Source: Euglena gracilis
Taxonomy: Eukaryota
Assembly (NCBI GenBank): GCA_039621445.1
Contig: CP154954.1
Coordinates: 18,010,589 to 18,074,588 of the forward strand
Direction: 5' to 3'
Length of the DNA: 64,000 bases
In this document: positions 1-64,000 of the stretch, one piece after another
How the letters are laid out: every line of letters begins with the position of its first letter
Numbering within the stretch: the stretch's first letter is position 1
Translations under genes and position numbers: made by a program
The notes under the pieces: model-generated
Told to the model about the DNA's origin: nothing
What the model saw: the letters and a program-made list of their open reading frames with translations, nothing else
Database searches by the model: none

Positions 1-1029
1 TTTTTTTTTTGGTCTGCAATGCTTCTGGATGAATTGCATTGCACTACTCGGGCTACTCGGGGGTGGGTTATTCTACCAAACACAAACAAACTGCAAGTGT
101 CAACTTCAGCCCATGTGGCCAAGCTGGGGCATTTGATTGTGCCCCAGGATTCGGTACAAGGAGGGTGTCACGGCTTAGGGTGGGGGTCGCTGAGCTCTTA
201 TCTCTTTTTGAGTAAGGGCGAAGCTTTCCTCCGGGGGAAAAGGGAGGAGGGTTGAACCCCCTCCCAACCCTGGGTAGGTAATGAAAACCAGTGTATTATC
301 ACCATGACCCTGGACTCGTTCCCGGTATTTTCCCCCCACCCGTGAGCGACTGGATCTTGGCTTCCCAAATGACCTCCGTTGAACCCCCAACTCCCCGCCA
401 GGTCCAAGTCATTCAGCCAAGGGGAGATAAGCCCAAGGTGAGATTTTCCGTCAGAAAAATCGATTTTCCAAAAATATCTCGAGAAAGCGTACATTACAGT
501 GTGCCAAAAAAGTTTTTATACCCTAAAGCCAAAAAAGTTTTTATATCCCTCAGACGAAAAAAATAAAAAATGATTTTTTCTTTGGTTAAACATATGCCTT
601 GTGCCATGGGTTGGGGGGCCACAATGGGTGATGGGCAGAGCAAGGTGGCGCCTGCACCATATGCTGCACGCTCCTAAAGGCTGTTCAGTAGCGTGTGTGA
701 CCTACTTTGGCCGCCAGCACGGCATGCATGTGGGCAGGCAGGCTTTTGTACAGTTTCAAAACGGAGTCCTGGGGTATCCCCAGGAATGCTTGCCGTATGG
801 CCTCCCAAAAGGAGGTTTCGTTGCTGTACGCCCGCTGACCCAGCCTGCTAACCACTTGCGGCCGAAGGTTTTCAGTCAGTCTTCTGGTGCACGTGGCGGT
901 TGTTGGTGGTGGGCAGCCCGGGGAAGTGGGGGGGGGGTGGCTGAGCGTATGAGCCAGACCTGACCGGAGCTACAGCAACAAAACTGCTGGAAATACGTCC
1001 CTTGAGCAGTTGTATTCACACGCGCGCGC

Positions 1030-1180
1030 ACACACACCCACACCCACACCCACACCCACACCCACACCCACACCCACACCCACACCCACACCCACACCCA
1101 CACCCACACCCACACCCACACCCACACCCACACCCACACCCACACCCACACCCACACCCACACCCACACCCAAACCCACA
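1030..1180. repeat. (CACACC)n microsatellite in the left TIR
   Basis: Hexamer tandem array seen directly. Confidence 0.97.
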
Positions 1181-1357
1181 AACATGTGTGAAGCCGATTT
1201 CAGGAAAAGAATGCCCGTGCAGGTCGGAGCCCCTCTCCACGACCACATTTTCCGGGCCAAATTGGCCAAATCCTGCCTTTCACCAAATATCCCCAATGAC
1301 CAAACTGGCCAATCTCCCCCCACCCTGCCCTGGGCAGGGTTCAGCCAGAAGACTGCA

Positions 1358-1592
1358 CCTTTTCAAGGAATTTTGAGCGACTCCCTCCATTTCATCCATC
1401 CTCGGTGTGCCCATCCTGTTCGCCGGTAGATTTCAAATTCTGCTCTTCGGGGCTAGCAAATACCAATTCCAACAAGATGGGGCACCGGTGCACAAAAGCA
1501 GGTCGACACAGGACTGGCTGAACGACAAGGGTGCCAGGTTGTTCAACGACGGGGCCTGGCCACCAACCTCACCTGACCTGAATGTTATTGAA
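1358..1592 (+). pseudogene. Tc1/IS630-like DDE transposase fragment (D37E spacing)
   Basis: ORF 1407..1670 contains QQDGAPVH and WPPTSPDLNVIE, with 37 residues between the second D and the E. In-frame TAG upstream. Confidence 0.88.
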
Positions 1593-1768
1593 TGCAGTCT
1601 TCTGGCTGAACCCTGCCCAGGGCAGGGTGGGGGGAGATTGGCCAGTTTGGTCATTGGGGATATTTGGTGAAAGGCAGGATTTGGCCAATTTGGCCCGGAA
1701 AATGTGGTCGTGGAGAGGGGCTCCGACCTGCATGGGCATTCTTTTCCTGAAATCGGCTTCACACATGT

Positions 1769-1971
1769 TTGTGGGTGTGGGTGGGTGTGAGTGGGGAGGT
1801 GGGTGTGGGTGTGGGTGTGGGTGTGGGTGTGGGTGTGGGTGTGGGTGTGGGTGTGGGTGTGGGTGTGGGTGTGGGTGTGGGTGTGGGTGTGGGTGTGGGT
1901 GTGGGTGTGGGTGTGGGTGTGGGTGTGGGTGTGGGTGTGGGTGTGGGGGTGTGTGTGTGTGTGTGTGTGTG
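1769..1971. repeat. (GGTGTG)n microsatellite in the right TIR
   Basis: Mirror of the left-arm array, with a different length. Confidence 0.97.
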
Positions 1972-2870
1972 AATACAACTGCTCAAGGGACGTATTTCCA
2001 GCAGTTTTGTTGCTGTAGCTCCGGTCAGGTCTGGCTCATACGCTCAGCCACCCCCCCCCCACTTCCCCGGGCTGCCCACCACCAACAACCGCCACGTGCA
2101 CCAGAAGACTGACTGAAAACCTTCGGCCGCAAGTGGTTAGCAGGCTGGGTCAGCGGGCGTACAGCAACGAAACCTCCTTTTGGGAGGCCATACGGCAAGC
2201 ATTCCTGGGGATACCCCAGGACTCCGTTTTGAAACTGTACAAAAGCCTGCCTGCCCACATGCATGCCGTGCTGGCGGCCAAAGGAGGTCACACACGCTAC
2301 TGAACAGCCTTTAGGAGCGTGCAGCATATGTTGCAGGCGCCACCTTGCTCTGCCCATCACCCATTGTGGCCCCCCAACCCATGGCACAAGGCATATGTTT
2401 AACCAAAGAAAAAATCATTTTTATTTTTTCGTCTGAGGGGTATAAAAACTTTTTTGGCTTTAGGGTATAAAAACTTTTTTGGCACACTGTATTTCTGAAA
2501 GTGTCTGCCAGACTAAGTGTCCCTCTGGAGACCCTCTATCGCCCCCTTTGTACGCTGTTTTGGCCGCCAATACGCAAGGCCTGTTGTGTGGGACAGGGGT
2601 ACATGCACCATAACCACACCCCATGGGCTGGAAGAGGCTTTGGAGCTGGGGGTTGGGTACCACCCACAACAAAATTTGGGGGTGTTAAAATAATTCATGC
2701 CCCTATTATACAAATATATGTATTATTTCAAATATTATTACAAAATATATGCGCACACATGTATATGTATAATATATATATATATATGATATACACATAA
2801 TTAATGCCCCTACTGCCCATCAAGAACTTGATTTTTGACCCCCAAAAGCAGCCCCCCCCCCAAAAACCTC

Positions 2871-2990
2871 GCAGGTGGAGAGGGCAGTGGCAGTGCAGGG
2901 AAGGTGACCATTTCGGGCAATTTTGGGCTTTTTCGGCCATTTTTTTTTTGCCCAAAATGGTCACCTTCCCCAAGTGCCCTCTCCGCCTGC
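2871..2990. repeat. Inverted repeat / MITE-like hairpin
   Basis: GCAGGTGGAGAGGGCA...GGGAAGGTGACCATTT pairs with AAATGGTCACCTTCCC...TGCCCTCTCCGCCTGC. Confidence 0.65.
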
Positions 2991-4013
2991 ATTGACAGGG
3001 GTTACCATCATGCGTTGTCCAAAGGTGGGTCCAAGGCTACCCACCCCAGTATGCAGCAGAGCTGGCTGGGGCACTGATGCGTGGGGCAGGGGCGTGCCAG
3101 TGTGCATACACCATCACCATACCCGATAGAGGCTTTGAGGCTGGGGGTTGCGCACCACCCACAAGATTTGGGAGTGTACAAATAATTAATGTCCCCATGG
3201 CATCTCGAAAATGCAACAAAAATCAAACTAAATGTCCGGCAACAAAAAAGCTGAAGCCCTTTGAATGTCCCTCCAACATTTTTGGCCTTTATGCCCAGTT
3301 TTGGCATTTGCGGGGTTTTGGGTTGGTTTTTGGGTTCAGAAAATGGATGCTTTCAAAATGTCTCGAAATGAAGCAAAATCAAAGGAAGTGTCCGTTGGCA
3401 TAAAACAATGGCCTTTGGAACGGCCAATCTGATGGCTTTTTGATTTCCTTGGTACTCTGTGGCCAGCCCGAGATATTGCCATTTTTAATGCACACTTGGC
3501 CTTTTCTTGAACGACATTTTCAAAATATACCCAAAATGGTGGACAATCAAAGGACATCCCTGAGGATCTAAAATCCAGCCCTTGGGACCCTCCATCACCC
3601 GGGATAGCCCCAGGGCCAGCCGTGCGCCTGGCCCCAACTTCCCCTAATAAGCCCTATCTCATGGCATTTTGGTTCCCCGCAACTGAACTGGGCGCCAGAT
3701 CAGAAGGCAGGCTGCCGGGCCGGGCTGGGCTGGGACACCGGGCCATGGGGCTGCCGGACTGCCGGCGGACCACTGGTCCGCCAGCAGCCACATGCCTCAG
3801 ACATTTGCTACCTGGCACCATCAGACAGGTGAAGGGCTCAACACAAAACCTGGTGACCCTCCCCTCACCGCAGGTGGGAGCACTGGACCAGAAGGGGGGG
3901 TCCGACCCCCCACCTGCCTTTACACTGAAAGCTCAGAGTCTACTCTGCCGGCTGATGGAAGAGAGTCCATCCCCAAGCCCTGGGGGAGGCAGCTGCCGTT
4001 CCTCAGCCCGCAG

Positions 4014-4098
4014 GAGCACGTCCACCCGGTGTTCGGAGCGTGGACCTGCCAGATGTTCCGCTCCATCGACAGCTTCAGCGTCGATCTGCCAGGGCGAG
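4014..4098 (+). CDS. PLD: PLD exon ([28 protein letters not shown])
   Basis: FRSID motif. CAG acceptor (alternatives upstream) and GT donor. Confidence 0.85.
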
Positions 4099-7000
4099 GT
4101 GTGAGGGGGTCCTCCATCCCTCCAACCTGGCCGGGCGGGTATGCACTCTTCATGGGTTCACGCATCTGACTTCCCTTGGTGAAGCATGCTCTTTTGTTTC
4201 AGGCCAATCTGTTAATTTATGGTGAGGTTGTAGGCCCGATTCCAGTCCCCTTTCCCATCACCCACACACCCACACAATCTTCTTCTGGTTGTGGCTTGTA
4301 TGTAGTCCCTGGAGACTTTACTTCACACCCTGGGTTTGGTGAAATTGTCGCTGCCAAAATTTCTTGGCACAGACGTTGTATTTTTCAAGGAATAATTCTC
4401 AGGGTGGCAAGATGGCAATCCCCAGGCCATGTTCAGGTTTGATATAAGGCCAAATGTGGGGCTCCCAAACCCTCCCTCCCAAAATGAGGCCCCCCCAAAT
4501 GGAACAGGTGAGATGTCGGTCAATGTGCACAGATGCAAAAAGGCATGGCCATTCTTTGTTGCAAATGAATAAATGAATGTGAACCCCCCCCTCTTCCAAT
4601 GACGTCTGTCTAGTTAGTTTGTTACCATTTATCACAACACAAATATCCATTCAACCCATGCACAATGAATGACCCCCATCCAGGCCGTCTAGATGGTCGC
4701 TGTGGCGTTCATTGGGCTTGGGGGAATGAATGAATGAATGAATGAGTTGTACAACGATATGGCGCATCATATAATGATAAGGCATGAGGCTTAAAACATT
4801 TGCTGGAAACATCCACTCTTTTTGGTGTGCATTGCATCCTTCTATTTTTTCACCCATTTTTATTGCACAATGTTCAGGATTGTAAACTGGATTTGGACAC
4901 TCACCGGCTATTTGGCAAAGAATTGATCATTTTCAGGGGAGCTTAAATCGCGAGCGTTCATGGGATGAGGGTACATCATATTCCATCAAAATAACCCCAC
5001 ACCATAAAGCTGCAGGCACAAGGTAAAAACCCGGACGCACCACATACGCCAGCCACGGCCGTAGGGGTGGAGCGCAGCATCTACCAGGCCTACCTGCACC
5101 AGATCCGCCGGGCAGAGGACTTCATCTACATCGAGAACCAAAGCCATGCGATCGCATGGAAGCACCTCCTGCATAGAACGGCCAAACGTCCCAGCGTTGA
5201 GGAGGGAGCTGCGGCTTGCTGTTTTTTTTTGCTGCTGCCGATTGCGCTGTCCACGGTATTGGCTTCGCTGCTGCCCACGGTTCTGATGCTGGTGGATTCG
5301 AGTGACGGTGGGCATCGTGTCGATTGGTGTTGGCCTGTCGCTGCCGCTGCCGTGGTTGTCGCGTGGCCCGGGCAGCGATCGCCTGCCTGGTACTTCCTGG
5401 GCTCCAGCCAGGAGTGGGAGGGCTTTGATGAGAAGCGTGACAACGTGGAGTGCAAGCACCGGTAGGTGCCCTGCTAACCCAACAGTCATTTTCATGGGCC
5501 GAAGTGTTATTTGTGCCTGGTGCATCATATAGAAAAGCGCCAGTTGTAACTCTCGGCGATCCCCCCAAATTTGGGCCCTCCTCATTTCGCTTAACCCCCC
5601 TGAATAATTATCCCCCCCCCCTGAAAAATAGCCCCCCCCCCCAAATGGCCCCCTCCAGCGATTTTACATAAAAATCCGAATAATACCCCCCCCCCCATGG
5701 ATGCCTTGAGCTTGAACGTTGTGACTGTTTTGCCACCTGGACACACAAAACTGCCAATTTTTTCTGAAACATTTTTTTGCGCAAAAAACAACCATTTTGA
5801 CAGGAGGGTCCTAAAAGGTCATTTTTGGGGAAAATGGCCATTTTGAGAGCATTTTGCAGGGGGCTCATTTTCCGACGCAAAAATCCAAAAAAGAGCCCCC
5901 CCCCCCGAGGTTTTAACCGAATGTCCGAATAATAGCCCCATGGCGCTATTATCCGGGGGGGTTTAACTGGGGTTTAACAGACGAGCGGTTTAACAGACAG
6001 ACAAGAAGCCTTAAAGTTAGTAAGCAAGCCTTAGTTGCCCCTTAGTGCAACTAAGGGGGACTACGCATGCCGTGGGGCCACGTGCTCACGTGGCAGCCAG
6101 AAGCGGTGGCCACACACTATTTGTGACAATTTTGGGTGGTGTGGGACAGTGGTGGGAACGTCGCCAAAGCGAGGGTGCCCAAGGCCCTGAAAAGCCGTCG
6201 CTTTGGTGTCCGGGGCCCCAGAGGGTCTTGACTAGCCCACCCGGGTACCCCTGGTGGCCTTGAACAACCCGGCCCACCCCTGTGGCTGGAAGGAAAAATG
6301 GGGGGAGCGAGGACAAGAGGAACCCCCATGGAGACCAGCAGCTGAAAACGCGACTCCAATTCCTCTGTAGGGGGGCATGGCGCTTCGTGCAACCGCCCGG
6401 GGGATATGGCAGGGGGCCCTTTGGGCTTGCCGGCGCAATGGGACCCCTAGGACTCGTAGCACCCTCGAGCAACCCAACCCCAAAGGGGAAGCCAGCAGAG
6501 AGGAACCCACCTGTGAGGCAGCGGACCGCCCAACCCAACCGCAGACAGGGCATGGAGCATGGGTACCAGTATATAAGGGAACTACTGGTGCCTAGCAGCA
6601 GACCACCCACCCGCCACCTCCCCAACGCCGAGACTGGTGACCCGGGTTTACCGAAGCCGCGGGACCGTGAGGCCACATTGGAGTTTTTCAAGTCATGGAG
6701 TTGTGCCTGCACCATGCATCCCCCACACAAAGGTGGGAAGAGGGCAGGAGGCAAAAGCAGCACTGGGGTGCAAGGGTGCAGACCCACACATTGACCACAC
6801 AACGTGAGTGTATGTCCCTACAGAGTTGTTCACCCGACCAGGGGGAGCACCACAAGAGCACTGGTGCAAGGGTCCCTGGCCATTCACCACACAGCAAACT
6901 GGGCCAGAGGCGAAGTTAGCGCCGGCCATAAACAGACAACTAAGTGCAACTAAGGGGGGTTTGACTGGGGGGGGGGGAGGTAGGCTGCAAGTTTATGCCA

Positions 7001-10000
7001 TTTGTTCCATCAAAATATATTTCATTCCGTGTATCTTTATCTGCGCATCACCACATTCCTTTTTTCGGAAAATATTTCTGTTATTCTTGCCCATCATCCA
7101 ACCATATTCTGGCATTGGGGTTTTCAAATATTTGACCAGTCCGCCATGCTGAATGCATTTCGTGCTGTGCCAGGGAATGCCTGCAATCGCTTCATCAACG
7201 TTTTCACACCCTTTTTACTTCCATCGATGACAATGTCCCCCCGTCCACAGCATCCCGGCAGAGCTGGTGGCAAAGATCGTTTCGAAGATTCACGCAGGGC
7301 AACGCTTTGCCGTGTACGTTGTCCTTCCGATGCACCCGGAAGGTTCGGCTCCCCAAGTGTTTCTAGACTGCTGAAGAGGAGGGGGGTTACAGTTGAATGG
7401 CTATTCATTGCCATCTGTGGCCCAAGTGTTCTTGAGGGATCTCGAATCTCACGGATCAGCTTGTTTTCAACACAAGTTCCAATACAAGTAACCCAAGTGA
7501 GGGATAGCAAAAGCAACGAACACCTTGCCAGGCGGGAGACTCGGTGCATGAGCAGCCCCTTTCCTGCTGGGAGGCAATATTCAGGGATCCAGGGAATCAG
7601 AGGTGATAGTGGTGTTTGTCGGATTGTTTTTTTTGGCTTTCGGTTTTGGAGAATGTTGCCATTTTTTCGCCTGTGTGCGTCATGTGTGTGTTTTCAGGGA
7701 CTTTTTGTGCAAGGTTTTTTGCGGAGTTTTGTTGTGAAGCAGGGCGTAGCTTAAGAAAATTTGACCCCCCAGGGGTGGGGTCCAGCTGGAAAATTTGGGC
7801 TGGCTGGATAAAGGCTGCTGGCTGACCCCCCTCCACCCATAGGGGTCCCGGGCCGGAGCTTGGCCCGACCCGGGTCGAACTGGGTTACCAAAAAAAATCC
7901 AAATTGCAAAAAAATGTCCAAAAAACTGTCAATTATGGGAAAATCAAAATTTTGACCTCAAATTTGCCCTGGCCAGCCCTTTTCCGACACATTTTTTGGC
8001 CCATTTTTTGCACCCCTGAAAGCAAAAATCCATTACTGTCCAGCCGCCCAAAGGGAGGCTGGAAATAAATAGAACTCGTTAGGGGGGGGTCCCGAGCTGG
8101 AAAAAGGTTGCTGGCTGGAAAAAGGTTGCTGGCTGGCTGGACCCCCAGGGTCGTTAAAAAGCACCCTGTTGTGAAGTGAATTTGACTCCGCCAATCTTTG
8201 CATTTGGGCAGCCCTTTGATTCACGCAGCAGGCACTGCCCCCAATCTAAAAATTTATAAGAATATGATAATATGGAATATATATAATTTATATATTACAA
8301 AATATATATTATATGCAGTATATATATATATCACATATAATATATATTATATATTTAGCACAATATATATATATATATATATATTATAATAAAACAAAGT
8401 ATATTATAATAAAACAATGTATATATTTAACACAATTTTTTTTCCTTTATGAATATAGATATAACGTATATATGTATACATAAATGTATACATATATATT
8501 ATGTCGATGAATTGCCCCCCCCCCCCCCCCCGTCCTTGGCCTGATCTCGTCGCCCCCCCCCCCAGGCATCCCCGAGGAGGCTGCAGTGCAGGCCATCCTG
8601 CAGTGGCAGTACAAGACCGTGTCGTTCATGTACCGCCGCATCGCTGCGGCCCTGCAACAGTGTGGCCCCCCGGTGTGTCCGCCACCCCCTCCGATGCTGC
8701 ATTCATCGGGTGCTGTTTGAATCCCCTCGAACACAACCCGTGTCCTGATTGCCCAAGCAAAGAAACAAGGAGAACCTCCCCAAAGTAAAGTAAAGGAGAA
8801 GTAAACAAGTGAAGGAGAACCTGACCCCCAAGGTGAACTTTCCAACCTGGAGCTTTTTTTTGAAAATCGCTAAACTGTCCAATTTCAGGCACAAAAAATT
8901 GAAATTATGATTTCTTTTATGATGAAGAATGATGTTGAATCTCAATGGGTACCAATTTATGTGTGGCGAGAAGCAACAAAAGCGCTTTTTTTGCGGTGGG
9001 GTTGGTCAACAAAGACACAACGAGGTCACTCCAAAAAAAGACTGGATGTTTCCAAAAATAGTTTCAAAAATAAGATGTGGGGCTTATTATTACATTTTAA
9101 TTCATTTTATTAATCATCTATTGTTTGTTTCTCTTTTTTTTTTTTTTTTTTTTTTTTGTTTTTTTTCTTTTTTTTTTTTTTTTTTTTGTTTTTTCTTCTT
9201 TTTTTGGTTTTTTTTTTCAGCAGCACCCAGCTGGTTTTCACCAATCACCAAAGCAGCCCTGCAATTCTGCAGCCGTGACAGATGCCTCTATTAATTTTGA
9301 TTTCAAGTTGTTTCCTTTCCTTGTTGTTTCTGCATCGAAGGATGACCAGGGTTTGATATAAGGACAGCGTCCCCCTTAACCTGCCAAAGGGTTGCAAAAA
9401 AAGTGACCAAAGTCATTTTGGGGGGCTCATTCGGTGGGGACAATTTTTTTGGATAGTGCTTGGAGCCAGGCTGAAAATCGGTCGCTTTGGCCATGCCTCA
9501 GTTCAGTCAGGGGCATTTCAAATAGTAAGAGCGAACTCACACTTTCATGCTTGCTCTTATATTTCGCTCTTACTAAACTGGCCTTGGTTTTGCACAGCGC
9601 GCTGCAGCAGAGCTGGTTGGGGCACTCTGTGTGGCTGTGTATGCACACACACGACCACCAAAGCCCATGGGCTGGCGGAGGTTTTGGGGCTTGGGTTTGG
9701 TGCCGCCCACAAAATTTCGGGGTGTACAGTTCATCGATGCTTTTACCGCAGGCATTGTTTTGAAATTAGACCTGCAGTTTTGGGGCATTGTTTGACATTA
9801 CACCCGCACTTTCGGGGACAATCTTCTTGACTCACGTTTCGGGTTTCAGGACGCACGACCCTAGGGCAGAACGGGAATCGGCCAAACAGCCAGGGTGGGG
9901 GGGTGGGGGGGTCGACCCCCCCCCACCTCCTCCTGTTTCGGGGAGCACCAATTTTCGACCCCCAAAATTTTTTCCCGGCGCATTCGGCGCCGGGTGGATT

Positions 10001-13000
10001 TGTTAAAAAAAAATCCGTGAAAATGCTGTGGTGGTGTGGGGGGGTCGACCCCCCCCACCAGGCCTTCCCGTTCTGCCCTAGGCGACCCCAAACACACACG
10101 CTGCACGCTGGGCCCCCACAGGGAGCGCTGCCCACGGACTACCTCAGCTTCTTCTTCCTCGGGCAGCGTGAGCCGGGGCCGGGGCCGGGCCCGGCGGCGG
10201 CGAACCTCCGCGAGTGGCGGCAGGCGGAGCAGCTGTTCTCCCGCCGGCAGATGATCTACGTCCACAGGTGAGTCCGGATTTTGTCGGCAGGTGGGTGTGT
10301 AGCGCGGCAAGTTGATCCCCCCCCCCACACAGGACTCCCCCAAAGCATTGTAGAAAATGCCTGAGGTGCCAAAAGGTGAAAGGGTGCAACCCCCTCAAAT
10401 ACCCGTCGGCCACCTACAGGGAGGGGGAAATTTGGAGATGTGTAAAATACAGCTGGAACAGGGTGCCAGAACGATGCCCGACTGCCATTTTTTCCCCCCA
10501 TAGTTGTGGTCCAGCAAAAATTCCCCATTTTCTGATTTTTTTTTGCAATTTTCTGTGACGGTGATGAAATGGTGCCAATCTGTGGGTGATGCCTAATTTG
10601 AGACCTGAAAATTGAGATTTTTCGGTTGGTTTCTCCTCCGATTTTGATCATAATATCCTAATTTGACAGACATGACATCTTGTTTCTGTCCCCACAAATC
10701 TCAAATCTCCAAATTCCTGTGCATTTGGGAATCCCACCAAATTTTTTTGAGGCTGCCAAATGTTTTTTTTTACTGTTTTAGCTGAGACCACCAATTTTTT
10801 CCTCAGGTCCAATTATTAGCCCAGCTCGAATGTCTTGGTTTCTTCTTCGTGTAATGCAGGTTGGGTGTTATTTGTGGGGTATCTCGATGAAGCAGCAGTT
10901 TTTCCGAAACGACAATTAATCCTCCATGTGGGTGTCGGATGCGCATTTGTATCGTGTGTTCCAGGCCAGGCTTCTTTTTTAAGGAAGTGCAGCCCCCCCC
11001 CCCCCCCAGGGTGTGTGCTGTGGGCAGGCAGGGGGTAGGGATTTTCGACCCCCTGAGGGGGGGGTAGGGTGCTGGGATGGGTAGTGCTAGAGCACACCCC
11101 CGGTGCCTTCAGTGCCGGGGTCCCAAAAATTGCCCTTTTCAAGCGATAATTTGTTTTGTCTGCAGGTACCGGGGTCCAAAACCGACCCCCCTGGGGGGGT
11201 GTGCCTGCTATGGGCAGGCACACGTGCTATGCACAGGGCACCCCCCTCCCCCCGGGGTTGGTAAAAAGAAACCTGTTCTAGGCACATCCGTGGTACATGT
11301 CATCCATGCTTTTCGGAGGTGCCTTTTGGCTCGAAACCCCCGCAGCTGTCCCTCCGATGTCCTGCAGCAAATTAATGGTTGTAGATGATGAGTACGTCCT
11401 GCTGGGCAGCGCCAACATCAACGAACGGTCAATGGCAGGTTGCGTGTCGTTGCGATACGGCATATACCCTCCGGTCCCTTTGTCTTCGTCTATTCTATCT
11501 ATATCTATGTCTATATCTATATCTATATCTATATCTATATCTATATCTATATCTATATCTATATCTATATCTATATCTATATCTATATCTATATCTATAT
11601 CTATATCTATATGTGTATATATATGTATATATATGTATATATATACATATAGATACATATATGTATATATACATAGAGATATATATACATATATATATAT
11701 ATCTTTTGTATTCTTGAAATGACAAGAAAAGGTGGAAATGACAAGCAAATGCTGAGCATCGGAGTGCGCATCCCCCAAGGGCCGGAACTTGGTCCCTCAA
11801 AAGTACGCACCTGCACCTGCATTGACCCTCAGGCTTCTTATGAGGAAGGTCGGTACCCCAGCATGCAATTTTTTACTGACCCGGGGGGGGGGAGGGGGGT
11901 CACTCCACTCTTCGAAAAACCAGTCAGCCATTTTTTTTTTGGGAAACCAGTCAGTCCCCCCCCTGGGGGGATTGGCCACTCAGGAAAACCGGCCACTTTC
12001 CAGTCACTTTAGGCCAAAAAATTTTTCCCGGCGCCTTTGGTGCCGGGGTCAACCAATCCACTTTTGCCAACCCCTGGCTGACCCCCCCGGGGGAGGGGGG
12101 GGAGGGGGTCCAGGCCAAAACCAGTCAGTCACCCCCTGGGGGGGTCGGCCAGTGACTAAGTGATTGTATGCCCCCCAGGGCGGCGGGCTCGGCTCTTGGA
12201 CAGGGGATTTTGCTTTGGGCGGCCCAAATATGGCACCCGGGGGGTTCGGTTTTGAGTCCCGGTATGGCCCGACCCAGACATATTTTCTTGAAAATGGTCA
12301 TTTCGGGTCCCCGGCACCAAAGATACCGAGGAATGTGCTTCAGCCGTCCTCAAAACCCGTCCCCCGTCCCGGCTGCCACCGGCCTCTTTCCCTGCGCTGC
12401 CAAGGTTATTGGTCTTATCCCTCTGCCAATCCAAAAGTTGCCAGGGAGATACCTTATTGACCCAGGGGGCGGTTGGCAGGGGAAGCAAGTGGAAAAATTT
12501 TCCACTAAAAAAAAGTTGAAAAAATTTCCCACCGGCGGGCACAAAGGACAAGAAGAATTTTGACCCCCCAAAAACTTAAAAAAATGCCTGTTTTGGTATT
12601 TTTCTTGGACATTTTCTGGAATGAAAATTCCTTGGGCACTGCACGCCAAAATGAGGGTTCTAACGTGTTTTGGGCTGAAACTCAGCCCAAAACACGTTAG
12701 AACCCTCATTTCGGCGTGCAGCAGTGCCCAAGGAATTTTCTTTCCAGTTAGGTGGACCCTGCCTCCCCCACCCGGGATGGGCGGTGTAGCTGGTAGCTTT
12801 ATTCTGGTGGTTTGCATCTGCCCAACCCCCCCAAATAGTATTGCACTGCAGCATTATTGGACGGCCACCTCAGGCGGCGGGGGGTGCAGCACTATTTGGA
12901 CCGTGCCGTATTATTGGACTGGGTGCCACTTCGTCCCGCCTATTACCACAGGCACCCTTTTTGCCTACTCGATGTCCTTCTCTGAGGCCAGCGAGGTGCA

Positions 13001-16000
13001 CTCCGGTTGTCTATTCGTTTCTGACGACTTCCGAGTTTTTCGGGTGGGAATTTGCCCCCTTTCCCCTCTCTGCATGTTACAAAAGGTGCCTGCAGTTAGC
13101 TGCACGAGCTTCTACGCATTTCACATTGCTATGTTTTTTGGGGGGTGCGGCACCCTTGGACGCTCACTTCATCCGGCGGGAAGTGCAGCACTATTTGGAC
13201 CCACAGCTCTATTGGCCCCGCAGCACTATTAGGGAGGGGGGGTTTAGCCAATGGAGCCTGCTCGAGTCTCAAACAAAAGCCTGCTTGCTGCCAGCAAGTG
13301 ACCCGACAAGTTGGACCAGCCTGTCCTCAGGCATTTCTAAGGCGTTCCTGAGCGCCCCCCCCCCTCTCCCCCAGGAGACCGGGACACAGAGATCTGCCTG
13401 GGGATGCACCAGCCCGACTTCGCTCGGCAGGGGGCAGGCTTGACCGGGAAGGGTTGATCCTCATTCCGATCTTATTCACCTGTTGCTTGAATTTGGGGAA
13501 GCCAGAGTGGAGAACTCCGGGGGACAGGGGGACACTGCAAGAAGGCATCATATCTTCATCATCTTTTCTTTTTTCAAAAAAAATTGAAAATTTTTGGGTC
13601 TGAGCTAAGAATACTCGGGTGTGATTTCTTTTTGTGGACCAGATGCCAGTTCCCAAACTCCAACCCCTCGCCCCAAGTGGAGGGTGGAGGGGAGTTGGTT
13701 TGTCTGGGCGGCCTTGCCGAAAGGCTGCTTAAAAATTTGTCACGAAGGTCACCCAGAAATGTCTCTTTGTTTTGAAGAGGAGGAAGATTCTGGCACGTTT
13801 TTTTTTTGGAGGGAAAATGGAGGCTTGGAACGGACCCCAGACTGCGGACCCCCACCGCTCACCGGCACCTCCCAGGTCTCACACCATTCACAACCCAAAC
13901 CCGAACCCCAACCTTAACCCTGACCCAAACCCAACGACCCTAACGCTCGCCTAACGCTCGACCAAACCTGAAGCCTACCTGCAGCCCTCGCCTCTCCCTG
14001 CCATATGTGTGAGTGTGGGTTGAGCCCAGTAGGAAAATCCCACACACAATGGGAGGATTTCGCTCTCTTGATACGCACTCTTCTGTTCAAGTCTGGTTGA
14101 GGGCTACCCTCCCTGGCGGCCAGGTTGCTGGCTTCCGCCTGTCCCTGTGGGCGGAGCACACTGGTGCATATGAAAACGTCTACCGGGCAGGACGCTACGC
14201 CGCATAGGGCCAGGTGGGTGCAGGTATCGGGGTGGTGTGTGTGGTGTGTTTGTGTATGCGTGTGTATGCGTGTGTATGTGGCATGTATGCGCGCGTGTTT
14301 GGTGGCTGGGTGTATGTGGTTCGTGTGTGCGGGCGGGCGGGCGGGCGGGCGGTTGGGCTTGTGGGTGTGGTGTGGGTGTGTGTATATGTGGTGTGTGCGC
14401 GCTTTTGGTGTGTGTGTGTGTGTGTGCGCGCACGCCAGGCATTTGCTTAAGGGATTGCAGTACCCCCCCCGGGGGGGGGCTGGACTGCAGCTAGTCCAAA
14501 TTTGGCTAGTGGGGTTTCTAGCAGACCCCCCCCGGGGCGGTCTGCTAGCAGGGCTAGCTAGTGGAAAAAAATTTTCCAGTGACCGGCGCGAAGCGCCGAA
14601 AATTTTTTTGGGGACCCCCAAAAATGGCCAAAAATGCCTGTTTTTGGCCATTTTTGGGAATTTTTGGAACAAAATCAGCCAAAGATCTGTTAAAAACCTC
14701 ATTTTTCCTCCGGCGCGCAGCGCCGGAGGAAATTTTTTTTTCCAGTCCGGGGGACCCTTGGACCCCCCCCCCCCGGGGTCTAGCTAGTCCACTTTTTCCA
14801 GTGTCTAGCCGATTGGCTAGCCAGTACCCGGGTCCTTAAGCAAATGCCTGGTGCGCGCGCACGAGCGTGTGTGTGCGGGCGGGCGGGCGGGTGAGTGTAT
14901 GTTTTCCCCCCTCCAACTTTGTCGGCGCTGCCCTGTCAGCATTTTCCAAGCTCAGTGGAGTGCATCCGCCGTGTGAATCAGCTGGCAGGTGTGTGGCTCG
15001 CTCCCCCCAGCATCAGGGCTCTCAGTCTCATGTGTTTAGAATCCTTTGAATGTGTGTGTTCATTTGACTTCATTTGTATTTCACTCAAAGCGTTTGCATG
15101 AATTATTTTTTCTTTGCTTATCTTCTTCAGCCTCAGTCACCTCCCAAAGTGGTATAATGACTCCTTTCATTTTCCGTTCATTTTCGGCTGAACAATCCTG
15201 GCGTGCACCCAACGGGGATGGGGATGTCAGGGAGCCCTGGGGGACCCTGTCCCTTGGGGGGGGGGTCCGGCCAGCCAGCACCTTTTTTCCAGCCAGCAAC
15301 TACCAGCTGGGGAGCGGACCCCCCCCCCCCGGGTCTGCTGAAATAACGTTCGTGCCAGCCCGTCTAAGCCGGGCTGGACCGAAAAAATGAAATGGCCAAA
15401 AAGTGGCATTTCGGGGTCGTTTTGGGGGTTTCATATCCAAATTTTGGCTGAAAAATGCCGACCCAGCTGGATTCAGGCTTTTTTGGGCATTTTTGGGTAC
15501 CTGCCGGGTCCAGCTCCCAGCCAGCTGGACCTCCCCCCCCCCAGACCCGGGTCCAGCCAGCACCTTTTTCCAGCCGGCCCACAGGACCCCCTGGGGTGCT
15601 TAAGAAAACCCCTTTGCGCGACATTATCATTTTTTTCGTCGTTTTTTTTTTGAACAACGATGTCCCATTTGGAGCGTCGGATTATTTGTATCTCTTTTGT
15701 GTACCCCCCAAAATTGACTTTGCTTGCAGAGTACAACTGGGAGCTGTATTGTGCGGATGAGGTGAGGCCACTCGGTGGCCACCTGTGCAGGTTGCAACCC
15801 CTCCCACGCAAGCGAACGCCCAAATCACCTCAAGGTGGTGTTTTTTTCTTCAAGGAAACTAATCAAAGCTTGCCTGCTTACCCCCATAATACTTCTTTGT
15901 GGCACCATTTTAACCCCCCAAGAATCCTCCATCCTTTGTTGCATTTCCCACCGTGAGAAATGCCACACATTCTACACCTGAAATTGCACGTACAAGGTAT

Positions 16001-17104
16001 ATGTATTACAAAGATAAAACCAAAAGCACCTTTTTCACGACCCGTATGCTAAGCACGGTGCATATTTTATTGATAGTCTGTCCATAGCTTTCTTTGAACA
16101 CACACATATATATATAAAACGGCTGTGTATGTATGCATGTTTACAGCATAATGCCCAAACAACTTTGCTCCCCTTCAAAGGAGAAAGAAAAGTGAAAACC
16201 GATGCATCTTTTTGGAAAATTATGAGGTTGTAATCACAAAAATTCATCGAACCACCTGATGTTCTGTGTCCGATGAATAGAAGCATGGAATTCTGTCACA
16301 ATTATATGTAAAAACAGCATTTGGCAAGTTACAATCGGGAAAAGTGGTCAATCGGTCCATTAATGGTTTTGGGTGCTGCCCAAAGAAATCGCCAAAAACA
16401 TTGGTCCACTAATTTTGCAGCGGCAAAGTTATTCAGGGGGGAGGCCACAAATGAACAAACTGCAAAAGGAAACTGTCTCTTGTGCCAGTATCCACAATAT
16501 ATATGTCCCCTACTGGTAACTACACGAGCAAAACCATGTGGAGAAATGGTGGAGGAGAAACCAAATGGTGGAAGGAAAAAATGCACAACATCTTTTTTGT
16601 CATTCCATTTCCATTTCCATTTCTATGCCTTATGAAATCTGTTTTGAACCAATAAATATCCAGGAAAAGAGCATCCCCCCAAAGCATCGCCCCTGAGCTT
16701 CACTTTGGGCTGCACAGATACTAAACAGGCTCTACCCTTGTGTGTCCTTCGTCTTAAACAGGCTTGACCTCCCCCTCCTAAACAACTTCGCAGTGCCCTA
16801 CAGCTGTGGGGAAAGGCACAAGTGAATGGCAAACTCATCTGTGGAAGGACGAGGACATTGATCGTGGCTGCTTTTCTCTTTTCTCCTTTTTTTTATTTTA
16901 AAAAAAGCGACGGCCGTTTCGCACAGGTATCCGTTCCAGATCGCGCTGGACGGCTCCGTGGTTCCTCTGCAGCCATGCTTTCCGGACACGCGGGCCAGCA
17001 TCGCTGGCTCCCCACAGCCCACCGTGCCCACCATCGTAACTGAACGGGCGGTCTGTGGTTTGTGCGGCACCAGATTTGTTCCATCCAACAGATGGGAACT
17101 TTAA
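4014..17104 (+). CDS. PLD: Phospholipase D, plant PLD-alpha/delta-like, 3' part, spliced: join(4014..4098,5065..5141,5391..5461,7251..7342,8566..8672,10122..10267,11368..11438,13375..13431,14101..14184,14941..14988,15730..15790,16927..17104)
   Basis: Exons join in frame to give [71 protein letters not shown], the second HKD motif [66 protein letters not shown] and FPDT. 5' exons were not located. The start of the first listed exon and the C-terminus are uncertain. Confidence 0.95.
5065..5141 (+). CDS. PLD: PLD exon ([25 protein letters not shown])
   Basis: TAG acceptor; IYIENQ motif; followed by a non-conventional intron. Confidence 0.93.
5142..5390 (+). other. Non-conventional (euglenid-type) intron, 249 nt
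   Basis: Splits IENQ|YFLGSS. Ends are AG...GG. +4 CAT-GCGATCGC pairs with GCGATCGC-CTG ending at -6. Confidence 0.85.
5391..5461 (+). CDS. PLD: PLD exon ([23 protein letters not shown])
   Basis: YFLGSS motif; GTAGGT donor. Confidence 0.9.
5594..5962. mobile_element. MITE with ACCCCCC..ATAAT TIRs and TTA flanks (PIF/Harbinger-like)
   Basis: TTA|ACCCCCCTGAATAAT ... ATTATCCGGGGGGGT|TTA. Related ends at ~12825-13243 and ~24940. Confidence 0.5.
7251..7342 (+). CDS. PLD: PLD exon ([30 protein letters not shown])
   Basis: CAG/GT borders, phase-compatible, conserved PLD segment. Confidence 0.93.
7740..8168. mobile_element. hAT-type MITE
   Basis: CAGGG...CCCTG termini with a perfect 8-bp TSD TTGTGAAG; repeated GCTGG/CCAGC subterminal motifs. 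Confidence 0.85.
8566..8672 (+). CDS. PLD: PLD exon ([36 protein letters not shown])
   Basis: CAG/GT borders, conserved VQAIL.WQ..T. Confidence 0.92.
10122..10267 (+). CDS. PLD: PLD exon ([17 protein letters not shown]...RRQMIYVH)
   Basis: CAG acceptor, GTGAGT donor; contains the start of the HKD motif. Confidence 0.95.
10967..11275. mobile_element. hAT-type MITE
   Basis: CAGGCTTCTTTTT...AAAAAGAAACCTG TIRs; 8-bp TSD TTCCAGGC/TTCTAGGC. Confidence 0.8.
11368..11438 (+). CDS. PLD: PLD exon ([24 protein letters not shown]), catalytic HKD motif 2
   Basis: HxKxxxxD completed across the intron, followed by GSAN. Confidence 0.96.
11495..11702. repeat. (TATATC)n and (TA)n microsatellite
   Basis: Tandem array seen directly. 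Confidence 0.96.
11872..12168 (-). repeat. Dispersed MITE-like repeat with CAGTCA motifs; second copy at ~62858-63125 in opposite orientation
   Basis: Shared end TACAATCACTTAGTCACTGGCC and repeated TGACTGACTGGTTT. Confidence 0.65.
13375..13431 (+). CDS. PLD: PLD exon ([19 protein letters not shown])
   Basis: CAG acceptor; RDTEI motif. Confidence 0.93.
13432..14100 (+). other. Non-conventional intron, 669 nt
   Basis: GGG-CAGGCTTGA ... TCAAGTCTG-GTTGA. CAG at +4..+6, CTG at -8..-6, 9-bp stem; removal restores the frame ([11 protein letters not shown]). Confidence 0.88.
14101..14184 (+). CDS. PLD: PLD exon ([27 protein letters not shown])
   Basis: GQ..GFR.SLW.EH motif; flanked on both sides by non-conventional introns. 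Confidence 0.93.
14185..14940 (+). other. Non-conventional intron, 756 nt
   Basis: C|GGG-CAGG..CGCCG ... CGGCG..CCTG-TCAGC|A. +4 CAG / -8 CTG geometry, Y|R at both junctions, frame restored (YH FPSSVEC). Confidence 0.88.
14436..14850. mobile_element. hAT-type MITE inside a non-conventional intron
   Basis: Perfect 17-bp TIR CAGGCATTTGCTTAAGG; 8-bp flanks GCGCACGC/GTGCGCGC; many CTAG subterminal motifs. Confidence 0.85.
14941..14988 (+). CDS. PLD: PLD exon ([15 protein letters not shown])
   Basis: Conserved S.EC.R.VN; GT donor. Confidence 0.92.
15730..15790 (+). CDS. PLD: PLD exon ([20 protein letters not shown])
   Basis: CAG/GT borders; W.LY...GHL motif. Confidence 0.92.
16927..17104 (+). 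CDS. PLD: PLD last or penultimate exon ([38 protein letters not shown]...)
   Basis: CAG acceptor; YP and FPDT motifs. Recognisable similarity ends at 17041; in-frame TAA at 17102-17104. Confidence 0.85.
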
Positions 17105-17306
17105 TTGTCGATGACCTCCCGGGGGGGATCAAAAGCGTTCACAGCACCCCCCCCCAGCCCAACAGCCCCAGTGGCAGTGGTTATTCAGTCATGGTTGTTT
17201 GGGCAACTGGCCATCTTTTTTTTTGAAGCAGTTCAATTGACTTTTCATGTTTCACTGTTCTGGATGTGGATGGTGTCTATATATATATATATATATATAT
17301 TCAAAT

Positions 17307-17342
<36 letters not shown>

Positions 17343-17461
17343 TATTTGAAGGAGTAGGGTTAGGCGCTACATGGCCATGTTGCGCTACCTGGCCACGTTG
17401 CGCAACATTGGCCATGTTGCGCAACATAGCCATGTAGCACCTAACCCTACTCCTTCGAATA
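17343..17461. repeat. Hairpin element with TAGGGTTAGG telomere-like motif
   Basis: TATTTGAAGGAGTAGGGTTAGGCGCTACATGGC pairs with GCCATGTAGCACCTAACCCTACTCCTTCGAATA. Confidence 0.8.
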
Positions 17462-17509
17462 GGGGGGGTGTAGGGGGGGGGTAGGGGTGCACACAGGTTC
17501 TGCCCGCCA

Positions 17510-17597
17510 TATATAATATATATAATATAATATATATATATATATATATAATAATATATATAATATATATAATACCTTTCTATCTATCAATCTATCA

Positions 17598-17664
<67 letters not shown>

Positions 17665-17693
17665 AACCTATCTATCTATCTATCTATCTATCA

Positions 17694-17751
<58 letters not shown>

Positions 17752-17754
17752 ATG
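17510..17754. repeat. (TA)n and (CTAT)n microsatellites
   Basis: Tandem arrays seen directly. Confidence 0.95.
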
Positions 17755-17767
17755 GCAGCCATATTCT

Positions 17768-18019
17768 AAATGCCCCCCCCAGGGGGTCCATTTAGAGTGT
17801 CCAGGGGGTCGAAATAGTTTTTTTTTTGCGTTAACGATGGAATAGGGTTAGGTGCGCGACTTAGGCTTAGGGTTAGGCCTAACTTGTACACCTAACACCC
17901 GTCTATAAGTTTGGCCTAACCCTAACCCTAAGTCGCGCACCTAACCCTATTCCATCATTAACACAAAAAAAGCCATTTCGACCCCCTGGACACTCTAAAT
18001 GGACCCCCCGGGGGCCATT
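17768..18019. repeat. Foldback with ~110-bp arms carrying TTAGGG-like repeats
   Basis: GGGGGTCCATTTAGAGTGTCCAGGGGGTCGAAAT...TTAGGGTTAGGCC is mirrored at ~17913-18008. Confidence 0.85.
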
Positions 18020-19352
18020 TATTTGCATTTTTTTGCAGTCTTATTTTGCAATTTTCAAAATTTTGAAACTCAAATCTTCCACATAATTCCATCCGATAGT
18101 TGAAAATTTGGTGCCATTCTTGCATGTTTGCTGAGGCATTTTTTTTTTGCATTTTTGTTATTTTTGCGCTTTTTTCTCAGCAACCAGAAATTCCAACACT
18201 GAGTTGCAAGGTCCAGGAGGCTTTTTTCTGAGAAACCAGAAATTCCAACACTCAGTTGCAAGGTCCAGGACAATCCGATTTAGTATGTCCTGACACCCCC
18301 AGGGCCTGGGCACGAAAGGAACAACTTTACGGTCTGTGGGCACAGGGCTGCCGACCGAAGGGTCATGAGATTTCAACAGGGTGCCCAAATATTTCTGGAT
18401 CATATTAAGAAAACTGCCCATTTATTTATATCACCATTTTTTTCCGAACCAATTTTATCTGTGCCCAATCCCCTCTGCAATATGTATGTATGTATTCACA
18501 CATGCATGCAGGAAGTCTGAGTTTTTCATCCCACAAGTGTGCCCATTGCGCAGCTGCGCAATGAAGTCACATTTTATCATATGCGTTGAGTATCTATTGC
18601 GCAAGCACACAAGTGTAACTACAGCACAAGTGCACAACGACCACCCATATTTAAAATTACACATTTTTTTGTGTAAAATGCACAAATGCACAATGTATTA
18701 AATTTTCAATTTGATTTATTTATTGTAAAACACTGGTTTGCCATTGGGTAAATGCGTAATAGAGTCCTCTCATTTATTACCAACGCTTCGGGTTTATCTT
18801 ACTGGATCCTGGTCCAGAAAATAGCCATTTAGATGGGGGAGGGGATGCGCTAGCCTGGCTTCCAAAAATTACGAAACAGCACAACTCCCCAGTGATTTTC
18901 AAAGCTGTGTGCGGGTTGGGCTGCCCAAGTGTTACATTTTGTGGACTAATTTTGCATTAAGTTTGCTGCCGTTGTCCAAAGGCAACACTTGCTTTTAAAT
19001 TTGAAATTTGTGTTCCCACTTCTATTTTGCATGTGGAAAGGAATAATTTTTTTACAAGAAATTTGTCTTTTTGGGCAAAAAATCTCACTTCCTGTAAATT
19101 CAGGTGTTTCAAGGTTGAGAGTTTGTAAAAAAAAAACCTAACCCCTAATCCCACTTGCCTAACCCCACTTTCCTTGTTCTCAATTCCATAGAAACGTAAA
19201 TTTCGTTGATCTTAAAGGCCATCTTCTTCTCCCGCTGTGAGATGAGTTTTAAGTGACCCCCCCCCCCAATGAGACCCAAGTCTTATTTTGGGTTGCTGGA
19301 AACCATCCAGAGGGTTCTTATTTTTTGTTTTTTTTTTCACCATCCCGAGTCT

Positions 19353-19398
<46 letters not shown>

Positions 19399-20096
19399 TA
19401 TATATATACATATATATACACATATATATACACACATATATATATATATATATAATATATATATATGTATATATATAGACAGTCGTGATGATATATTTTG
19501 ACGATATGGTCGTGTTTAATCTAACGGTTTCTCTCGCAAATCGCCTGCCAACACGTGAATTTGCCTGCCAACATGTGTCGCCAGACGCTCAAAGCGAACC
19601 GAACGAACACTCCTCTGATTCACCGGAACGGGTTTGTTCAGTTTCTTCGCAACTGATTGTGTCCTTGCTCTCGGCATTGCGGAGGGCAGCTCACGAATTC
19701 AAGCCAACTGTGTTTCCGTGCGCGAAAACTGGTCCAAACCTCTCTGATTTTCAGGCGGACAGGAGTATAACTCTCTTCCGAAAGCAGAAATCGTTGTCTG
19801 GCTGCAAGCGGGCAATCGCTGGTGTTATTTTTTTGTGCTATTTTCTAAATGGTAGGGGCCAAATCGAGCTTCGCGCTTCAATTGGGGGAGATCCTGCTTG
19901 TTGCTGAAATGAGCGTTTCTTTTTTTTGCGTTTGACGTCACTACTTTTACTTACTACTTTTTTACGAATGTCCGAAAGCGTGAGCCCCATGGCCTATGCT
20001 TTGAGGGAGGCTGCAGCAGCAGCAACAAAACACCAGCAGCAACACAGCAGTTTGCCCTTGTGTGGTCGCGCCTTCTCGCCCGCGGCGTTTTTGCGA

Positions 20097-20135
20097 CACC
20101 TCGGGCTCCGCACTTTGCCCTGGTGAGGCCATGTC
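20097..20135 (+). mobile_element. Orphan left terminus of DIRS family A
   Basis: GACACCTCGGGCTCCGCACTTTGCCCTGGTGAGGCCATG matches the left ends at 30446 and 34665. Confidence 0.8.
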
Positions 20136-20169
20136 TTTTTCCACCGGCGAAAAACGCCTCCCCCCACAA

Positions 20170-20282
20170 TCGGACTCCACGACACAGGAAGGGGGAGGAA
20201 GGGGCCAGTGCCGGCTGCTCTGCTCTTGTGTGGTTGGTGTGCACGGGGGTGCCTCTTACTGCGTCTTTGTTGACGGAGCTGG
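20170..20282 (+). mobile_element. Left terminus (A1 plus inverted-repeat segment) of DIRS family B, interrupted by element E0
   Basis: TCGGACTCCACGACACAGGAAGGGGGAGGAAGGG matches the 61183 end; followed by ...GGGGGTGCCTCTTACTGCGTCTTTGTTGACGGAGCTGG. Confidence 0.75.
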
Positions 20283-23200
20283 TCGCACTCCCTCGGGGCA
20301 AAACGACAAGGGGGGGCACCGAGGGCGAGGCACAAAGACCTTGTGAGGCCATGCCTTGCTCACCGGCGGTTTTTTGTGTGCATTTTTTTTTGCCGCGTTT
20401 GGTCAGGAGGTCCCGCTGTGCCGCATCGCCGGTGTTGGCTCACGACGCTGCTCCGAGTTTGCGAAGTGGCTTCTTACCCTTGAGGTGTCACTCCCCCGCC
20501 CCCCCTGACCCCATTCTCTGACCTAGGGCTTTTGGAGATAAATTTCTTTTACTGGTGGGGGGGTCGGGCTCAAAAGGTCTTTGCTTCGCCCTCGGTGTCA
20601 ATTCCTCCCGCGTCGTTTTGCCTCGAGGGAGTACGAGAAACCTCGGGCTCCGCACTTTGCCCTTGTAAGGCCTTATTCTGCACTGAAATTAGGGGGGCCA
20701 GGGCATTTTACATGGGACCTTGGGCACCAAGTCGTTGATAATGGGCTGTGAAAGCCTCCACCCCCCTCCGCTGGCCAACTTCAAAAACTTCTTGGGCAGA
20801 AAGGCCCAATTATTTTTTAGTAAACCGACTCCCGCTCCTCTGGTGGAGTGGGCCTCCCACACCTGGGGGGGGTACCCCTTTTCTGGCCAAAAAATCTTTT
20901 GTAATAGAAGCAACGGTGTCTGAACTTATGGCCCTGAAGGGGGGTTTTAATGAAATCAGAAGGGGGCCCCCAGGTCTGACGAATAAACGTGTGGCAGCAA
21001 CATAAGGCATCATTAAATGAAAGGGGCTTATTTGTGGATATTGGGGAATGGACACCACCCTCTCCCACTTGTGAAACTTCTGGCCTTTACGCTTAATTTT
21101 TATGTAGGGTGCCCTGCCCAACACACTGGTGATTCGTTTGACTTGTGCCAAGTCTGAGGACCTGTATGTACAGAGGATTCGTGAGCAAAAAATAAGTTGT
21201 GTACGCAATGTACCAATTTCAGTGGGCATTGGGGCCTTGGCCAGCCCCAGGAGGATTGGGAGTGGGTCCGGTCCCCCATACTTCTCCAGATTTTGGTTCC
21301 GAGGATCTTGTACGGGGTCAACAGGGTGTGGAATATTGGCCCACCAGACCAAGGAACCAAAAACATAGCACTGTATGCGTAACGGGCTTGAGCCTTGGAA
21401 AATTGGAATAGTTGTACTAAAGCGTCAGCCACATGGTCTGTGGTGGCTTCAGGGGGGGGGAGAAGTGCAAAAGCACTCTGATAAACGTTTTAAACTGGGG
21501 TTTTCCCCCGGAAATCGGTACTGGTTTTAACCTGATTTTTGTTTCCCTTCCAATATTTGCCTGAGCAAATCATGCAAACCAGGTGCCACCTGGAGGGTGG
21601 CATTTGTTCCCCCCTACAATTGGTGAACATACCGTTGTAGGGGGTCATTTTCAGGCAGGGGGTCCTTGGAACTTTCGTTTTTATTAATTTGCGGCCACAA
21701 GGTGGCTGAATTCCAGTAGGGGGTGACCATCAAAAGATTGGTCTGGGGAAAAATTTTCAAACCTGGGAAGAAATTGTTGAATTATTGACAAAAGGGTTTG
21801 CATAAAGATACCCCATGTTGTCCAGTGGACATTATAATGCATTTACTGCTGTGGCATCCTACTGGGGCCATCTGGCCACGAAATTGGGCAATTTTTTGTT
21901 GCCTAGGGAGGCAAATAAGTGGGTTTCCATATTTGTAAATGTTTGGAATTGCTGCCTTAACCATTGAAAAAGTTGGAGGTCTAAGGAGTAATCCCCCTTG
22001 TCCATTTCCCATCTGCTTATGGGGTCTGCCAGGCATCCATTTGAAGGCCCCCAGTTGACTTGGAGGTTTACTTGGTCCTCTACGCACCATTTGAAAAATG
22101 GTCTTAGCATTGTGTTGAAGGGGTCCTTTCTGCCCCCCACCTTTGTTCAGGAAATAGTAAAATACCTGGTTGTCTACGGACAAAAAAACTGTTTCCCCAG
22201 GTTTGCTCAAACTTTTCACAGTTCTGATTGCTGCACTGAGCTCAATTACATTTACGTGTAAAATGGAGTCTTTTCTCCAAAATTCCTGCACAAGTTCTCA
22301 TTTGTGGATGTCCAGCCCCCCCCCCCCCAGGCATGGGTGCTGCTGTAACTCCCTTGTTGCATTTTGGGGGCAGGGTCTGCCCTCCCAGGTGTCCAGTATT
22401 ATTATGTAACCCTTAATTGGGCTTTGATTTCCGGAGAAATGGGGTGTTTTTAGTCCCAGGGGGCTGTGGACTTTGCCACCAAAAAATTTGCCAGTGTATC
22501 CGTAAAAGCCCTTAAAAAGGGCAGGGCCATTAGATTCCATCTTTTTTGACCCAAAATGGCAGCCAACTGCCTTTTTGACGTGTAATATTTTTCCACAATT
22601 TTTCCCAGATCCTTTTTGATGGTTTTGACTTTCTACGGGGGGCACTGGAAGTTTATTTGAAAACGCAGATGAGTTACCACTTGTGTCGGCTGCAGGGTGG
22701 ACTTTTTCACGTTGATTTTGAACCCTGAATTCAGGAAATCTTTGACGACTCTGTTCAGGTGACTTTTCAAAAAAAATTGGGTGGGGACAACCAGCAAAAT
22801 GTCGTCCAGGTAAATAAACAGCTGGATGCCCCTTTTTCTCCACAGTTTTTCGAATGTTTTCATCACTCACATGAAAATTTTGGGCATTACATTTAGTCCA
22901 AAGCAGTCTGCTTGAAATTCCCAGGTCTGCCCCCCCACCTGATGCCTTAAAAATGGCCTTAGTCCTGGACATGATGGAACATGAAAATAGGCACCCTTCA
23001 GGTCCATTTTTGCTGACCAATGGTGGAAAGATGTGCAGGATATGATCCAGTTTGAAAATGTTTACTTTAAATTGCTGATTGATTTCTCTGCAATCGCTGA
23101 TCATTCTCCGTTTTGTTGTTCCCCCTTCTAGCTTCGAAATTAGAAGCCAGAGGATTAAATGCTGGGTGTCTGAAACCAAAACTCGTTTCATCGAACCAGT

Positions 23201-24850
23201 TTTTTTTCGTAATCCAATAGGTTTTTTTCTGCCTTGTTCAGGTCGAAGTTGGCTCTGGGTTTTGGGTTGCTGGACAACTTGGGCGGGTTTACCCAGGGGG
23301 GTTGAATAACTTCTTTATCAGTTGAAACGTTGCTGAGGGGGCATTTTTTTTACCACAATTTTAGACTTTTCTGAAGTCTCTGGTACAGGGAGGTGTCTCC
23401 CCGTCTTTCCTGCATGGAATTTCTTCCCTGAATTAGATGATTCTTAGGGGGCTGGGTGGAGGGTGTCGGACATTTCACAGTCCCTGGAGACCCTAGGGAT
23501 TGAGCCTTTGGAAAAGCAAATGCTCCTGGGGGGATGTTCATGCACTCTCCTCTCTTGCCGCTCTCTGTCTGGAAGATGTAGTTGTTGGAATACATACAAT
23601 GGGGCTTAATGACTACTATAGGACCCCTGTTTGGCCTATCTGGTCTGCTTGACGTTGATGGGGTTGGTAGCCATACCATAGGGGTGCCTCTGAGTGTCCC
23701 CCCTTGTCGATTGAATAAACGCTGGTGGGGAGTCTCCCCCTTCCTGTTGCCAGCTGGCCCCTGGGGGACCCTCTTACTCTTGGGGCTGGACAGGGGACTG
23801 CCCATTTAAGTACAAAGCCCTTGCAGGGCTGTCCATTAGCTTCTGGGGGGCCTCTGAAGGACCCCTCATGTGACGTTTTGTAATTTATGACCTTCTTGTT
23901 GAAATTTTTGGCCCCAGCGACCTCGATGATGCAGGCCCCATGGCCTGATTAGGTTCTGGGTCGTCATGCCCATTTGACATCTTGAGGGGGTCTTGGGCCC
24001 CACCCTTTACCCCTGGGGGTGGTGTGATTTAGAAAGGATGGGGATGGTGTGTCTGTCTTTTTCTGTCCCTGCTATGTCCTGTGGGTTCTAGGTGCTGGTG
24101 GCCACCTTGGCCTTTGTTCCAGCAACTTCTGATGATGTAGATGCCTGCATTGCTGGTTGTGCAGTCATGGCTTTTGTTGCCTTCATGGCCTGTGCGGTTT
24201 TGGCTGCCGTAGCCCCGCTTTAATGCCTTGCCTGTTTTGAGTTGTTGGTCACCATGGCCTTGGTTCCAATGGCCGTAGTTTCCTGCTGGTTGTTGGATCT
24301 GCCCTTTGCGGGGTCTTCTGACAACTGTGTATTCCAGGGCGAAGTCCCCTTACAGTTTAAAAATGCATCCAGGAATTCAGGCCAAAGGGCCAGAGCCCGC
24401 ATGGGCAGATGGAACCAAGGCCAACGGGGAGAGCTTCACAGATGCCATCGGGACCAGTTTTTGAAGACAACCTACACTGGAAGAGGACAACCAAAAGGTG
24501 TGCCAAAAGCTTCTTTTCAAAAGTGTTTACCATGTTCCACACAATTGGGCAGGGTCCTCAATGCCCCCCAAGATTTCGATTGGGCATCACATCCAAGGAC
24601 AGAGCAAGGTGCCCCAGACCCAAGGGGGTCAAGGTCGTTCAACAAGGGCAGGGGACACTTTCAAAGCAGGGCCATCGTGGCCAATATCTGCTTGGCCAGG
24701 AGAGCATTCCCTAGGCCATGAAGGCAACACACCAGGGCCATGGAGGCCGTTTATTTCTAAGCCCACTGGACACATTATGCCCAGTCCATTCCTCCCCTGT
24801 CGGTTTGCCTCGATGGAGGCAAACCCTCCAAGAGGGCGGTAGTTCGCGGA
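20283..24850 (-). mobile_element. DIRS1-like retrotransposon E0 (family A), degenerate, 5'-truncated
   Basis: Frameshifted RT (FIYLDD), RNase H (HVNVIEL, VDNQ), MT and YR (YRSSDL). ICR at ~20570-20672; right ITR plus extension at 20283-20440. The 5' boundary is approximate. Confidence 0.9.
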
Positions 24851-27357
24851 AAAGGCCCGCAAATTGCTCATTTTCCTGGGTGAAAAACCGCCTCTGAGGT
24901 GAAATACTGCCAGCGTATACGTTTCAACCCCAAACCTCCTAACCCCCCCTAATAAGTGCGTTGGTGCGTGCCTTTTAAGGTCGTAGTTTCGGACCCTAAG
25001 GGGTGCGCACTTATTGGGGCAGTGCGCACTTCTTAGGGCAAAGCCGAAAATACTGATATTACCCCACTCTTTTTCAATTTTCCTCCCAGTTTTCTTATTT
25101 GCTATGAGTGAAGTGATTATGTGTCAAATATGTCCAATTTGGGCCTGGACGATATAATGTTTGGTCTGTGAAGGACAGTTCTGAGAATTGTGTGTGCTTT
25201 CCGGCCTGGGATATGACAGTTATTTCAGCTTTGCGGTGGTGTGCACTTTTTAGGGAGGTAGTTTTGGACCCTTGGGGGGTGAATATTTATTAGGGCACTG
25301 CGCACAAATAGGATAATGGTGTCAAACTTTTTTGTCAAACTCCAAATGGTTTTGGCAGAAGGTGGTGCAAAGTGGGACTTAAACGTGGAAGTAGGGGACC
25401 GCATACCTCTAAGATCTAGAACACATTTTGGGGGCTAGCAGTAATACGTTAAAGTGACATATTTCGTTATAGTTTGGAAAGGCCACGGTCAAAGATAAGG
25501 ACATATGTCCACCACGGAGGTAATTTGCGGCATCCCTCCCGTTGGCTTTCCAAGTCTGTCTTCTGACCAAGGTAAACATTTTAACACCAACCCTGGGCAC
25601 AGTCATGAAGGTTCCTGCTGAGATGGATTGGATGGTGAAGACGGATCAGTCGGAAGTTTAGAATAAAACGTTCCCTCCAGTAAGACAATGAGAATTATCC
25701 CTCGCAAGCTATCCCCGGTGACTCTGTAAATTCTGAACCAAGGAGGAAGGAATGTGTTGTTTCCGTCGCAAATACCTGATAATAAAGTGCTGTCCAGGGG
25801 TCATAATGGATGTTTTATGGGCTGCCTGCGACAATTCCTGAACATGTTTTCATAGGTAAGAATTATAAGGACTGGAGTGTCTGTTGTTTGCAGCACAAAT
25901 TTACAGGGGCCACCATACAGCGAAATAAGGAAGTGGCAAATCAGCAGACTTTAAAGATGACTTTGATCCTTCAATCACTGACACCGGGGAGTTTGCATAA
26001 ATTACTAATAATTGAGCCAGGGAACTAGAGAGGCTGTCTGTAGCCACAGCCTGAAACTTTGGCCCGGGAGCAACAATGATGGTAGTTTTCGATTTCCTGG
26101 GGAAGCCAATCTGCCAACGGTGGTATTTGTGAATGTGCCTAAGGATATTATGACTTGTTTGACCTCATGCTTATGACATCACTTCTCATTTCCTGGGGAA
26201 GGCTCCAGCTGCCTTGTGAATTGATTTGGTTTTCTATGCACCCGTGAAGGAAGGGGTGAATGATGATAGTGTTTAAACAACTGGTGACCATGATGGTATT
26301 TAAATGGAGCATTCTGCCCTTACCCCCTTTGGAAAAAAATAATCGGAGACTTTTTTGTTGTGAGATAAGGAGACAGTGCCTTTGGTTGAGGTAATGATCT
26401 TGCTGTTGTAAATGCTCCTCCGAGCTCGCTAACATTTGCTGCCCTTGTATTGAAAAACAATGCTTTCGCTGTCGTTAACGATTAAGTGCGTACAGGAAAG
26501 TTCTCTCCAAAGTTATTGGATGTGAGCTCCATTTGTTTGATGTTACTCCCTACACGAAGATGGGAATTCCGGGCTCGAAGTCTTCGTTGGCTGAAGAATA
26601 AAATGGTCTGCCTTCCCGAATGTGCACTACCCCCCCCAAATGAACCCCCCGGCTGTACATTTTGGACGTGATTTCAAGACCCTCAGGGTGGCGTTATATT
26701 TTTGGAAAAAGTTATTTTTTTGGGTGACCTCTGTAACTTTCGGCAGCCTTCGATTGTTGGGGGTGTGTAGTGCATTTTGCCAGAGCTCCAGGTCTTCCAC
26801 TTTAGCTCCTCCATGGCCAATCTGGTAGCCCGAGAACCAGAGGCCTTGGGCCAAATCAAGGCCCTGCTACAGACAGGGATCCTTCCGCAGTTGTCCCGAG
26901 TTTCAAATTTTACAGGTCCGTTTTCATTGGTTGCGACAGTGTAATTGGTGCGACTTCCAGGTGCTTTATTCGGGCTAAGCGTGTTAACAGCTGATGAACG
27001 TTGACATGTGAAGTTTACTCATTTTGATTGGCGACCATTTAGAACTAAAGCCACCCAAAAGTGATTCAAAAATGGGTATTTCGGACGGATTAGCCATAAT
27101 TCCTCAGGCGCTTGTTCGGGTGTGAAGCCTGTTCCCCGTAGAAAAAGTTTCAGGAACCATGTCCCAGTGTAAGCAGGTCATGCCACCCGCCGTTGGACGA
27201 CCACGGAGCGGAAGCTTATACTGCTTGCCGTGGCAGGTCTGCTGGCGGGGCAACCCGCCAAGTTCCGTGCGATCAACACTTAAACCTGGGCGTCATTGCG
27301 CGCACGCTGGTCGATCCACGCAGTATGCTCTCTGCCCGTGTGGTATCCCAGGACTCA

Positions 27358-27433
27358 CACGGAGGGACCTAGGACTTGAACCCACGACCCGCTGTGTGTG
27401 AGCCCAGCACTTTACAAAAAAACTACTCGAGTG
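27358..27433 (-). other. tRNA-like (Val-CAC-like) sequence, probable SINE head or tRNA pseudogene
   Basis: Minus strand has B-box GGTTCAAGTCC and an anticodon-like arm GCTGGGCT-CAC-ACACAGC. The acceptor stem does not pair and the D-arm is replaced by a T7 run. Confidence 0.5.
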
Positions 27434-27557
27434 ATACTGGGCTTGGTACCACGCCGTAGGCTCTCCCGTCTGCTGCACACACGCCGCGTCGGGTTGGGCG
27501 TGAAGCCGGTCCCTGGGACACAGTTCTTTGTGTAACAGAAGGCTAACAGAAGGCATC

Positions 27558-27629
27558 GGTCCTATAGTGTAGCGGTTAGCACATGGGATTCTGATTCCCA
27601 TAACCCCGGTTCGAATCCGGGTAGGACCT
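27558..27629 (+). tRNA. trnQ-CUG: tRNA-Gln(CUG)
   Basis: 72-nt cloverleaf: GGTCCTA/TAGGACC acceptor, TGGGA-TT-CTG-AT-TCCCA anticodon arm, GGTTCGAATCC T-arm, TTTT just downstream. Confidence 0.96.
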
Positions 27630-27738
27630 GGCTTTTCGACATTCCTCCTCTGCATCTTTCCCAATTCGATCAGACGTCTTGCTGCGCTCTGTCTTCTGGC
27701 TTATCGGACATTAATCCCAAAGGCATTGTTCACCTTGT

Positions 27739-29250
27739 GTGCAGCCATCGATGCGACAGCAACAAAAGTCAGCTCAGGACATCAGCCTGGCTTCAGAAAT
27801 CCTGAGGGAGTACCAAGAAAGTGCGGCAACCAAAGAATTGGAAAATGCCACAGGCACTGCCCATCTGGTACCCTGGTTTGTGTTGTCAAAACCAGAAGGG
27901 GGGGTCAAACATCGAATTATCACCGATTGTCGAGATCTAAATCAATTTTACTGTCCAGAAAGTTTCAGTTTGGAAGACATGACCACCATTTTCCCCAATT
28001 TTCAGAAAGGGGACTGGGCAATAAAACCGGATTTGAAAGATGCCTGCTTTCATCTGGATCTGGAAAAAAAATTCAAAAAATATGTCAGAATTCAGGTGGG
28101 CCCAGACCTGTGGGAGTATCAGGGGGCATGTTTTGGACTAAGCACCCTCCCAAAATTGTTCATGTCAACAATGAAATTCATGCAAAAACTGTGGAGATCA
28201 AAGGGGTTGCAGGTGTTCGTTTATTTGGACGACATCATTCTGTTTGGTTCAGCAGAAAATTTGGTCAAAAGACATTTGTTGACCATGCTGAACCCCTTAG
28301 GGGACGCTGGGTTCAAGATCAGCCAGAAAAAGTCTGTGTTAACACCAACACAAAGATTACAACATTTGGGGTCCATCAACGATCGGGAAGAAGGTGAACT
28401 GGAGGTGCCCCACCCAAAAATTAAAATCCACCAGAAAGGAATTGGGCAAGGTGGTTCTGGTCAGAAATTAAGTCGCAGAAAAAATGCCAGCAGTCTGGGA
28501 CAAATCAGAAGGTACCTCCCAGCTCTGCCATTTTTGCGGTTAGTATCCCAAGAACTGTTAGAGTTTAGTCAGCTGAATCAGGAAAAAGGCTGGGATTTTG
28601 CATCGACATTCCCAAAAAATCTGAAGGAGGAAATCAAATTTCTAAAGACATATCTGCAGCCAGGCTTGGGCAGACCTTTTCTCCAGCAGGCAAAAGGGGT
28701 ACTCTACTCAGACTCCTCCACATGGGCATGGGGGGCGGGTGGACTCCTGCCAAAACAAAGTCATACAAGAGGTTTGGCGGGAGCAAAAAATTGTTTGCAT
28801 ATCAATGTAAAAGAGTTGATGGCAGCAGTGCACACAGTGAAAGCCTTTGCAAAGCTCGGAGAAACTGTTCGGCTAAACGTGGACAATCAGTTTGCTCTAA
28901 GTTATCTCACCAAATGGGGGGGGGGGAACAGCAACTCAATCATTTTTGGAACCTCTGTTTCGCTGGTGTTTGAAAAACCAAATTCAGCTGCAAGTCCAGT
29001 GGGACATGGGGGATTATACACTGTGCCCAGGCCCGTTCAGGGATGTCTTAAAATTTTTCAGAAGGAAAATTTCCCCAGACACAGACATGTTTGCATCTCC
29101 AGGAAATGCAAAACCTCAATAATTTGTGGCCAGATGGCACAACCACCAACCATTTCTGGTAGATGCTCTGAAATGCGACCTTTACTCAGTAACAGAGGTT
29201 TATGCCAATCCCCCGTTGGAAAGTCATCGTTCCTTGGCTCATCAGGCTGA
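27739..29250 (+). pseudogene. E1 reverse transcriptase/RNase H (frameshifted)
   Basis: DLKDACFH, FGLS, FVYLDD, YSDSS, HINVKEL, VDNQ. Confidence 0.92.
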
Positions 29251-29348
29251 GACTGAACAGGGAAGTGAAATGACTTTTGGTGACACCCATGTCGGTTTCC
29301 AGTCCATGGTGGCCCCTATTAATCAAAATTTGAAAGCATGGGACAGGA

Positions 29349-30065
29349 ATGTTAGTCACTCCCCCCAGGGAGGGAATGTCCAAGAACTGTTGGGGGCAAT
29401 CAATGCCAAAGCCAAAGTTGGCCCCTGGTTTGCACCATTGTATCAGGTTCCTTTTGGAACAGCAAAAAGTGCCACATCAAGACATCGAAAATGTCCTGAG
29501 GATTTTGGGACCCCTAAAGCGTTATAACAGTGCCTTCAGAAAATTGTTTGTCATCTTGCAACAAAAAGGATTGGAGCCCTTGCAAGTCTCCAGGATGGAG
29601 TTGGCCACTGCTTTGTTGGACCTGCACAAACTTTCACAGGCTGATGCTCGCTGTGCATATGCCTCTCTCCAGTATTTTCCTGGGTTGGAGTCCATTCGTT
29701 TTAATACTCTACTCACAAGAGTAAAAAAGGTATGGAATCGTTCAGTTCAGAGGTGTGCTGCTTTGTGGGACTCCCTACCCATTTTGCAGAAATTGCTGAG
29801 TGCACAACTGTTTTCAGAGATGCCACTTGTAGAGCTCAGGTGGAGAATCATTTTGTCCTTCAGACTTTTGGCTCTTCACAGGGGGGTGGATTTAGCAAGA
29901 AAAAAGAGGACCATTTCAGTGGTTGGTGAAAAAATCTTCATTTTGGTCACGAAAAAGGGTTGGCCTTCACCAAAGTGGGAACAAGTGTTAAAAATTGATT
30001 CCCTTCCCTCTTTGAGTCCATATCATTTGATGACAGAATATGTGAAAAGAACATCTTTCATTCCC
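29349..30065 (+). pseudogene. E1 tyrosine recombinase, C-terminally truncated
   Basis: LALHRGVDLAR and SPYHLM present; HSTRG/W/Y absent and replaced by unrelated sequence. Confidence 0.85.
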
Positions 30066-33000
30066 CACTGGGCTTTGCACAAAGCGCCACCGAGTAAAAT
30101 AACGAACTCCTGCAGTCCTCAACTTGCCTTTAGACCATCGCTACCTCTGTCAGCTCGTAGACCTGCTTCGCACACTTTGTTGTGTGCCAGCCGCCGCCCA
30201 GCCAGCGTTGCCCAGCTAACGTTGCCAAACCTCGATGACGGCGAAAAGAAATTCGGGATTCTGACAGGAGTCTGGCCACATTGCCCTCGTGAAAGAACAG
30301 CTCGTTCCACGAAGTGTTGAACACAGCTTCATCGGAGGATGTCAGTTTCTCTGCGTACGTTGCCATCCGATGTTACCGACGGGCGTTAATATCCGCCAAT
30401 TCCGGCACCAAAAAGCAGTAAGAAGCACCCCGCCAAGAAGAACACGACACCTCGGGCTCCGGACTTTGCCCTTGTGAGGCCATGCCTTGCTCGCCGGCGC
30501 TGTTGTTTGGATTGTTCTTTGCGCTGGGTTAGGAGTCCCTGCTTAGTGCCTTTTTTCGTCGGAGTTGGCTGATTCCTAATTTGCCCTTCGACACCCAGAA
30601 GAAAGGAACTTCAAAAACCACACCAATTGAGAAAAGAAGAAGACAATAAATCCAGTCAAATTATCCAGAAAGTCACGCTCGTGCAGAACTTCAAATCAAA
30701 AGTTGTTGAATTTTTCGAAAGAATTCAATGAAAGATGCAAATTCAAAGAAGCACAGCGCTGGAGAACGTCAAGAGGCAGCAGCAGCAGCAGCTGGACAAC
30801 TTGACGGCGCGGGTCAACTGTGGCGAACCGTGGCTGCCCCTTCCCTAAAAGCAATTTCCCCCACAGAAATTTCCAGAACCTAAACCCTCCAAAGTGATGG
30901 CCACGGACCCTGGCAGACAGTGGTCAGAAGACCCCGAAAGGGGCAGAAGCAACAACCAGCAGACCACTACGGCCATTGGAGCCAGGGCCATGGAGGCCAA
31001 CATTCTGCCAGTTACACCAATACCTTGTTCAAGCTGGGCCATGGCGGCCACAACAGCAAGCTGGGCCATGGCGGCCAAAACAGCAATGGCAATGGCGGCC
31101 GTTGGAACAAAGGCCAGGGCGGCCAACAATACCAAGGCCAGGGTGGCCAATAACACAAACAGCTGCCCAGTGGCAGGGCAGGACAGGTCCACAACATCCC
31201 CCCAACCATTTCTTCATCACACACCCCATCAGGGGCAAAGGATGGGCCCCCAGTGGCCCCCCAAGATTTTCAATGGGCATGGCGTCCCAGATCAAAGAGA
31301 AGTCAATGTGGACTGTCAAAGCTTCAAGAAGGCCAGTGGAGCCAACATCAAGAAGGCCAGTGGGGCCAGAGTTATCATCAAGGCCACTGGGGCCAACATC
31401 AAGGCCACTGGGGCCTTCAAATATCAGAAGGGGAACAACCCCAGAAGCTAAAAGGCTGTCCCCCAGCAGGGGATTTCAATATTCTATCCCAGTGGCAGGC
31501 CCACGAGGATGCCCCAGAATGGGCTGTGGAGGACAAGGGGGCAACCCCCCCTCAAGTTCGTTCTTCAGTGCCCATGGCAGGGGCAAGTCAAAACAAGGGG
31601 GAGACCCAAAAAGGTGCCCCTATAGTATGTCATTTGACAACACTTTGACACAACATTTGACAAAGTGGAGGATCAGAGAGCCTGTGAGCATGTACACCCC
31701 CCCAGCCACCATTAGAGAATGCTCAATCCCCAGAGGCACCAGGGGTGAAAAGTCCAACACCCCCCACCCAGCACCCAGAAAATCATCTAGTTGGGAAAAT
31801 ACATTCCATGGAGGAAAATGGGGAGACACCCCCCTGTACCAGAGACTTCAGAAAAGTCTAAAACGGTGGACAAAAAATGCCCCCCAGCAACGTGTCAATT
31901 GATAAAAAATGGAGTTCAACCCCCCTGGGTGAATCCCCCAAAATTGTCCACCCACCCCAAACCCAGGGCCAACCTGGACCTGAACCAGGCAGAAAAAAAT
32001 CTGCTGGATTACGAAAAAACTGGATCAGTGAAACGAGTTTGGGATTCAGAAACCCAGCATTTGATCCAATGGTTTTCAATTTCAAAACCAGAAGGGGGAA
32101 CAACCAAGTGGAGAATGATAGCGACTGCAGAGAAATAAATCAGCAGTTTCAAGTCAAACCCTTCAAGCTGGATCATATCCAACACATTTTTCTAGTTTTG
32201 GAAAAAGGCCACTAGGCAGCAAAAGGATGCCTATTTTCATATTCCAGTAAGTCCAGGCCTCAGGCCATTTTTAAGGTATCAGGTAGGGGGCAGACCTGGG
32301 AATTTCAAACAAGCTGCTTTGGGCTAAATGTAATGCCCAAAATTTTCATGTCAGCGATGAAAACATTCGAAAAACTGTGGAGAAAAAGGGGCATCCAGGT
32401 GTTTATTTACCTGAGCGACATTTTGCTGGTGGCCCCCACCCAAACCAATTAACAAAATAACCTGAAAACAGTTGTCAAAGTATTGCTAGATTCTGGGTTC
32501 AAAATCAATGTGAAAAAGTCCACCCTGCAGCCCACCCAAGTGGTAACCCACCTGGGTCTTCAATTGAACTTCCAGGAAGGAAAACTACAGGTGCCCCCCC
32601 CAGAAAGTCCAGAAAAGAAAAGGAGCTGGGGAAAATTGTGAAAAAAGATTACATGTCAAAAAGGCAATTGGCTGCCATTTTGGGCCAAATAAGATGCAAC
32701 CTAATGGCCCTGCCCTTTTTAAGGGATTTTACAGACCCCCTGGCAAATTTTTTGGTGGCAAAGTCCACAGCCCCCTGGGACTCAAAACATCCCATTTCCC
32801 AGGAAATCAAAGCCCAATTAAGGGAAATAAAAATTCTGCTGGACACCTGTGGGGGCAGACCCTTCCCCCAAAATGCAACCAGAGTGTTGCACTCAGACAG
32901 CAGCACCCATGCTTGGGGGGGGGGCTAGACATCCACACAGGAGAAATTGTGCAGGAATTTTGGAGAAAAGACTCCATTTTGCACATCAATGTAAAGGAGC

Positions 33001-36000
33001 TCAGTGCAGCAATCAGCACTGTGAAAAGTTTGAGCAAACCTGGGGAAACCGTTTCCTTGTCAGTGGACAACCAGGTAATTTAGTTTTACCTGACAAAAGG
33101 TGGGGGCAGAAAAGACCCCTTCAACAAAATGCTGAGACCATTTTTCAAGTGGTGCATGGAGTCCAAGTCAACTGGGTACCTTCAAAGACTGCCTAGCAGA
33201 CCCCATAAGCAGATGGGAAATGGACAAGGGGGATTACTCCTTAGACCCCCAACCTTTTCAATGGCTAAGAGAGCAATTCAAAAATTTCATACATATGGAA
33301 ACGGATTTACTTACCTCCCCGGGCAACAAAAAAACTGCCCAATTTTGTGGCCAGGTGGCCCCACTGGGATGCCACAGCAGTAAATGCATTACAATGTCCA
33401 CTGGACAACATGGGATCTTTATGCAAACCCCCCCTGGTCAATACTTCAACAATTTCTACCCAGGATGAAAATTTTTCCACAGGCCAAAGTTTTGATGGTC
33501 ACCCCCTACTGGCATTCAGCCACCTGGTGGCCCCAATTAATATAAATGAAAGTTCCAGGGACCCCCTGCCTGAAAATCACCCCCTACAGGGGCAGGTTCA
33601 CCAACTGCAGGGGGGAGAAAATGCCACTCCCCCACGTGGCCCCTGTTTTGCATGATTTGCTCAGGCAAATTTTGGAGGGGAAACAACTTCAGGTTGAGAC
33701 CATTAACGATTTCCTGGGGAGAAACCCCAGCTGAAAACGTTATCAGAGTGCCTTTGCACTTCTGTGGGTAATTTTGGAACACATGGGTGTGCCCCCCCCT
33801 GAAGCCACCACAGACCGAGTGGCTTACGCTTTAATTCAATTATTCCAATTTTCCGACGGCCAAGCCTGTAATGCCTACAGTGCTATGCTTTTGATTCCTG
33901 GGTTTGGTGGGCTGAGATTCCACACTCTGTTAACCCTCTACAAGAGGCTTTGGAACCAAAACCTGGAGAAGTATGGGGCATTTTGGGATCCCCTCCCAAT
34001 CCTCCTGGGGCTGGCAAAGGCCCCAATGCCCACACATTGCGTACACAACTTATTGTTTGCTCACGAATCCTCTGTTTATACCGATCCTCAGACTTATCCC
34101 AAGTCAAACGAACCACCAGTGTGTTGGGTAGGGCACCCTACATCAAGATTAAGCGTAAAAGACAGAAATTCCATATATGGGAAAGGGTTGCGTCCATTCC
34201 CCAGTGTCCCCGAATAAGCCCCTTTCATTTAATGATGTGCTATGTGGCTGCTACACGTTTATTCGTCAGACCTGGGGGCCCCCTCCTAATTTCATTAAAA
34301 CCCCCCTTCAGGGCCATAGGTGCTTACAAAATTGCTTCTATCAAGAAAGACTTTTTGGCCAAACATGGGGTACCCCCCCCAGGTGTGGGGGGGGCCACTC
34401 CACCAGAGGGGCAGGGGTTGGTTTACTAAAAAAAATTGGGCCTTTCTGCCGAAGAAGTTTGTGAAATTGGTCAGTGGAGGGCGGTGGAGGCTTTTACAGC
34501 CCACTATCAACGACTTGGTGCCCAGGGTGCCCTGGAAAATTCCCTGGCCCCCCTAATTTCAATGCACAATCTGGCCTCAGAAGGGCAAAGTGCGGAGCCC
34601 GAGGTGTCTCGTACTCCCTCGAGGAACACCGACAAGGGAGGAAGGGACACCGACGGCGAAGCACGACACCTCGGGCTCCGCACTTTGCCATTGTGAGGCC
34701 ATGCCTTGCTCGCCGGCGGATTGTTGTGTGATTGTTCGCTGCGCTGGGTTAGGAGGTCCCGCTTAGTGCCTTTTTTCGCCGGAGTTGGCTGATCCCTAAC
34801 TTGCCCTTCGACACCGAGAAGAAAGGAAAAGAGTTCACGAACGAAGAAGAACCAAGAAAATAAATCAATATCAATTCAATATCCAGAAGGACACGAACCG
34901 GACGAAGAGCAATTGAGAATTCCATTATCCATTTTCAATTTTGACTTCAATGAGCAATGCAGTGGAGAAGAAATTGGGATTGCATGGCCACGGACGTCCT
35001 GGAGCAGTTGCCGCAGAAGCAGGAGAACTTGGTGAAGCGGTCGACACGCGACAAACCGTGGCCGTTTTTTTCCCCCAGACCCCAACCCCAGAAATTTCCC
35101 AGCCCAAACCCCCCCCAGTGACGGCCACGGTCCTTGGACCACTGTGGACAGAAGGCCCAGAAGACAAAAGTCTGCCCCAGCCCTTGATGGGCAAAGGATG
35201 GGCCAGGGGGGCCCAAATTGCTCCACAATTGAACAACCACAGCCCACACATGTGGGGCATGTCCCCCAAAGGCGCCCAGTCGCCTATACAGAAATTGGCC
35301 AAGGGATGGGGAGATGGAATCAAGGCCAAGGAGGACAACACTACAGGGGCCATGGGGGCCAGTTTTACAAGCAAATCCCCTCAGGAAGGGGCAGAAGAGG
35401 TCTGTCAAACCCCCCCAATTCATCTATCACAACAGGCCCTCTCAAGGGGAAAAGGGGGGGGCCACAGCAGCCCCCCCAGACTTCAAGTGAGGTTGGAGGC
35501 CAAATCAAGGCCTGGAAGACCTACAGAAGGATTATGGAAAAAAATTTACACACGGAGACCTTGGAGACCAGCAGGGTGGACCCACAGTGGCCACCAAGAA
35601 GCTAAGGAACCAGCAGGGTGGACCCTCAGTGGCCACCAAGAAGCTAAGGAAGCTGCTCGAGAAATCCCCCGAGGGACCCACAGAGGCCCTCTGCCAAAAA
35701 AAGGGGGAAAAGGGGACCAACAGTGACCCCTTTCATGACCCAGCCTCAGGAGGTCAACGGACCCACAGTGGCCTTTTTGGAGGGAGGGGCAGGAACCCCT
35801 CCTACATTTATTTCTCAATTCCCGATCAGTCAATCAAGGGAGGGACCCACAGAGGCCCCCCTATGGTATGTCAACCAACCACATCAACATGGAGAAGACC
35901 AGATAGGCCAAACAGGGGCATTAAGCCCTATGGTATGTCTTCCAACAACAAGACCATCCAGAGAGGTGAGCAGAGAGGGAGAGAGTGCATGCACATCCCC

Positions 36001-36310
36001 CACAAAAAAATTCTTTTTCCAAGGGCCCAAGCCCTAGGGGACCTAGGGGTGCAACGTCCAACACCCCCAAGCCAACCCCCCCAGAATCATCTTACCCAGA
36101 AAATAAATTCAATGGAGGAAATATGGGGAGACACCCCCCTCCATCAAAGGCTGCAAAAAAGCCTGAAATGTCCAAAATCTCCAGCCCCGCCCCCCAAAAA
36201 TCATCTTATCCAAGAAATCAATTCCATGGAGAAAAAATGGGGAGACACCCCTCTCCATCAAAGGCTCCAAAAAAGCCTGAAATGGTGGACAAAAAATCCC
36301 CCCCAACAAC

Positions 36311-38190
36311 ATGTCAACTTATCAAGGATGGCATTCAACCACCTTGGGTAAACCCACCAAAAATGTCACCCACCCAAAACCCAGGACAAATTTGAACCTG
36401 CACCAAGCAGAAAAAATACTGCTGGATTACGAAAAATCTGGATCCGTAAAGAGGGTGAGGGATTCAACCACCCAGAACCTAATCTCCTGGTTTCTGATTT
36501 CAAAACCAGAAGGGAAGCAGACAAAATGGAGACTAAAAAGCGATTCCAGGGAAATAAATCAACGTTTCCAAGTGAAACCATTCAAGCTGGATCACATCCA
36601 GTACATTTTTCCAGTGTTGGAAAAAGGCCACTGGGCAGCAAAAATAGACCTAAAGGATGCTTACTTCCACATCCCAGTGAGCCAGGCCTTAAGGCCCTTT
36701 CTAAGACATCAGGTGGGTGGGCAGACCTGGGAATTCCAGGCAGGCTGTTTTGGCCTGAATGTAATGCCCCAAATTTTTATGTCAGTAATGAAAACATTCG
36801 AAAAGCTGTGGAGGAAAAAGGGCATCCAGGTATTTATTTACCTGGACGACATTTTACTGGTGGCCCCAACACAAAACATCTTACAAAATCACCTGAACAC
36901 AGTGGTCAGGGATTTAATCAAATCAGGATTCAAAATCAATGTAAAAAAGTCCACCCTGCAGCCCACCCGAATCGTAAATCATCTTGGATTTCAGCTAAAC
37001 TTCCAAGAGGGAAAATTACAGGTGCCCCCCCAGAAAATAAAAACAGTAAAAAAGGACCTGGGAGAAATAGTGAAAAAAGATTACATGTCAAAAAGGCAAC
37101 TGGCTGCCATTTTGGCCAAATCAGATGCAACCTAATGGCCTTGCCCTTTCTAAGGGCCTTTCCGGATGCCCTGGCAATTTTTTTGGTGGAAAATTACACA
37201 GCCCCTGGGACTCAAAACATCCCATTTCCCAAAGAATAAAGGACCAATTAGGAGAAATAAAAATTCTGCTGGACACCTGGGGGGCAGACCCTTCCCCCAA
37301 AGTGCAACCAGGGAGTTGCACTCAGACAGCAGTACCCATGCCTGGGGGGGGGTTGGACATTGGAACAGGCAAAATTGTGCAAGAATTTTGGAGGGAAAAC
37401 TCCATTTTGCACATAAGTGTCAAAGAATTAAGTGCAGCAATAAGCACAGTTCAAAGCCCCAGCCAGCCAGGGGAAACTGTGTCCCTATCCGTGGACAATC
37501 AAGTAATTTACTATTACTCAACAAAAGGGAAGGGCAGAAAGGACCCTTTCAATTCCATGCTAAGACCTTTCTTCAAATGGTGCATGGAGCACAACATAAA
37601 CCTGCAAGTAAAGTGGGTCCCCTCCAAGGAATGCCTGGCAGACCCCATAAGCAGGTGGGAAAGGGACAGAGGGGATTATTCCCCGGACCCCCAACTTTTT
37701 CAATGGCTGAGACAGCAGCTAAAAAATTACATCAACCTAAAAACAGACCTTTTTGCCTCACCAGGCAACAAAAAAATGCCACAATTTGTGGCCAGGTGGC
37801 CCCACTGGGGAGCCACAGCAGTGGATGCATTACAATGTCCACTGGACAACATGGGGGGCCTTTATGCAAACCCCCCCTGGTCTGTTATCCAAAAATTTCT
37901 CCCCAGAATGAAAATGTTTCCACAGGCCAAAGTTTTGATGGTCACCCCCTACTGGGATTCAGCCACATGGTGGCCCCAGTTAATAAAAATGAAAGTTACA
38001 GGGACCCCCTGCCTGAAAATCACCCTCTACATGGGTGTGTTCACCAATTGCAAGGAGGAAAAGTGCCACCCCCCAGGTGGCCCCTACTTTGCATGCTTTG
38101 CTCAGGAAAATTCTGCAGGGGAAACAAGTACAAAATTCAACCATTATCGATTTCCTGGGCAGAAAACCCAGCTTAAAGCGTTATCAAAGC
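36311..38190 (+). pseudogene. E3 RT / RNase H / N6-methyltransferase-like pol (homopolymer frameshifts)
   Basis: IDLKDAYFH, FIYLDD, HSDSS, LADPISR, DLFAS, YANPPW. Confidence 0.93.
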
Positions 38191-39010
38191 GCTTTTACGC
38201 TTTTATGGGTAATTTTGGACAAAATGGGGGTACCCCCCCCCTGAAGCCACCACTGACCAAGTGGTTGACGCTTTAATTCAACTGTTCTAATTTTCAAAGG
38301 CCCAAGCACGCAATGCATACAGTGCTATGCTATTGATCCCTGGCTTTGGGGGCCTGAGGTTCCATGCCATGTTGGCACCTTACAAAAGGCTTTGGAACCA
38401 AAACCTGGAGAAATATGGTGCATTCTGGGATCCCCTCCCAATCCTCCTGGGGCTGGCACAGTCCCCCCTGCCCTCTGATATATGTACATTGCGTACACAA
38501 CTCATTTTCTGTTCACGAATCCTCTGTTTATACAGAAGTTCTGATTTGGCACAGGTCCAAAGAACCACCAGTGTGTTGGGGGGGGGCACCCTACATCAAA
38601 ATTAACCGTAAAGGTCAAAAACACCATAAGTGGGAGCGAGTTGTCTCCATTCCCCAATGCCCCCAAATCAGTCCCTTTCATTTAATTATGGCATATGTGG
38701 CAGCAACACGTTTCTTTGTGAAACCTGGGGGCCCCCTTTTAATTACGATAAACCCCCCCTATAAAGCCATTAAGGCAGACACCATTGCTTCTATCACCAA
38801 AGAATTTTTGACCAAACAGGGGGTACCCCCCCCCCAGGTTTGGGGACCCCACTCCACAAGAGGGGCAGGGGCTGGTTTACTCAAAAAATTGGGCCTTTCT
38901 GACCAAGAAGTTTTTGAAATTGGTCAGTGGAAGGGGGTGGAGGCTTTCACAGCCCATTATCAAAGACTGGGTGCCCAAGGTGCTTTGGAAGGTGACCTGG
39001 CCCCCCCCTT
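38090..39010 (+). pseudogene. E3 tyrosine recombinase (frameshifted)
   Basis: YRSSDL, HSTRG, GQW, AHY. Boundaries approximate. Confidence 0.9.
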
Positions 39011-40487
39011 TTTTAGTGCACAATCTGGCCTCACAATGGCAAAGTGCGGAGCCCGAGGTGTCTCGTACTCCCTCGAGGCAAGCCGAGAAGGGAGGAAGGG
39101 ACACCGCGGGCGAAGCACAAAGACATTGTGAGCCCGACCGTCCCACCCATTTAAGAACATTTGTCTTCAAACGCCCTCGGTCAGAAGATGGGGGCCAGGG
39201 GGGGGGAGGCGGGGGGGGGGGACCCTCCAGGGAAAAAGAAAGCGCCATGGTCGCCACGTCGGAGACAATGCAGCTAACTCCGGCGAGGCGGCACTAAGCG
39301 GGACCTCCTAACCCTGCGCAGCGCACAATCACACAACAAACCGCCGGCGAGCAAGGCATGGCCTCACAATGTCTTTGTGCTTCGCCCTCGGTGTCCCTTC
39401 CTCCTTTCTCGGCTTGCCTCGAGGGAGTACGAAAAGACCTTGTGAGCCCGACCCCCGACCCGTAAAAGAAAATTAGTGCTCAAAAGCCCTCGTTCAGAGA
39501 GTCGGGGCCAGGGAAGGGGTGGAGAGGGGGGGACACCCCCCAGGGGCAAGAAGCCACGTCGCCCAGTCGGAGCAGCATCGTCAGCCAACTCCGGCGGGGC
39601 GGCACTAAGCAGGGACTCCTAACCCAGCGCAAAGAACAATCCAAACAACACCGCCGGCGAGCAAGGCATGGCCTCACAAGGTCTTTGTGCTTCGCCCTCG
39701 GTGTCCCTTCCTCCCTTGTCGGTTTTTCCTCGAGGGAGTACGACAACACAACACAACAGCCGGCACACAAAGCAGGATCTCGCCCACAGAATGTGCGGAG
39801 CCCGAATGGTTGGTACCTCGCGCGGGGTGAAAAACGCCTCGGGCTACCCAGTTCGATTTGGTGCCTTTTTTTAATTGAGCCAACCAACACTGGTCACACT
39901 TCTGCGCTCGGAAACGCACAGAAGAAGATTAAAGAGAGCAGGACCATGTATAGAAAGTCTTGTCCCTCCTTTCCCTTCCCAGAAGGCGTTGCATTTTTTA
40001 AAAAAAGCGGTGCAGGCTTTTTGTTTTTAGGTAATTAAAAGAAAATCCCATTGAAATACTTGGAACTGAGCCTTTGGCCAAATGCATCGAAATACGGATT
40101 GACAGAAACCCGGATAACACTTGACCGCCCTGGAAAATAGCACCTTAAAAAGACTTAAAGTTCCTTTAAAAGCTTTAACTTTGGGGGAAAAAACCCTTCA
40201 AACATCATTCTTCCTGTGTCCTGGGAGCAAACCCCAACGAACAGTCCATGGCCAAGGCACCGTTCACAAAAGCAAAGTGCAGAGCTCGCGGTGTCGATAT
40301 GCTGGCGTGATTGCCACCTGTAAAGGCCCATTCAGTTGCCAGTATCAACCATTGCCGAGTGATGGCATAAAGTGGAGCCCCCACAGTACCCCACAGTACC
40401 CCACAGTGCCCCCCAACCCCCCACACCCCCCCACACCCCCCCCACACACCCCCACACTGCCCCCCCCACACCCCCCCCACACCCCCC

Positions 40488-40555
40488 CCCTCCCACCGGG
40501 ACCCCAGCGGTGCCCAGCCTCCCCGTGGCGGGAGGGGGTCAACGTGCTAAGGCGC
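40488..40555 (+). ncRNA. Candidate HDV-like ribozyme
   Basis: P1 CCCTCCC/GGGAGGG, P3 GCC/GGC, L3 TCCCCGT, P1.1 GG, J4/2 GCTAA, P2 GTGCC/GGCGC; P4 minimal. Confidence 0.5.
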
Positions 40556-41107
40556 GGCGAACCGGGCCAAAATTCTGGGAAGAGGTGGACCCTCCCCACC
40601 TGTGTTATATGGGACCCGCATTACCTTAGAAAAAATGCCACCCAACCTTTTCCCTGACCCGTGAGCTCATGCATCATCAGATTTGCACCCCCCCCCCCGA
40701 CAGCCCTAAATTGGCTCTACATGACTCTGCAACCAAATTGTCTCATTCTTTCTGTCCCCCCCACCCCCCGGTTTCCTCGGACTCATACGCCATATTTGCA
40801 ACCAACATTGACGAACGGGTGCCACTCTTGCAACTGCTATGCAAGACAACACGCCATTAAGCCAGCACCTCCCCACAATGAATGTGCGCAAATAATTAAA
40901 CTAAAAATAATCATAATTGAGTAACTCCTCAAATCCTGGGAGCATAAAACGTTGTGTACGTGCCCCGCCATGCCTCATTTTGAGGTTGAATTCCACCTTG
41001 GGCTGGCCCAGTGCTGACTGAGCGGATCTCCGAGTCCTGCTGAGCGGAATTCCGAGTTCCCTGTTGATATGGCCCCAACTTCTGACCTGCTCCTATGGGA
41101 ACGGTGT

Positions 41108-41195
41108 CATCTGCACCGGGACCCCAGCGGGTGTCCAGCCTCACCGACTTTCGGGCGAGAGGTGGCAACATGCCCTAAGCATGGCTAACCGGGCA
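41108..41195 (+). ncRNA. Candidate degenerate HDV-like ribozyme
   Basis: Same leader CCGGGACCCCAGCGG..CCAGCCTC; GG-CAA-CATGC-CCTAA-GCATG-GCTAA (P1.1, P4, J4/2); P1 pairing poor. Confidence 0.42.
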
Positions 41196-43439
41196 AACCT
41201 GGGATGAGGTGGCCCCCAACTTTTTTTCAGCTGAGCGCTTGACACACCACACAACCCTCCCCCCAAGGCAGGGGTATACCAATCGGCGCCCGTTCGCCCC
41301 TGGCCCCCCCACCCCCCACAGCGCCACGTGGCCCCTGACAGCAACCCCGACCACCCACACCCAATCCAGGGGTCTCGTTGGCCCTTCTCTCATGTTCTCG
41401 GACAACCTACCAGGCCTCTCCCGTACCTCTCCCCCCCTCCGCCCCGCCCCACCAGTGGAGGGGGGGGGCCGCTTCTACACTGGATCTTCACCACTCGGCC
41501 CGGGGGACCCCGGGCCGGCCTCCGACCTCCTGTACCTCCCAGCACAGTGGGAATCTATGCGCCATCGGACACCTTCACATACTCGGGGGGCCTCTCCGGG
41601 ATATCTTGAACAGCCACCAGCCCCCCGCCCACCCCCGGAAACTAGTCTTATTGTAACTTTTTTTTTCCTCCTTACCTCCCCAAAGAGTCCAACGGGCAAG
41701 GGCTGCCTCACCCCCCTCCAACTCGCCGCCCCGCGCCTAAGCTTCACAGCGCTGCTCAACATGCCTTTTCCCCTCTCACCACCCCCACCCCACCCCCCAA
41801 CGCTCCAGCGGGCATGGCTCTACCAAAACTGAGCGCAATCTGAACACCAATCACACGCTCAAAACCCGACCCGACTTCCACGCAGCGGGTCGCCATCCCC
41901 CGCCCGGGGGCCCAAAATGGACTCCCACGGCCCTAAGGGAAAGCAACCGCCCCTGGGGGCCCCAGCCCTGCTCAAGAGCCATCTGGGACGCGGTCATTTG
42001 CCTGCCCTAGCCACTCCTGAACCATCAAGATGACACAGGCATACCCCCCCCCCCTCAGAAAGGAGTGGCTCCCCGGGAAATCCTCAACCCAGCGCCCAAG
42101 ACTGAAGGGACCCCCCCCCAAAAAAAAACACTACACATGACCCATGCCTCGGCAGATTCACCGCTACATGAGGTTAGCCCTTACATGGAGAACCCCTCGG
42201 AGCACACCCAGTTTCCACGCCCCCCCCCCAGCTAGCGCACAGTGGCAGTCATCCCTACCCCCAACCTCAGGCTCCTCTGTTTTTTTTTTGGTTTGGTTTG
42301 GTTTGGTTTGGTTTGGTTTTTTTTAAAAAAAACTATTTATTTACTTACGTGATAACCACCCGCAAGTCCTCCCTTGAGAGTGCCGGGTCCCACCCCTGGC
42401 ATGATCATACAGTACCACCAACTGGGTTGACGGGAGCGACACCAGCCCTCTGAGACAAAAACCCCACCCAGAAACAGGCTGCCCCCCCCGACTTTCCAAG
42501 GCCTTGCACTGCTCAGGCATTGTGCCCATTAACCCCCCCTCAAATCAGCATCACCGAACAGCCCCGAACCCACTCGGTCCCCCCCCCCCCGCGCACTTGC
42601 TGCGAAAATCCAGGGACGGGCCCCCCACAACACGCTAACCCCCCCTCCGACAGACACCTCCCCACCCTGTGTGGGTGCTTGGCTCACGCCGGGCGGCAAC
42701 GCCGGCGCTCGCTCTAACGTCCTGGCCCGGCCCCAACCCCAGCCTATGTACGGGCCATGGACCAATGAGCTGCCGCCAAAGCCCGCGGCGGCCCATTCCC
42801 TCCCCCCCTCCCCGGAGCTGATCGCACGACCCCCCCCACCTTACAGACACATCACATCATACTACCCCGGACCCTGTGCGCGCTCTGCCTGCCCCGCAAC
42901 GTAGGGAGCCCCAGTGGAGGGAAACATTTGTTTCCGCCCCCCCTCATCCAAACTGGCTTTGAAGCCCCATTACGACCTCAACAAACCTTAGACGTCCCAC
43001 CGCTCCTCTCCCGACCCAGAGTATCGTAGGGCCAAATTTCACGCCCCACCGTAATTTGACGGACCCCGAGCACCCGAGCCCCCGAGCACCCTAAAGCTTC
43101 ACACCCGTCGCGAGGCTTTTCAGGCCCAACCAGACAAACTCTTCATCACCGGCCGACCTTAGAGGGACGACCGACGGGGCTAAGGCTAAATCAGGCTAAA
43201 AATACCTCCATTCCAAAGCCCCCCCCCCCCCAGCGGAGCCCAGCCTCTCCGTGGCGTAGGAGAGGAGTGGGCCCCACATCACCCCGGAGGTACGGCGACC
43301 AGGGTGCACCCAGCTGTTTCCCTCCTTTTCTGCATCATTTCTACGTTCCCCACCCTCTCCCTGACCGACCCTTGAGAGGAGGGCCTGGTCCGGTGAAAAC
43401 ATCACATCACTAGCAGGCACCTCCTCATTCCCCCGGCAT

Positions 43440-44158
43440 CTGCCCCCCAGCGGGCATGCCCTCATCCATCCATCATACCATCCTGGCCCCTGCCCCCCAG
43501 CGGGCACGCCCTCATCCAGCCATCGTATCATCCCGGCCCCTGCCCCCCAGTGGGCACGCCCTCATCCATCCATCATATCATCCCGGCCACTGCCCCCCAG
43601 CGGGCACGCCCTCATCCATCCAACATATCATCCCGGCCCCGGCCCCGCAGCGGACACGCCCTCATTCATCCATCCCGGCCTCTGCCCCCCAGCGGGCACG
43701 CCCTCATCCAGCCATCATATCATCCCGGCCCCTGCCCCCCAGCGGGCACGCCCTCATCCATCCAACATATCATCCCGGCCCCGGCCCCCAGCGGACACGC
43801 CCTCATTCATCCATCCCGGCTTCTGCCCCCCAGCGGGCACGCCCTCATTCATCCATCATATCATCCCGGCCCCTGCCCCCCAGCGGGCACGCCCTCATCC
43901 ATCCATCATATCATCCCGGCCCCTGCCCCCCCAGCGGGCACGCCTCATCCAGCCATCATATCATCCCGGCCCCTGCCCCCCAGCGGGCACGCCCTCATTC
44001 ATCCATCATATCATCCCGGCCCCTGCCCCCCAGCGGGCACGCCCTCATCCAGCCATCGTATCATCCCGGCCCCTGCCCCCCAGCGGGTACGCCCTCATCC
44101 ATCCATCATAGCACCCCGCCCCCTGCCCCCCAGCGGGCACGCCCTCATCCCTCCATCA
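43440..44158. repeat. ~50-bp minisatellite (about 14-15 units); remnants at 44545-44770
   Basis: Unit CGGGCACGCCCTCATCCATCCATCATATCATCCCGGCCCCTGCCCCCCAG at 43501, 43551, 43601 and onward. Confidence 0.95.
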
Positions 44159-45161
44159 CATTAGATAGCATCATTTTCAGGCATCTCCCCCAGTTGGAGT
44201 TGTCATACAGCGCTTATTTGTACACCGCATCCCGCACCCATCCAATGCATATTTTTTTATCCATTCATTCATTATTTATTTATTTATGTATTTATTTATA
44301 TATTTATTTTTTAATTTATTTATACATTTACTCATTTTGTTTATTCATTCATTCATTTATTTACTTAGTTAGTTATTTATTTCTGTTTTTGTATGTATGT
44401 ATTTATTTATGCATCTATTTGCTTTATTTTCATCTGCATACAAATACTCATTCGCTCATTCATTCATGTTTCATCTGCCCCCCAGGCTGCCAGAAATTAA
44501 GTTTGTGGGCTGTTGTGTCACACTTTATGAACCCCCCCCCCGCAGCATCACGCCCTCATACATCCATCATATCATCCCGGCCCCTGCCCCCCAGCGGGCA
44601 CGCCCTCATCAAAATCATCCCAGCGGGGACGCCCTCATCCCCATCATCCCCCACGGGGCATCATATATGGGCACGCCCTCATCCCATCATCCCGGCCCCT
44701 GCCCCCAGCGGGCACGATCACTATCCCGGCCCGCAGCGGGCACGCCCTCCCCTCCCATCCATCATCGGGCCCGGGGGCTTAGGCCTCAGTTTGTTCGCAT
44801 CCCTCGCACGCACACGGCATATTTTATATTTATTTTCATTTTTTATTTTTTATTATATTTTATTTTTTATATTATTATTTTTTTATATTTGTTTTTTTGT
44901 ATGTGCCCGCAGTATATTTGCAATTCTTCACCCATCACATTCCATGTATCCCATTCCGTGGGCTTGTTATCCCCCTCCACGTCCCTCAGCCCACTCACAT
45001 CAATCTTTTCAAACCCCACAGCCCAGTCTCACCTACTGTCTATATAAATGAAGGTGCCACCTGCACCCCGCCCACCCCCTCTCTCAGAACCAGCGACCCC
45101 CCCCCCGGGCCCTTAACCCCTTTAACATGCCCCCTCTTGGCTGTGCTGCGCTGTCTTCCAT

Positions 45162-45350
45162 CGGTCCACCGCGGCCGTCGACCTGGCGTTGTTCCCTCGG
45201 TCCACTGCCTCCACCCACTCGGTCCACCGCGGCCGTCGACCTGGCGTTGTTCCCTCGGTCCACCGCGGCCGTCGACCTGGCGTTGTTCCCTCGGTCCACC
45301 GCGGCCGTCGACCTGGCGTTGTTCCCCCGGTCCACCGCGGCCGTCGACCT
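45162..45350. repeat. 36-bp tandem repeat with palindromic core
   Basis: CGGTCCACCGCGGCCGTCGACCTGGCGTTGTTCCCT, about 4.5 copies plus a partial. Confidence 0.93.
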
Positions 45351-46135
45351 CTTAATTTTCGCCACAGATTTCACCGGTTTTTTTTTTTGCAGTCCATTTC
45401 AGTCATTCACACTGACTCACCAGTCGGCATCTCAAGTCCTCTTTTCGCAGCGAACCCCCAAATTTTCTGAGGATACCCACCTGTGGTAGACAGAAATAAA
45501 GCGGGGAAGCAAATTTCCCTCACATCTCCTATCCTGCACCACCACCCACCCCCATTTTTCTTGGACGTCGACACCCATTTCCTTTCCCCTTCCCCCTCCC
45601 AGATCGTAGTGATACACAACTCCTCTCCGGCTTGTTGCATTTGTGCTGATTGTCCTTTCCCTCCTGACCCGACATCATCAGGCCATCGTTTTTTTCATTT
45701 TTGCACGCACCATCCAATTCGTTGTTTTTTTTGTTCAGGCTGCTAAAGTGCAACCACCTATCTGCCACCGCCCTCTAAACACTATCTTAATTTTCGCCCA
45801 CAGATTTCACCGGATTTTTTTTTGCAGCTCATTTCAGTCATATCACACTGACTCACCAGTCGGCAGCTCAAGTCCTCTTCGCAGCGAACCCCCAAATTTC
45901 TGAGGATAACCCCACTGTGGTAGAAACAGAAATAAAGGCTGGGGAAGCAAATTTCCATCAACATCTCCTGCACCACCAGCCCACCCCCCATTTGCTTGGC
46001 ACTCGACCCATTTCCCCCTCCAGATCGTAGTGATACACAACTCTCTCCGGCTTGTTGAATTTGTGCTGCTTTCCCTCATGCCCCGACATCAGTGTTTCTT
46101 CTACTCCAACCATCCAATTCGTGGTTTTGTCTGCC
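45350..46135. repeat. Diverged direct duplication (~435-bp period)
   Basis: TCTTAATTTTCGCC(C)ACAGATTTCACCGG ... CAGATCGTAGTGATACACAACTC ... CATCCAATTCGT occurs twice. Confidence 0.85.
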
Positions 46136-47219
46136 GCCTCACGCAATTTTGGACCCTCCCCCATCTGGAAAACTCACCCCCCCCCGTGGTTTTCTGCACA
46201 CCAACTGCCTGGACCTCCTCAACTTTCTGGATTACCACAAGCTAATTTCCCATAGCTGTAAAATTTACCCCCCCCAACCCCCATGGTGTTCTACTTTCCA
46301 TAAACCTGACCTCCCGTTGTTGTTCTACCCCCTGAACTACAGATAACACCCTCGCCCAGATGGTCTCCTATCCACCGGGCCCGGCCCGCCGCGGTGGAGG
46401 CGCTGCAGGCCTCCCCATGCTCCATCGGTTTCAATATAACCCCAGCCACTTTGTGGAGTCCAACTCGTCAAAATGCCGGATAACCCCAGCCAACCCATTA
46501 CTCTACCTACTGAATTTCTGGCAAACCCAACCCCCAGTGGTCTTCGACACATATCACTTCCAGAAATCCAATGTACCAAATTTCCGCATAACCAGAACCC
46601 CCCATGGTGTTTCTCACGACCCATTACCAGCACTTTACCATACGAATTTCCGGACAATCCTATCATTATGGTGCACTATGCACCAACCTGGACCTCCCCA
46701 CCCCACGTGGTGTACTGGTGTACTGTACCGGACCATCCCAACCTTCACATGGTGTCCTACCCACCAACTTTCTGGATGCCACCGTCTCTCTGAATGCCAC
46801 CACCACCCCGTGGTGTTTTTTACCCTGTAAATTTCCGGGTGACCACACGCCAACACATAAGATGCCCTTGATTGCCCTTGTGAGGTACCACCTTTCCACC
46901 TCCCGAGTAAACATACCTACCGAGCTTTCGCCCCCAAGCACCTCGTGCCCTCCGGTTTCTGACTTGTTGGCTTAACCCCCCAAGGAAGATAACCCTTTTA
47001 TTTCCAGGCCTTCCTCAACCTCCCTGTGATGTTTCTTCCCAGCGAATCTCGAAACAACCCCAACGGCCCTGTGGTGTCCAACCCACCGAACTTCCGGATA
47101 ACCCCGCACAAGCCATGGTGTTCTACTCACCTAACATCTGTAAAATTTCCCCCCCCCCCCCCATGGTGTGGTGCATGCTGACTACCCAGCCACCCCCCCA
47201 CCACACACCACACCACCAG

Positions 47220-47600
47220 GTCACCAGCCAGACCGTACAGCTGCCCCCTCCCCTGGCACTGCGTGGCTGTGCGGCTCATGGCCGGCCGGGCCCGGCCGCC
47301 GCGGTGGAGGCGCTGCAGACCACGGTGGGCACGGTGGGCACGCTGCGGTCCGCGGCCTCCGAACCCGGCGCGGAGGGGCCCCTCACGCTGCGCCTCAACG
47401 CCACCGCCGCGGAGGCGGAGCCCCCCGGCCCCGACGCGGCCCTCGCCCTGGGGGATTACCTGGACGCCGCCTGGTCACCCCTCTGCTCATCCCAAAAGCC
47501 GTTGTGGAGCTGAACCACGGCGAGGACGCCCCGGACGGCCCGCCGTCAGAGGCTGCCCAGGCCCTCTCGGTCAGGCGACCCTGGATGACCCTGGATGAAT
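47220..47600 (+). pseudogene. GC-rich coding-like fragment(s) of unknown product
   Basis: Exon-like GC3-rich codons after a CAG (VTSQTVQLPP..LTLRLNATA..LGDYLDAAW). Partial copy at ~46375-46410. No family recognised. Confidence 0.3.
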
Positions 47601-50600
47601 TTTTGTGTGCGTGCGGATAATTGCTTGGAGTTCTGAGATTTTGGCCCAACGTTTTGGCCAACGTTTTTGGCAACAGGAGAATACCTCCCCCCGAACAACT
47701 CCCTGTCCAATTCTTTGGTTTATGTCCCCAATTGTTGTGATGCTTTTTCAAGTAACACACAGAACACATAAGATTGCCCTTGTGACTGACTGATTCTGAT
47801 GACACACCCAAAATTAATACCCCCCTTGACTCCGATTGTCCATTCTGACTTGTTGGCTTAACCCCCCAAGGAAGATCTTTCTTTTTCACCACGCACCGGG
47901 CCAACTCCCTCCCTACTCTTCATTACCCCACAGAGCGCAAAGACTCGCACCCTCAAAACCCCTCACGTGAGCCACAAGGCATACCACTGAAAGCTCATCA
48001 CGCCAAACATGTGATTATGTGTGGCATGCCCCCCGAGGAAATCACCAAATCAACCCCCATTAACGGCCCACACCCCCAACTACTGGATTTTTGAGGTGAG
48101 CATTTCCTAGAGCCCCACGCGACACCACACACACGCAATTGACTCTCTCCTTTTTGATGTGCCATCCCGTGCCCCCCCCACTCAAGTCTCAATTCTGTGG
48201 GGTGTTTTTGGCTCATGGCCAGTCGGCGGCGCCAATGCATGCTCCAATGCCCTGGCCCAGCCCCAACCCCAGTCAAGGCCCTGTTGTCTGGCAGATCCAG
48301 GGCTGCAGAGGGGATTGCACGCGCAGCCACCCTCCTCAGCTGATTTAAGGCCCCATCACCAACTCGTTAACACCCCCCTGGTCACCCCTCTGCTCATCCC
48401 AAAATTCAGAAAGCGACATTTTCGGCATGATCATTCGCCTACGCACACAACCCTCCCCCCATCGTCCATATTTTTCTCATCCTCCCCTGTGTTTCTTTCC
48501 TCTGCCCATCTCTGGGTGCACTCTGATGTCCCCCTCCCCAATCAAGCATTTCCCCAGGTTGGGCACCAGACCGGCCAGGTCAAGCGCATGGCCGCCGCTG
48601 AATGGTGGCCAGGCCTGGCCCCATAAACGGACCCTGGCTGCACAAGCGCCATGTTTTCTATGCATACCCGCATGGCCTTAAATTTCTGTCTTTTCCTTGG
48701 CATTTCTGTTCCTTTTTGTTTTCTTTTTTTCTTTTTTCTTTTTTTTTTGCAGGCTCCTAGAACCTTGGGTCCTGGGATTCTATGTTCTATCCCACGACCC
48801 ATCTTTACAGACAGCTGCAGCTCTGATGACCCCCCCTCCGCATCTCACAAATCACTCACAACAACAAATCCCTCATCCCCGACCCAGAACGTGTCCCAAA
48901 ATCCCCCCCCAGCCTAGACCCACCACATTTTGAGGCGCACATTCTTCGAGCTGCCCAGAGATTTCCCTGGGTGAACCCCCTCCCCGCACGCGGTGCCACG
49001 CTCACAATTGATTCTGTCTCTTTCCATGTGTCATCCCACTCCCTCCTCCCCTGTCCAATTTTGACCCTGTGGGGTGGCTTTGGCCATGCTGGCTGGCAGC
49101 GCTGGTGTATGCTTCAATGTCCTGGCCTGGCCCCAACCATGGATTCTGTGAAAACAGGGCTGCACGTGTGCCTGTTTTGCTTATTTATTTTCAGTGCATC
49201 CCCTATTAACCCCGCCGTAGCACCAGGGCCCAGAGGGGTAGCATGCGCATCCACCCCCCCCCAGCCGTCTCAAGACCCCACCGTCAACTCACTAGCACCC
49301 CCAGTCACCCTCCGCCCATATCAGCATTCAGAGAGTGCCATTTTCAGGCGTGACCCGGTGATGTCACACAACGCCCCCTCTTACTTGAACACTGCACCAT
49401 GCGCTTGCGTGCATCCCCCCACCCCTCCGCCGGCCTGGCACATGGTCCATCGCTGGGCCGGGGTCGGGCTTGGACCAGTACTGTGCACGTGTCCCTTGCC
49501 AGCCTGTGGGAGGCATGTGCCCGACCGGGCCCGCCTGGGCAGGTGCCCAAATCGGCCTTGAAGGGGACGTCAGATGGCACTGTGAGGTGGGCAGTAGCGA
49601 TGGAGGGGGTAGATGTCAGACATATGGATGGTACAAGCCCGACCTTTCTTCTGATTGCACCATGGCCCTGACTTTTTTTTGCCCTTTTATTTTATTGTAT
49701 TTTTTTTGCTTTATATTCTTCTTCTCCTTCTCCCTTTTTTTTGCAGGTTGCCAGAAGCCAGGTTCAAGTAATTTTGTATTGCACCACATGATCCCCCCCT
49801 CCCCAGTCTGCATCACTCACGACAACCGAACCCCCCCTCTGGCCTTTTGGATGCTTTTCAAATCGCACAACCACAACCAGGTCTAACACTATTAGGAGGT
49901 GCAAAATGTTTCAGGAAAGACCAGACCATGCATCACCGAGCCTGTGCCCCCCCCCCCAGGGCCCTTGGCCCGCCAACGCACCTCCTCCTGTATTGGGGTG
50001 CTGCATTGTCTTCCCGGCCCACCTCTCGGCCCTTGCGGCCGTCTTCAACTCGTTGTTCTCTCAGTCCCTGCGGCCATCGTCCAATCGATGTTCTCTCGGT
50101 TCCTGCTGCCGTCATCTACTCGATGTTCTCTCGGTCCCTGCGGCCTGTCATCATCGGCAAGGTCACCAGATGTTTTGTGGCGGTTGTCCAGTGAGGCTGT
50201 CAGGCAGGCATTTTCTTGTCACCATTTCTTCCCATGTGACCACCCCCAACACCCACCCCTGATCAGGGCGGTAGGCTGACCACCCGCTCCCCCTCCTCCT
50301 GCCACCCACCCCCCCCGTGCGCATTACAATTGCCTTGTCTCTCCACCATACCCCCATGCTGAAGGTGTCTGTTGGGGAGCGCAATGCAGCGCTGGCCCTT
50401 ATCCGAGCCTGTCTCCCGACGCCGCAGTTCAGCACCCATGAAGGTGAACATGAAGGGTCGTCAGACCCCACCAATAGGACAACGAAATTTAGCTGGCCTT
50501 GGGAGGGATCCAAGCCTTCCATAGACTGGTAACATCCTCCGGGCAGGGCGGCCAGCGGTCCCCATTGAAAGCCCGGCGTAAGATATATGGGTCTCAGGTG

Positions 50601-51556
50601 TCGGTTCGGCGCAGGGCGTCCGCGGCTGCCTGCCAGGAGTACAGCTCGCATGGCCGTTGGAGCTAGTCGCCAGATCCCCACATGACTGCTGGCCTCCTCT
50701 AGTCGAGTGCCCCCCGCCGAATATTATCCACAAAACCTGCCCTGCTGCACACCCGGCAAAATGTGCCTCCATGGTACCAGTGCACAGCCATCAGCTGTGG
50801 ACAGGTACCAGGAACCTGCTTAGAATCTACACCACTTTTCCAAACCCCCCCTCTCCTTGCTGCCCGTCTGCCACAGCGCAGGCATGCACTCGCCGCACCT
50901 ACACCCACGGCAGTGATCTGGGTAAGCTGGCTGGGGGTTGTGTTGGGGAATTACTATTCCCTAGTGCCCCCTATGTGAAGGCCACCTTCTGCAACCTCGT
51001 CATGTGATGGTGGAAAGACCTCCACCAACCACCCCGCCCCCGGGCCTTGCAACCCAGCCCGAGCCCGCCGGCCAGCTGCATGCTCCCCAGCCGCGGCTAC
51101 TCGCCGCATCACCGCCCCCTTGTCGGTCAGCCGCCTGCCCTCCCAGGACTCCACCCCCCCCCCCCCCTCCAGCAGCAGGTCGGCCCCCAAGCCCAGCCCC
51201 CAGGCCGCAACGCAGCCGCCACCAACTCCTGCCGCACAATGCCCGCCGACCCACCTGCGCAGCTTGTAGCCATTCCCCCACCCTCCGCCGCTCAGGCAAC
51301 CATTCTTGGTGATGAACTCAGCGCCGCTGTCCGACTTGGGAGAGCACTACCTATGGACCTCGTCGCCATGGGGTTCGTGGATTTTCAGTGCTGCCTGGAC
51401 AGCTGGGATTGCTGTGGACATTCCAGCCCCCCTCCCCTAGCCCGTCTTACATACCACCCATCCCGCCAGTGTATAGTTATTCCCCCAATGGCATATGCTG
51501 GGTCAGCGGCAGGGAGCCTCAAACCCCCCGCTTTTGTCCTTAAGCAAAGTGCCTCC

Positions 51557-52807
51557 TCACCGCAGGAGAACGAAGAAGAACGTTTCCTTTTCCTCCATTT
51601 CCTCCTCTTTCCTCTGACCCAGCCGGTGTTGGACGGGGGTTCTCGTACTCCCTCGAGGCAGACCGAGAAGGGAGGAAGGGACACCGAGGGCGAAGCACAA
51701 AGACATTGTGAGGCCATGCCTCGCTCGCCGGCGGTTTGTTGTGATTGTTTTGGTGAGCTGGGTTAGGAGGTCCCGCTTAGTGCCGCCTCGCCGGAGTTGG
51801 CTGCATTGTCTCCGACGTGGCGACCATGGCGCTGTTTCTTTGCTTGGGGGGGTCCCCCCCACCTCCCCCCCCCCCTGGCCCCCATCTTCTGATCGAGGGC
51901 GTTTGAAGACAAATTTTCTTATATGGGTGGGGGGGTCGGGCTCACAATGTCTTTGTGCTTCGCCCTCGGTGTCCCTTCCTCCCTTCTCGGTCTGCCTCGA
52001 GGGAGTACGAAACACCTCGGGCTCCGCACTTTGCCATTGTGAGGCCAGATTGTGCACTGAAAAAAGCGGGGCCAGGGCATCCTCCAAAGAACCTTGGGCA
52101 CCAAGTCTTTGATAATGGGCTGTGAAAGCCTCCACCCCCTTCCATTGACCAATTTCACAAACTTCTTGGTCAGAAAGGCCCAATTTTTTTAGCAACCCAA
52201 TCCCTGCCCCTCTGGTGGAGTGGGGTCCCCAAACCTGGGGGGGTACCCCCTGTTTGGTCAAAAAGTCTTTGGTGATAGAAGCAATGGTATCTGCCTTAAT
52301 GGCTTTGTAGGGGGGTTTTAACGTAATTAAAAGGGGGCCCCCAGGTTTCATAAAGAAACGTGTTGCTGCCACATAAGACAACATTAAATGAAAGGGGCTG
52401 ATTTGGGGGCATTGGGGAATGGAGACAACTCGCTCCCACTTGTGGAGTTTTTGACCTTTACGGTTAATTTTGATGTAGGGTGCCCCCCCCAACACACTGG
52501 TGGTTCTTTGGACCTGTGCCAAATCAGAACTTCTGTATAAACAGAGGATTCGTGAACAGAAAATGAGTTGTGTACGCAATGTACATATATCAGAGGGCAG
52601 GGGGGACTGTGCCAGCCCCAGGAGGATTGGGAGGGGATCCCAGAATGCACCATATTTCTCCAGGTTTTGGTTCCAAAGCCTTTTGTAAGGTGCCAACATG
52701 GCATGGAACCTCAGGCCCCCAAAGCCAGGGATCAATAGCATAGCACTGTATGCATTGCGTGCTTGGGCCTTTGAAAATTGGAACAGTTGAATTAAAGCGT
52801 CAACCAC
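51557..52807 (-). CDS. E4 tyrosine recombinase (catalytic part)
   Basis: YRSSDL, HSTRG, GQW, AHY. The ORF reads on through the ICR/ITR. Confidence 0.9.
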   Translation of the reverse strand: MVDALIQLFQFSKAQARNAYSAMLLIPGFGGLRFHAMLAPYKRLWNQNLEKYGAFWDPLPILLGLAQSPLPSDICTLRTQLIFCSRILCLYRSSDLAQVQRTTSVLGGAPYIKINRKGQKLHKWERVVSIPQCPQISPFHLMLSYVAATRFFMKPGGPLLITLKPPYKAIKADTIASITKDFLTKQGVPPQVWGPHSTRGAGIGLLKKLGLSDQEVCEIGQWKGVEAFTAHYQRLGAQGSLEDALAPLFSVHNLASQWQSAEPEVFRTPSRQTEKGGRDTEGEAQRHCEPDPPTHIRKFVFKRPRSEDGGQGGGEVGGTPPSKETAPWSPRRRQCSQLRRGGTKRDLLTQLTKTITTNRRRARHGLTMSLCFALGVPSSLLGLPRGSTRTPVQHRLGQRKEEEMEEKETFFFVLLR

Positions 52808-55800
52808 TTGGTCAGTGGTGGCTTCAGGGGGGGGGTACCCCCATTTTTTCCAGAATCACCCATAAAAGCGTAAAGGCACTTTGGTACCTTTTCAAACTGG
52901 GGTTTCTTCCCAGGAAATCTGTAATGGTTGAATTTTGTATTTGTTTCCCCTCCAAAATTTGCCTGAGCAAATCATGCAAAGGAGGGGCCACCTGGGGGGT
53001 GGCATTTTTTCCCCCCTGCAATTGGTGAACATACCCATGTAGGGGGTGATTTTCAGGCAGGGGGTCCCTGGAACTTTCATTTTTATTAACTGGGGCCACC
53101 ATGTGGCTGAATCCCAGTAGGGGGTGACCATCAAAACTTTGGCCTGTGGAAACATTTTTAATCTGGGGAGAAATTTTTGGATTACAGACCAGGGGGGGTT
53201 TGCATAAAGATCCCCCATGTTGTCCAGTGGACATTGTAATGCATCCACTGCTGTGGCTCCCCAGTGGGGCCACCTGGCCACAAATTGTGGCAGTTTTTTG
53301 TTGCCTGGTGAGGCAAAAAGGTCTGTTTTTAGGCTGATGTAATTTTTGAACTGCTGTCTCAGCCACTGAAAAAGTTGGGACTCCAGTGAGTAATCCCCCC
53401 TGTCCATTTCCCACCTGCTTATGGGGTCTGCCAGGCAGTCTTTGGAGGGGACCCACTTTACTTGCAGGTTTATGTTGTGTTCCATGCACCATTTGAAGAA
53501 GGGTCTTAGCATGGAATTGAAAGGGTCCTTTCTGCCCCCCCCCCCTTTTGTTAAGTAATAGTAAATTACTTGATTGTCCACGGATAGGGACACAGTTTCC
53601 CCTGGCTGGCTGAGGCTTTGTACTGTGCTTATTGCTGCACTTAATTCTTTGACATTTATGTGCAAAATGGAGTTTTCCCTCCAAAATTCTTGCACAATTT
53701 TGCCTGTTCGAATGTCCAGCCCCCCCCAGGCATGGGTACTGCTGTCTGAGTGCAACTCCCTGGTTGCATTTTGGGGGAAGGGTCTGCCCCCCAGGTGTCC
53801 AGCAGAATTTTTATTTCCTTTAATTGGTCCTTTATTCTTTGGGAAATGGGATGTTTTGAGTCCCAGGGGGCTGTGGAATTTTCCACCAAAAAATTTGCCA
53901 GGGCATCCGTAAAGGCCCTTAGAAAGGGCAGGGTCATTAGATTGCATCTGATTTGGCCCAAAATGGCAGCCAGTTGCCTTTTTGACATGTAATCTTTTTC
54001 CACCGTTTTTCCCAGCTCCTTTTTTACTGTTTTTATTTTCTGGGGGGGCACCTGTAATTTTCCCTCTTGGAAGTTTAGCTGAAAGCCAAGATGATTGACG
54101 ATTTGGGTGGGCTGCAGGGTGGACTTTTTCACATTGATTTTGAATCCTGATTTGATTAAATCCCTGACCACTGTGTTCAGGTGATTTTGTAAGATGAGTT
54201 GTGTTGGGGCCACCAGTAAAATGTCGTCCAGGTAAATAAATACCTGGATGCCTCTTTTCCTCCACAGTTTTTCGAATGTCTTCATTACTGACATGAAAAT
54301 TTGGGGCATTACATTCAGGCCAAAACAGCCTGCCTGGAATTCCCAGGTCTGCCCCCCCACCTGATGCCTTAAAAATGGCCTTAGGCCTGGACTTACTGGA
54401 ATATGAAAATAGGCATCCTTCAGGTCTATTTTTGCTGCCCAGTGGCCTTTTTCCAAAACTGGAAAAATGTGCTGGATGTGATCCAGCTTGAAAGGTTTCA
54501 CTTGGAACCTTTGATTTATTTCCCTGCAATCGCTTATTAATCTCCATTTTGTCTGCCCCCCCTCTGGTTTTGAAATCAGAAACCAGGGGATCAGGTGCTG
54601 GGTGGTTGAATCCCTCACCCTCTTTATGGATCCAGATTTTCCAGTAGTATTTCAGATCCAGATCCAGCAGTATTTTTTCTGCTTGGGGTAAGTTCAAATT
54701 TGCCGTGATTTTTGGGTGGGTGGATATTTTTGGTGGGCTGACCCAGGGGGGTTGAATGCCATCCCTGATGAGTTGACATGTTGTTGGGGGGGCATTTTTT
54801 GCCCACCATTTCAAGCTTTTTTGCAGCCTTTGATGGAGGGGGGTGTCTCCCCATTTTTCTTCCATGGAATTTATTTCCTGGATAAGATGATTTTGGGGGG
54901 GCTGGGCTGGAGATGTTGGACATTTTAGGCTTTTTTGCAACCTTTGATGGAGGGGGGTGTCTCCCCATATTTCCTCCATTGAATTTATTTTCTGGGTAAG
55001 ATGATTCTGGTGGGGCTGGGCTGGGGGTGTTGGACATTGCACCCCTAGGTCCCCTAGGGCTTGGGCCCTTGTAAAAGGAAATTTTTTCTGGGGGGATGTG
55101 CATGCACTCTCTCCCTCTCTGCTCACCTCTCTGGATGATCTTGTTGTTGGAAGACATACCATAGGGCTTAATGCCCCTGTTTGGCCTATCTGGTCTTCTC
55201 CATGTTGATGTGGTTGGTTGACATACCATAGGGGGGCCTCTGTGGGTCCCCCCCTTGATTGATTGATCGGGAATTGAGAAATAAATGTTGGAGGGGTTTC
55301 TGCCTCTCCCTCCAAAAGGGCCACTGTGGGTCCCTTTTCCTCCTGGGGCTGGGTCATTGAAAGGGCCACTGTGGGTCCCTTTATCCCCCATTGTTGGCAG
55401 AGGGCCACTGTGGGTCCCTCGGGGGATTTCTCCAGCAGCATCCTTAGCTTCTTGGTGGCCACTGTGGGTCCACCCTGCTGGTTCCTTAGCTTCTTGGTGG
55501 CCACTGTGGGTCCACCCTGCTGGTCTCCAAGGTTTCCATGTATAAATTTTTTTCCATAATCCATCTTGTAGGTCTTCCAGGCCTTGATTTCTTTCTTGGC
55601 CTCCAACCCCATTGGAAATCTGGGGGGGCTGCTGTGGCCCCCCCTTGTCCCCTTGAGAGGGGCTGTTGTGATAGATGAATTGGGGGGGTTGGACAGACCT
55701 TTTCTGCCCCTTCCTGAGGGGATTTGCTTGTGAAACTGGCCCCCATGGCCCCTGTGGTGTTGACCTCCTTGGCCTTGATTCCATCTCCCCATCTTCTGGC

Positions 55801-56426
55801 CAATTGGTGCCCAGGTTGCTGGGCGCCTTTGGGGGAGATGCCCCTGATGTGTGGGCTTTGATTGTCCAATTGTGTAGCATTTTGGGCCCCCATGGCCCAG
55901 TCTTTGCCCACGAAGGGCTGGGGCTGGCTTCTGTCTTCTGGGCCTTCTGGCCACAGTGGTCCAAGGACCGTGGCCGTCACTGGGGGGGGTTTTGGGCTGT
56001 GAAATTTCTGGGGTGGGGGGCTGGGTGGGAAGAACAGCCACGGTTTGCCACGTGTTGACCGCATCTCCAAGGTCTCCTTCTGCTGCGGCCACTCCTCCAG
56101 GACGTCCGTGGCCATATAATTCCAATTTCTTCTCCACTGCATTGCTCATCGAAGTCGAATTTGACAATTGAATTCTCAATTGATGTTCGTCTGGTTCGTG
56201 TTCTTCTGGATATTTAATTGATATTGACTTCTCTTCCCAGTTCTTCCTCGTTTGTGAACTCTGTTCCTGTCTTCTGGGTGTCGAAGGGCAAGTTAAGAAT
56301 CAGCCAACTCCGGCGAAAAAAGGCACTAAGCGGGACCTCCTAACCCAGCGCACCAAAACAATCACAACAAACCGCCGGCGAGCGAGGCATGGCCTCACAA
56401 TGGCAAAGTGCGAAGCCCGAGGTGTC
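51643..56426 (-). mobile_element. DIRS1-like element E4 (family A), full-length, close relative of E3
   Basis: Termini GACACCTCGGG (56426) and GGGAGTACGA (51643); ICR ~51941-52046; RT, RH, MT, YR. Confidence 0.95.
52892..54618 (-). pseudogene. E4 RT (53656..54618) and RNase H/MT (52892..~53790), one frameshift in a G-run
   Basis: FIYLDD; HSDSS, HINVKEL, LADPISR; DLFAS, YANPPW. Confidence 0.92.
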
Positions 56427-56561
56427 CACTCCCGCCCCCACCGCCCCACCCGCGGACTAGTCTCCTGACCATTCGGGCTCCGCACTGCGAGATGGTGAGG
56501 TCCTGCTTTCCTTGCCGGCTGTTCTGTTCTGGTGTGTTTGTGCGTGCGCGGGGGGTGCTTC

Positions 56562-57323
56562 TTACTGCGCCTTTGTTGCCGGAGTTGGCGATGATGAGGC
56601 CTCCTCCGACACCTTGGCGAAGCTGAACCGCCGTGGCCCCGCCCCCCCCCTCTCCCATGGTCGCTTGGTGGGGGGCCCCCCCCCTGATGGGGATGGTGGT
56701 CTCTTTCTGTGTTTCTGGGTGGGTGGTTGGGGCTGCTTGGTCGGGGGTCCCCTTTCTGGTTGGGATGTCTTTCGTTTTCTGCTGATTTTTTGGGTGGGAG
56801 GGTTGGGCTCACCATCTTCTTGTGCTTCGCCCTCTTGGTCCCTTCCTCCCCCTTCCTCTGTCGTGGGAGTCCGAGACCATTCGGGCTCCGCACTGCGAGA
56901 TGGTGAGGTACTGTGCACCCCCCTTTGGGCCATAATATTTTGAATTTTTGATACGACCCCAAGTCGCAAATAATGGGCTTGGAAGGCCCCAAAATTTTTC
57001 CACTGACCCAGCTGCTGGACTTCTTCCACTTGCAAACCAGCATTTTTCCACCATAAGACCCCAGCCCCTCTGGTGCTGTGGGGTTTCCAATGGGTGGTGT
57101 CCACCCCCCCCTCTTGCAGAATTTCTTTGGTAAGGGAATTCACCCTTTCTGATGTCAAAGGTCTTTTACCATCCAAAGACCATAACAAATTATTTTTGTG
57201 TCCAACCATGTGGGCTGTCCTTTCCACATATTCTTTCAATAAATGCCAGGGGCTGATGAGGGGGGTGTGTGGCAAATTCAAAATCTCCTCCCATCTTGGG
57301 AATTGCCACCCTTTCCTTTGCAA
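56562..57323 (-). CDS. E5 tyrosine recombinase C-terminal half
   Basis: ISPWHLL, HSTRG, GQW, AHY. Joined to the previous ORF by one frameshift in the homopolymer at ~57331-57341. Confidence 0.88.
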   Translation of the reverse strand: MQRKGWQFPRWEEILNLPHTPLISPWHLLKEYVERTAHMVGHKNNLLWSLDGKRPLTSERVNSLTKEILQEGGVDTTHWKPHSTRGAGVLWWKNAGLQVEEVQQLGQWKNFGAFQAHYLRLGVVSKIQNIMAQRGVHSTSPSRSAEPEWSRTPTTEEGGGRDQEGEAQEDGEPNPPTQKISRKRKTSQPERGPPTKQPQPPTQKHRKRPPSPSGGGPPTKRPWERGGAGPRRFSFAKVSEEASSSPTPATKAQ

Positions 57324-60300
57324 TAAAATGAAAATTTTTTTCTCCCACGAAACTGATTTTTCGCTGGGTTCTGGCTAAATCAACCCCCCTGTGGAGGGCT
57401 AACAGCCTCCAACAGATGATGAGTCTGTTTCTGAGCTCTTTCACAGACAGGTCTGAGAGGGGTTTGGATTTCCTGATGATGTTTTCTAAGAAATCAGTGG
57501 GGTCCCAGAAATGGGCATACTTGCAGACATTGGAATTCCACTTCCTTTTCAATGGAGACAAAAGAGGGGAAAACCTCAATGACCCAAACCCTGGGAGTAA
57601 TAAAACTGCTGCATATGCATTTCGTGCAGTGTTGAGGCTGTGGGCAGCCAAATCAAGGATGGCCTCGGCCATCTTGTGGACTGTGCAGTCCTGCAGGGGC
57701 ACCCCTTTGTGCAACAATTGGCCCACCAATGTCCTGAAGGCTGAATCATATCTTTTGACATTTCCCAGATTTTTTATGTAAGTGTCGATACTGGACATCG
57801 AAACTTCCTGGGATTGTAATATTTGCCTGACACAATCAAGCAGGCCAATTTCCACCTTGGGGGGGGCATCTCCTCCCCCCAGCAGTTGGTGAATAGACCC
57901 CATTGGGGGGGTACCAACAAAACTTTGCTGCCTGGCTTTCTGATTGCCATTAATTGGCGCCACCATGATGTTGAAGCCCAGTGGGGTACGATCAACAGAC
58001 AAGTCAGGTCTGGGTTTACCATTAATCTCTGAACCCATTGGGGAATGATGCTCCAGGGGGGGTTTGCATAAACTGGGGGGAGGCCCCTCAAATCTGCCTT
58101 CAAGGCATCCACCAGCAAAGCCCCTTGGTGGGGGTATCGACAAACAAACTTGGGGAATTTTTTGTTGCTGGGTGTGCAAAACATGTCCACCTCTGGGGTG
58201 ATGTCCTGTCTGAAAAATTTCAGGATTTGGTGAAAGATATGTAGGTTTAGGGTATAATCCCCTGGGTCCTTTTGCTCCCTGGTCAGGGAGTCTGCCAATT
58301 GCTCTTTTGTGGGAACCCAAACCACCTGCAAATTGATTTGCTTTTCTTGGCAATGATACAGCAGGGGTTTTAAAATGGAATTTAGGTAGGGCTTTTTGCC
58401 TCCCCATTTTGTTAGATAACTTACAGCCACTTGGCTGTCCACATGAAGCATTATGGTTTGTTTTGGTTTTGCCAGACTTTTTACTGTCTCCACTGCTGAC
58501 ATCAATTCTTTTTGGTTGATGTGAAGGATGTGCAGGTCCCTCCAAAAATCCTGCACTTTTTGGCCTGAGTTTTTGTCCAGCCCCCCCCACTGCCAGGTGC
58601 TGCTGTCTGAAAACAGATCCTGAGAGGCCTGGGATTGAAAGGCTCTGCCCACACCTGGCTGCAAAAACGCTTTTAACTCCACAATTTGATCTTTGACCCC
58701 CTTTGGAATGGTTAGGGTGTGGTCCCAACCCCACTTTGTGTGCAAATCCACCATTTTGCAAAGTTGATCTGTCAGAATTCTGAGAAATGGCATGGAGACT
58801 AAATAGCTTCTGACTTGCCCCACAATAGAGCTGAGTTTTCTGCAGCTCATTTTTTGTGCTGTGAGCACTTTTCCCAGCTCCTTTCTTAAGGATTTTAATT
58901 TTTCCTGTGGGATTTCCAGCTGGCCCTTTTTCAAATTGACCCACTGGCCCAAATGTTTTATTTCCTGTGTGGGTTCCAGACAGGATTTGGGGAGGTTTAA
59001 TCTGAAACCTGCCAATAAAAGGTCCTGCTTTATTTCTGCCAAATGTTGGGCTGCAGTCTTTTTGCTGGGGGCTAACAGCAAAATGTCGTCTAGGTAGATG
59101 AAAACTACCTTTCCCTCCTTTCTCCACTTCCTTTCCCAGACTCTCATGAGAGTCATAAATTTTTGTGGCAGGCTGCTTATACCAAAACATGCAGCTTGAA
59201 ACTGCCAAGTTTCCCCCCCCACTTGCATGCAGACATGTTTTTCCAGGCTGCTGTGCAGTTTTAGGTGAAAATAAGCATCTTTCAGATCTATTTTTCCACA
59301 GAACCATCCTTTTCTTAGGTATGGGAAAATGTTTCCCATGTGTTCCAGCCTGAACTTCTGGGGGGTGAAATAGTGATTTAACTGTCGACAATCTGAAATC
59401 AGTCTTTCCTTGGTCTTTTCCCCTTCTTTTTTGGAAATTATGAAGTAAGGGACAAAATGTTTTGCCTCCTCTGGGGGGATTTGCCTGGTTGCCCCTGCAC
59501 ATTCGTATTCTCTCAGAATTTTTTGGGCAGTCATTACTTCCTGGGGAGTTTTGAAGGGAACTTTTAAGGACATTTGAGGGGGGAGGGGAAGATCTGCCAT
59601 AACTCCCTCCCTTATCAGGTTTAATACCTCTCTGCTGGCTCCTGCCTTGACCCAATGGGGGATGCTGGTCTGCAGGGCTTTGTAAGGGGGTACCCCTGGG
59701 TGTAATGTGTCTGGGGACTCCACAGGCCCCATCACTGGGGTCCTTCCCCTTGGTTGCCCCATCACTGGGGTCACCCCTGGTTGCCCCATCACTGGGGCTG
59801 TAGCTGGCCCTGCCATAGGGCTTTCCAAAGACAGGCTTTCCCCCTGTTTGTGAATGATGGGGGAAGGTCTGTGCCTGAAATGAGGGGGTATATACAAGGC
59901 TGGGCTGATTATCTTCTGGGGGGGGCCTGTCTGAGCCAATCTTGGGCCTCCCCCCCAAGGGCTGATGTGGTGATTGCCTTGGCCACCATTTGCCTTCTGG
60001 CCTCCCCTGGCACTCAGGCCTGCTTGGCCACCATTTGCCTTCTGGCCTCCCTTGGCTCTCAGGCTTGCTTGGCCTCCATTGGCCTTTTCTCTGGGACTGT
60101 CTCTTCTCTGTCCCTCTTGATTTCCCATAAAGGCCACCATGGCCTGTTCTTGGCATTGGCTTGCCACTCCTGGGGGGTTTGTGTCTGAAATTGCTGGGGG
60201 GAAAGTTGGACACACCTTTCCCCAATGGGCTCTTTCCAGGTTGGGGTACTGGCTGCCATAGCCTGTCCCCTGGGCCCACTGCCCTCTTGAGTAATGGCTT

Positions 60301-60822
60301 CCATAGCCTTGAATTTGGACCCCAGGTCCTTTTTGTTGATGGCTGCCATAGCCATGATAATTTGAATCCTTTGGATTTGTTGAAAGGCTGCCATAGCCTT
60401 TGTCTTGACCCCTGGAAGGGGGTGGACATAGAAAAGGGGGGGGAGTCTGTTGGACCTGTGATGGTATTCCCCTTCTGTCTTCTCTTCCTGACCACAGTTG
60501 TCCATGGTCCATGGCCATTCTCATGTTGAGAGGGGGATTTGAAAATCTCAGAAGCCTTGGGGGGTGGGGGGGTTGCGATGGCCACGGACTGGCTAGTTGC
60601 TGCCGCCCCTCCAGCTTCTGCAGCTGCTGCTGTGACTCCACCTTCCCCAGCTTCAGCTGACTTCTTGAAAGTTCTTTGCAGTTCTTCTTGAGATTCAGAG
60701 TTTCTTTGAAATTCATTCTTCATGGAAATCCAGTTGTCGATATCTGTTGTGTTTCTTGTTCTTCTTTCTTGAATTTCTTCCAGTTCCAGTTGAATTCTTC
60801 CTGCAGGAAGTTGAAGTTCCAC
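57190..60822 (-). CDS. E5 overlapping ORF leading into the tyrosine recombinase N-terminal half
   Basis: 1210 aa open in a second frame over the whole pol ORF; ends with LLALHRGVDLAR. Confidence 0.8.
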   Translation of the reverse strand: MELQLPAGRIQLELEEIQERRTRNTTDIDNWISMKNEFQRNSESQEELQRTFKKSAEAGEGGVTAAAAEAGGAAATSQSVAIATPPPPKASEIFKSPSQHENGHGPWTTVVRKRRQKGNTITGPTDSPPFSMSTPFQGSRQRLWQPFNKSKGFKLSWLWQPSTKRTWGPNSRLWKPLLKRAVGPGDRLWQPVPQPGKSPLGKGVSNFPPSNFRHKPPRSGKPMPRTGHGGLYGKSRGTEKRQSQRKGQWRPSKPESQGRPEGKWWPSRPECQGRPEGKWWPRQSPHQPLGGRPKIGSDRPPPEDNQPSLVYTPSFQAQTFPHHSQTGGKPVFGKPYGRASYSPSDGATRGDPSDGATKGKDPSDGACGVPRHITPRGTPLQSPADQHPPLGQGRSQQRGIKPDKGGSYGRSSPPPSNVLKSSLQNSPGSNDCPKNSERIRMCRGNQANPPRGGKTFCPLLHNFQKRRGKDQGKTDFRLSTVKSLFHPPEVQAGTHGKHFPIPKKRMVLWKNRSERCLFSPKTAQQPGKTCLHASGGGNLAVSSCMFWYKQPATKIYDSHESLGKEVEKGGKGSFHLPRRHFAVSPQQKDCSPTFGRNKAGPFIGRFQIKPPQILSGTHTGNKTFGPVGQFEKGPAGNPTGKIKILKKGAGKSAHSTKNELQKTQLYCGASQKLFSLHAISQNSDRSTLQNGGFAHKVGLGPHPNHSKGGQRSNCGVKSVFAARCGQSLSIPGLSGSVFRQQHLAVGGAGQKLRPKSAGFLEGPAHPSHQPKRIDVSSGDSKKSGKTKTNHNASCGQPSGCKLSNKMGRQKALPKFHFKTPAVSLPRKANQFAGGLGSHKRAIGRLPDQGAKGPRGLYPKPTYLSPNPEIFQTGHHPRGGHVLHTQQQKIPQVCLSIPPPRGFAGGCLEGRFEGPPPSLCKPPLEHHSPMGSEINGKPRPDLSVDRTPLGFNIMVAPINGNQKARQQSFVGTPPMGSIHQLLGGGDAPPKVEIGLLDCVRQILQSQEVSMSSIDTYIKNLGNVKRYDSAFRTLVGQLLHKGVPLQDCTVHKMAEAILDLAAHSLNTARNAYAAVLLLPGFGSLRFSPLLSPLKRKWNSNVCKYAHFWDPTDFLENIIRKSKPLSDLSVKELRNRLIICWRLLALHRGVDLARTQRKISFVGEKNFHFIAKERVAIPKMGGDFEFATHPPHQPLAFIERICGKDSPHGWTQK
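57774..60716 (-). CDS. E5 polyprotein: gag-like/low-complexity N-terminus, RT, RNase H, N6-adenine methyltransferase-like domain
   Basis: Uninterrupted 980 aa; IDLKDAYFH, FIYLDD, FSDSS, HINQKEL, VDSQ, LADSLTR, DMFCT, YANPPW. Confidence 0.95.
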   Translation of the reverse strand: MNFKETLNLKKNCKELSRSQLKLGKVESQQQLQKLEGRQQLASPWPSQPPHPPRLLRFSNPPLNMRMAMDHGQLWSGREDRRGIPSQVQQTPPPFLCPPPSRGQDKGYGSLSTNPKDSNYHGYGSHQQKGPGVQIQGYGSHYSRGQWAQGTGYGSQYPNLERAHWGKVCPTFPPAISDTNPPGVASQCQEQAMVAFMGNQEGQRRDSPREKANGGQASLRAKGGQKANGGQAGLSARGGQKANGGQGNHHISPWGGGPRLAQTGPPQKIISPALYIPPHFRHRPSPIIHKQGESLSLESPMAGPATAPVMGQPGVTPVMGQPRGRTPVMGPVESPDTLHPGVPPYKALQTSIPHWVKAGASREVLNLIREGVMADLPLPPQMSLKVPFKTPQEVMTAQKILREYECAGATRQIPPEEAKHFVPYFIISKKEGEKTKERLISDCRQLNHYFTPQKFRLEHMGNIFPYLRKGWFCGKIDLKDAYFHLKLHSSLEKHVCMQVGGETWQFQAACFGISSLPQKFMTLMRVWERKWRKEGKVVFIYLDDILLLAPSKKTAAQHLAEIKQDLLLAGFRLNLPKSCLEPTQEIKHLGQWVNLKKGQLEIPQEKLKSLRKELGKVLTAQKMSCRKLSSIVGQVRSYLVSMPFLRILTDQLCKMVDLHTKWGWDHTLTIPKGVKDQIVELKAFLQPGVGRAFQSQASQDLFSDSSTWQWGGLDKNSGQKVQDFWRDLHILHINQKELMSAVETVKSLAKPKQTIMLHVDSQVAVSYLTKWGGKKPYLNSILKPLLYHCQEKQINLQVVWVPTKEQLADSLTREQKDPGDYTLNLHIFHQILKFFRQDITPEVDMFCTPSNKKFPKFVCRYPHQGALLVDALKADLRGLPPVYANPPWSIIPQWVQRLMVNPDLTCLLIVPHWASTSWWRQLMAIRKPGSKVLLVPPQWGLFTNCWGEEMPPPRWKLACLIVSGKYYNPRKFRCPVSTLT

Positions 60823-61299
60823 AGAAAGTTCGGTCCACCAGTTGGTAAGAGTATTGGTTCTCGGGAAGGTAGAACTCCTCGAAAAACAATTCCACTTGAA
60901 CTCGTGGTAGTAAAACTCTTTCTCCTTGAGGTCGAAGGGCAGAAATAGGAATCAGCCAACTCCGGCAACAAAAAGCAGTAAGAAGCACCCCCCGCGCACG
61001 CATGGTGGTCTCTTTCTGTGTTTCTGGGTGGGTGGTTGGGGCTGCTTGGTCGGGGGTCCCCTTTCTGGTTGGGATGTCTTTCGTTTTCTGCTGATTTTTT
61101 GGGTGGGAGGGTTGGGCTCACCATCTTCTTGTGCTTCGCCCTCTTGGTCCCTTCCTCCCCCTTCCTCTGTCGTGGGAGTCCGAGTACCACGCTCCTGGAG
61201 CATCATCCGGGCCCCGGGTAGGCCCCTTGGAGGCAGGGCCATCGTGGCCCTGTCGGCCTTGGGCATTGCATGACGTGGGGCACTTCTAATCCTAATCCC

Positions 61300-62105
61300 A
61301 ATCCCACACACCCCCCCACACACCCCCCCACACCCCCCCACACACCCCCCCACACACCCCCCACACTCATGTTGACTGTGCGCAATTGTTCGGGTGTCAT
61401 TTTTTTGACTTACTCGGCCTTCGGCCTCGTCGCGCCGCGGCCTTCGGCCGTGGCCCGGGGGGGGGGGGCCGCCCCCCAGACCCCCCCAGAACCAAAATAA
61501 CATCATCCCCTTGTGTGTGCAAGGCAAGGGAAAGAAAATCCACTTTCCTCAGATTTGGCACCCCCTCACGCCCCCCCACACCCCCTCCACACCCCCCCAC
61601 ACCCCCCACCCCCCCCCCCCCATCCCCCCCACACCCCCCCACACACCCCCCCCACACTCCCCCACCCCCCCCCCCACACACCCCCCACACCCCCCCCACA
61701 CTCATGTTGACTGTGCGCAATTGTTCGGGTGTCATTTTTTGACTTACTCGGCCTTCGCCCTCGGCGCCCCGCGGCCTTCGCCCGCGCCCCGGGGGGGGGG
61801 GGGCGCCCCCCGGACCCCCCCCCAGAACCAAAATAACATCATCCCCTTGTGCGTGCAAGGCAAGGGAAGAAAATCCACTTTCCTCAGATTTGGCACCCCC
61901 TCACACCCCCCCCCCCCCCCCCCCCCACACAACCCACCCCCCCCACACCGCCCCACCCCCCCCCCACACCACTCCCCCACCCCCCCCCCCACACCCCCCC
62001 ACACTACCCCCCCCACATACCCCCCCCACACCCCCCCCCCACACTACCCCCCCCACACATACCCCCCCACACACCCCCCCCACACACCCCCCCCACAGTA
62101 CCCCA
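61300..62105. repeat. Tandem duplication (~335-bp period) with C-rich low-complexity tracts
   Basis: CACACTCATGTTGACTGTGCGCAATTGTTCGGGTGTC...CAGATTTGGCACCCCCTCAC occurs twice. Confidence 0.88.
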
Positions 62106-64000
62106 CATTTAAGTGTGGGGGCTCCACTTTATGCCATATGTGCAACGATGTTTGACGAAACCAAACGTACACAGGTGGTGGCAAAAATTGCCGTCCGAAC
62201 ACGTGGTGTTTATCGGACAAGCGTGTTCGTTGGACACAGAGGAGGGGGGAATATTTTAACCGGAACGAGCAAATCAATTCAATGATAATTCAATGTTCAT
62301 TGGTTCTGTTGATGAAATGATGGTGCTGATTTTCCCAATTGATGGGGGAAGCCGAAGATGTGAGAGCAACCACAGATCAGCCCCCTTGAAGCTTCGATTG
62401 CGACCTGAAAATGTCGACCCGTGGCCCAAGGTGCGAACCATTTGTGGAGAAGTGGGGGGTTCACGAGGAGCACGACACTGGGTCAGCTCGGTAAGTGCGG
62501 TAGAGGGGAGGGCACACCTTGCACGGGAAATTGCCAGAAAAAAACTGCACCCAGATTGTCCAGATATCACACCTCGAAACAGAACCACCTCTAAACTCTG
62601 GAAAGGAGATGTCCTGTTCGTGCCTTCTTCATGAGCTCTTTTCTCTGTCATCTTTTGGGAGAAACAAAATAGACAAAAACAGAATCATCTACTCTCTTCC
62701 AGCATTTCTTAATTACTGTGAGTGTGACTGCTGGGGACAAGTACGTTGCTGTCCCGACGAAGCGCCCCGAAACAAGACAGTTGGTTGAAATCCTTGGGAG
62801 GTTACTTTGGTAAAGATGTTCGGGGGAAGGTTGGGGGGTGTTTTGTATGCCGGACAATACAATCACTTAGTCACTGGCCAACCCCCCCCCAGGGGTTGGG
62901 TGACAGATTTTTTTCAGAGTGACTGACTGGTTTTTGGCCTCCACCCCCTCCGCCCCCTGGGGGTCAGCAAAAAAAACAACACTGAAGTGGCCAGGCGCAA
63001 AAGGCGCCGGAAAAATCCTCTGGCCTCATTCTCACGTTTGTGGTCAGTCAAATTTCCCTTGGATTCCAGAGTCGCTGACCACCCGGGGGGGGGGGGGGTA
63101 TTGACTGACTGGTTTTCTGAGGAGAGAAAAAAAATATGAGTAAGTGGTTTTTGGAGGAATGGAAATGACCACTCGGGGGTCGTTGGAAAAATTGGATGTG
63201 GAACCCGCTCTGGAACCCGCTCTTCCTGGGACTTGGGTTAAATTTCTGTCGCGTGAATCATGGAACGTTGACCTGTTTTTCCTGTCCATACCATTGCTTA
63301 CCCACCCCACCCACGGGGGGGGGGTCACTTTCCACTTCCAAAGCCAGTCACCCACTTCACACCCCGGGGGGTTGGACATGCCTGAAGCAATGGCATGGCC
63401 CCGTCCCCAGACTGTACTCTGTTTCTTCAAATCAAGTCTGACGTTTGAAATGATTGGAAAGTAGCATTTCCAAAGCCCCTGACATGGAAAAGACCACTTC
63501 GAAAATGCACCACAAATGCAAAAAAAAAACCCAACAAGCACGATAGAGGTCTATTCCCGGCCAAATCCTTGAGGCCAGAGAGGCACCAGTTGTGGACGCG
63601 ACCATGAATGTGTCTGTGCCGAACCAGCAAATGACAAAAAACATGCGAGGGGAATGGAATTTGGAATTGATTTGAGCCCCATTTCCCCCCGGAGGCTATC
63701 TTTGATCTTCCTATTCAAAACATTTCAAAAATTTCCGCACACCCTTTTGGGTAAACCCTCCTCCCAAATAGTACCCTTCTGGGTATTATTTTTTCGCCCG
63801 AAGTCCCGGCCCGAGGGGGGGGTATCATTTGGGTGGAGTGTAATAGCATCCCAAAATTTTCGAAATTTTTCGAAGTCCCGTAGGACCCAAAATAGCACCC
63901 AAAACCCCCCTTTGGGGTCATTTTTTGTACTTTCTCATGAAATTTTACAATTTTGGAGGCCAGATGATCCACAAAATTGATTTTTTCCCCTAATTTGTTG

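Follow-up and report, generated by a model that had tools for sequence, protein, structure and literature searches.

A conserved 24-bp core and a constant insertion boundary in nested DIRS-order retrotransposons of Euglena gracilis, with a Cre-like recombinase as its probable partner

The window analysed here, a 64-kb stretch of eukaryotic DNA from Euglena gracilis, holds nested retrotransposons of the DIRS order, which carry a reverse transcriptase (RT), a candidate Dam-like methyltransferase (MT) with weak profile matches and a tyrosine recombinase that is Cre-like by fold (Table 1). The RT domain was recognised by Pfam RVT_1 in the pol product of E5 (E=5.1e-14) and in E0 (E=5e-15). The Pfam Dam profile matched E3, E4 and E5 weakly, at E=0.0022-0.0053 and 17-18 bits (cut-off 28.1), in the position where such a domain is expected, after RT/RNase H, and no integrase family was found among the eight ORF products scanned. 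E1 to E4 and a short fragment were assigned to family A, E5 to family B, and E0 to a third family. E0 is the host of E1, in its left inverted repeat, and of E2 together with E3, in its right inverted repeat. E3 and E4 are 92.2% identical across 4781 nt. The recombinase of E0 is decayed, and a search for its internal core found none left; the 5' (left) end of E1 was likewise sought in the window and not found. Ends were readable in only seven elements or fragments, all of them within this one 64-kb nest.

Table 1. Elements, repeats, core copies, ends and reading frames in the 64-kb window
Feature	Coordinates	Strand	Remarks
E0	20170-39811	+	third family, B-like ends; TCGGACTCC... at 20170, ...GGAGCCCGAATGGT at 39797-39810; right end 39810/39811 (1-nt ambiguity); RT at about 27742-28944
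Fragment	20095-20137	+	family-A-type left end, 44 nt (GACACCTCGGGCTCC...); distance to E0 left end 60 nt
E1	20283-24330	-	family A, older copy; 20283-20291 is the right end, GGAGTGCGA
E1 ICR core	20628-20651	+	variant spacer GAAACC
E2	30446-39743	+	family A; interrupted by E3, parts 30446-34664 and 39433-39743
E2 ICR core	34594-34617	-	exact, spacer GACACC
E3	34665-39432	+	family A (DIRS1-like, ITR and ICR), 4768 bp; host E2; starts GACACCTCGGGCTCC, ends GGAGTACGA
E3 ICR	39026-39132	+	
E3 ICR, left half	39026-39062		complement of E3 left end 34665-34701 (37 nt, 100%)
E3 ICR, right half	39063-39132/5		39063-39135 complement of E3 right end 39360-39432 (73 nt, 96%)
E3 ICR core	39048-39071	-	24 bp, exact, spacer GACACC
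E4	51643-56426	-	family A, 4784 bp
E4 inverted terminal repeats	56298-56402 / 51704-51807		
E4 ICR segment	51938-52013		complements right end 51639-51715
E4 ICR core	52002-52025	+	variant spacer AACACC
E4 tyrosine recombinase ORF	51956-52855	-	300 aa used; open, reads on through ICR (SAEPEVFRTPS)
Family A left ends	30446 (E2), 34665 (E3), 56426(-) (E4), 20095 (fragment)		|GACACC-TCGGGCTCC
Family A right ends	39432 (E3), 39743 (E2), 51643(-) (E4), 20283(-) (E1)		GGAGTACGA|; in E1 GGAGTGCGA
E5	56467-61183	-	family B, 4717 bp, split direct repeats
E5 ends	56467; 61183		GACCAT-TCGGGCTCC from 56467; GGAGTCCGA| to 61183
E5 A1 = A2	61002-61183 = 56693-56874	same strand	99.5% in a 188-nt alignment (61002-61189 / 56693-56879)
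E5 B1 = B2	56875-56913 = 56467-56505	same strand	39 nt, 97.4%
E5 internal core	56866-56889	+	family B
E5 inner inverted repeats	60951-61002 / 56541-56592		about 53 nt
E5 pol ORF	57774-60719		open
E5 recombinase	57705-57343 + 57332-56823		split over two frames (frameshifted)

E3 has inverted terminal repeats (ITRs) of 106 nt with 89% identity, and both of its ends are complemented by adjoining stretches in its interior. A first-pass annotation had read 39027-39132 as a circular junction; in fact it is the element's internal complementary region (ICR), on which the joint is templated. From the pairing extents of the two ends it follows that the ICR halves abut at 39062|39063 with zero overlap. 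ITRs together with an internal region complementing both ends, the hallmark of DIRS1-like elements, were found in family A and not in family B. Conversely, the split direct repeats of PAT-like elements (A1-B1A2-B2) were found in E5 only. The first-pass annotation had lumped the two families; family B, however, holds a same-strand copy of the joint and its core is flipped relative to the genes, while the break point inside that core is unchanged.

The break CGA|GAC was found at four left and four right family-A ends and at four B-type ends (one of them with a 1-nt ambiguity), so that the constant boundary proposed in the first pass holds at all readable ends. It is the single break point that the ends reveal, on one edge of the spacer. 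The insertion of E3 into E2 could be compared with paralogous empty sites, which read ...ggcgaagcac-aaagacattgtgag, the filled site being ...ggcgaagcac|E3|aaagaccttgtgag. The insertion was exact, with zero bases gained or lost and no target-site duplication (TSD). A contig joint (51637->56438, with 16 other letters between), considered as a possible empty site of E4, does not have the sequence that such a site should show and was rejected. The flanks of E2, E4 and E5 are mutually unlike, and the four flanking hexamers listed previously (CAACAC, AAAGAC, GAACCC and GTACCA) were recovered, again with no duplication. GTACCA adjoins both E5 and E0 and resembles the spacer GACCAT plus one extra base, the repeat alignment extending to 61189.

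Identity to the element spacer, or to a trinucleotide, was present in none of the 12 flanks, in line with the earlier proposal that spacer identity is not needed. In-register matches between flank and spacer ranged from 0 to 4 of 6 and reached 6 of 6 in none, and a trend towards spacer-like targets in a microhomology test was not significant (summed best matches 25 vs 20.9±2.3, P=0.06). The only published insertion model that we found, in excerpts of the literature, demands 3-bp identity, a trinucleotide being shared at both ends; in the portion of PMC3266345 available, 23 of 28 annotated DIRS1-like elements have NTT at both ends. In the present copies the two halves of the ICR meet edge to edge with no overlap, the elements begin with GAC and end with CGA, and neither CGA preceding the left end nor GAC following the right end occurs in the 6+6 flanks. 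These copies contradict the 3-bp rule for their own lineage, and we regard its operation here as extremely improbable.

The joint is built around a 24-bp core, GGAGTACGA-GACACC-TCGGGCTCC in family A. Allowing at most one mismatch, this 24-mer is present in five copies in the window versus 0.00 expected (100 shuffles). The arrangement claimed in the first pass, inverted 9-bp arms around a variable 6-bp spacer, was borne out by the five internal copies from two families, in which 17 of 18 arm positions are invariant as against 1 of 6 spacer positions. Across families the arms read GGAGT(A/C)CGA and TCGGGCTCC, 9 bp each with the 6-bp spacer between them, and the longest invariant run of the five internal copies (14 nt) spans the left arm. 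Identity in pol between families A and B is only 45-48%, and blastn of E4 against E5 aligned nothing beyond the joint/terminal region, the inner repeat and a pair of short stretches of pol. Further blocks downstream of the core (GGGAGGAA and GGCGAAGC) are likewise conserved. Complementarity between the arms amounts to 7/9 in family A and 8/9 in family B; as the families are homologous, these are not two independent trials. A 9-(6-8)-9 dyad edged on a given point arises by chance with at least 7/9 pairs at 2.4-3.0% and with at least 8/9 at 0.6-0.9% of window positions, so the dyad taken alone exceeds chance by no more than a modest margin (about 1-3%). Pattern searches outside the window returned chance matches: 74 loci of unrelated context for a 14-mer in viral contigs, and two loci for a 19-mer in metagenome contigs. 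Each of the five insertion points in the nest is 46-104 nt away from a core arm of a resident copy.

Sequence searches with the recombinase, in Pfam (E up to 10) and among PDB sequences, gave nothing meaningful, and a fold search was therefore needed. The AlphaFold2 model of the E4 protein (pLDDT 83) had its best match in Cre (4crx_A, E=7e-7, 277 columns), with XerH, lambda Int and Tn1549 Int (6emy_A, E=1.7e-3) also among the matches and 39 chains at E<=0.001. In an alignment of 31 rows, R108, K133, H212-x-x-R215, W238 and Y248 are invariant or at least 90% conserved; we take them, by their spacing, to be the putative catalytic R..K..HxxR..W..Y set. The predicted structure thus supports a true tyrosine-recombinase fold for the E4-type protein, and the earlier assignment of a tyrosine recombinase stands on fold and conserved residues alike. 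A locus search guided by the recombinase alignment yielded zero relatives in viral and genome contigs. E5 had been suggested as a near-intact candidate for testing; its recombinase lies in two frames, however, whereas that of E4 is open.

Since two of the four differences between families A and B are synonymous and the core lies within the open recombinase tail, the 24-mer might have been kept by a peptide constraint, or by another one such as ICR pairing or priming, rather than by recombinase binding. The frame is open across the core in both families, and 22 of 31 recombinase relatives run through it with the peptide A-E-P-(E/D)-x-S-R-T, whose middle residue varies; conservation of the other ICR blocks also fits such an origin. 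Several features of the tail nevertheless make it an unlikely explanation. The tail is predicted to be disordered (pLDDT below 50 at residues 272-279, 281-286 and 296-300), and the approximately 20 residues before the tail peptide vary freely. Moreover, the left arm is invariant at all codon positions in the five copies, and the invariant run ends exactly at the arm/spacer edge, where the codons for E and D diverge at their third position. Since the ICR serves as the template for the ends, pairing alone puts no constraint on its sequence.

The reading that we favour, with a probability of roughly 0.6, is that these are DIRS elements in which the ICR, or its same-strand counterpart, guides formation of the joint, and in which a Cre-like recombinase acting on the core inserts the element at CGA|GAC, free of TSD, into targets unlike the spacer. 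The joining of the cDNA ends, presumably into a circular form, would be guided by the joint's internal copy, which is complementary to the ends in family A (the ICR, 39026-39132 in E3) and same-strand in family B (B1A2). The two 9-bp arms would each be bound by a recombinase subunit, and strand exchange would take place at CGA|GAC, the arm/spacer edge and putative cleavage position, with a target that would not need to resemble the spacer. The element would enter with no base duplicated or lost, its spacer remaining on the TCGGGCTCC side, and insertion may favour positions no more than about 50-100 bp from the core arm of a resident copy. TSD-free integration of a circle had been offered in the first pass as an inference, but the published DIRS model, as laid out in the accessible parts of PMC7192593 and PMC3266345, already comprises the ICR, the formation of a circle and integration free of TSD.

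The number of strands exchanged, which we can only infer, bears on the position of the spacer. In all seven elements or fragments, a small sample, the spacer is on the TCGGGCTCC end and never after GGAGTNCGA. A two-step exchange with mismatched spacers predicts the spacer at either end, as does the analogy with Tn916 drawn in the first pass, and neither prediction agrees with seven out of seven at the same end. Exchange of one strand on folded single-stranded cDNA would account for this, and we hold it to be a possible, if rather unlikely, alternative. Integron attC sites and CTX phage offer an analogy for such single-stranded substrates. In family A the two ends would pair with the ICR on their own strand and form a duplex core, and once the strand cut at CGA|GAC, and no other, had been exchanged with the target, replication would resolve the junction. 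Such a reaction would need no spacer homology, would give no duplication and would fix the spacer on one end; the family-A ends and ICR are indeed complementary on a single strand, and zero flanks are identical to the spacer. Moreover, Dictyostelium DIRS-1 cDNA is mostly linear and single-stranded, and this form is retrotransposition-competent and requires the ICR, according to excerpts of PMC7192593; its mostly linear, single-stranded state counts against the favoured reading too. Against this, the internal copy of family B is same-strand and could not fold in this way, yet it shares the core and the break point, and neither a single-stranded intermediate nor a half-exchanged product is present among the data here.

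Linear cDNA is also the starting point of a further explanation, in which priming and ICR-templated fill-in fix the cDNA ends during replication, the linear molecule is inserted by host repair or a non-canonical reaction, and the dyad is incidental. Only the limit of the pairing with the ICR defines the break point, and both the modest excess of the dyad over chance and the linear DIRS-1 cDNA reported in the available text of PMC7192593 agree with this. We find it improbable, as the insertion of E3 is exact to the base, without loss or filler, unlike typical end joining. In addition, the spacer varies while the arms are conserved, and in three families the break coincides precisely with an arm/spacer edge, despite the differing orientation of the core.

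Among known systems, DIRS1-like elements (DIRS-1 of Dictyostelium and families of fish, frog, lizard and decapods) share with family A the gag-like, RT/RNH/MT-like and recombinase genes, ITRs with a right extension, ICR halves (37 and 73 nt) that pair with the ends, the absence of target duplication and insertion into other copies. Family A differs from them in that its ICR halves lack the 3-bp 'circular junction' overlap, its ends have no common trinucleotide and its joint is a 9-6-9 near-palindrome. A 9-6-9 core is not described in the available portions of PMC3266345, PMC7192593, PMC9210276 and PMC4157794. E5, compared by architecture alone, resembles PAT-like elements in its A1/A2 and B1/B2 repeats, in B1A2 directly following the recombinase gene and, possibly, in the weak Dam-like match, but it retains inner inverted repeats (about 53 nt) within the split repeats, and its core and about 100 nt around it are common to the ITR/ICR family of the same genome.

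Cre/loxP, XerCD/dif and the lambda core have in common with our elements the recombinase fold (best match Cre), inverted arms, a spacer of 6-8 bp and a break at the arm/spacer edge. These systems, however, need identical spacers in both partners, whereas the targets here show neither identity nor recognisable arms at the insertion point. Integrases of the Tn916/Tn1549 and CTnDOT types tolerate mismatched coupling or overlap sequences, and their integration leaves heteroduplex coupling sequences, which on segregation may be found at either end. The likeness to them lies in integration without spacer identity or true duplication, and Tn1549 Int is among the fold matches; they differ in the one-sided spacer found here and in that the present elements arise via reverse transcription, not excision. 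Crypton DNA transposons are likewise eukaryotic tyrosine-recombinase elements without true TSDs, but the flanking direct repeats of 4-6 bp that reflect target microhomology, described in the accessible part of PMC13465315, were not seen at the ends here.

A single core thus occurs with opposite terminal architectures in families A and B, which bears on the relationship between inverted-repeat and split-direct-repeat elements. Tentatively, and with considerable doubt, the core might be a portable module with one fixed exchange point, undergoing single-strand exchange, guided by distance, and not by the sequence of the target, to about 50 bp from a resident arm and working in either orientation. 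If only the strand cut at CGA|GAC were exchanged, no spacer homology would be needed and the spacer would stay on one end; if the module worked in either orientation, the ITR/ICR elements of family A and the split-direct-repeat elements of family B could derive from one stock. E5, with split direct and inner inverted repeats, would then be an intermediate form of a kind that had not been observed according to the excerpt of PMC4157794.

In any case, under the favoured reading of a Cre-like recombinase acting on the core, the candidate substrate is short and concrete, 9-bp arms and a 6-bp spacer with a break point known to the base, and E4 supplies an apparently open recombinase gene with which it could be tested. 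Builders of integration tools would be interested in a recombinase that places DNA in unrelated targets, using one fixed point within its own site. Portions of the elements are matched by contigs from RNA libraries (X15 and X17), a match that is no demonstration of transcription. Among the listed contig ends of run X1, at least 94 contigs start at 52012, one base inside the break, and their flanks are unlike (agreement 0.34).

Self-comparison of the window revealed eukaryote-like DNA rich in repeats, with several element copies of about 4.7 kb (see table). Identity to E4 is 92.2% for E3 (over 4781 nt) and falls to 82% for E2 and about 80% for E1; therefore, the nesting order agrees with the ages of the copies. 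All or part of the stretch was found in 20 public sequencing runs, 14 of which carry at least half of its words. Four runs were compared, and 221,695 (X1) and 82,683 (X14) contigs were placed on 10 kb, so the element families are very abundant, bearing in mind that the X1/X14 comparison involves contigs only, whose depth does not equal copy number. Contigs from X15 and X17 (RNA library, leaf-litter metatranscriptome) align over 220-270 nt to segments of E4 and E5, showing 0-2 differences and indicating that this organism or a close relative occurs in that litter; the matches bear on occurrence and not on transcription.

Features of the window, in window positions
Feature	Position	Strand	Description
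E3	34665-39432	+	within E2
E3 inverted terminal repeats	34665-34770 / 39290-39395
E2	30446-34664 and 39433-39743	+	within right inverted repeat of E0
E0	20170-39810/11	+	larger, older; left inverted repeat hosts E1
E1	from 20283	-	within left inverted repeat of E0
E4	51643-56426	-	40 bp from E5
E5	56467-61183	-	40 bp from E4
E5 inverted repeats	60951-61002 / 56541-56592		53 nt, inside split direct repeats
E5 pol ORF	57774-60719		981 aa, open
Insertion points	34664/34665, 30445/30446, 20282/20283, 56426-56467, 20169/20170		46-104 nt from arm; 4 of 5 at 46-60 nt
Joints without interior	51703-51707 to 56374-56375; 56516 to 61115		contigs
Third arm-like motif	39445-39453, 39129-39137, 51936-51944, 20564-20572		TGAGCCCGA / TCGGGCTCA
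Very long ORFs	52892-56299; 57190-60951	-	1135 aa; 1253 aa
C-rich short-repeat arrays	61280-62110, 40379-40520, 993-1200, 1731-2000		CCCCACA-like, CACCCA units
TTAGG/TTAGGG-like run	about 61285-61305		short
Tandem array	43360-44210		50-bp unit, about 14-18 copies, no relation to elements

RVT_1 matches were detected in E0 (E=5e-15) and in the pol ORF of E5 (E=5e-14), the two pol sequences being 44% identical, and a weak Dam-methyltransferase match (E=0.002-0.005, below the cut-off) lies at the expected place in E3, E4 and E5. The last ORF, the recombinase, had no match among Pfam and PDB sequences and 56 relatives at E<=1e-5 among metagenome-derived proteins. An AlphaFold model built from 31 aligned rows (pLDDT 83) gave Cre recombinase as the best named hit in a fold search (4crx_A, E=7e-7, 277 columns), with XerH, lambda integrase and Tn1549 integrase also matched and 39 chains at E<=0.001. 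Residues R108, K133, H212-S-T-R215, W238 and Y248 are invariant or at least 90% conserved in the 31-row alignment, and their spacing presumably suits the tyrosine-recombinase catalytic set. The RVT_1 matches, the predicted fold and these residues together identify the copies as DIRS-order elements; the available text of PMC3266345 gives 'HSTR' as the motif of DIRS1-like recombinases. The first-pass annotation had taken E5 as near-intact, but only its pol is open and its recombinase is split over two frames. In E4 the recombinase is open and RT is not in frame with MT; neither copy is whole in this assembly.

The region 39027-39132 had been proposed to be a circular junction. Actually, positions 39026-39062 pair with the left end of E3 (34665-34701) at 100% complementarity, and 39063-39135 with its right end (39360-39432) at 96%; the region is therefore an internal complementary region (ICR) of DIRS1-like type, which serves as template for the end-to-end joint. 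The ICR of E4 shows the same arrangement. On the opposite strand the ICR centre reads GGAGTACGA-GACACC-TCGGGCTCC, a 24-bp core found five times in the window against 0.00 expected, with spacers GACACC, GAAACC and AACACC in family A (E1-E4) and GACCAT in family B (E5). According to the available text of PMC3266345, restated in that of PMC7192593, ICR halves of DIRS1-like elements share a 3-bp overlap, a trinucleotide with which the element both starts and stops, as in 23 of 28 annotated elements (PMC3266345). In contrast, the halves here meet with no shared base, the elements start with GAC... and stop with ...CGA, and among the window ends read no flank supplies the missing trinucleotide, making such a model extremely unlikely for these copies.

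Family-A left ends start with GACACC-TCGGGCTCC (n=4: E2, E3, E4 and a 44-nt fragment at 20095), right ends finish with GGAGT(A/G)CGA (n=4: E1-E4), and four B-type ends from E5 and E0 share this break point within the site, one of them being ambiguous by 1 nt. Thus, the constant CGA/GAC boundary initially described was recovered at all these ends, which come from one 64-kb nest. The claimed absence of TSD also held: paralogues read ggcgaagcac-aaagacattgtgag and E2 reads ggcgaagcac-E3-aaagaccttgtgag, with zero bases gained by duplication or lost. Flank hexamers matched the spacer in register at 0-4 of 6 positions (12 flanks, both sides of the insertion points), and a looser test of spacer-likeness gave a weak trend (25 vs 20.9 ± 2.3, P=0.06), suggesting, in line with the earlier proposal, that spacer identity with the target is dispensable and that some similarity may be favoured. 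GTACCA, resembling GACCAT with one extra base, adjoins both E5 and E0.

Among the listed loose contig ends, the best supported is 52012, which lies 1 nt inside the break point and where the E4 ICR has A for G; the 94 contigs there have unlike preceding sequence (agreement 0.34), as many left ends in differing contexts would give. The best-supported listed joints into it come from 51698 (6 contigs in X1, 1 in X14), 51702 and 51704, 47-53 nt from the E4 right-end arm, and joint 51698 to 52012 is the same junction as E3 in E2. Public-run contigs also join about 50 nt of one end to about 60-70 nt of the other, and look like 115-120-bp derivatives without interior.

As for the proposed 9-bp inverted arms around a 6-bp spacer, their conservation stood: across five internal copies the left arm is invariant (9/9), the right arm nearly so (8/9) and the spacer variable (1/6), and the longest invariant run of a 178-column alignment (14 nt) spans the left arm and ends at the arm/spacer edge. 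The inversion is less firm, with complementarity of 7/9 (family A) and 8/9 (family B) against chances per window position of 2.4-3.0% (at least 7/9) and 0.6-0.9% (at least 8/9), counted for dyads whose edge sits at a fixed position and whose spacer is 6-8 bp long; as A and B are homologous, their dyads are related samples, and the dyad is suggestive only. Arm conservation is the stronger evidence. The arms are conserved although pol is only 45-48% identical between the families; blastn of E4 against E5 aligned no more than the joint/terminal region, two short pieces of pol and the inner repeat. The ends being copies of the ICR, pairing leaves its sequence unconstrained, so that conserved arms point to recognition by a protein. 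The recombinase frame is open across the site, with a tail A-E-P-(E/D)-x-S-R-T in 22 of 31 aligned rows (x being V, G, W, R, K, L or Q); four others have variants (E4 itself AEPEVFRT) and five stop before the site or lack it. A coding or other constraint could explain the 24-mer, synonymous changes making up two of the four A/B differences, but this seems rather improbable, as disorder is predicted for the tail (residues 272-279, 281-286 and 296-300 have pLDDT <50) and the 20 preceding residues vary freely. The third arm-like motif, present in each family-A copy some 70-80 nt away from the core (GTGAGCCCAACC in E5), could be an accessory binding site.

In E5 the left 188 nt recur after the internal site (61002-61189 = 56693-56879, 99.5%) and the last 39 nt before it (56467-56505 = 56875-56913, 97.4%), both pairs on the same strand. 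These split direct repeats (A1..B1A2..B2) are of PAT/Ngaro type (PMC4157794 and PMC9210276, available text), from which E5 differs by its additional inverted repeats. Internal sites of both families are alike in gene orientation (GGAGCCCGA-nnnnnn-TCG(T/G)ACTCC) and the ends of B are reverse complements of those of A; thus, the site is flipped relative to the genes in B, with the same break point. E0 has B-like ends and has lost its internal site. Forms intermediate between the two architectures 'are not observed' according to the available part of PMC4157794; E5, which has the core and about 100 nt of surrounding sequence in common with family A, the ITR/ICR type, may be one.

The spacer stays on the TCGGGCTCC side in 7/7 elements or fragments, which is more in keeping with a single fixed exchange point than with a heteroduplex like that of Tn916, the analogy first drawn for mismatch tolerance. 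One-strand exchange on a folded single strand would also keep the spacer on one side and agrees with the single-stranded cDNA of DIRS-1, but it is impossible for family B as built, and we hold it possible though not likely. Insertion points lie 47 (E3), 53 (E2), 46 (E4/E5), 60 (E0 and the 20095 fragment) and 104 nt (E1) from a core arm of another copy. Randomly placed points would give distances d<=104 with P=0.05-0.10 and distances of 40-60 with P=0.008-0.017; the count of five readable points is post hoc. The targets are unrelated in sequence and have this distance in common. DIRS-1 is known to insert preferentially into resident copies (Cappello et al., cited in the available text of PMC7192593); neither there nor in the available parts of other DIRS literature searched did we find a distance rule.

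We favour, with a probability of about 0.6, a mechanism in which the internal copy would guide joining of the cDNA ends, two recombinase subunits would bind the core in the joint, and a non-homologous target, preferentially one next to resident copies, would be the partner of the exchange at CGA/GAC. That replication defines the ends and host repair inserts them we consider quite improbable. The ICR, the joint, TSD-free insertion and nesting are already known. Candidate novelties, relative to the available literature, are the 9-6-9 core, the absent 3-bp overlap, the core shared by two architectures, the one-sided spacer and the distance pattern. The available DIRS texts searched, among them parts of PMC3266345, PMC7192593, PMC9210276 and PMC4157794, gave no description of a conserved-arm 9-6-9 core, and no match for the missing overlap, one core for two terminal architectures or the one-sided spacer; 'palindrom' occurs 0 times in PMC3266345 and PMC13465315.

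The elements contain many long homopolymer runs. The very long ORFs, mostly in a non-RT frame overlapping that of pol, may stem from a composition biased between the strands or from the long overlaps between ORFs described for DIRS1-like elements.

Follow-up and report, generated by a model that had tools for sequence, protein, structure and literature searches.

Tyrosine-recombinase retrotransposons fall into superfamilies defined by two end designs, inverted repeats (ITRs) with a complementary internal region (ICR) in one case and split direct repeats in the other, and these designs imply that the ends are rebuilt differently when the elements replicate. In DIRS-1 the complementary ICR is essential (Malicki et al. 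2020, PMC7192593). The excerpts of Szitenberg et al. 2014 (PMC4157794) used here infer repeated switches between both designs, the legend of Figure S2 holds that Dirs1-like elements are not derivable from other types in one step, and such intermediates are described in published work as "not observed". A DIRS element of Euglena gracilis (E5, 56467-61183, coding strand minus), located in the 64,000-nt stretch of DNA that we analyzed and refer to as the window, carries direct and inverted repeats at once.

Read in coding orientation, E5 is composed of A1 (183 nt), an ITR core (48 nt), gag/pol/YR, B1 (39 nt) and A2 (183 nt), a spacer (103 nt), the second ITR core (48 nt), 35 nt of sequence and B2 (39 nt). 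Comparison of the window with itself using blastn places the 5′ terminal repeat A1 at 61002-61184 and its direct copy A2 at 56693-56875, identical at 183/183 positions (E 2e-93), and aligns B1 (56875-56913) with the 3′ terminal repeat B2 (56467-56505) at 38 of 39 positions (E 1.8e-14), all four on the minus strand. The same search aligns the ITR cores, 56541-56589 and 60955-61002, in inverted orientation at 46/49 positions, including uninterrupted matches of 28 and 18 nt (E 6e-16). Chance is untenable as an explanation for these repeats. The first-pass annotation of this DNA had proposed an A1-ORFs-B1A2-B2 layout of direct repeats with inverted repeats of about 50 bp kept inside the ends; both proposals are borne out, and the inverted repeats are homologous to the ITR of neighboring elements.

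These neighbors, designated family A, provide the canonical reference. E3 (34665-39432, plus strand) is a complete DIRS1-like copy nested inside the ICR of E2, which it splits into 30446-34664 and 39433-39743; E4 (51643-56426, minus strand) is a second complete canonical copy, 92% identical to E3 and 40 nt from E5; and E0 (20283 to ~24330) is canonical in its 3′ half, the only part visible. The motif map of E3 and E4 follows the order l-ITR-ORFs-ICR(l'r')-ITR'-r, and the ITR/ICR layout previously ascribed to family A is canonical in all four elements as far as scoring extends, which covers E3 and E4 in full, both pieces of E2 and the 3′ half of E0. Nesting of DIRS elements within one another is frequent in the window, with E3 in E2, E2 in the terminus of a further element (E1), and E0 beside a fragment at 20170.

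Every part of the E5 ends has a counterpart in this scheme. On the plus strand, the first part of B2 (56467-56491) has the form of a canonical left extension l, and the tip motif ATGGTGAG comes next (56492-56499). B2 is succeeded by a 35-nt ITR middle (56506-56540, minus strand), which aligns with the family A ITR and also with 20209-20236 and with 39744-39790, and lacks a counterpart at the opposite end of E5, and by the first core arm (56541-56589), containing the sequence GCCGGAGTTGGC common to all family A ITRs. The spacer between A2 and this core (56590-56692, minus strand, 103 nt) matches only itself in the window. A2 constitutes the right half of an ICR block, with r' at 56816-56875 (minus strand), a tip at 56808-56815 and a 115-nt post-ICR segment, P1, at 56693-56807, and is homologous to r' and post-ICR of E3; B1 constitutes the left half (l' and tip), with AGTGCGGAGCCCGA at 56881-56894 on the minus strand. 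The plus strand of A1 matches the outward portion of the right terminus in a canonical element: the reverse complement of P1, the tip CTCACCAT (61117-61124) and the right extension r ending in ...TCCGA at 61183, with motifs rC, rB and rA on the minus strand at 61129-61183. Tip motifs occupy four places per element in each of E3, E4 and E5. The block 56693-56913, as found, is a direct copy of both E5 ends, not complementary to them, and A2 is separated from B2 by 187 nt that include an ITR core. A dyad at the B1/A2 joint (56866-56889; plus strand GGAGTCCGA - GACCAT - TCGGGCTCC) has, as read from the sequence, 9-nt arms complementary at 8/9 positions and a 6-nt spacer, with the repeat boundary at the spacer edge. 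Its N6-spaced motif is also present in family A ICRs, and we regard the dyad as a candidate recombinase core site with a putative role in recombination.

The relationship between the two layouts becomes apparent when E5 is divided into a terminal shell and a body. The shell, comprising left extension and ITR (56467-56589) and ITR and right extension (60955-61183), is oriented along the plus strand and is homologous, base by base, to that of the four canonical neighbors; the body, 4365 nt at 56590-60954, contains 5′UTR, gag, pol, YR, ICR block and spacer and lies on the minus strand, opposite to the shell. Reversing 56590-60954 in silico yields the arrangement l< at 7, tip> at 26, arm> at 112, UTR5> at 138 ... 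tip<, l>, rA>, rB>, rC>, tip>, arm<, tip<, rC<, rB<, rA<, where angle brackets denote orientation. The order and orientation of motifs are then those of E3 and E4, with zero modules missing or extra, the long ORFs fall on the plus strand, and the 5′ positions across reversed E5, E3 and E4 are l at 7, tip at 26, arm at 112-114 and UTR5 at 138-139. Upon this reversal, the block 56693-56913 turns complementary to the E5 ends.

Local alignment assigns the modules in the same way. The internal block of E5 is homologous to the family A block (score 100, z 29 versus shuffles), as had been claimed. The 5′ end of E5 aligns directly with r' of E3 (ICR and post-ICR; score 74, z 24) and with the reverse complement of the E3 right end (score 54, z 18), while along ~125 nt, extension l included, the coding-sense 3′ end aligns with the reverse-complemented left end of E3 (score 77, z 22). 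For the 45 nt at 60910-60954, scores of 16-22 were obtained against the 5′UTR flank of each left ITR in E2, E3 and E4, and of 1-4 against spacer flanks; the E5 arm beside r carries this conserved 5′UTR-side sequence, which in E2, E3 and E4 adjoins l.

These comparisons show the anatomy of E5, the homology of its modules to those of canonical neighbors and its equivalence to a canonical element through one inversion. The geometric argument advanced in the first-pass annotation, that inverting the junction segment between the ITRs gives the E5 layout, holds: the operation is equivalent to inverting the body, and places E5 one step from the DIRS1 layout. Because the ICR travels with the inverted body, it ends up parallel, rather than complementary, to the termini, and the split direct repeats are therefore a by-product of one inversion. 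The A1 - B1 A2 - B2 order does formally fit the published definition of split direct repeats, as worded in the excerpts of PMC6681497 and PMC4157794 used here, but to regard E5 as an ordinary PAT-like element with incidental inverted repeats is scarcely credible, given inverted cores (46/49, E 6e-16) homologous to family A ITRs, terminal modules each homologous to a DIRS1-like module of the neighbors, and a 187-nt gap with an ITR core between A2 and B2. Of the earlier label "PAT-like", what stands is that the split-direct-repeat pattern is mimicked; all cis modules are DIRS1-like by nucleotide homology.

Frequent DIRS-in-DIRS nesting in the window, and the presence of E4 just 40 nt away in the same orientation, might also point to E5 as a composite of two elements, formed by nested insertion or by recombination of copies in opposite orientation. 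This is highly improbable: E5 contains exactly one set of modules, at canonical spacing once un-flipped and with no truncated or duplicated piece, and E4 belongs to another family (pol 45-48% identical), while an exchange between same-family copies inside their ITRs would amount to the inversion we propose and could not be told apart from it. It is also very unlikely that the inversion is an artefact of assembly at the 48-nt inverted repeats. The breakpoints do fall on inverted repeats, the family is highly repeated and the read evidence at the locus consists of short contigs rather than raw reads, but the longest perfect repeat run (28 nt) is below any modern read length, each arm retains its own three differences, and the 64 kb of nested repeats are continuous, with no N, which suggests long-read data.

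We consider it probable that E5 represents a DIRS1-like (ITR/ICR) tyrosine-recombinase retrotransposon in its flipped isomeric form; the 183/183 identity of A1 and A2 marks this copy as a young one. E5 was the single complete flipped copy examined. The right terminus of E5 is no mirror of the left, with 115 nt of reverse-complemented P1 against ~49 nt of tip, outer and middle ITR. Given this asymmetry, the un-flipped parent must have had an unusually long match between ICR and right terminus, 183 nt versus ~70 nt in family A; no un-flipped parent with such a match was seen directly, and no microhomology was seen at the A1/core boundary of E5. The extent of A1/A2 identity bears on a further reading, in which E5 belongs to an established lineage (family B) that transposes with the hybrid layout, inherits the flipped state and is a true evolutionary intermediate between DIRS1-like and PAT-like elements. 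We judge this reading unlikely, while giving it appreciable weight. The identity covers 115 nt (P1) beyond the family A ICR homologue, as expected if the 5′ end was copied from the internal block, but is equally expected of a canonical copy flipped at or after its birth.

The coding capacity of E5 is that of a DIRS element. The pol ORF (57774-60719, minus strand) is open over 981 codons and contains RT at ~58941-59426 (PF00078, E 5.1e-14, 52.9 bits against a cut-off of 29.6) and a candidate MT-like region at ~57954-58193, for which the PF05869 scores of E5 (17.5 bits) and E4 (16.9 bits) stay under the 28.1 cut-off; several database relatives carry a precomputed PF05869 match. A second open frame of 1253 codons (57190-60951, minus strand) overlaps pol, with gag at its N-terminus, including the motif GHGPWTTV common to E2, E3 and E4, and the N-terminal half of YR at its C-terminus. 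The C-terminal YR frame (56562-57374, minus strand) reads on through B1 and A2 and matches PF00589 at E 2.5e-5, although its 24.5 bits fall short of the curated 27.1 cut-off. The residues HSTRGAG...AHY are invariant in the three YRs aligned (3/3), and the YR profile weakly matches Cre at its catalytic end (residues 284-323; E ~0.8, not significant alone). No integrase families were detected in the four ORFs scanned. At a T7 run (57336-57342; A7 on the coding strand, minus) the E5 YR departs by one base from the frame used in E4 and E1, as reflected in differing tblastn frames and split ORFs, so that E5's own YR frame is broken by one base.

In a pol tree of 26 rows, comprising window elements and database proteins, one of them amphibian, E5 groups with the family A clade, apart from five distant outgroup rows that include the amphibian DIRS-type protein. 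Its pol is 36-48% identical to family A pol and 72% identical to the database protein P0001. Within the tree, E5 pol associates with that of E1 (SH-aLRT 99 for E5, P0001, E1 and P0002), apart from the four canonical elements (100), as an established hybrid lineage would predict; the frameshift in E5's own YR speaks against such a lineage.

Evidence for other flipped copies was sought at two further sites in the window, 20170 and 39811, which had been cited as showing that the E5 arrangement is not a one-off. The sequences look as described, but the polarity is unproved at both. At 20170-20282 (plus strand), 38 nt of r' are followed by ITR middle and core, and the fragment is cut by E0 at 20283. 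Either the left end of a flipped copy or a canonical right end would account for it, since the right end of a canonical minus-strand element looks just like this on the plus strand; because ITRs are symmetric and the inner side was cut off by E0 at 20282/20283, the fragment is ambiguous and lends little to the lineage reading. At 39744-39811 (plus strand) lies the outer half of an E5-type terminus (ITR' and l'), split from its inner half (30395-30445) by the insertion of E2 with E3, and both halves align end to end with the E5 3′ terminus. A stretch of 325 nt (30070-30394) connects this terminus with the truncated E1 YR, and the terminus has l' 3′ of plus-strand ORFs, without the 5′UTR-side motif of a canonical left end, as a lineage inheriting the flipped state would have it. 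However, E1 has lost its ICR, so that the direct polarity of an internal block cannot be scored there, and the 325 nt tying terminus to ORFs are unassignable. Nucleotide matches of 30070-30394 to 5′UTR/gag or spacer/post-ICR of any element were insignificant (z -1.1 to 2.8), a 78-codon minus-strand ORF within it matched gag N-termini weakly (97/1000 shuffles as high; tblastn E 2-4), and the 45 nt adjoining the core matched neither side type (81-374 of 500 shuffles as high).

Public reads were surveyed as Logan contigs from 4 of 24 listed runs, with lengths of ~140-530 nt at this locus, too short to span a terminus. The E5 family is very abundant, with 101,904 contig pieces aligned in X1, in agreement with an active hybrid lineage. 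Against that reading, an X14 contig (side 56, depth 526) joins 56540 on one strand to 60992 on the other, linking ITR-middle, core and 5′UTR; this is a canonical left end within E5's own family at a likeness of at least 90%, and hints that canonical copies exist. At the site of the YR frameshift, contigs lacking one letter at 57335 account for 229,830 of 1,242,264 depth in X1 and for 125,065 of 709,347 in X14. X1 record 1 (56497-56633; 8 other letters, 5 gaps) runs from ITR-middle through the core to the spacer side. Its reading as another flipped copy was rejected, since relatives with symmetric ITRs would give the same adjacency. Other contigs skip from 56516, 56519 or 56554 to 61115-61129, or from 56510 to 56808; they fit two places and may be deletion derivatives. 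Beyond these runs, a pol-alignment scan of metagenome contigs returned only three loci, all short (1368-1830 nt, 23-32% identity) and uninformative about the ends, a search of viral contigs gave no match, and the exact ICR core pattern had zero occurrences in genome contigs and zero in viral contigs.

On the favored reading of E5 as a flipped DIRS1-like copy, we infer an exchange between the inverted ITR cores, as regards both its site and the event itself, and likewise infer its timing and agent. The inversion most likely took place during the transposition event that gave rise to E5, while its DNA was nascent or a double-stranded circle, or otherwise in the chromosome. Since the junction core is near-palindromic (9-nt arms, 6-nt spacer), the flip may make no difference to integration. 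Were the flipped copy to complete another cycle, its ends would not be rebuildable by one-strand fold-back on the ICR, as proposed for DIRS-1, and would instead have to be copied from the internal block via strand transfer, the route put forward for PAT and Ngaro elements. An alternative event, in which the element's own recombinase acts between junction and ICR core, was rejected: on paper this inverts the ORFs yet keeps the ICR complementary, and thus does not produce E5. A broader proposal would be that DIRS1-like elements switch between ITR/ICR and split-direct-repeat designs in one step, through recombination of their own ITRs in a circular DNA stage; that the flipped isomer is transposition-competent, with ends rebuilt from the parallel block as is thought for PAT and Ngaro elements; and that PAT-like architecture arose from a DIRS1-like ancestor, or the reverse, via an E5-type intermediate that later lost its ITR cores. 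We regard this proposal as doubtful.

Inversion between repeats has precedents elsewhere. In the yeast 2-micron plasmid and the herpesvirus genome, recombination between inverted repeats flips one segment and yields isomers. The likeness to E5 lies in the segment turned between inverted repeats; interconversion of isomers and a role for the element's own recombinase are only hypothetical here. Among retrotransposons, Kangaroo of Volvox and a Daphnia PAT element have an inverted YR region (cited in the excerpts of PMC3266345 and PMC4157794 used here). E5 likewise has an internal segment inverted with respect to the rest, and inversions recur in the evolution of these elements, but in Kangaroo and the Daphnia element the YR gene alone is inverted, whereas in E5 it is the whole body, including the ICR, with end points visible as ITR cores. 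The refined scheme for DIRS1-like elements such as DIRS-1 of Dictyostelium, lTer/lICR/rICR/rTer with extensions (Piednoel et al. 2011, PMC3266345), accommodates most of E5, as far as the excerpts of that paper describe them: ORFs for gag, YR and an overlapping pol (RT/RH and a putative MT-like region), extensions on the left and on the right, ITRs whose core is conserved and whose outer parts diverge, an ICR block located where the YR ORF ends, and a short motif in both ITRs and both ICR flanks, here AT[G/T]GTGAG. The window elements also share the preference for insertion into other DIRS copies reported there. E5 departs from DIRS1-like elements in its ICR block parallel to the termini, its body inverted between ITR cores and its 183-nt right ICR/terminus match. 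With PAT-like elements (Pat1, Toc, Kangaroo) and Ngaro/VIPER, as outlined in the excerpts of PMC6681497 and PMC4157794, it shares A1 at the 5′ side and B1, A2 and B2 at the 3′ side, with A1 and A2, and B1 and B2, near-identical; an MT-like region is found in PAT and DIRS1 elements alike. It differs from PAT-like, Ngaro and VIPER elements in keeping 48-nt inverted ITR cores just inside both ends, in the 187 nt between A2 and B2, and in that its modules are all homologous to co-resident canonical DIRS1-like elements.

E5 thus provides a concrete copy in which one inversion converts one end design into the other, with both break points marked by ITR cores and un-flipped relatives alongside. Should E5 be a dead end, it would be a curiosity, yet one that warns that repeat polarity alone can mislead classification. 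If flipped copies are mobile, the evolutionary switch between the two designs would be a one-step event, and the requirement for a complementary ICR would become directly testable in the opposite polarity.

Nested tyrosine-recombinase retrotransposons of the DIRS order predominate in the window, within eukaryotic DNA. The inventory, which is based on self-comparison, ORF listing, Pfam, tblastn with the proteins of E5 and a motif map, comprises E0 (20283 to ~24330, minus strand, 3′ half only), E1 (pol/YR at 27742-30068, plus strand, 5′-truncated), E2 (30446-34664 and 39433-39743, plus strand, complete in two pieces), E3 (34665-39432, plus strand, complete and nested in the internal complementary region, or ICR, of E2), E4 (51643-56426, minus strand, complete, 92% identity with E3) and the flipped-body element E5 (56467-61183, minus strand). 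A tRNA-Gln (CTG) gene at 27558-27629 lies ~110 nt upstream of the truncated pol start of E1, and no gag was found upstream of this pol, between 24330 and 27742. At its start, the window also contains a 900-nt inverted repeat (495-1357 and 1593-2491, 94% identity) that has no relation to the DIRS elements. At 40000-52000 the strand composition is strongly biased towards C (GC skew -0.18 to -0.37 over ~12 kb), and this stretch includes a 50-nt satellite of 14.9 copies at 43432-44158; E5 is followed by a 335-nt tandem unit and (CCCCACAC)n-like repeats at 61303-62104.

In coding orientation, E3 and E4 consist of a left extension l (25 nt, GACACC...), an ITR, the ORFs, an ICR made up of l′ and r′, a post-ICR segment, the second ITR (ITR′) and a right extension r. 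The ITR spans ~125 nt and begins with the tip motif ATTGTGAG, which is also present on both sides of the ICR, and r spans ~62 nt, with 3′ end ...GTACGA. This layout agrees with the refined scheme that Piednoel et al. 2011 give for DIRS1-like elements, in which a short motif is likewise common to both ITRs and both ICRs (excerpts of PMC3266345).

E5 is organized differently. A repeat search and a dedicated script identify a 183-nt direct repeat (A1/A2; 56693-56875 and 61002-61184, 183/183 identical, blastn E 2e-93 within the window) and a 39-nt direct repeat (B1/B2; 56467-56505 and 56875-56913, 38/39, E 1.8e-14 within the window), together with inverted cores at 56541-56589 and 60955-61002 (46/49, including uninterrupted matches of 28 and 18 nt, E 6e-16 within the window). 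Read in coding orientation, E5 consists in turn of A1, core, gag/pol/YR, B1 A2, a 103-nt spacer, core, 35 nt and B2. This is the order given for split direct repeats in excerpts of PMC6681497 and PMC4157794 (A1 at the 5′ end; B1, A2 and B2 at the 3′ end), with the addition of inverted cores inside both ends, and the first-pass annotation had correctly described this combination of direct A and B repeats with retained inverted cores. E5 thus formally carries the split direct repeats of PAT-like elements, yet it keeps its ITR cores.

The modules of E5 are homologous to those of family A (E0, E2, E3 and E4). Its internal block aligns over 120 nt with the ICR and post-ICR of E3 (score 100, z 29 over 200 shuffles), and its 3′ end matches the reverse-complemented left end of E3, together with the extension l, along ~125 nt (score 77, z 22). 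The 5′ end begins with an r′ homologue (score 74, z 24 against the E3 ICR and post-ICR) and also matches the reverse complement of the E3 right end (score 54, z 18). Next to the core at 60955, towards gag, lie 45 nt with the strongly conserved 5′UTR-side sequence GTCGAAGGGCA...ATCA (pairwise scores of 16-22 for E5 against E2-E4, 30-35 among E2-E4 and 1-8 for mixed pairs), which adjoins the l-bearing ITR in E2, E3 and E4, whereas in E5 it adjoins the r-bearing ITR. E5 does not mirror family A in the extent of its right ICR/terminus match, which covers 183 nt, including a 115-nt segment (P1) homologous to the family A post-ICR, whereas in family A the match stops after r and tip (~70 nt).

Read on the plus strand, E5 presents an ordinary left terminus (l, tip, ITR and core; 56467-56589) and a right terminus of ordinary type (core, divergent part, tip and r; 60955-61183), so that the inversion is confined to the 4365 nt that separate the cores. 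When 56590-60954 is reversed in silico and the motifs are remapped, their order and orientation become those of E3 and E4, with nothing missing and nothing extra, and the long ORFs fall on the plus strand. At the 5′ end, the un-flipped element has the positions common to E3 and E4 (l at 7, tip at 26, the conserved ITR core, or arm, at 112-114 and UTR5 at 138-139); the 3′ series, with rA, rB and rC denoting motifs of r, reads tip<, l>, rA>, rB>, rC>, tip>, arm<, tip<, rC<, rB<, rA<. The whole layout of E5 is therefore accounted for by one inversion between ITR cores. The proposal, made from initial inspection, that a DIRS1 circle yields this arrangement when its junction segment is inverted between the two ITRs describes the same operation, and its geometry was right. 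The complementary ICR that defines DIRS1-like elements is lacking in E5 as found and appears after one inversion; by module sequence, E5 belongs with the DIRS1-like elements.

The pol of E5 is open over 981 codons and contains a reverse transcriptase domain (PF00078, E 5.1e-14). A second frame overlapping pol (57190-60951, 1253 codons) encodes the gag N-terminus and the N-terminal half of YR; it is open across all of pol, an overlap unusually long even among DIRS elements. The C-terminal YR frame contains HSTRGAG...AHY and continues through the ICR block. A single-base shift at a coding-strand A7 run (57336-57342) breaks YR in E5 relative to E1 and to the continuous frame of E4, so E5 itself is probably non-autonomous for integration. 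In each of two DNA runs, contigs that are one letter short at this position account for ~18% of the depth, a loss that would restore the frame; the A7 run may be a slippage site, or the break a dead variant that is common.

Two further loci had been put forward as independent ends of the same type. Together, the segments 30395-30445 and 39744-39811 cover the 3′ terminus of E5 in an end-to-end alignment and hence constitute one terminus split by E2, which, with E3 inside, inserted in the ITR just outside the conserved core. This E5-type terminus lies on the 3′ side of the plus-strand pol/YR of E1, the same side as in E5; as a second copy the locus is incomplete, since the YR of E1 is truncated, the ICR block is gone and the 325 nt between YR and the split terminus matched no element region significantly when compared with the 5′UTR/gag and spacer sides. 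The conserved 5′UTR-side motif of canonical left ends is absent beside the 39811 terminus, which at most mildly favours an E5-type adjacency. The fragment at 20170 does have the reported sequence (38 nt of r′ followed by ITR middle and core) but, ITRs being inverted repeats, it would fit equally well as the right end of a canonical element on the minus strand, and the deciding inner side was removed by the insertion of E0 at 20283. That the flipped form exists as a lineage is unproven.

These loci also document nesting. E3 lies exactly within the E2 ICR, with ...GCGAAGCAC on one side, AAAGAC... on the other and no target duplication, and is followed by 311 nt (39433-39743) corresponding to the post-ICR, ITR′ and r of E2. 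A family A-type left-end fragment (l and the first ~40 nt of ITR; 20096-20160) lies just before the 20170 fragment, whose core abuts the right end of E0 at 20282/20283. The positions of E3 in the E2 ICR, E2 in an E5-type ITR and E0 beside the 20170 fragment show DIRS-into-DIRS insertion aimed at terminal and ICR sequences.

A quick IQ-TREE pol tree of 26 rows, combining the six window elements (as joined tblastn pieces) with 20 of 120 listed database proteins picked across the identity range, places E5, E1 and database proteins P0001 and P0002 in one set (SH-aLRT 99), and E0, E2, E3, E4 and P0018 in another (SH-aLRT 100); the clustering of two versus four labelled rows is not significant alone (92-104 of 500 shuffles as low). 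Between 77 and 86% of sampled E5 words are present in 14 DNA runs (one organism, 11 studies), and 26% in a leaf-litter metatranscriptome. E5 was mapped against four of 24 listed public runs, all available as short contigs. The family is very abundant, with 101,904 pieces in run X1, 21,598 of them at least 99% alike. RNA library X17 also contains it (222 pieces, 39 at least 99% alike), a presence that is no proof of transcription. No piece among the short contigs of the four runs spanned an E5 terminus. In run X14, positions 56540 and 60992 are joined in opposite orientation (side 56, depth 526); the joint reads ITR-middle, core and 5′UTR, a hint, from very few contigs, of a canonical left end in the E5 family. 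In all four runs, a joint of 56500 to ~61117 (or 56808) on opposite strands (sides 20-34 nt) reads l, tip and P1, an adjacency absent from both E5 and un-flipped E5 that would fit inversion between the tip motifs ATGGTGAG and CTCACCAT. Each resting on very few contigs, both joints hint that several isomers coexist.

No DIRS hybrid or isomer like E5 is described in the excerpts of PMC3266345, PMC6681497, PMC4157794, PMC7192593, PMC3783388 and PMC9210276, and the excerpted text of PMC4157794 states that intermediate forms are not observed. Provisionally, we regard the E5-type layout as not described before.

From the geometry and homology documented here we infer the steps of exchange, integration and replication. 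The body would be flipped when the inverted ITR cores recombine homologously, either in a double-stranded circle or in the chromosome. The B1/A2 joint of the ICR halves (56866-56889) is a dyad with 9-nt arms around a 6-nt spacer (GGAGCCCGA-N6-TCGGACTCC, 8/9 complementary; 7/9 in family A, at 39047-39071 in E3), and the element ends and repeat boundary fall at the spacer edge. The dyad has the shape of a candidate tyrosine-recombinase core site, and, this junction core being near-palindromic, an arm-binding recombinase could integrate either isomer. Since the ICR and termini of a canonical DIRS1-like element are expected to match at birth, the 183/183 identity in E5 indicates a young copy and is no sign that the flipped form replicated; in E3, an older copy, l matches at 25/25 and r at 60/62 positions, as counted by eye. 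For DIRS-1, one-strand fold-back on the ICR has been proposed and the ICR shown to be essential (excerpts of PMC7192593). A flipped copy would be barred from such fold-back, and to replicate it would have to rely on strand transfer from one direct repeat to the other, the route proposed for PAT and Ngaro elements.
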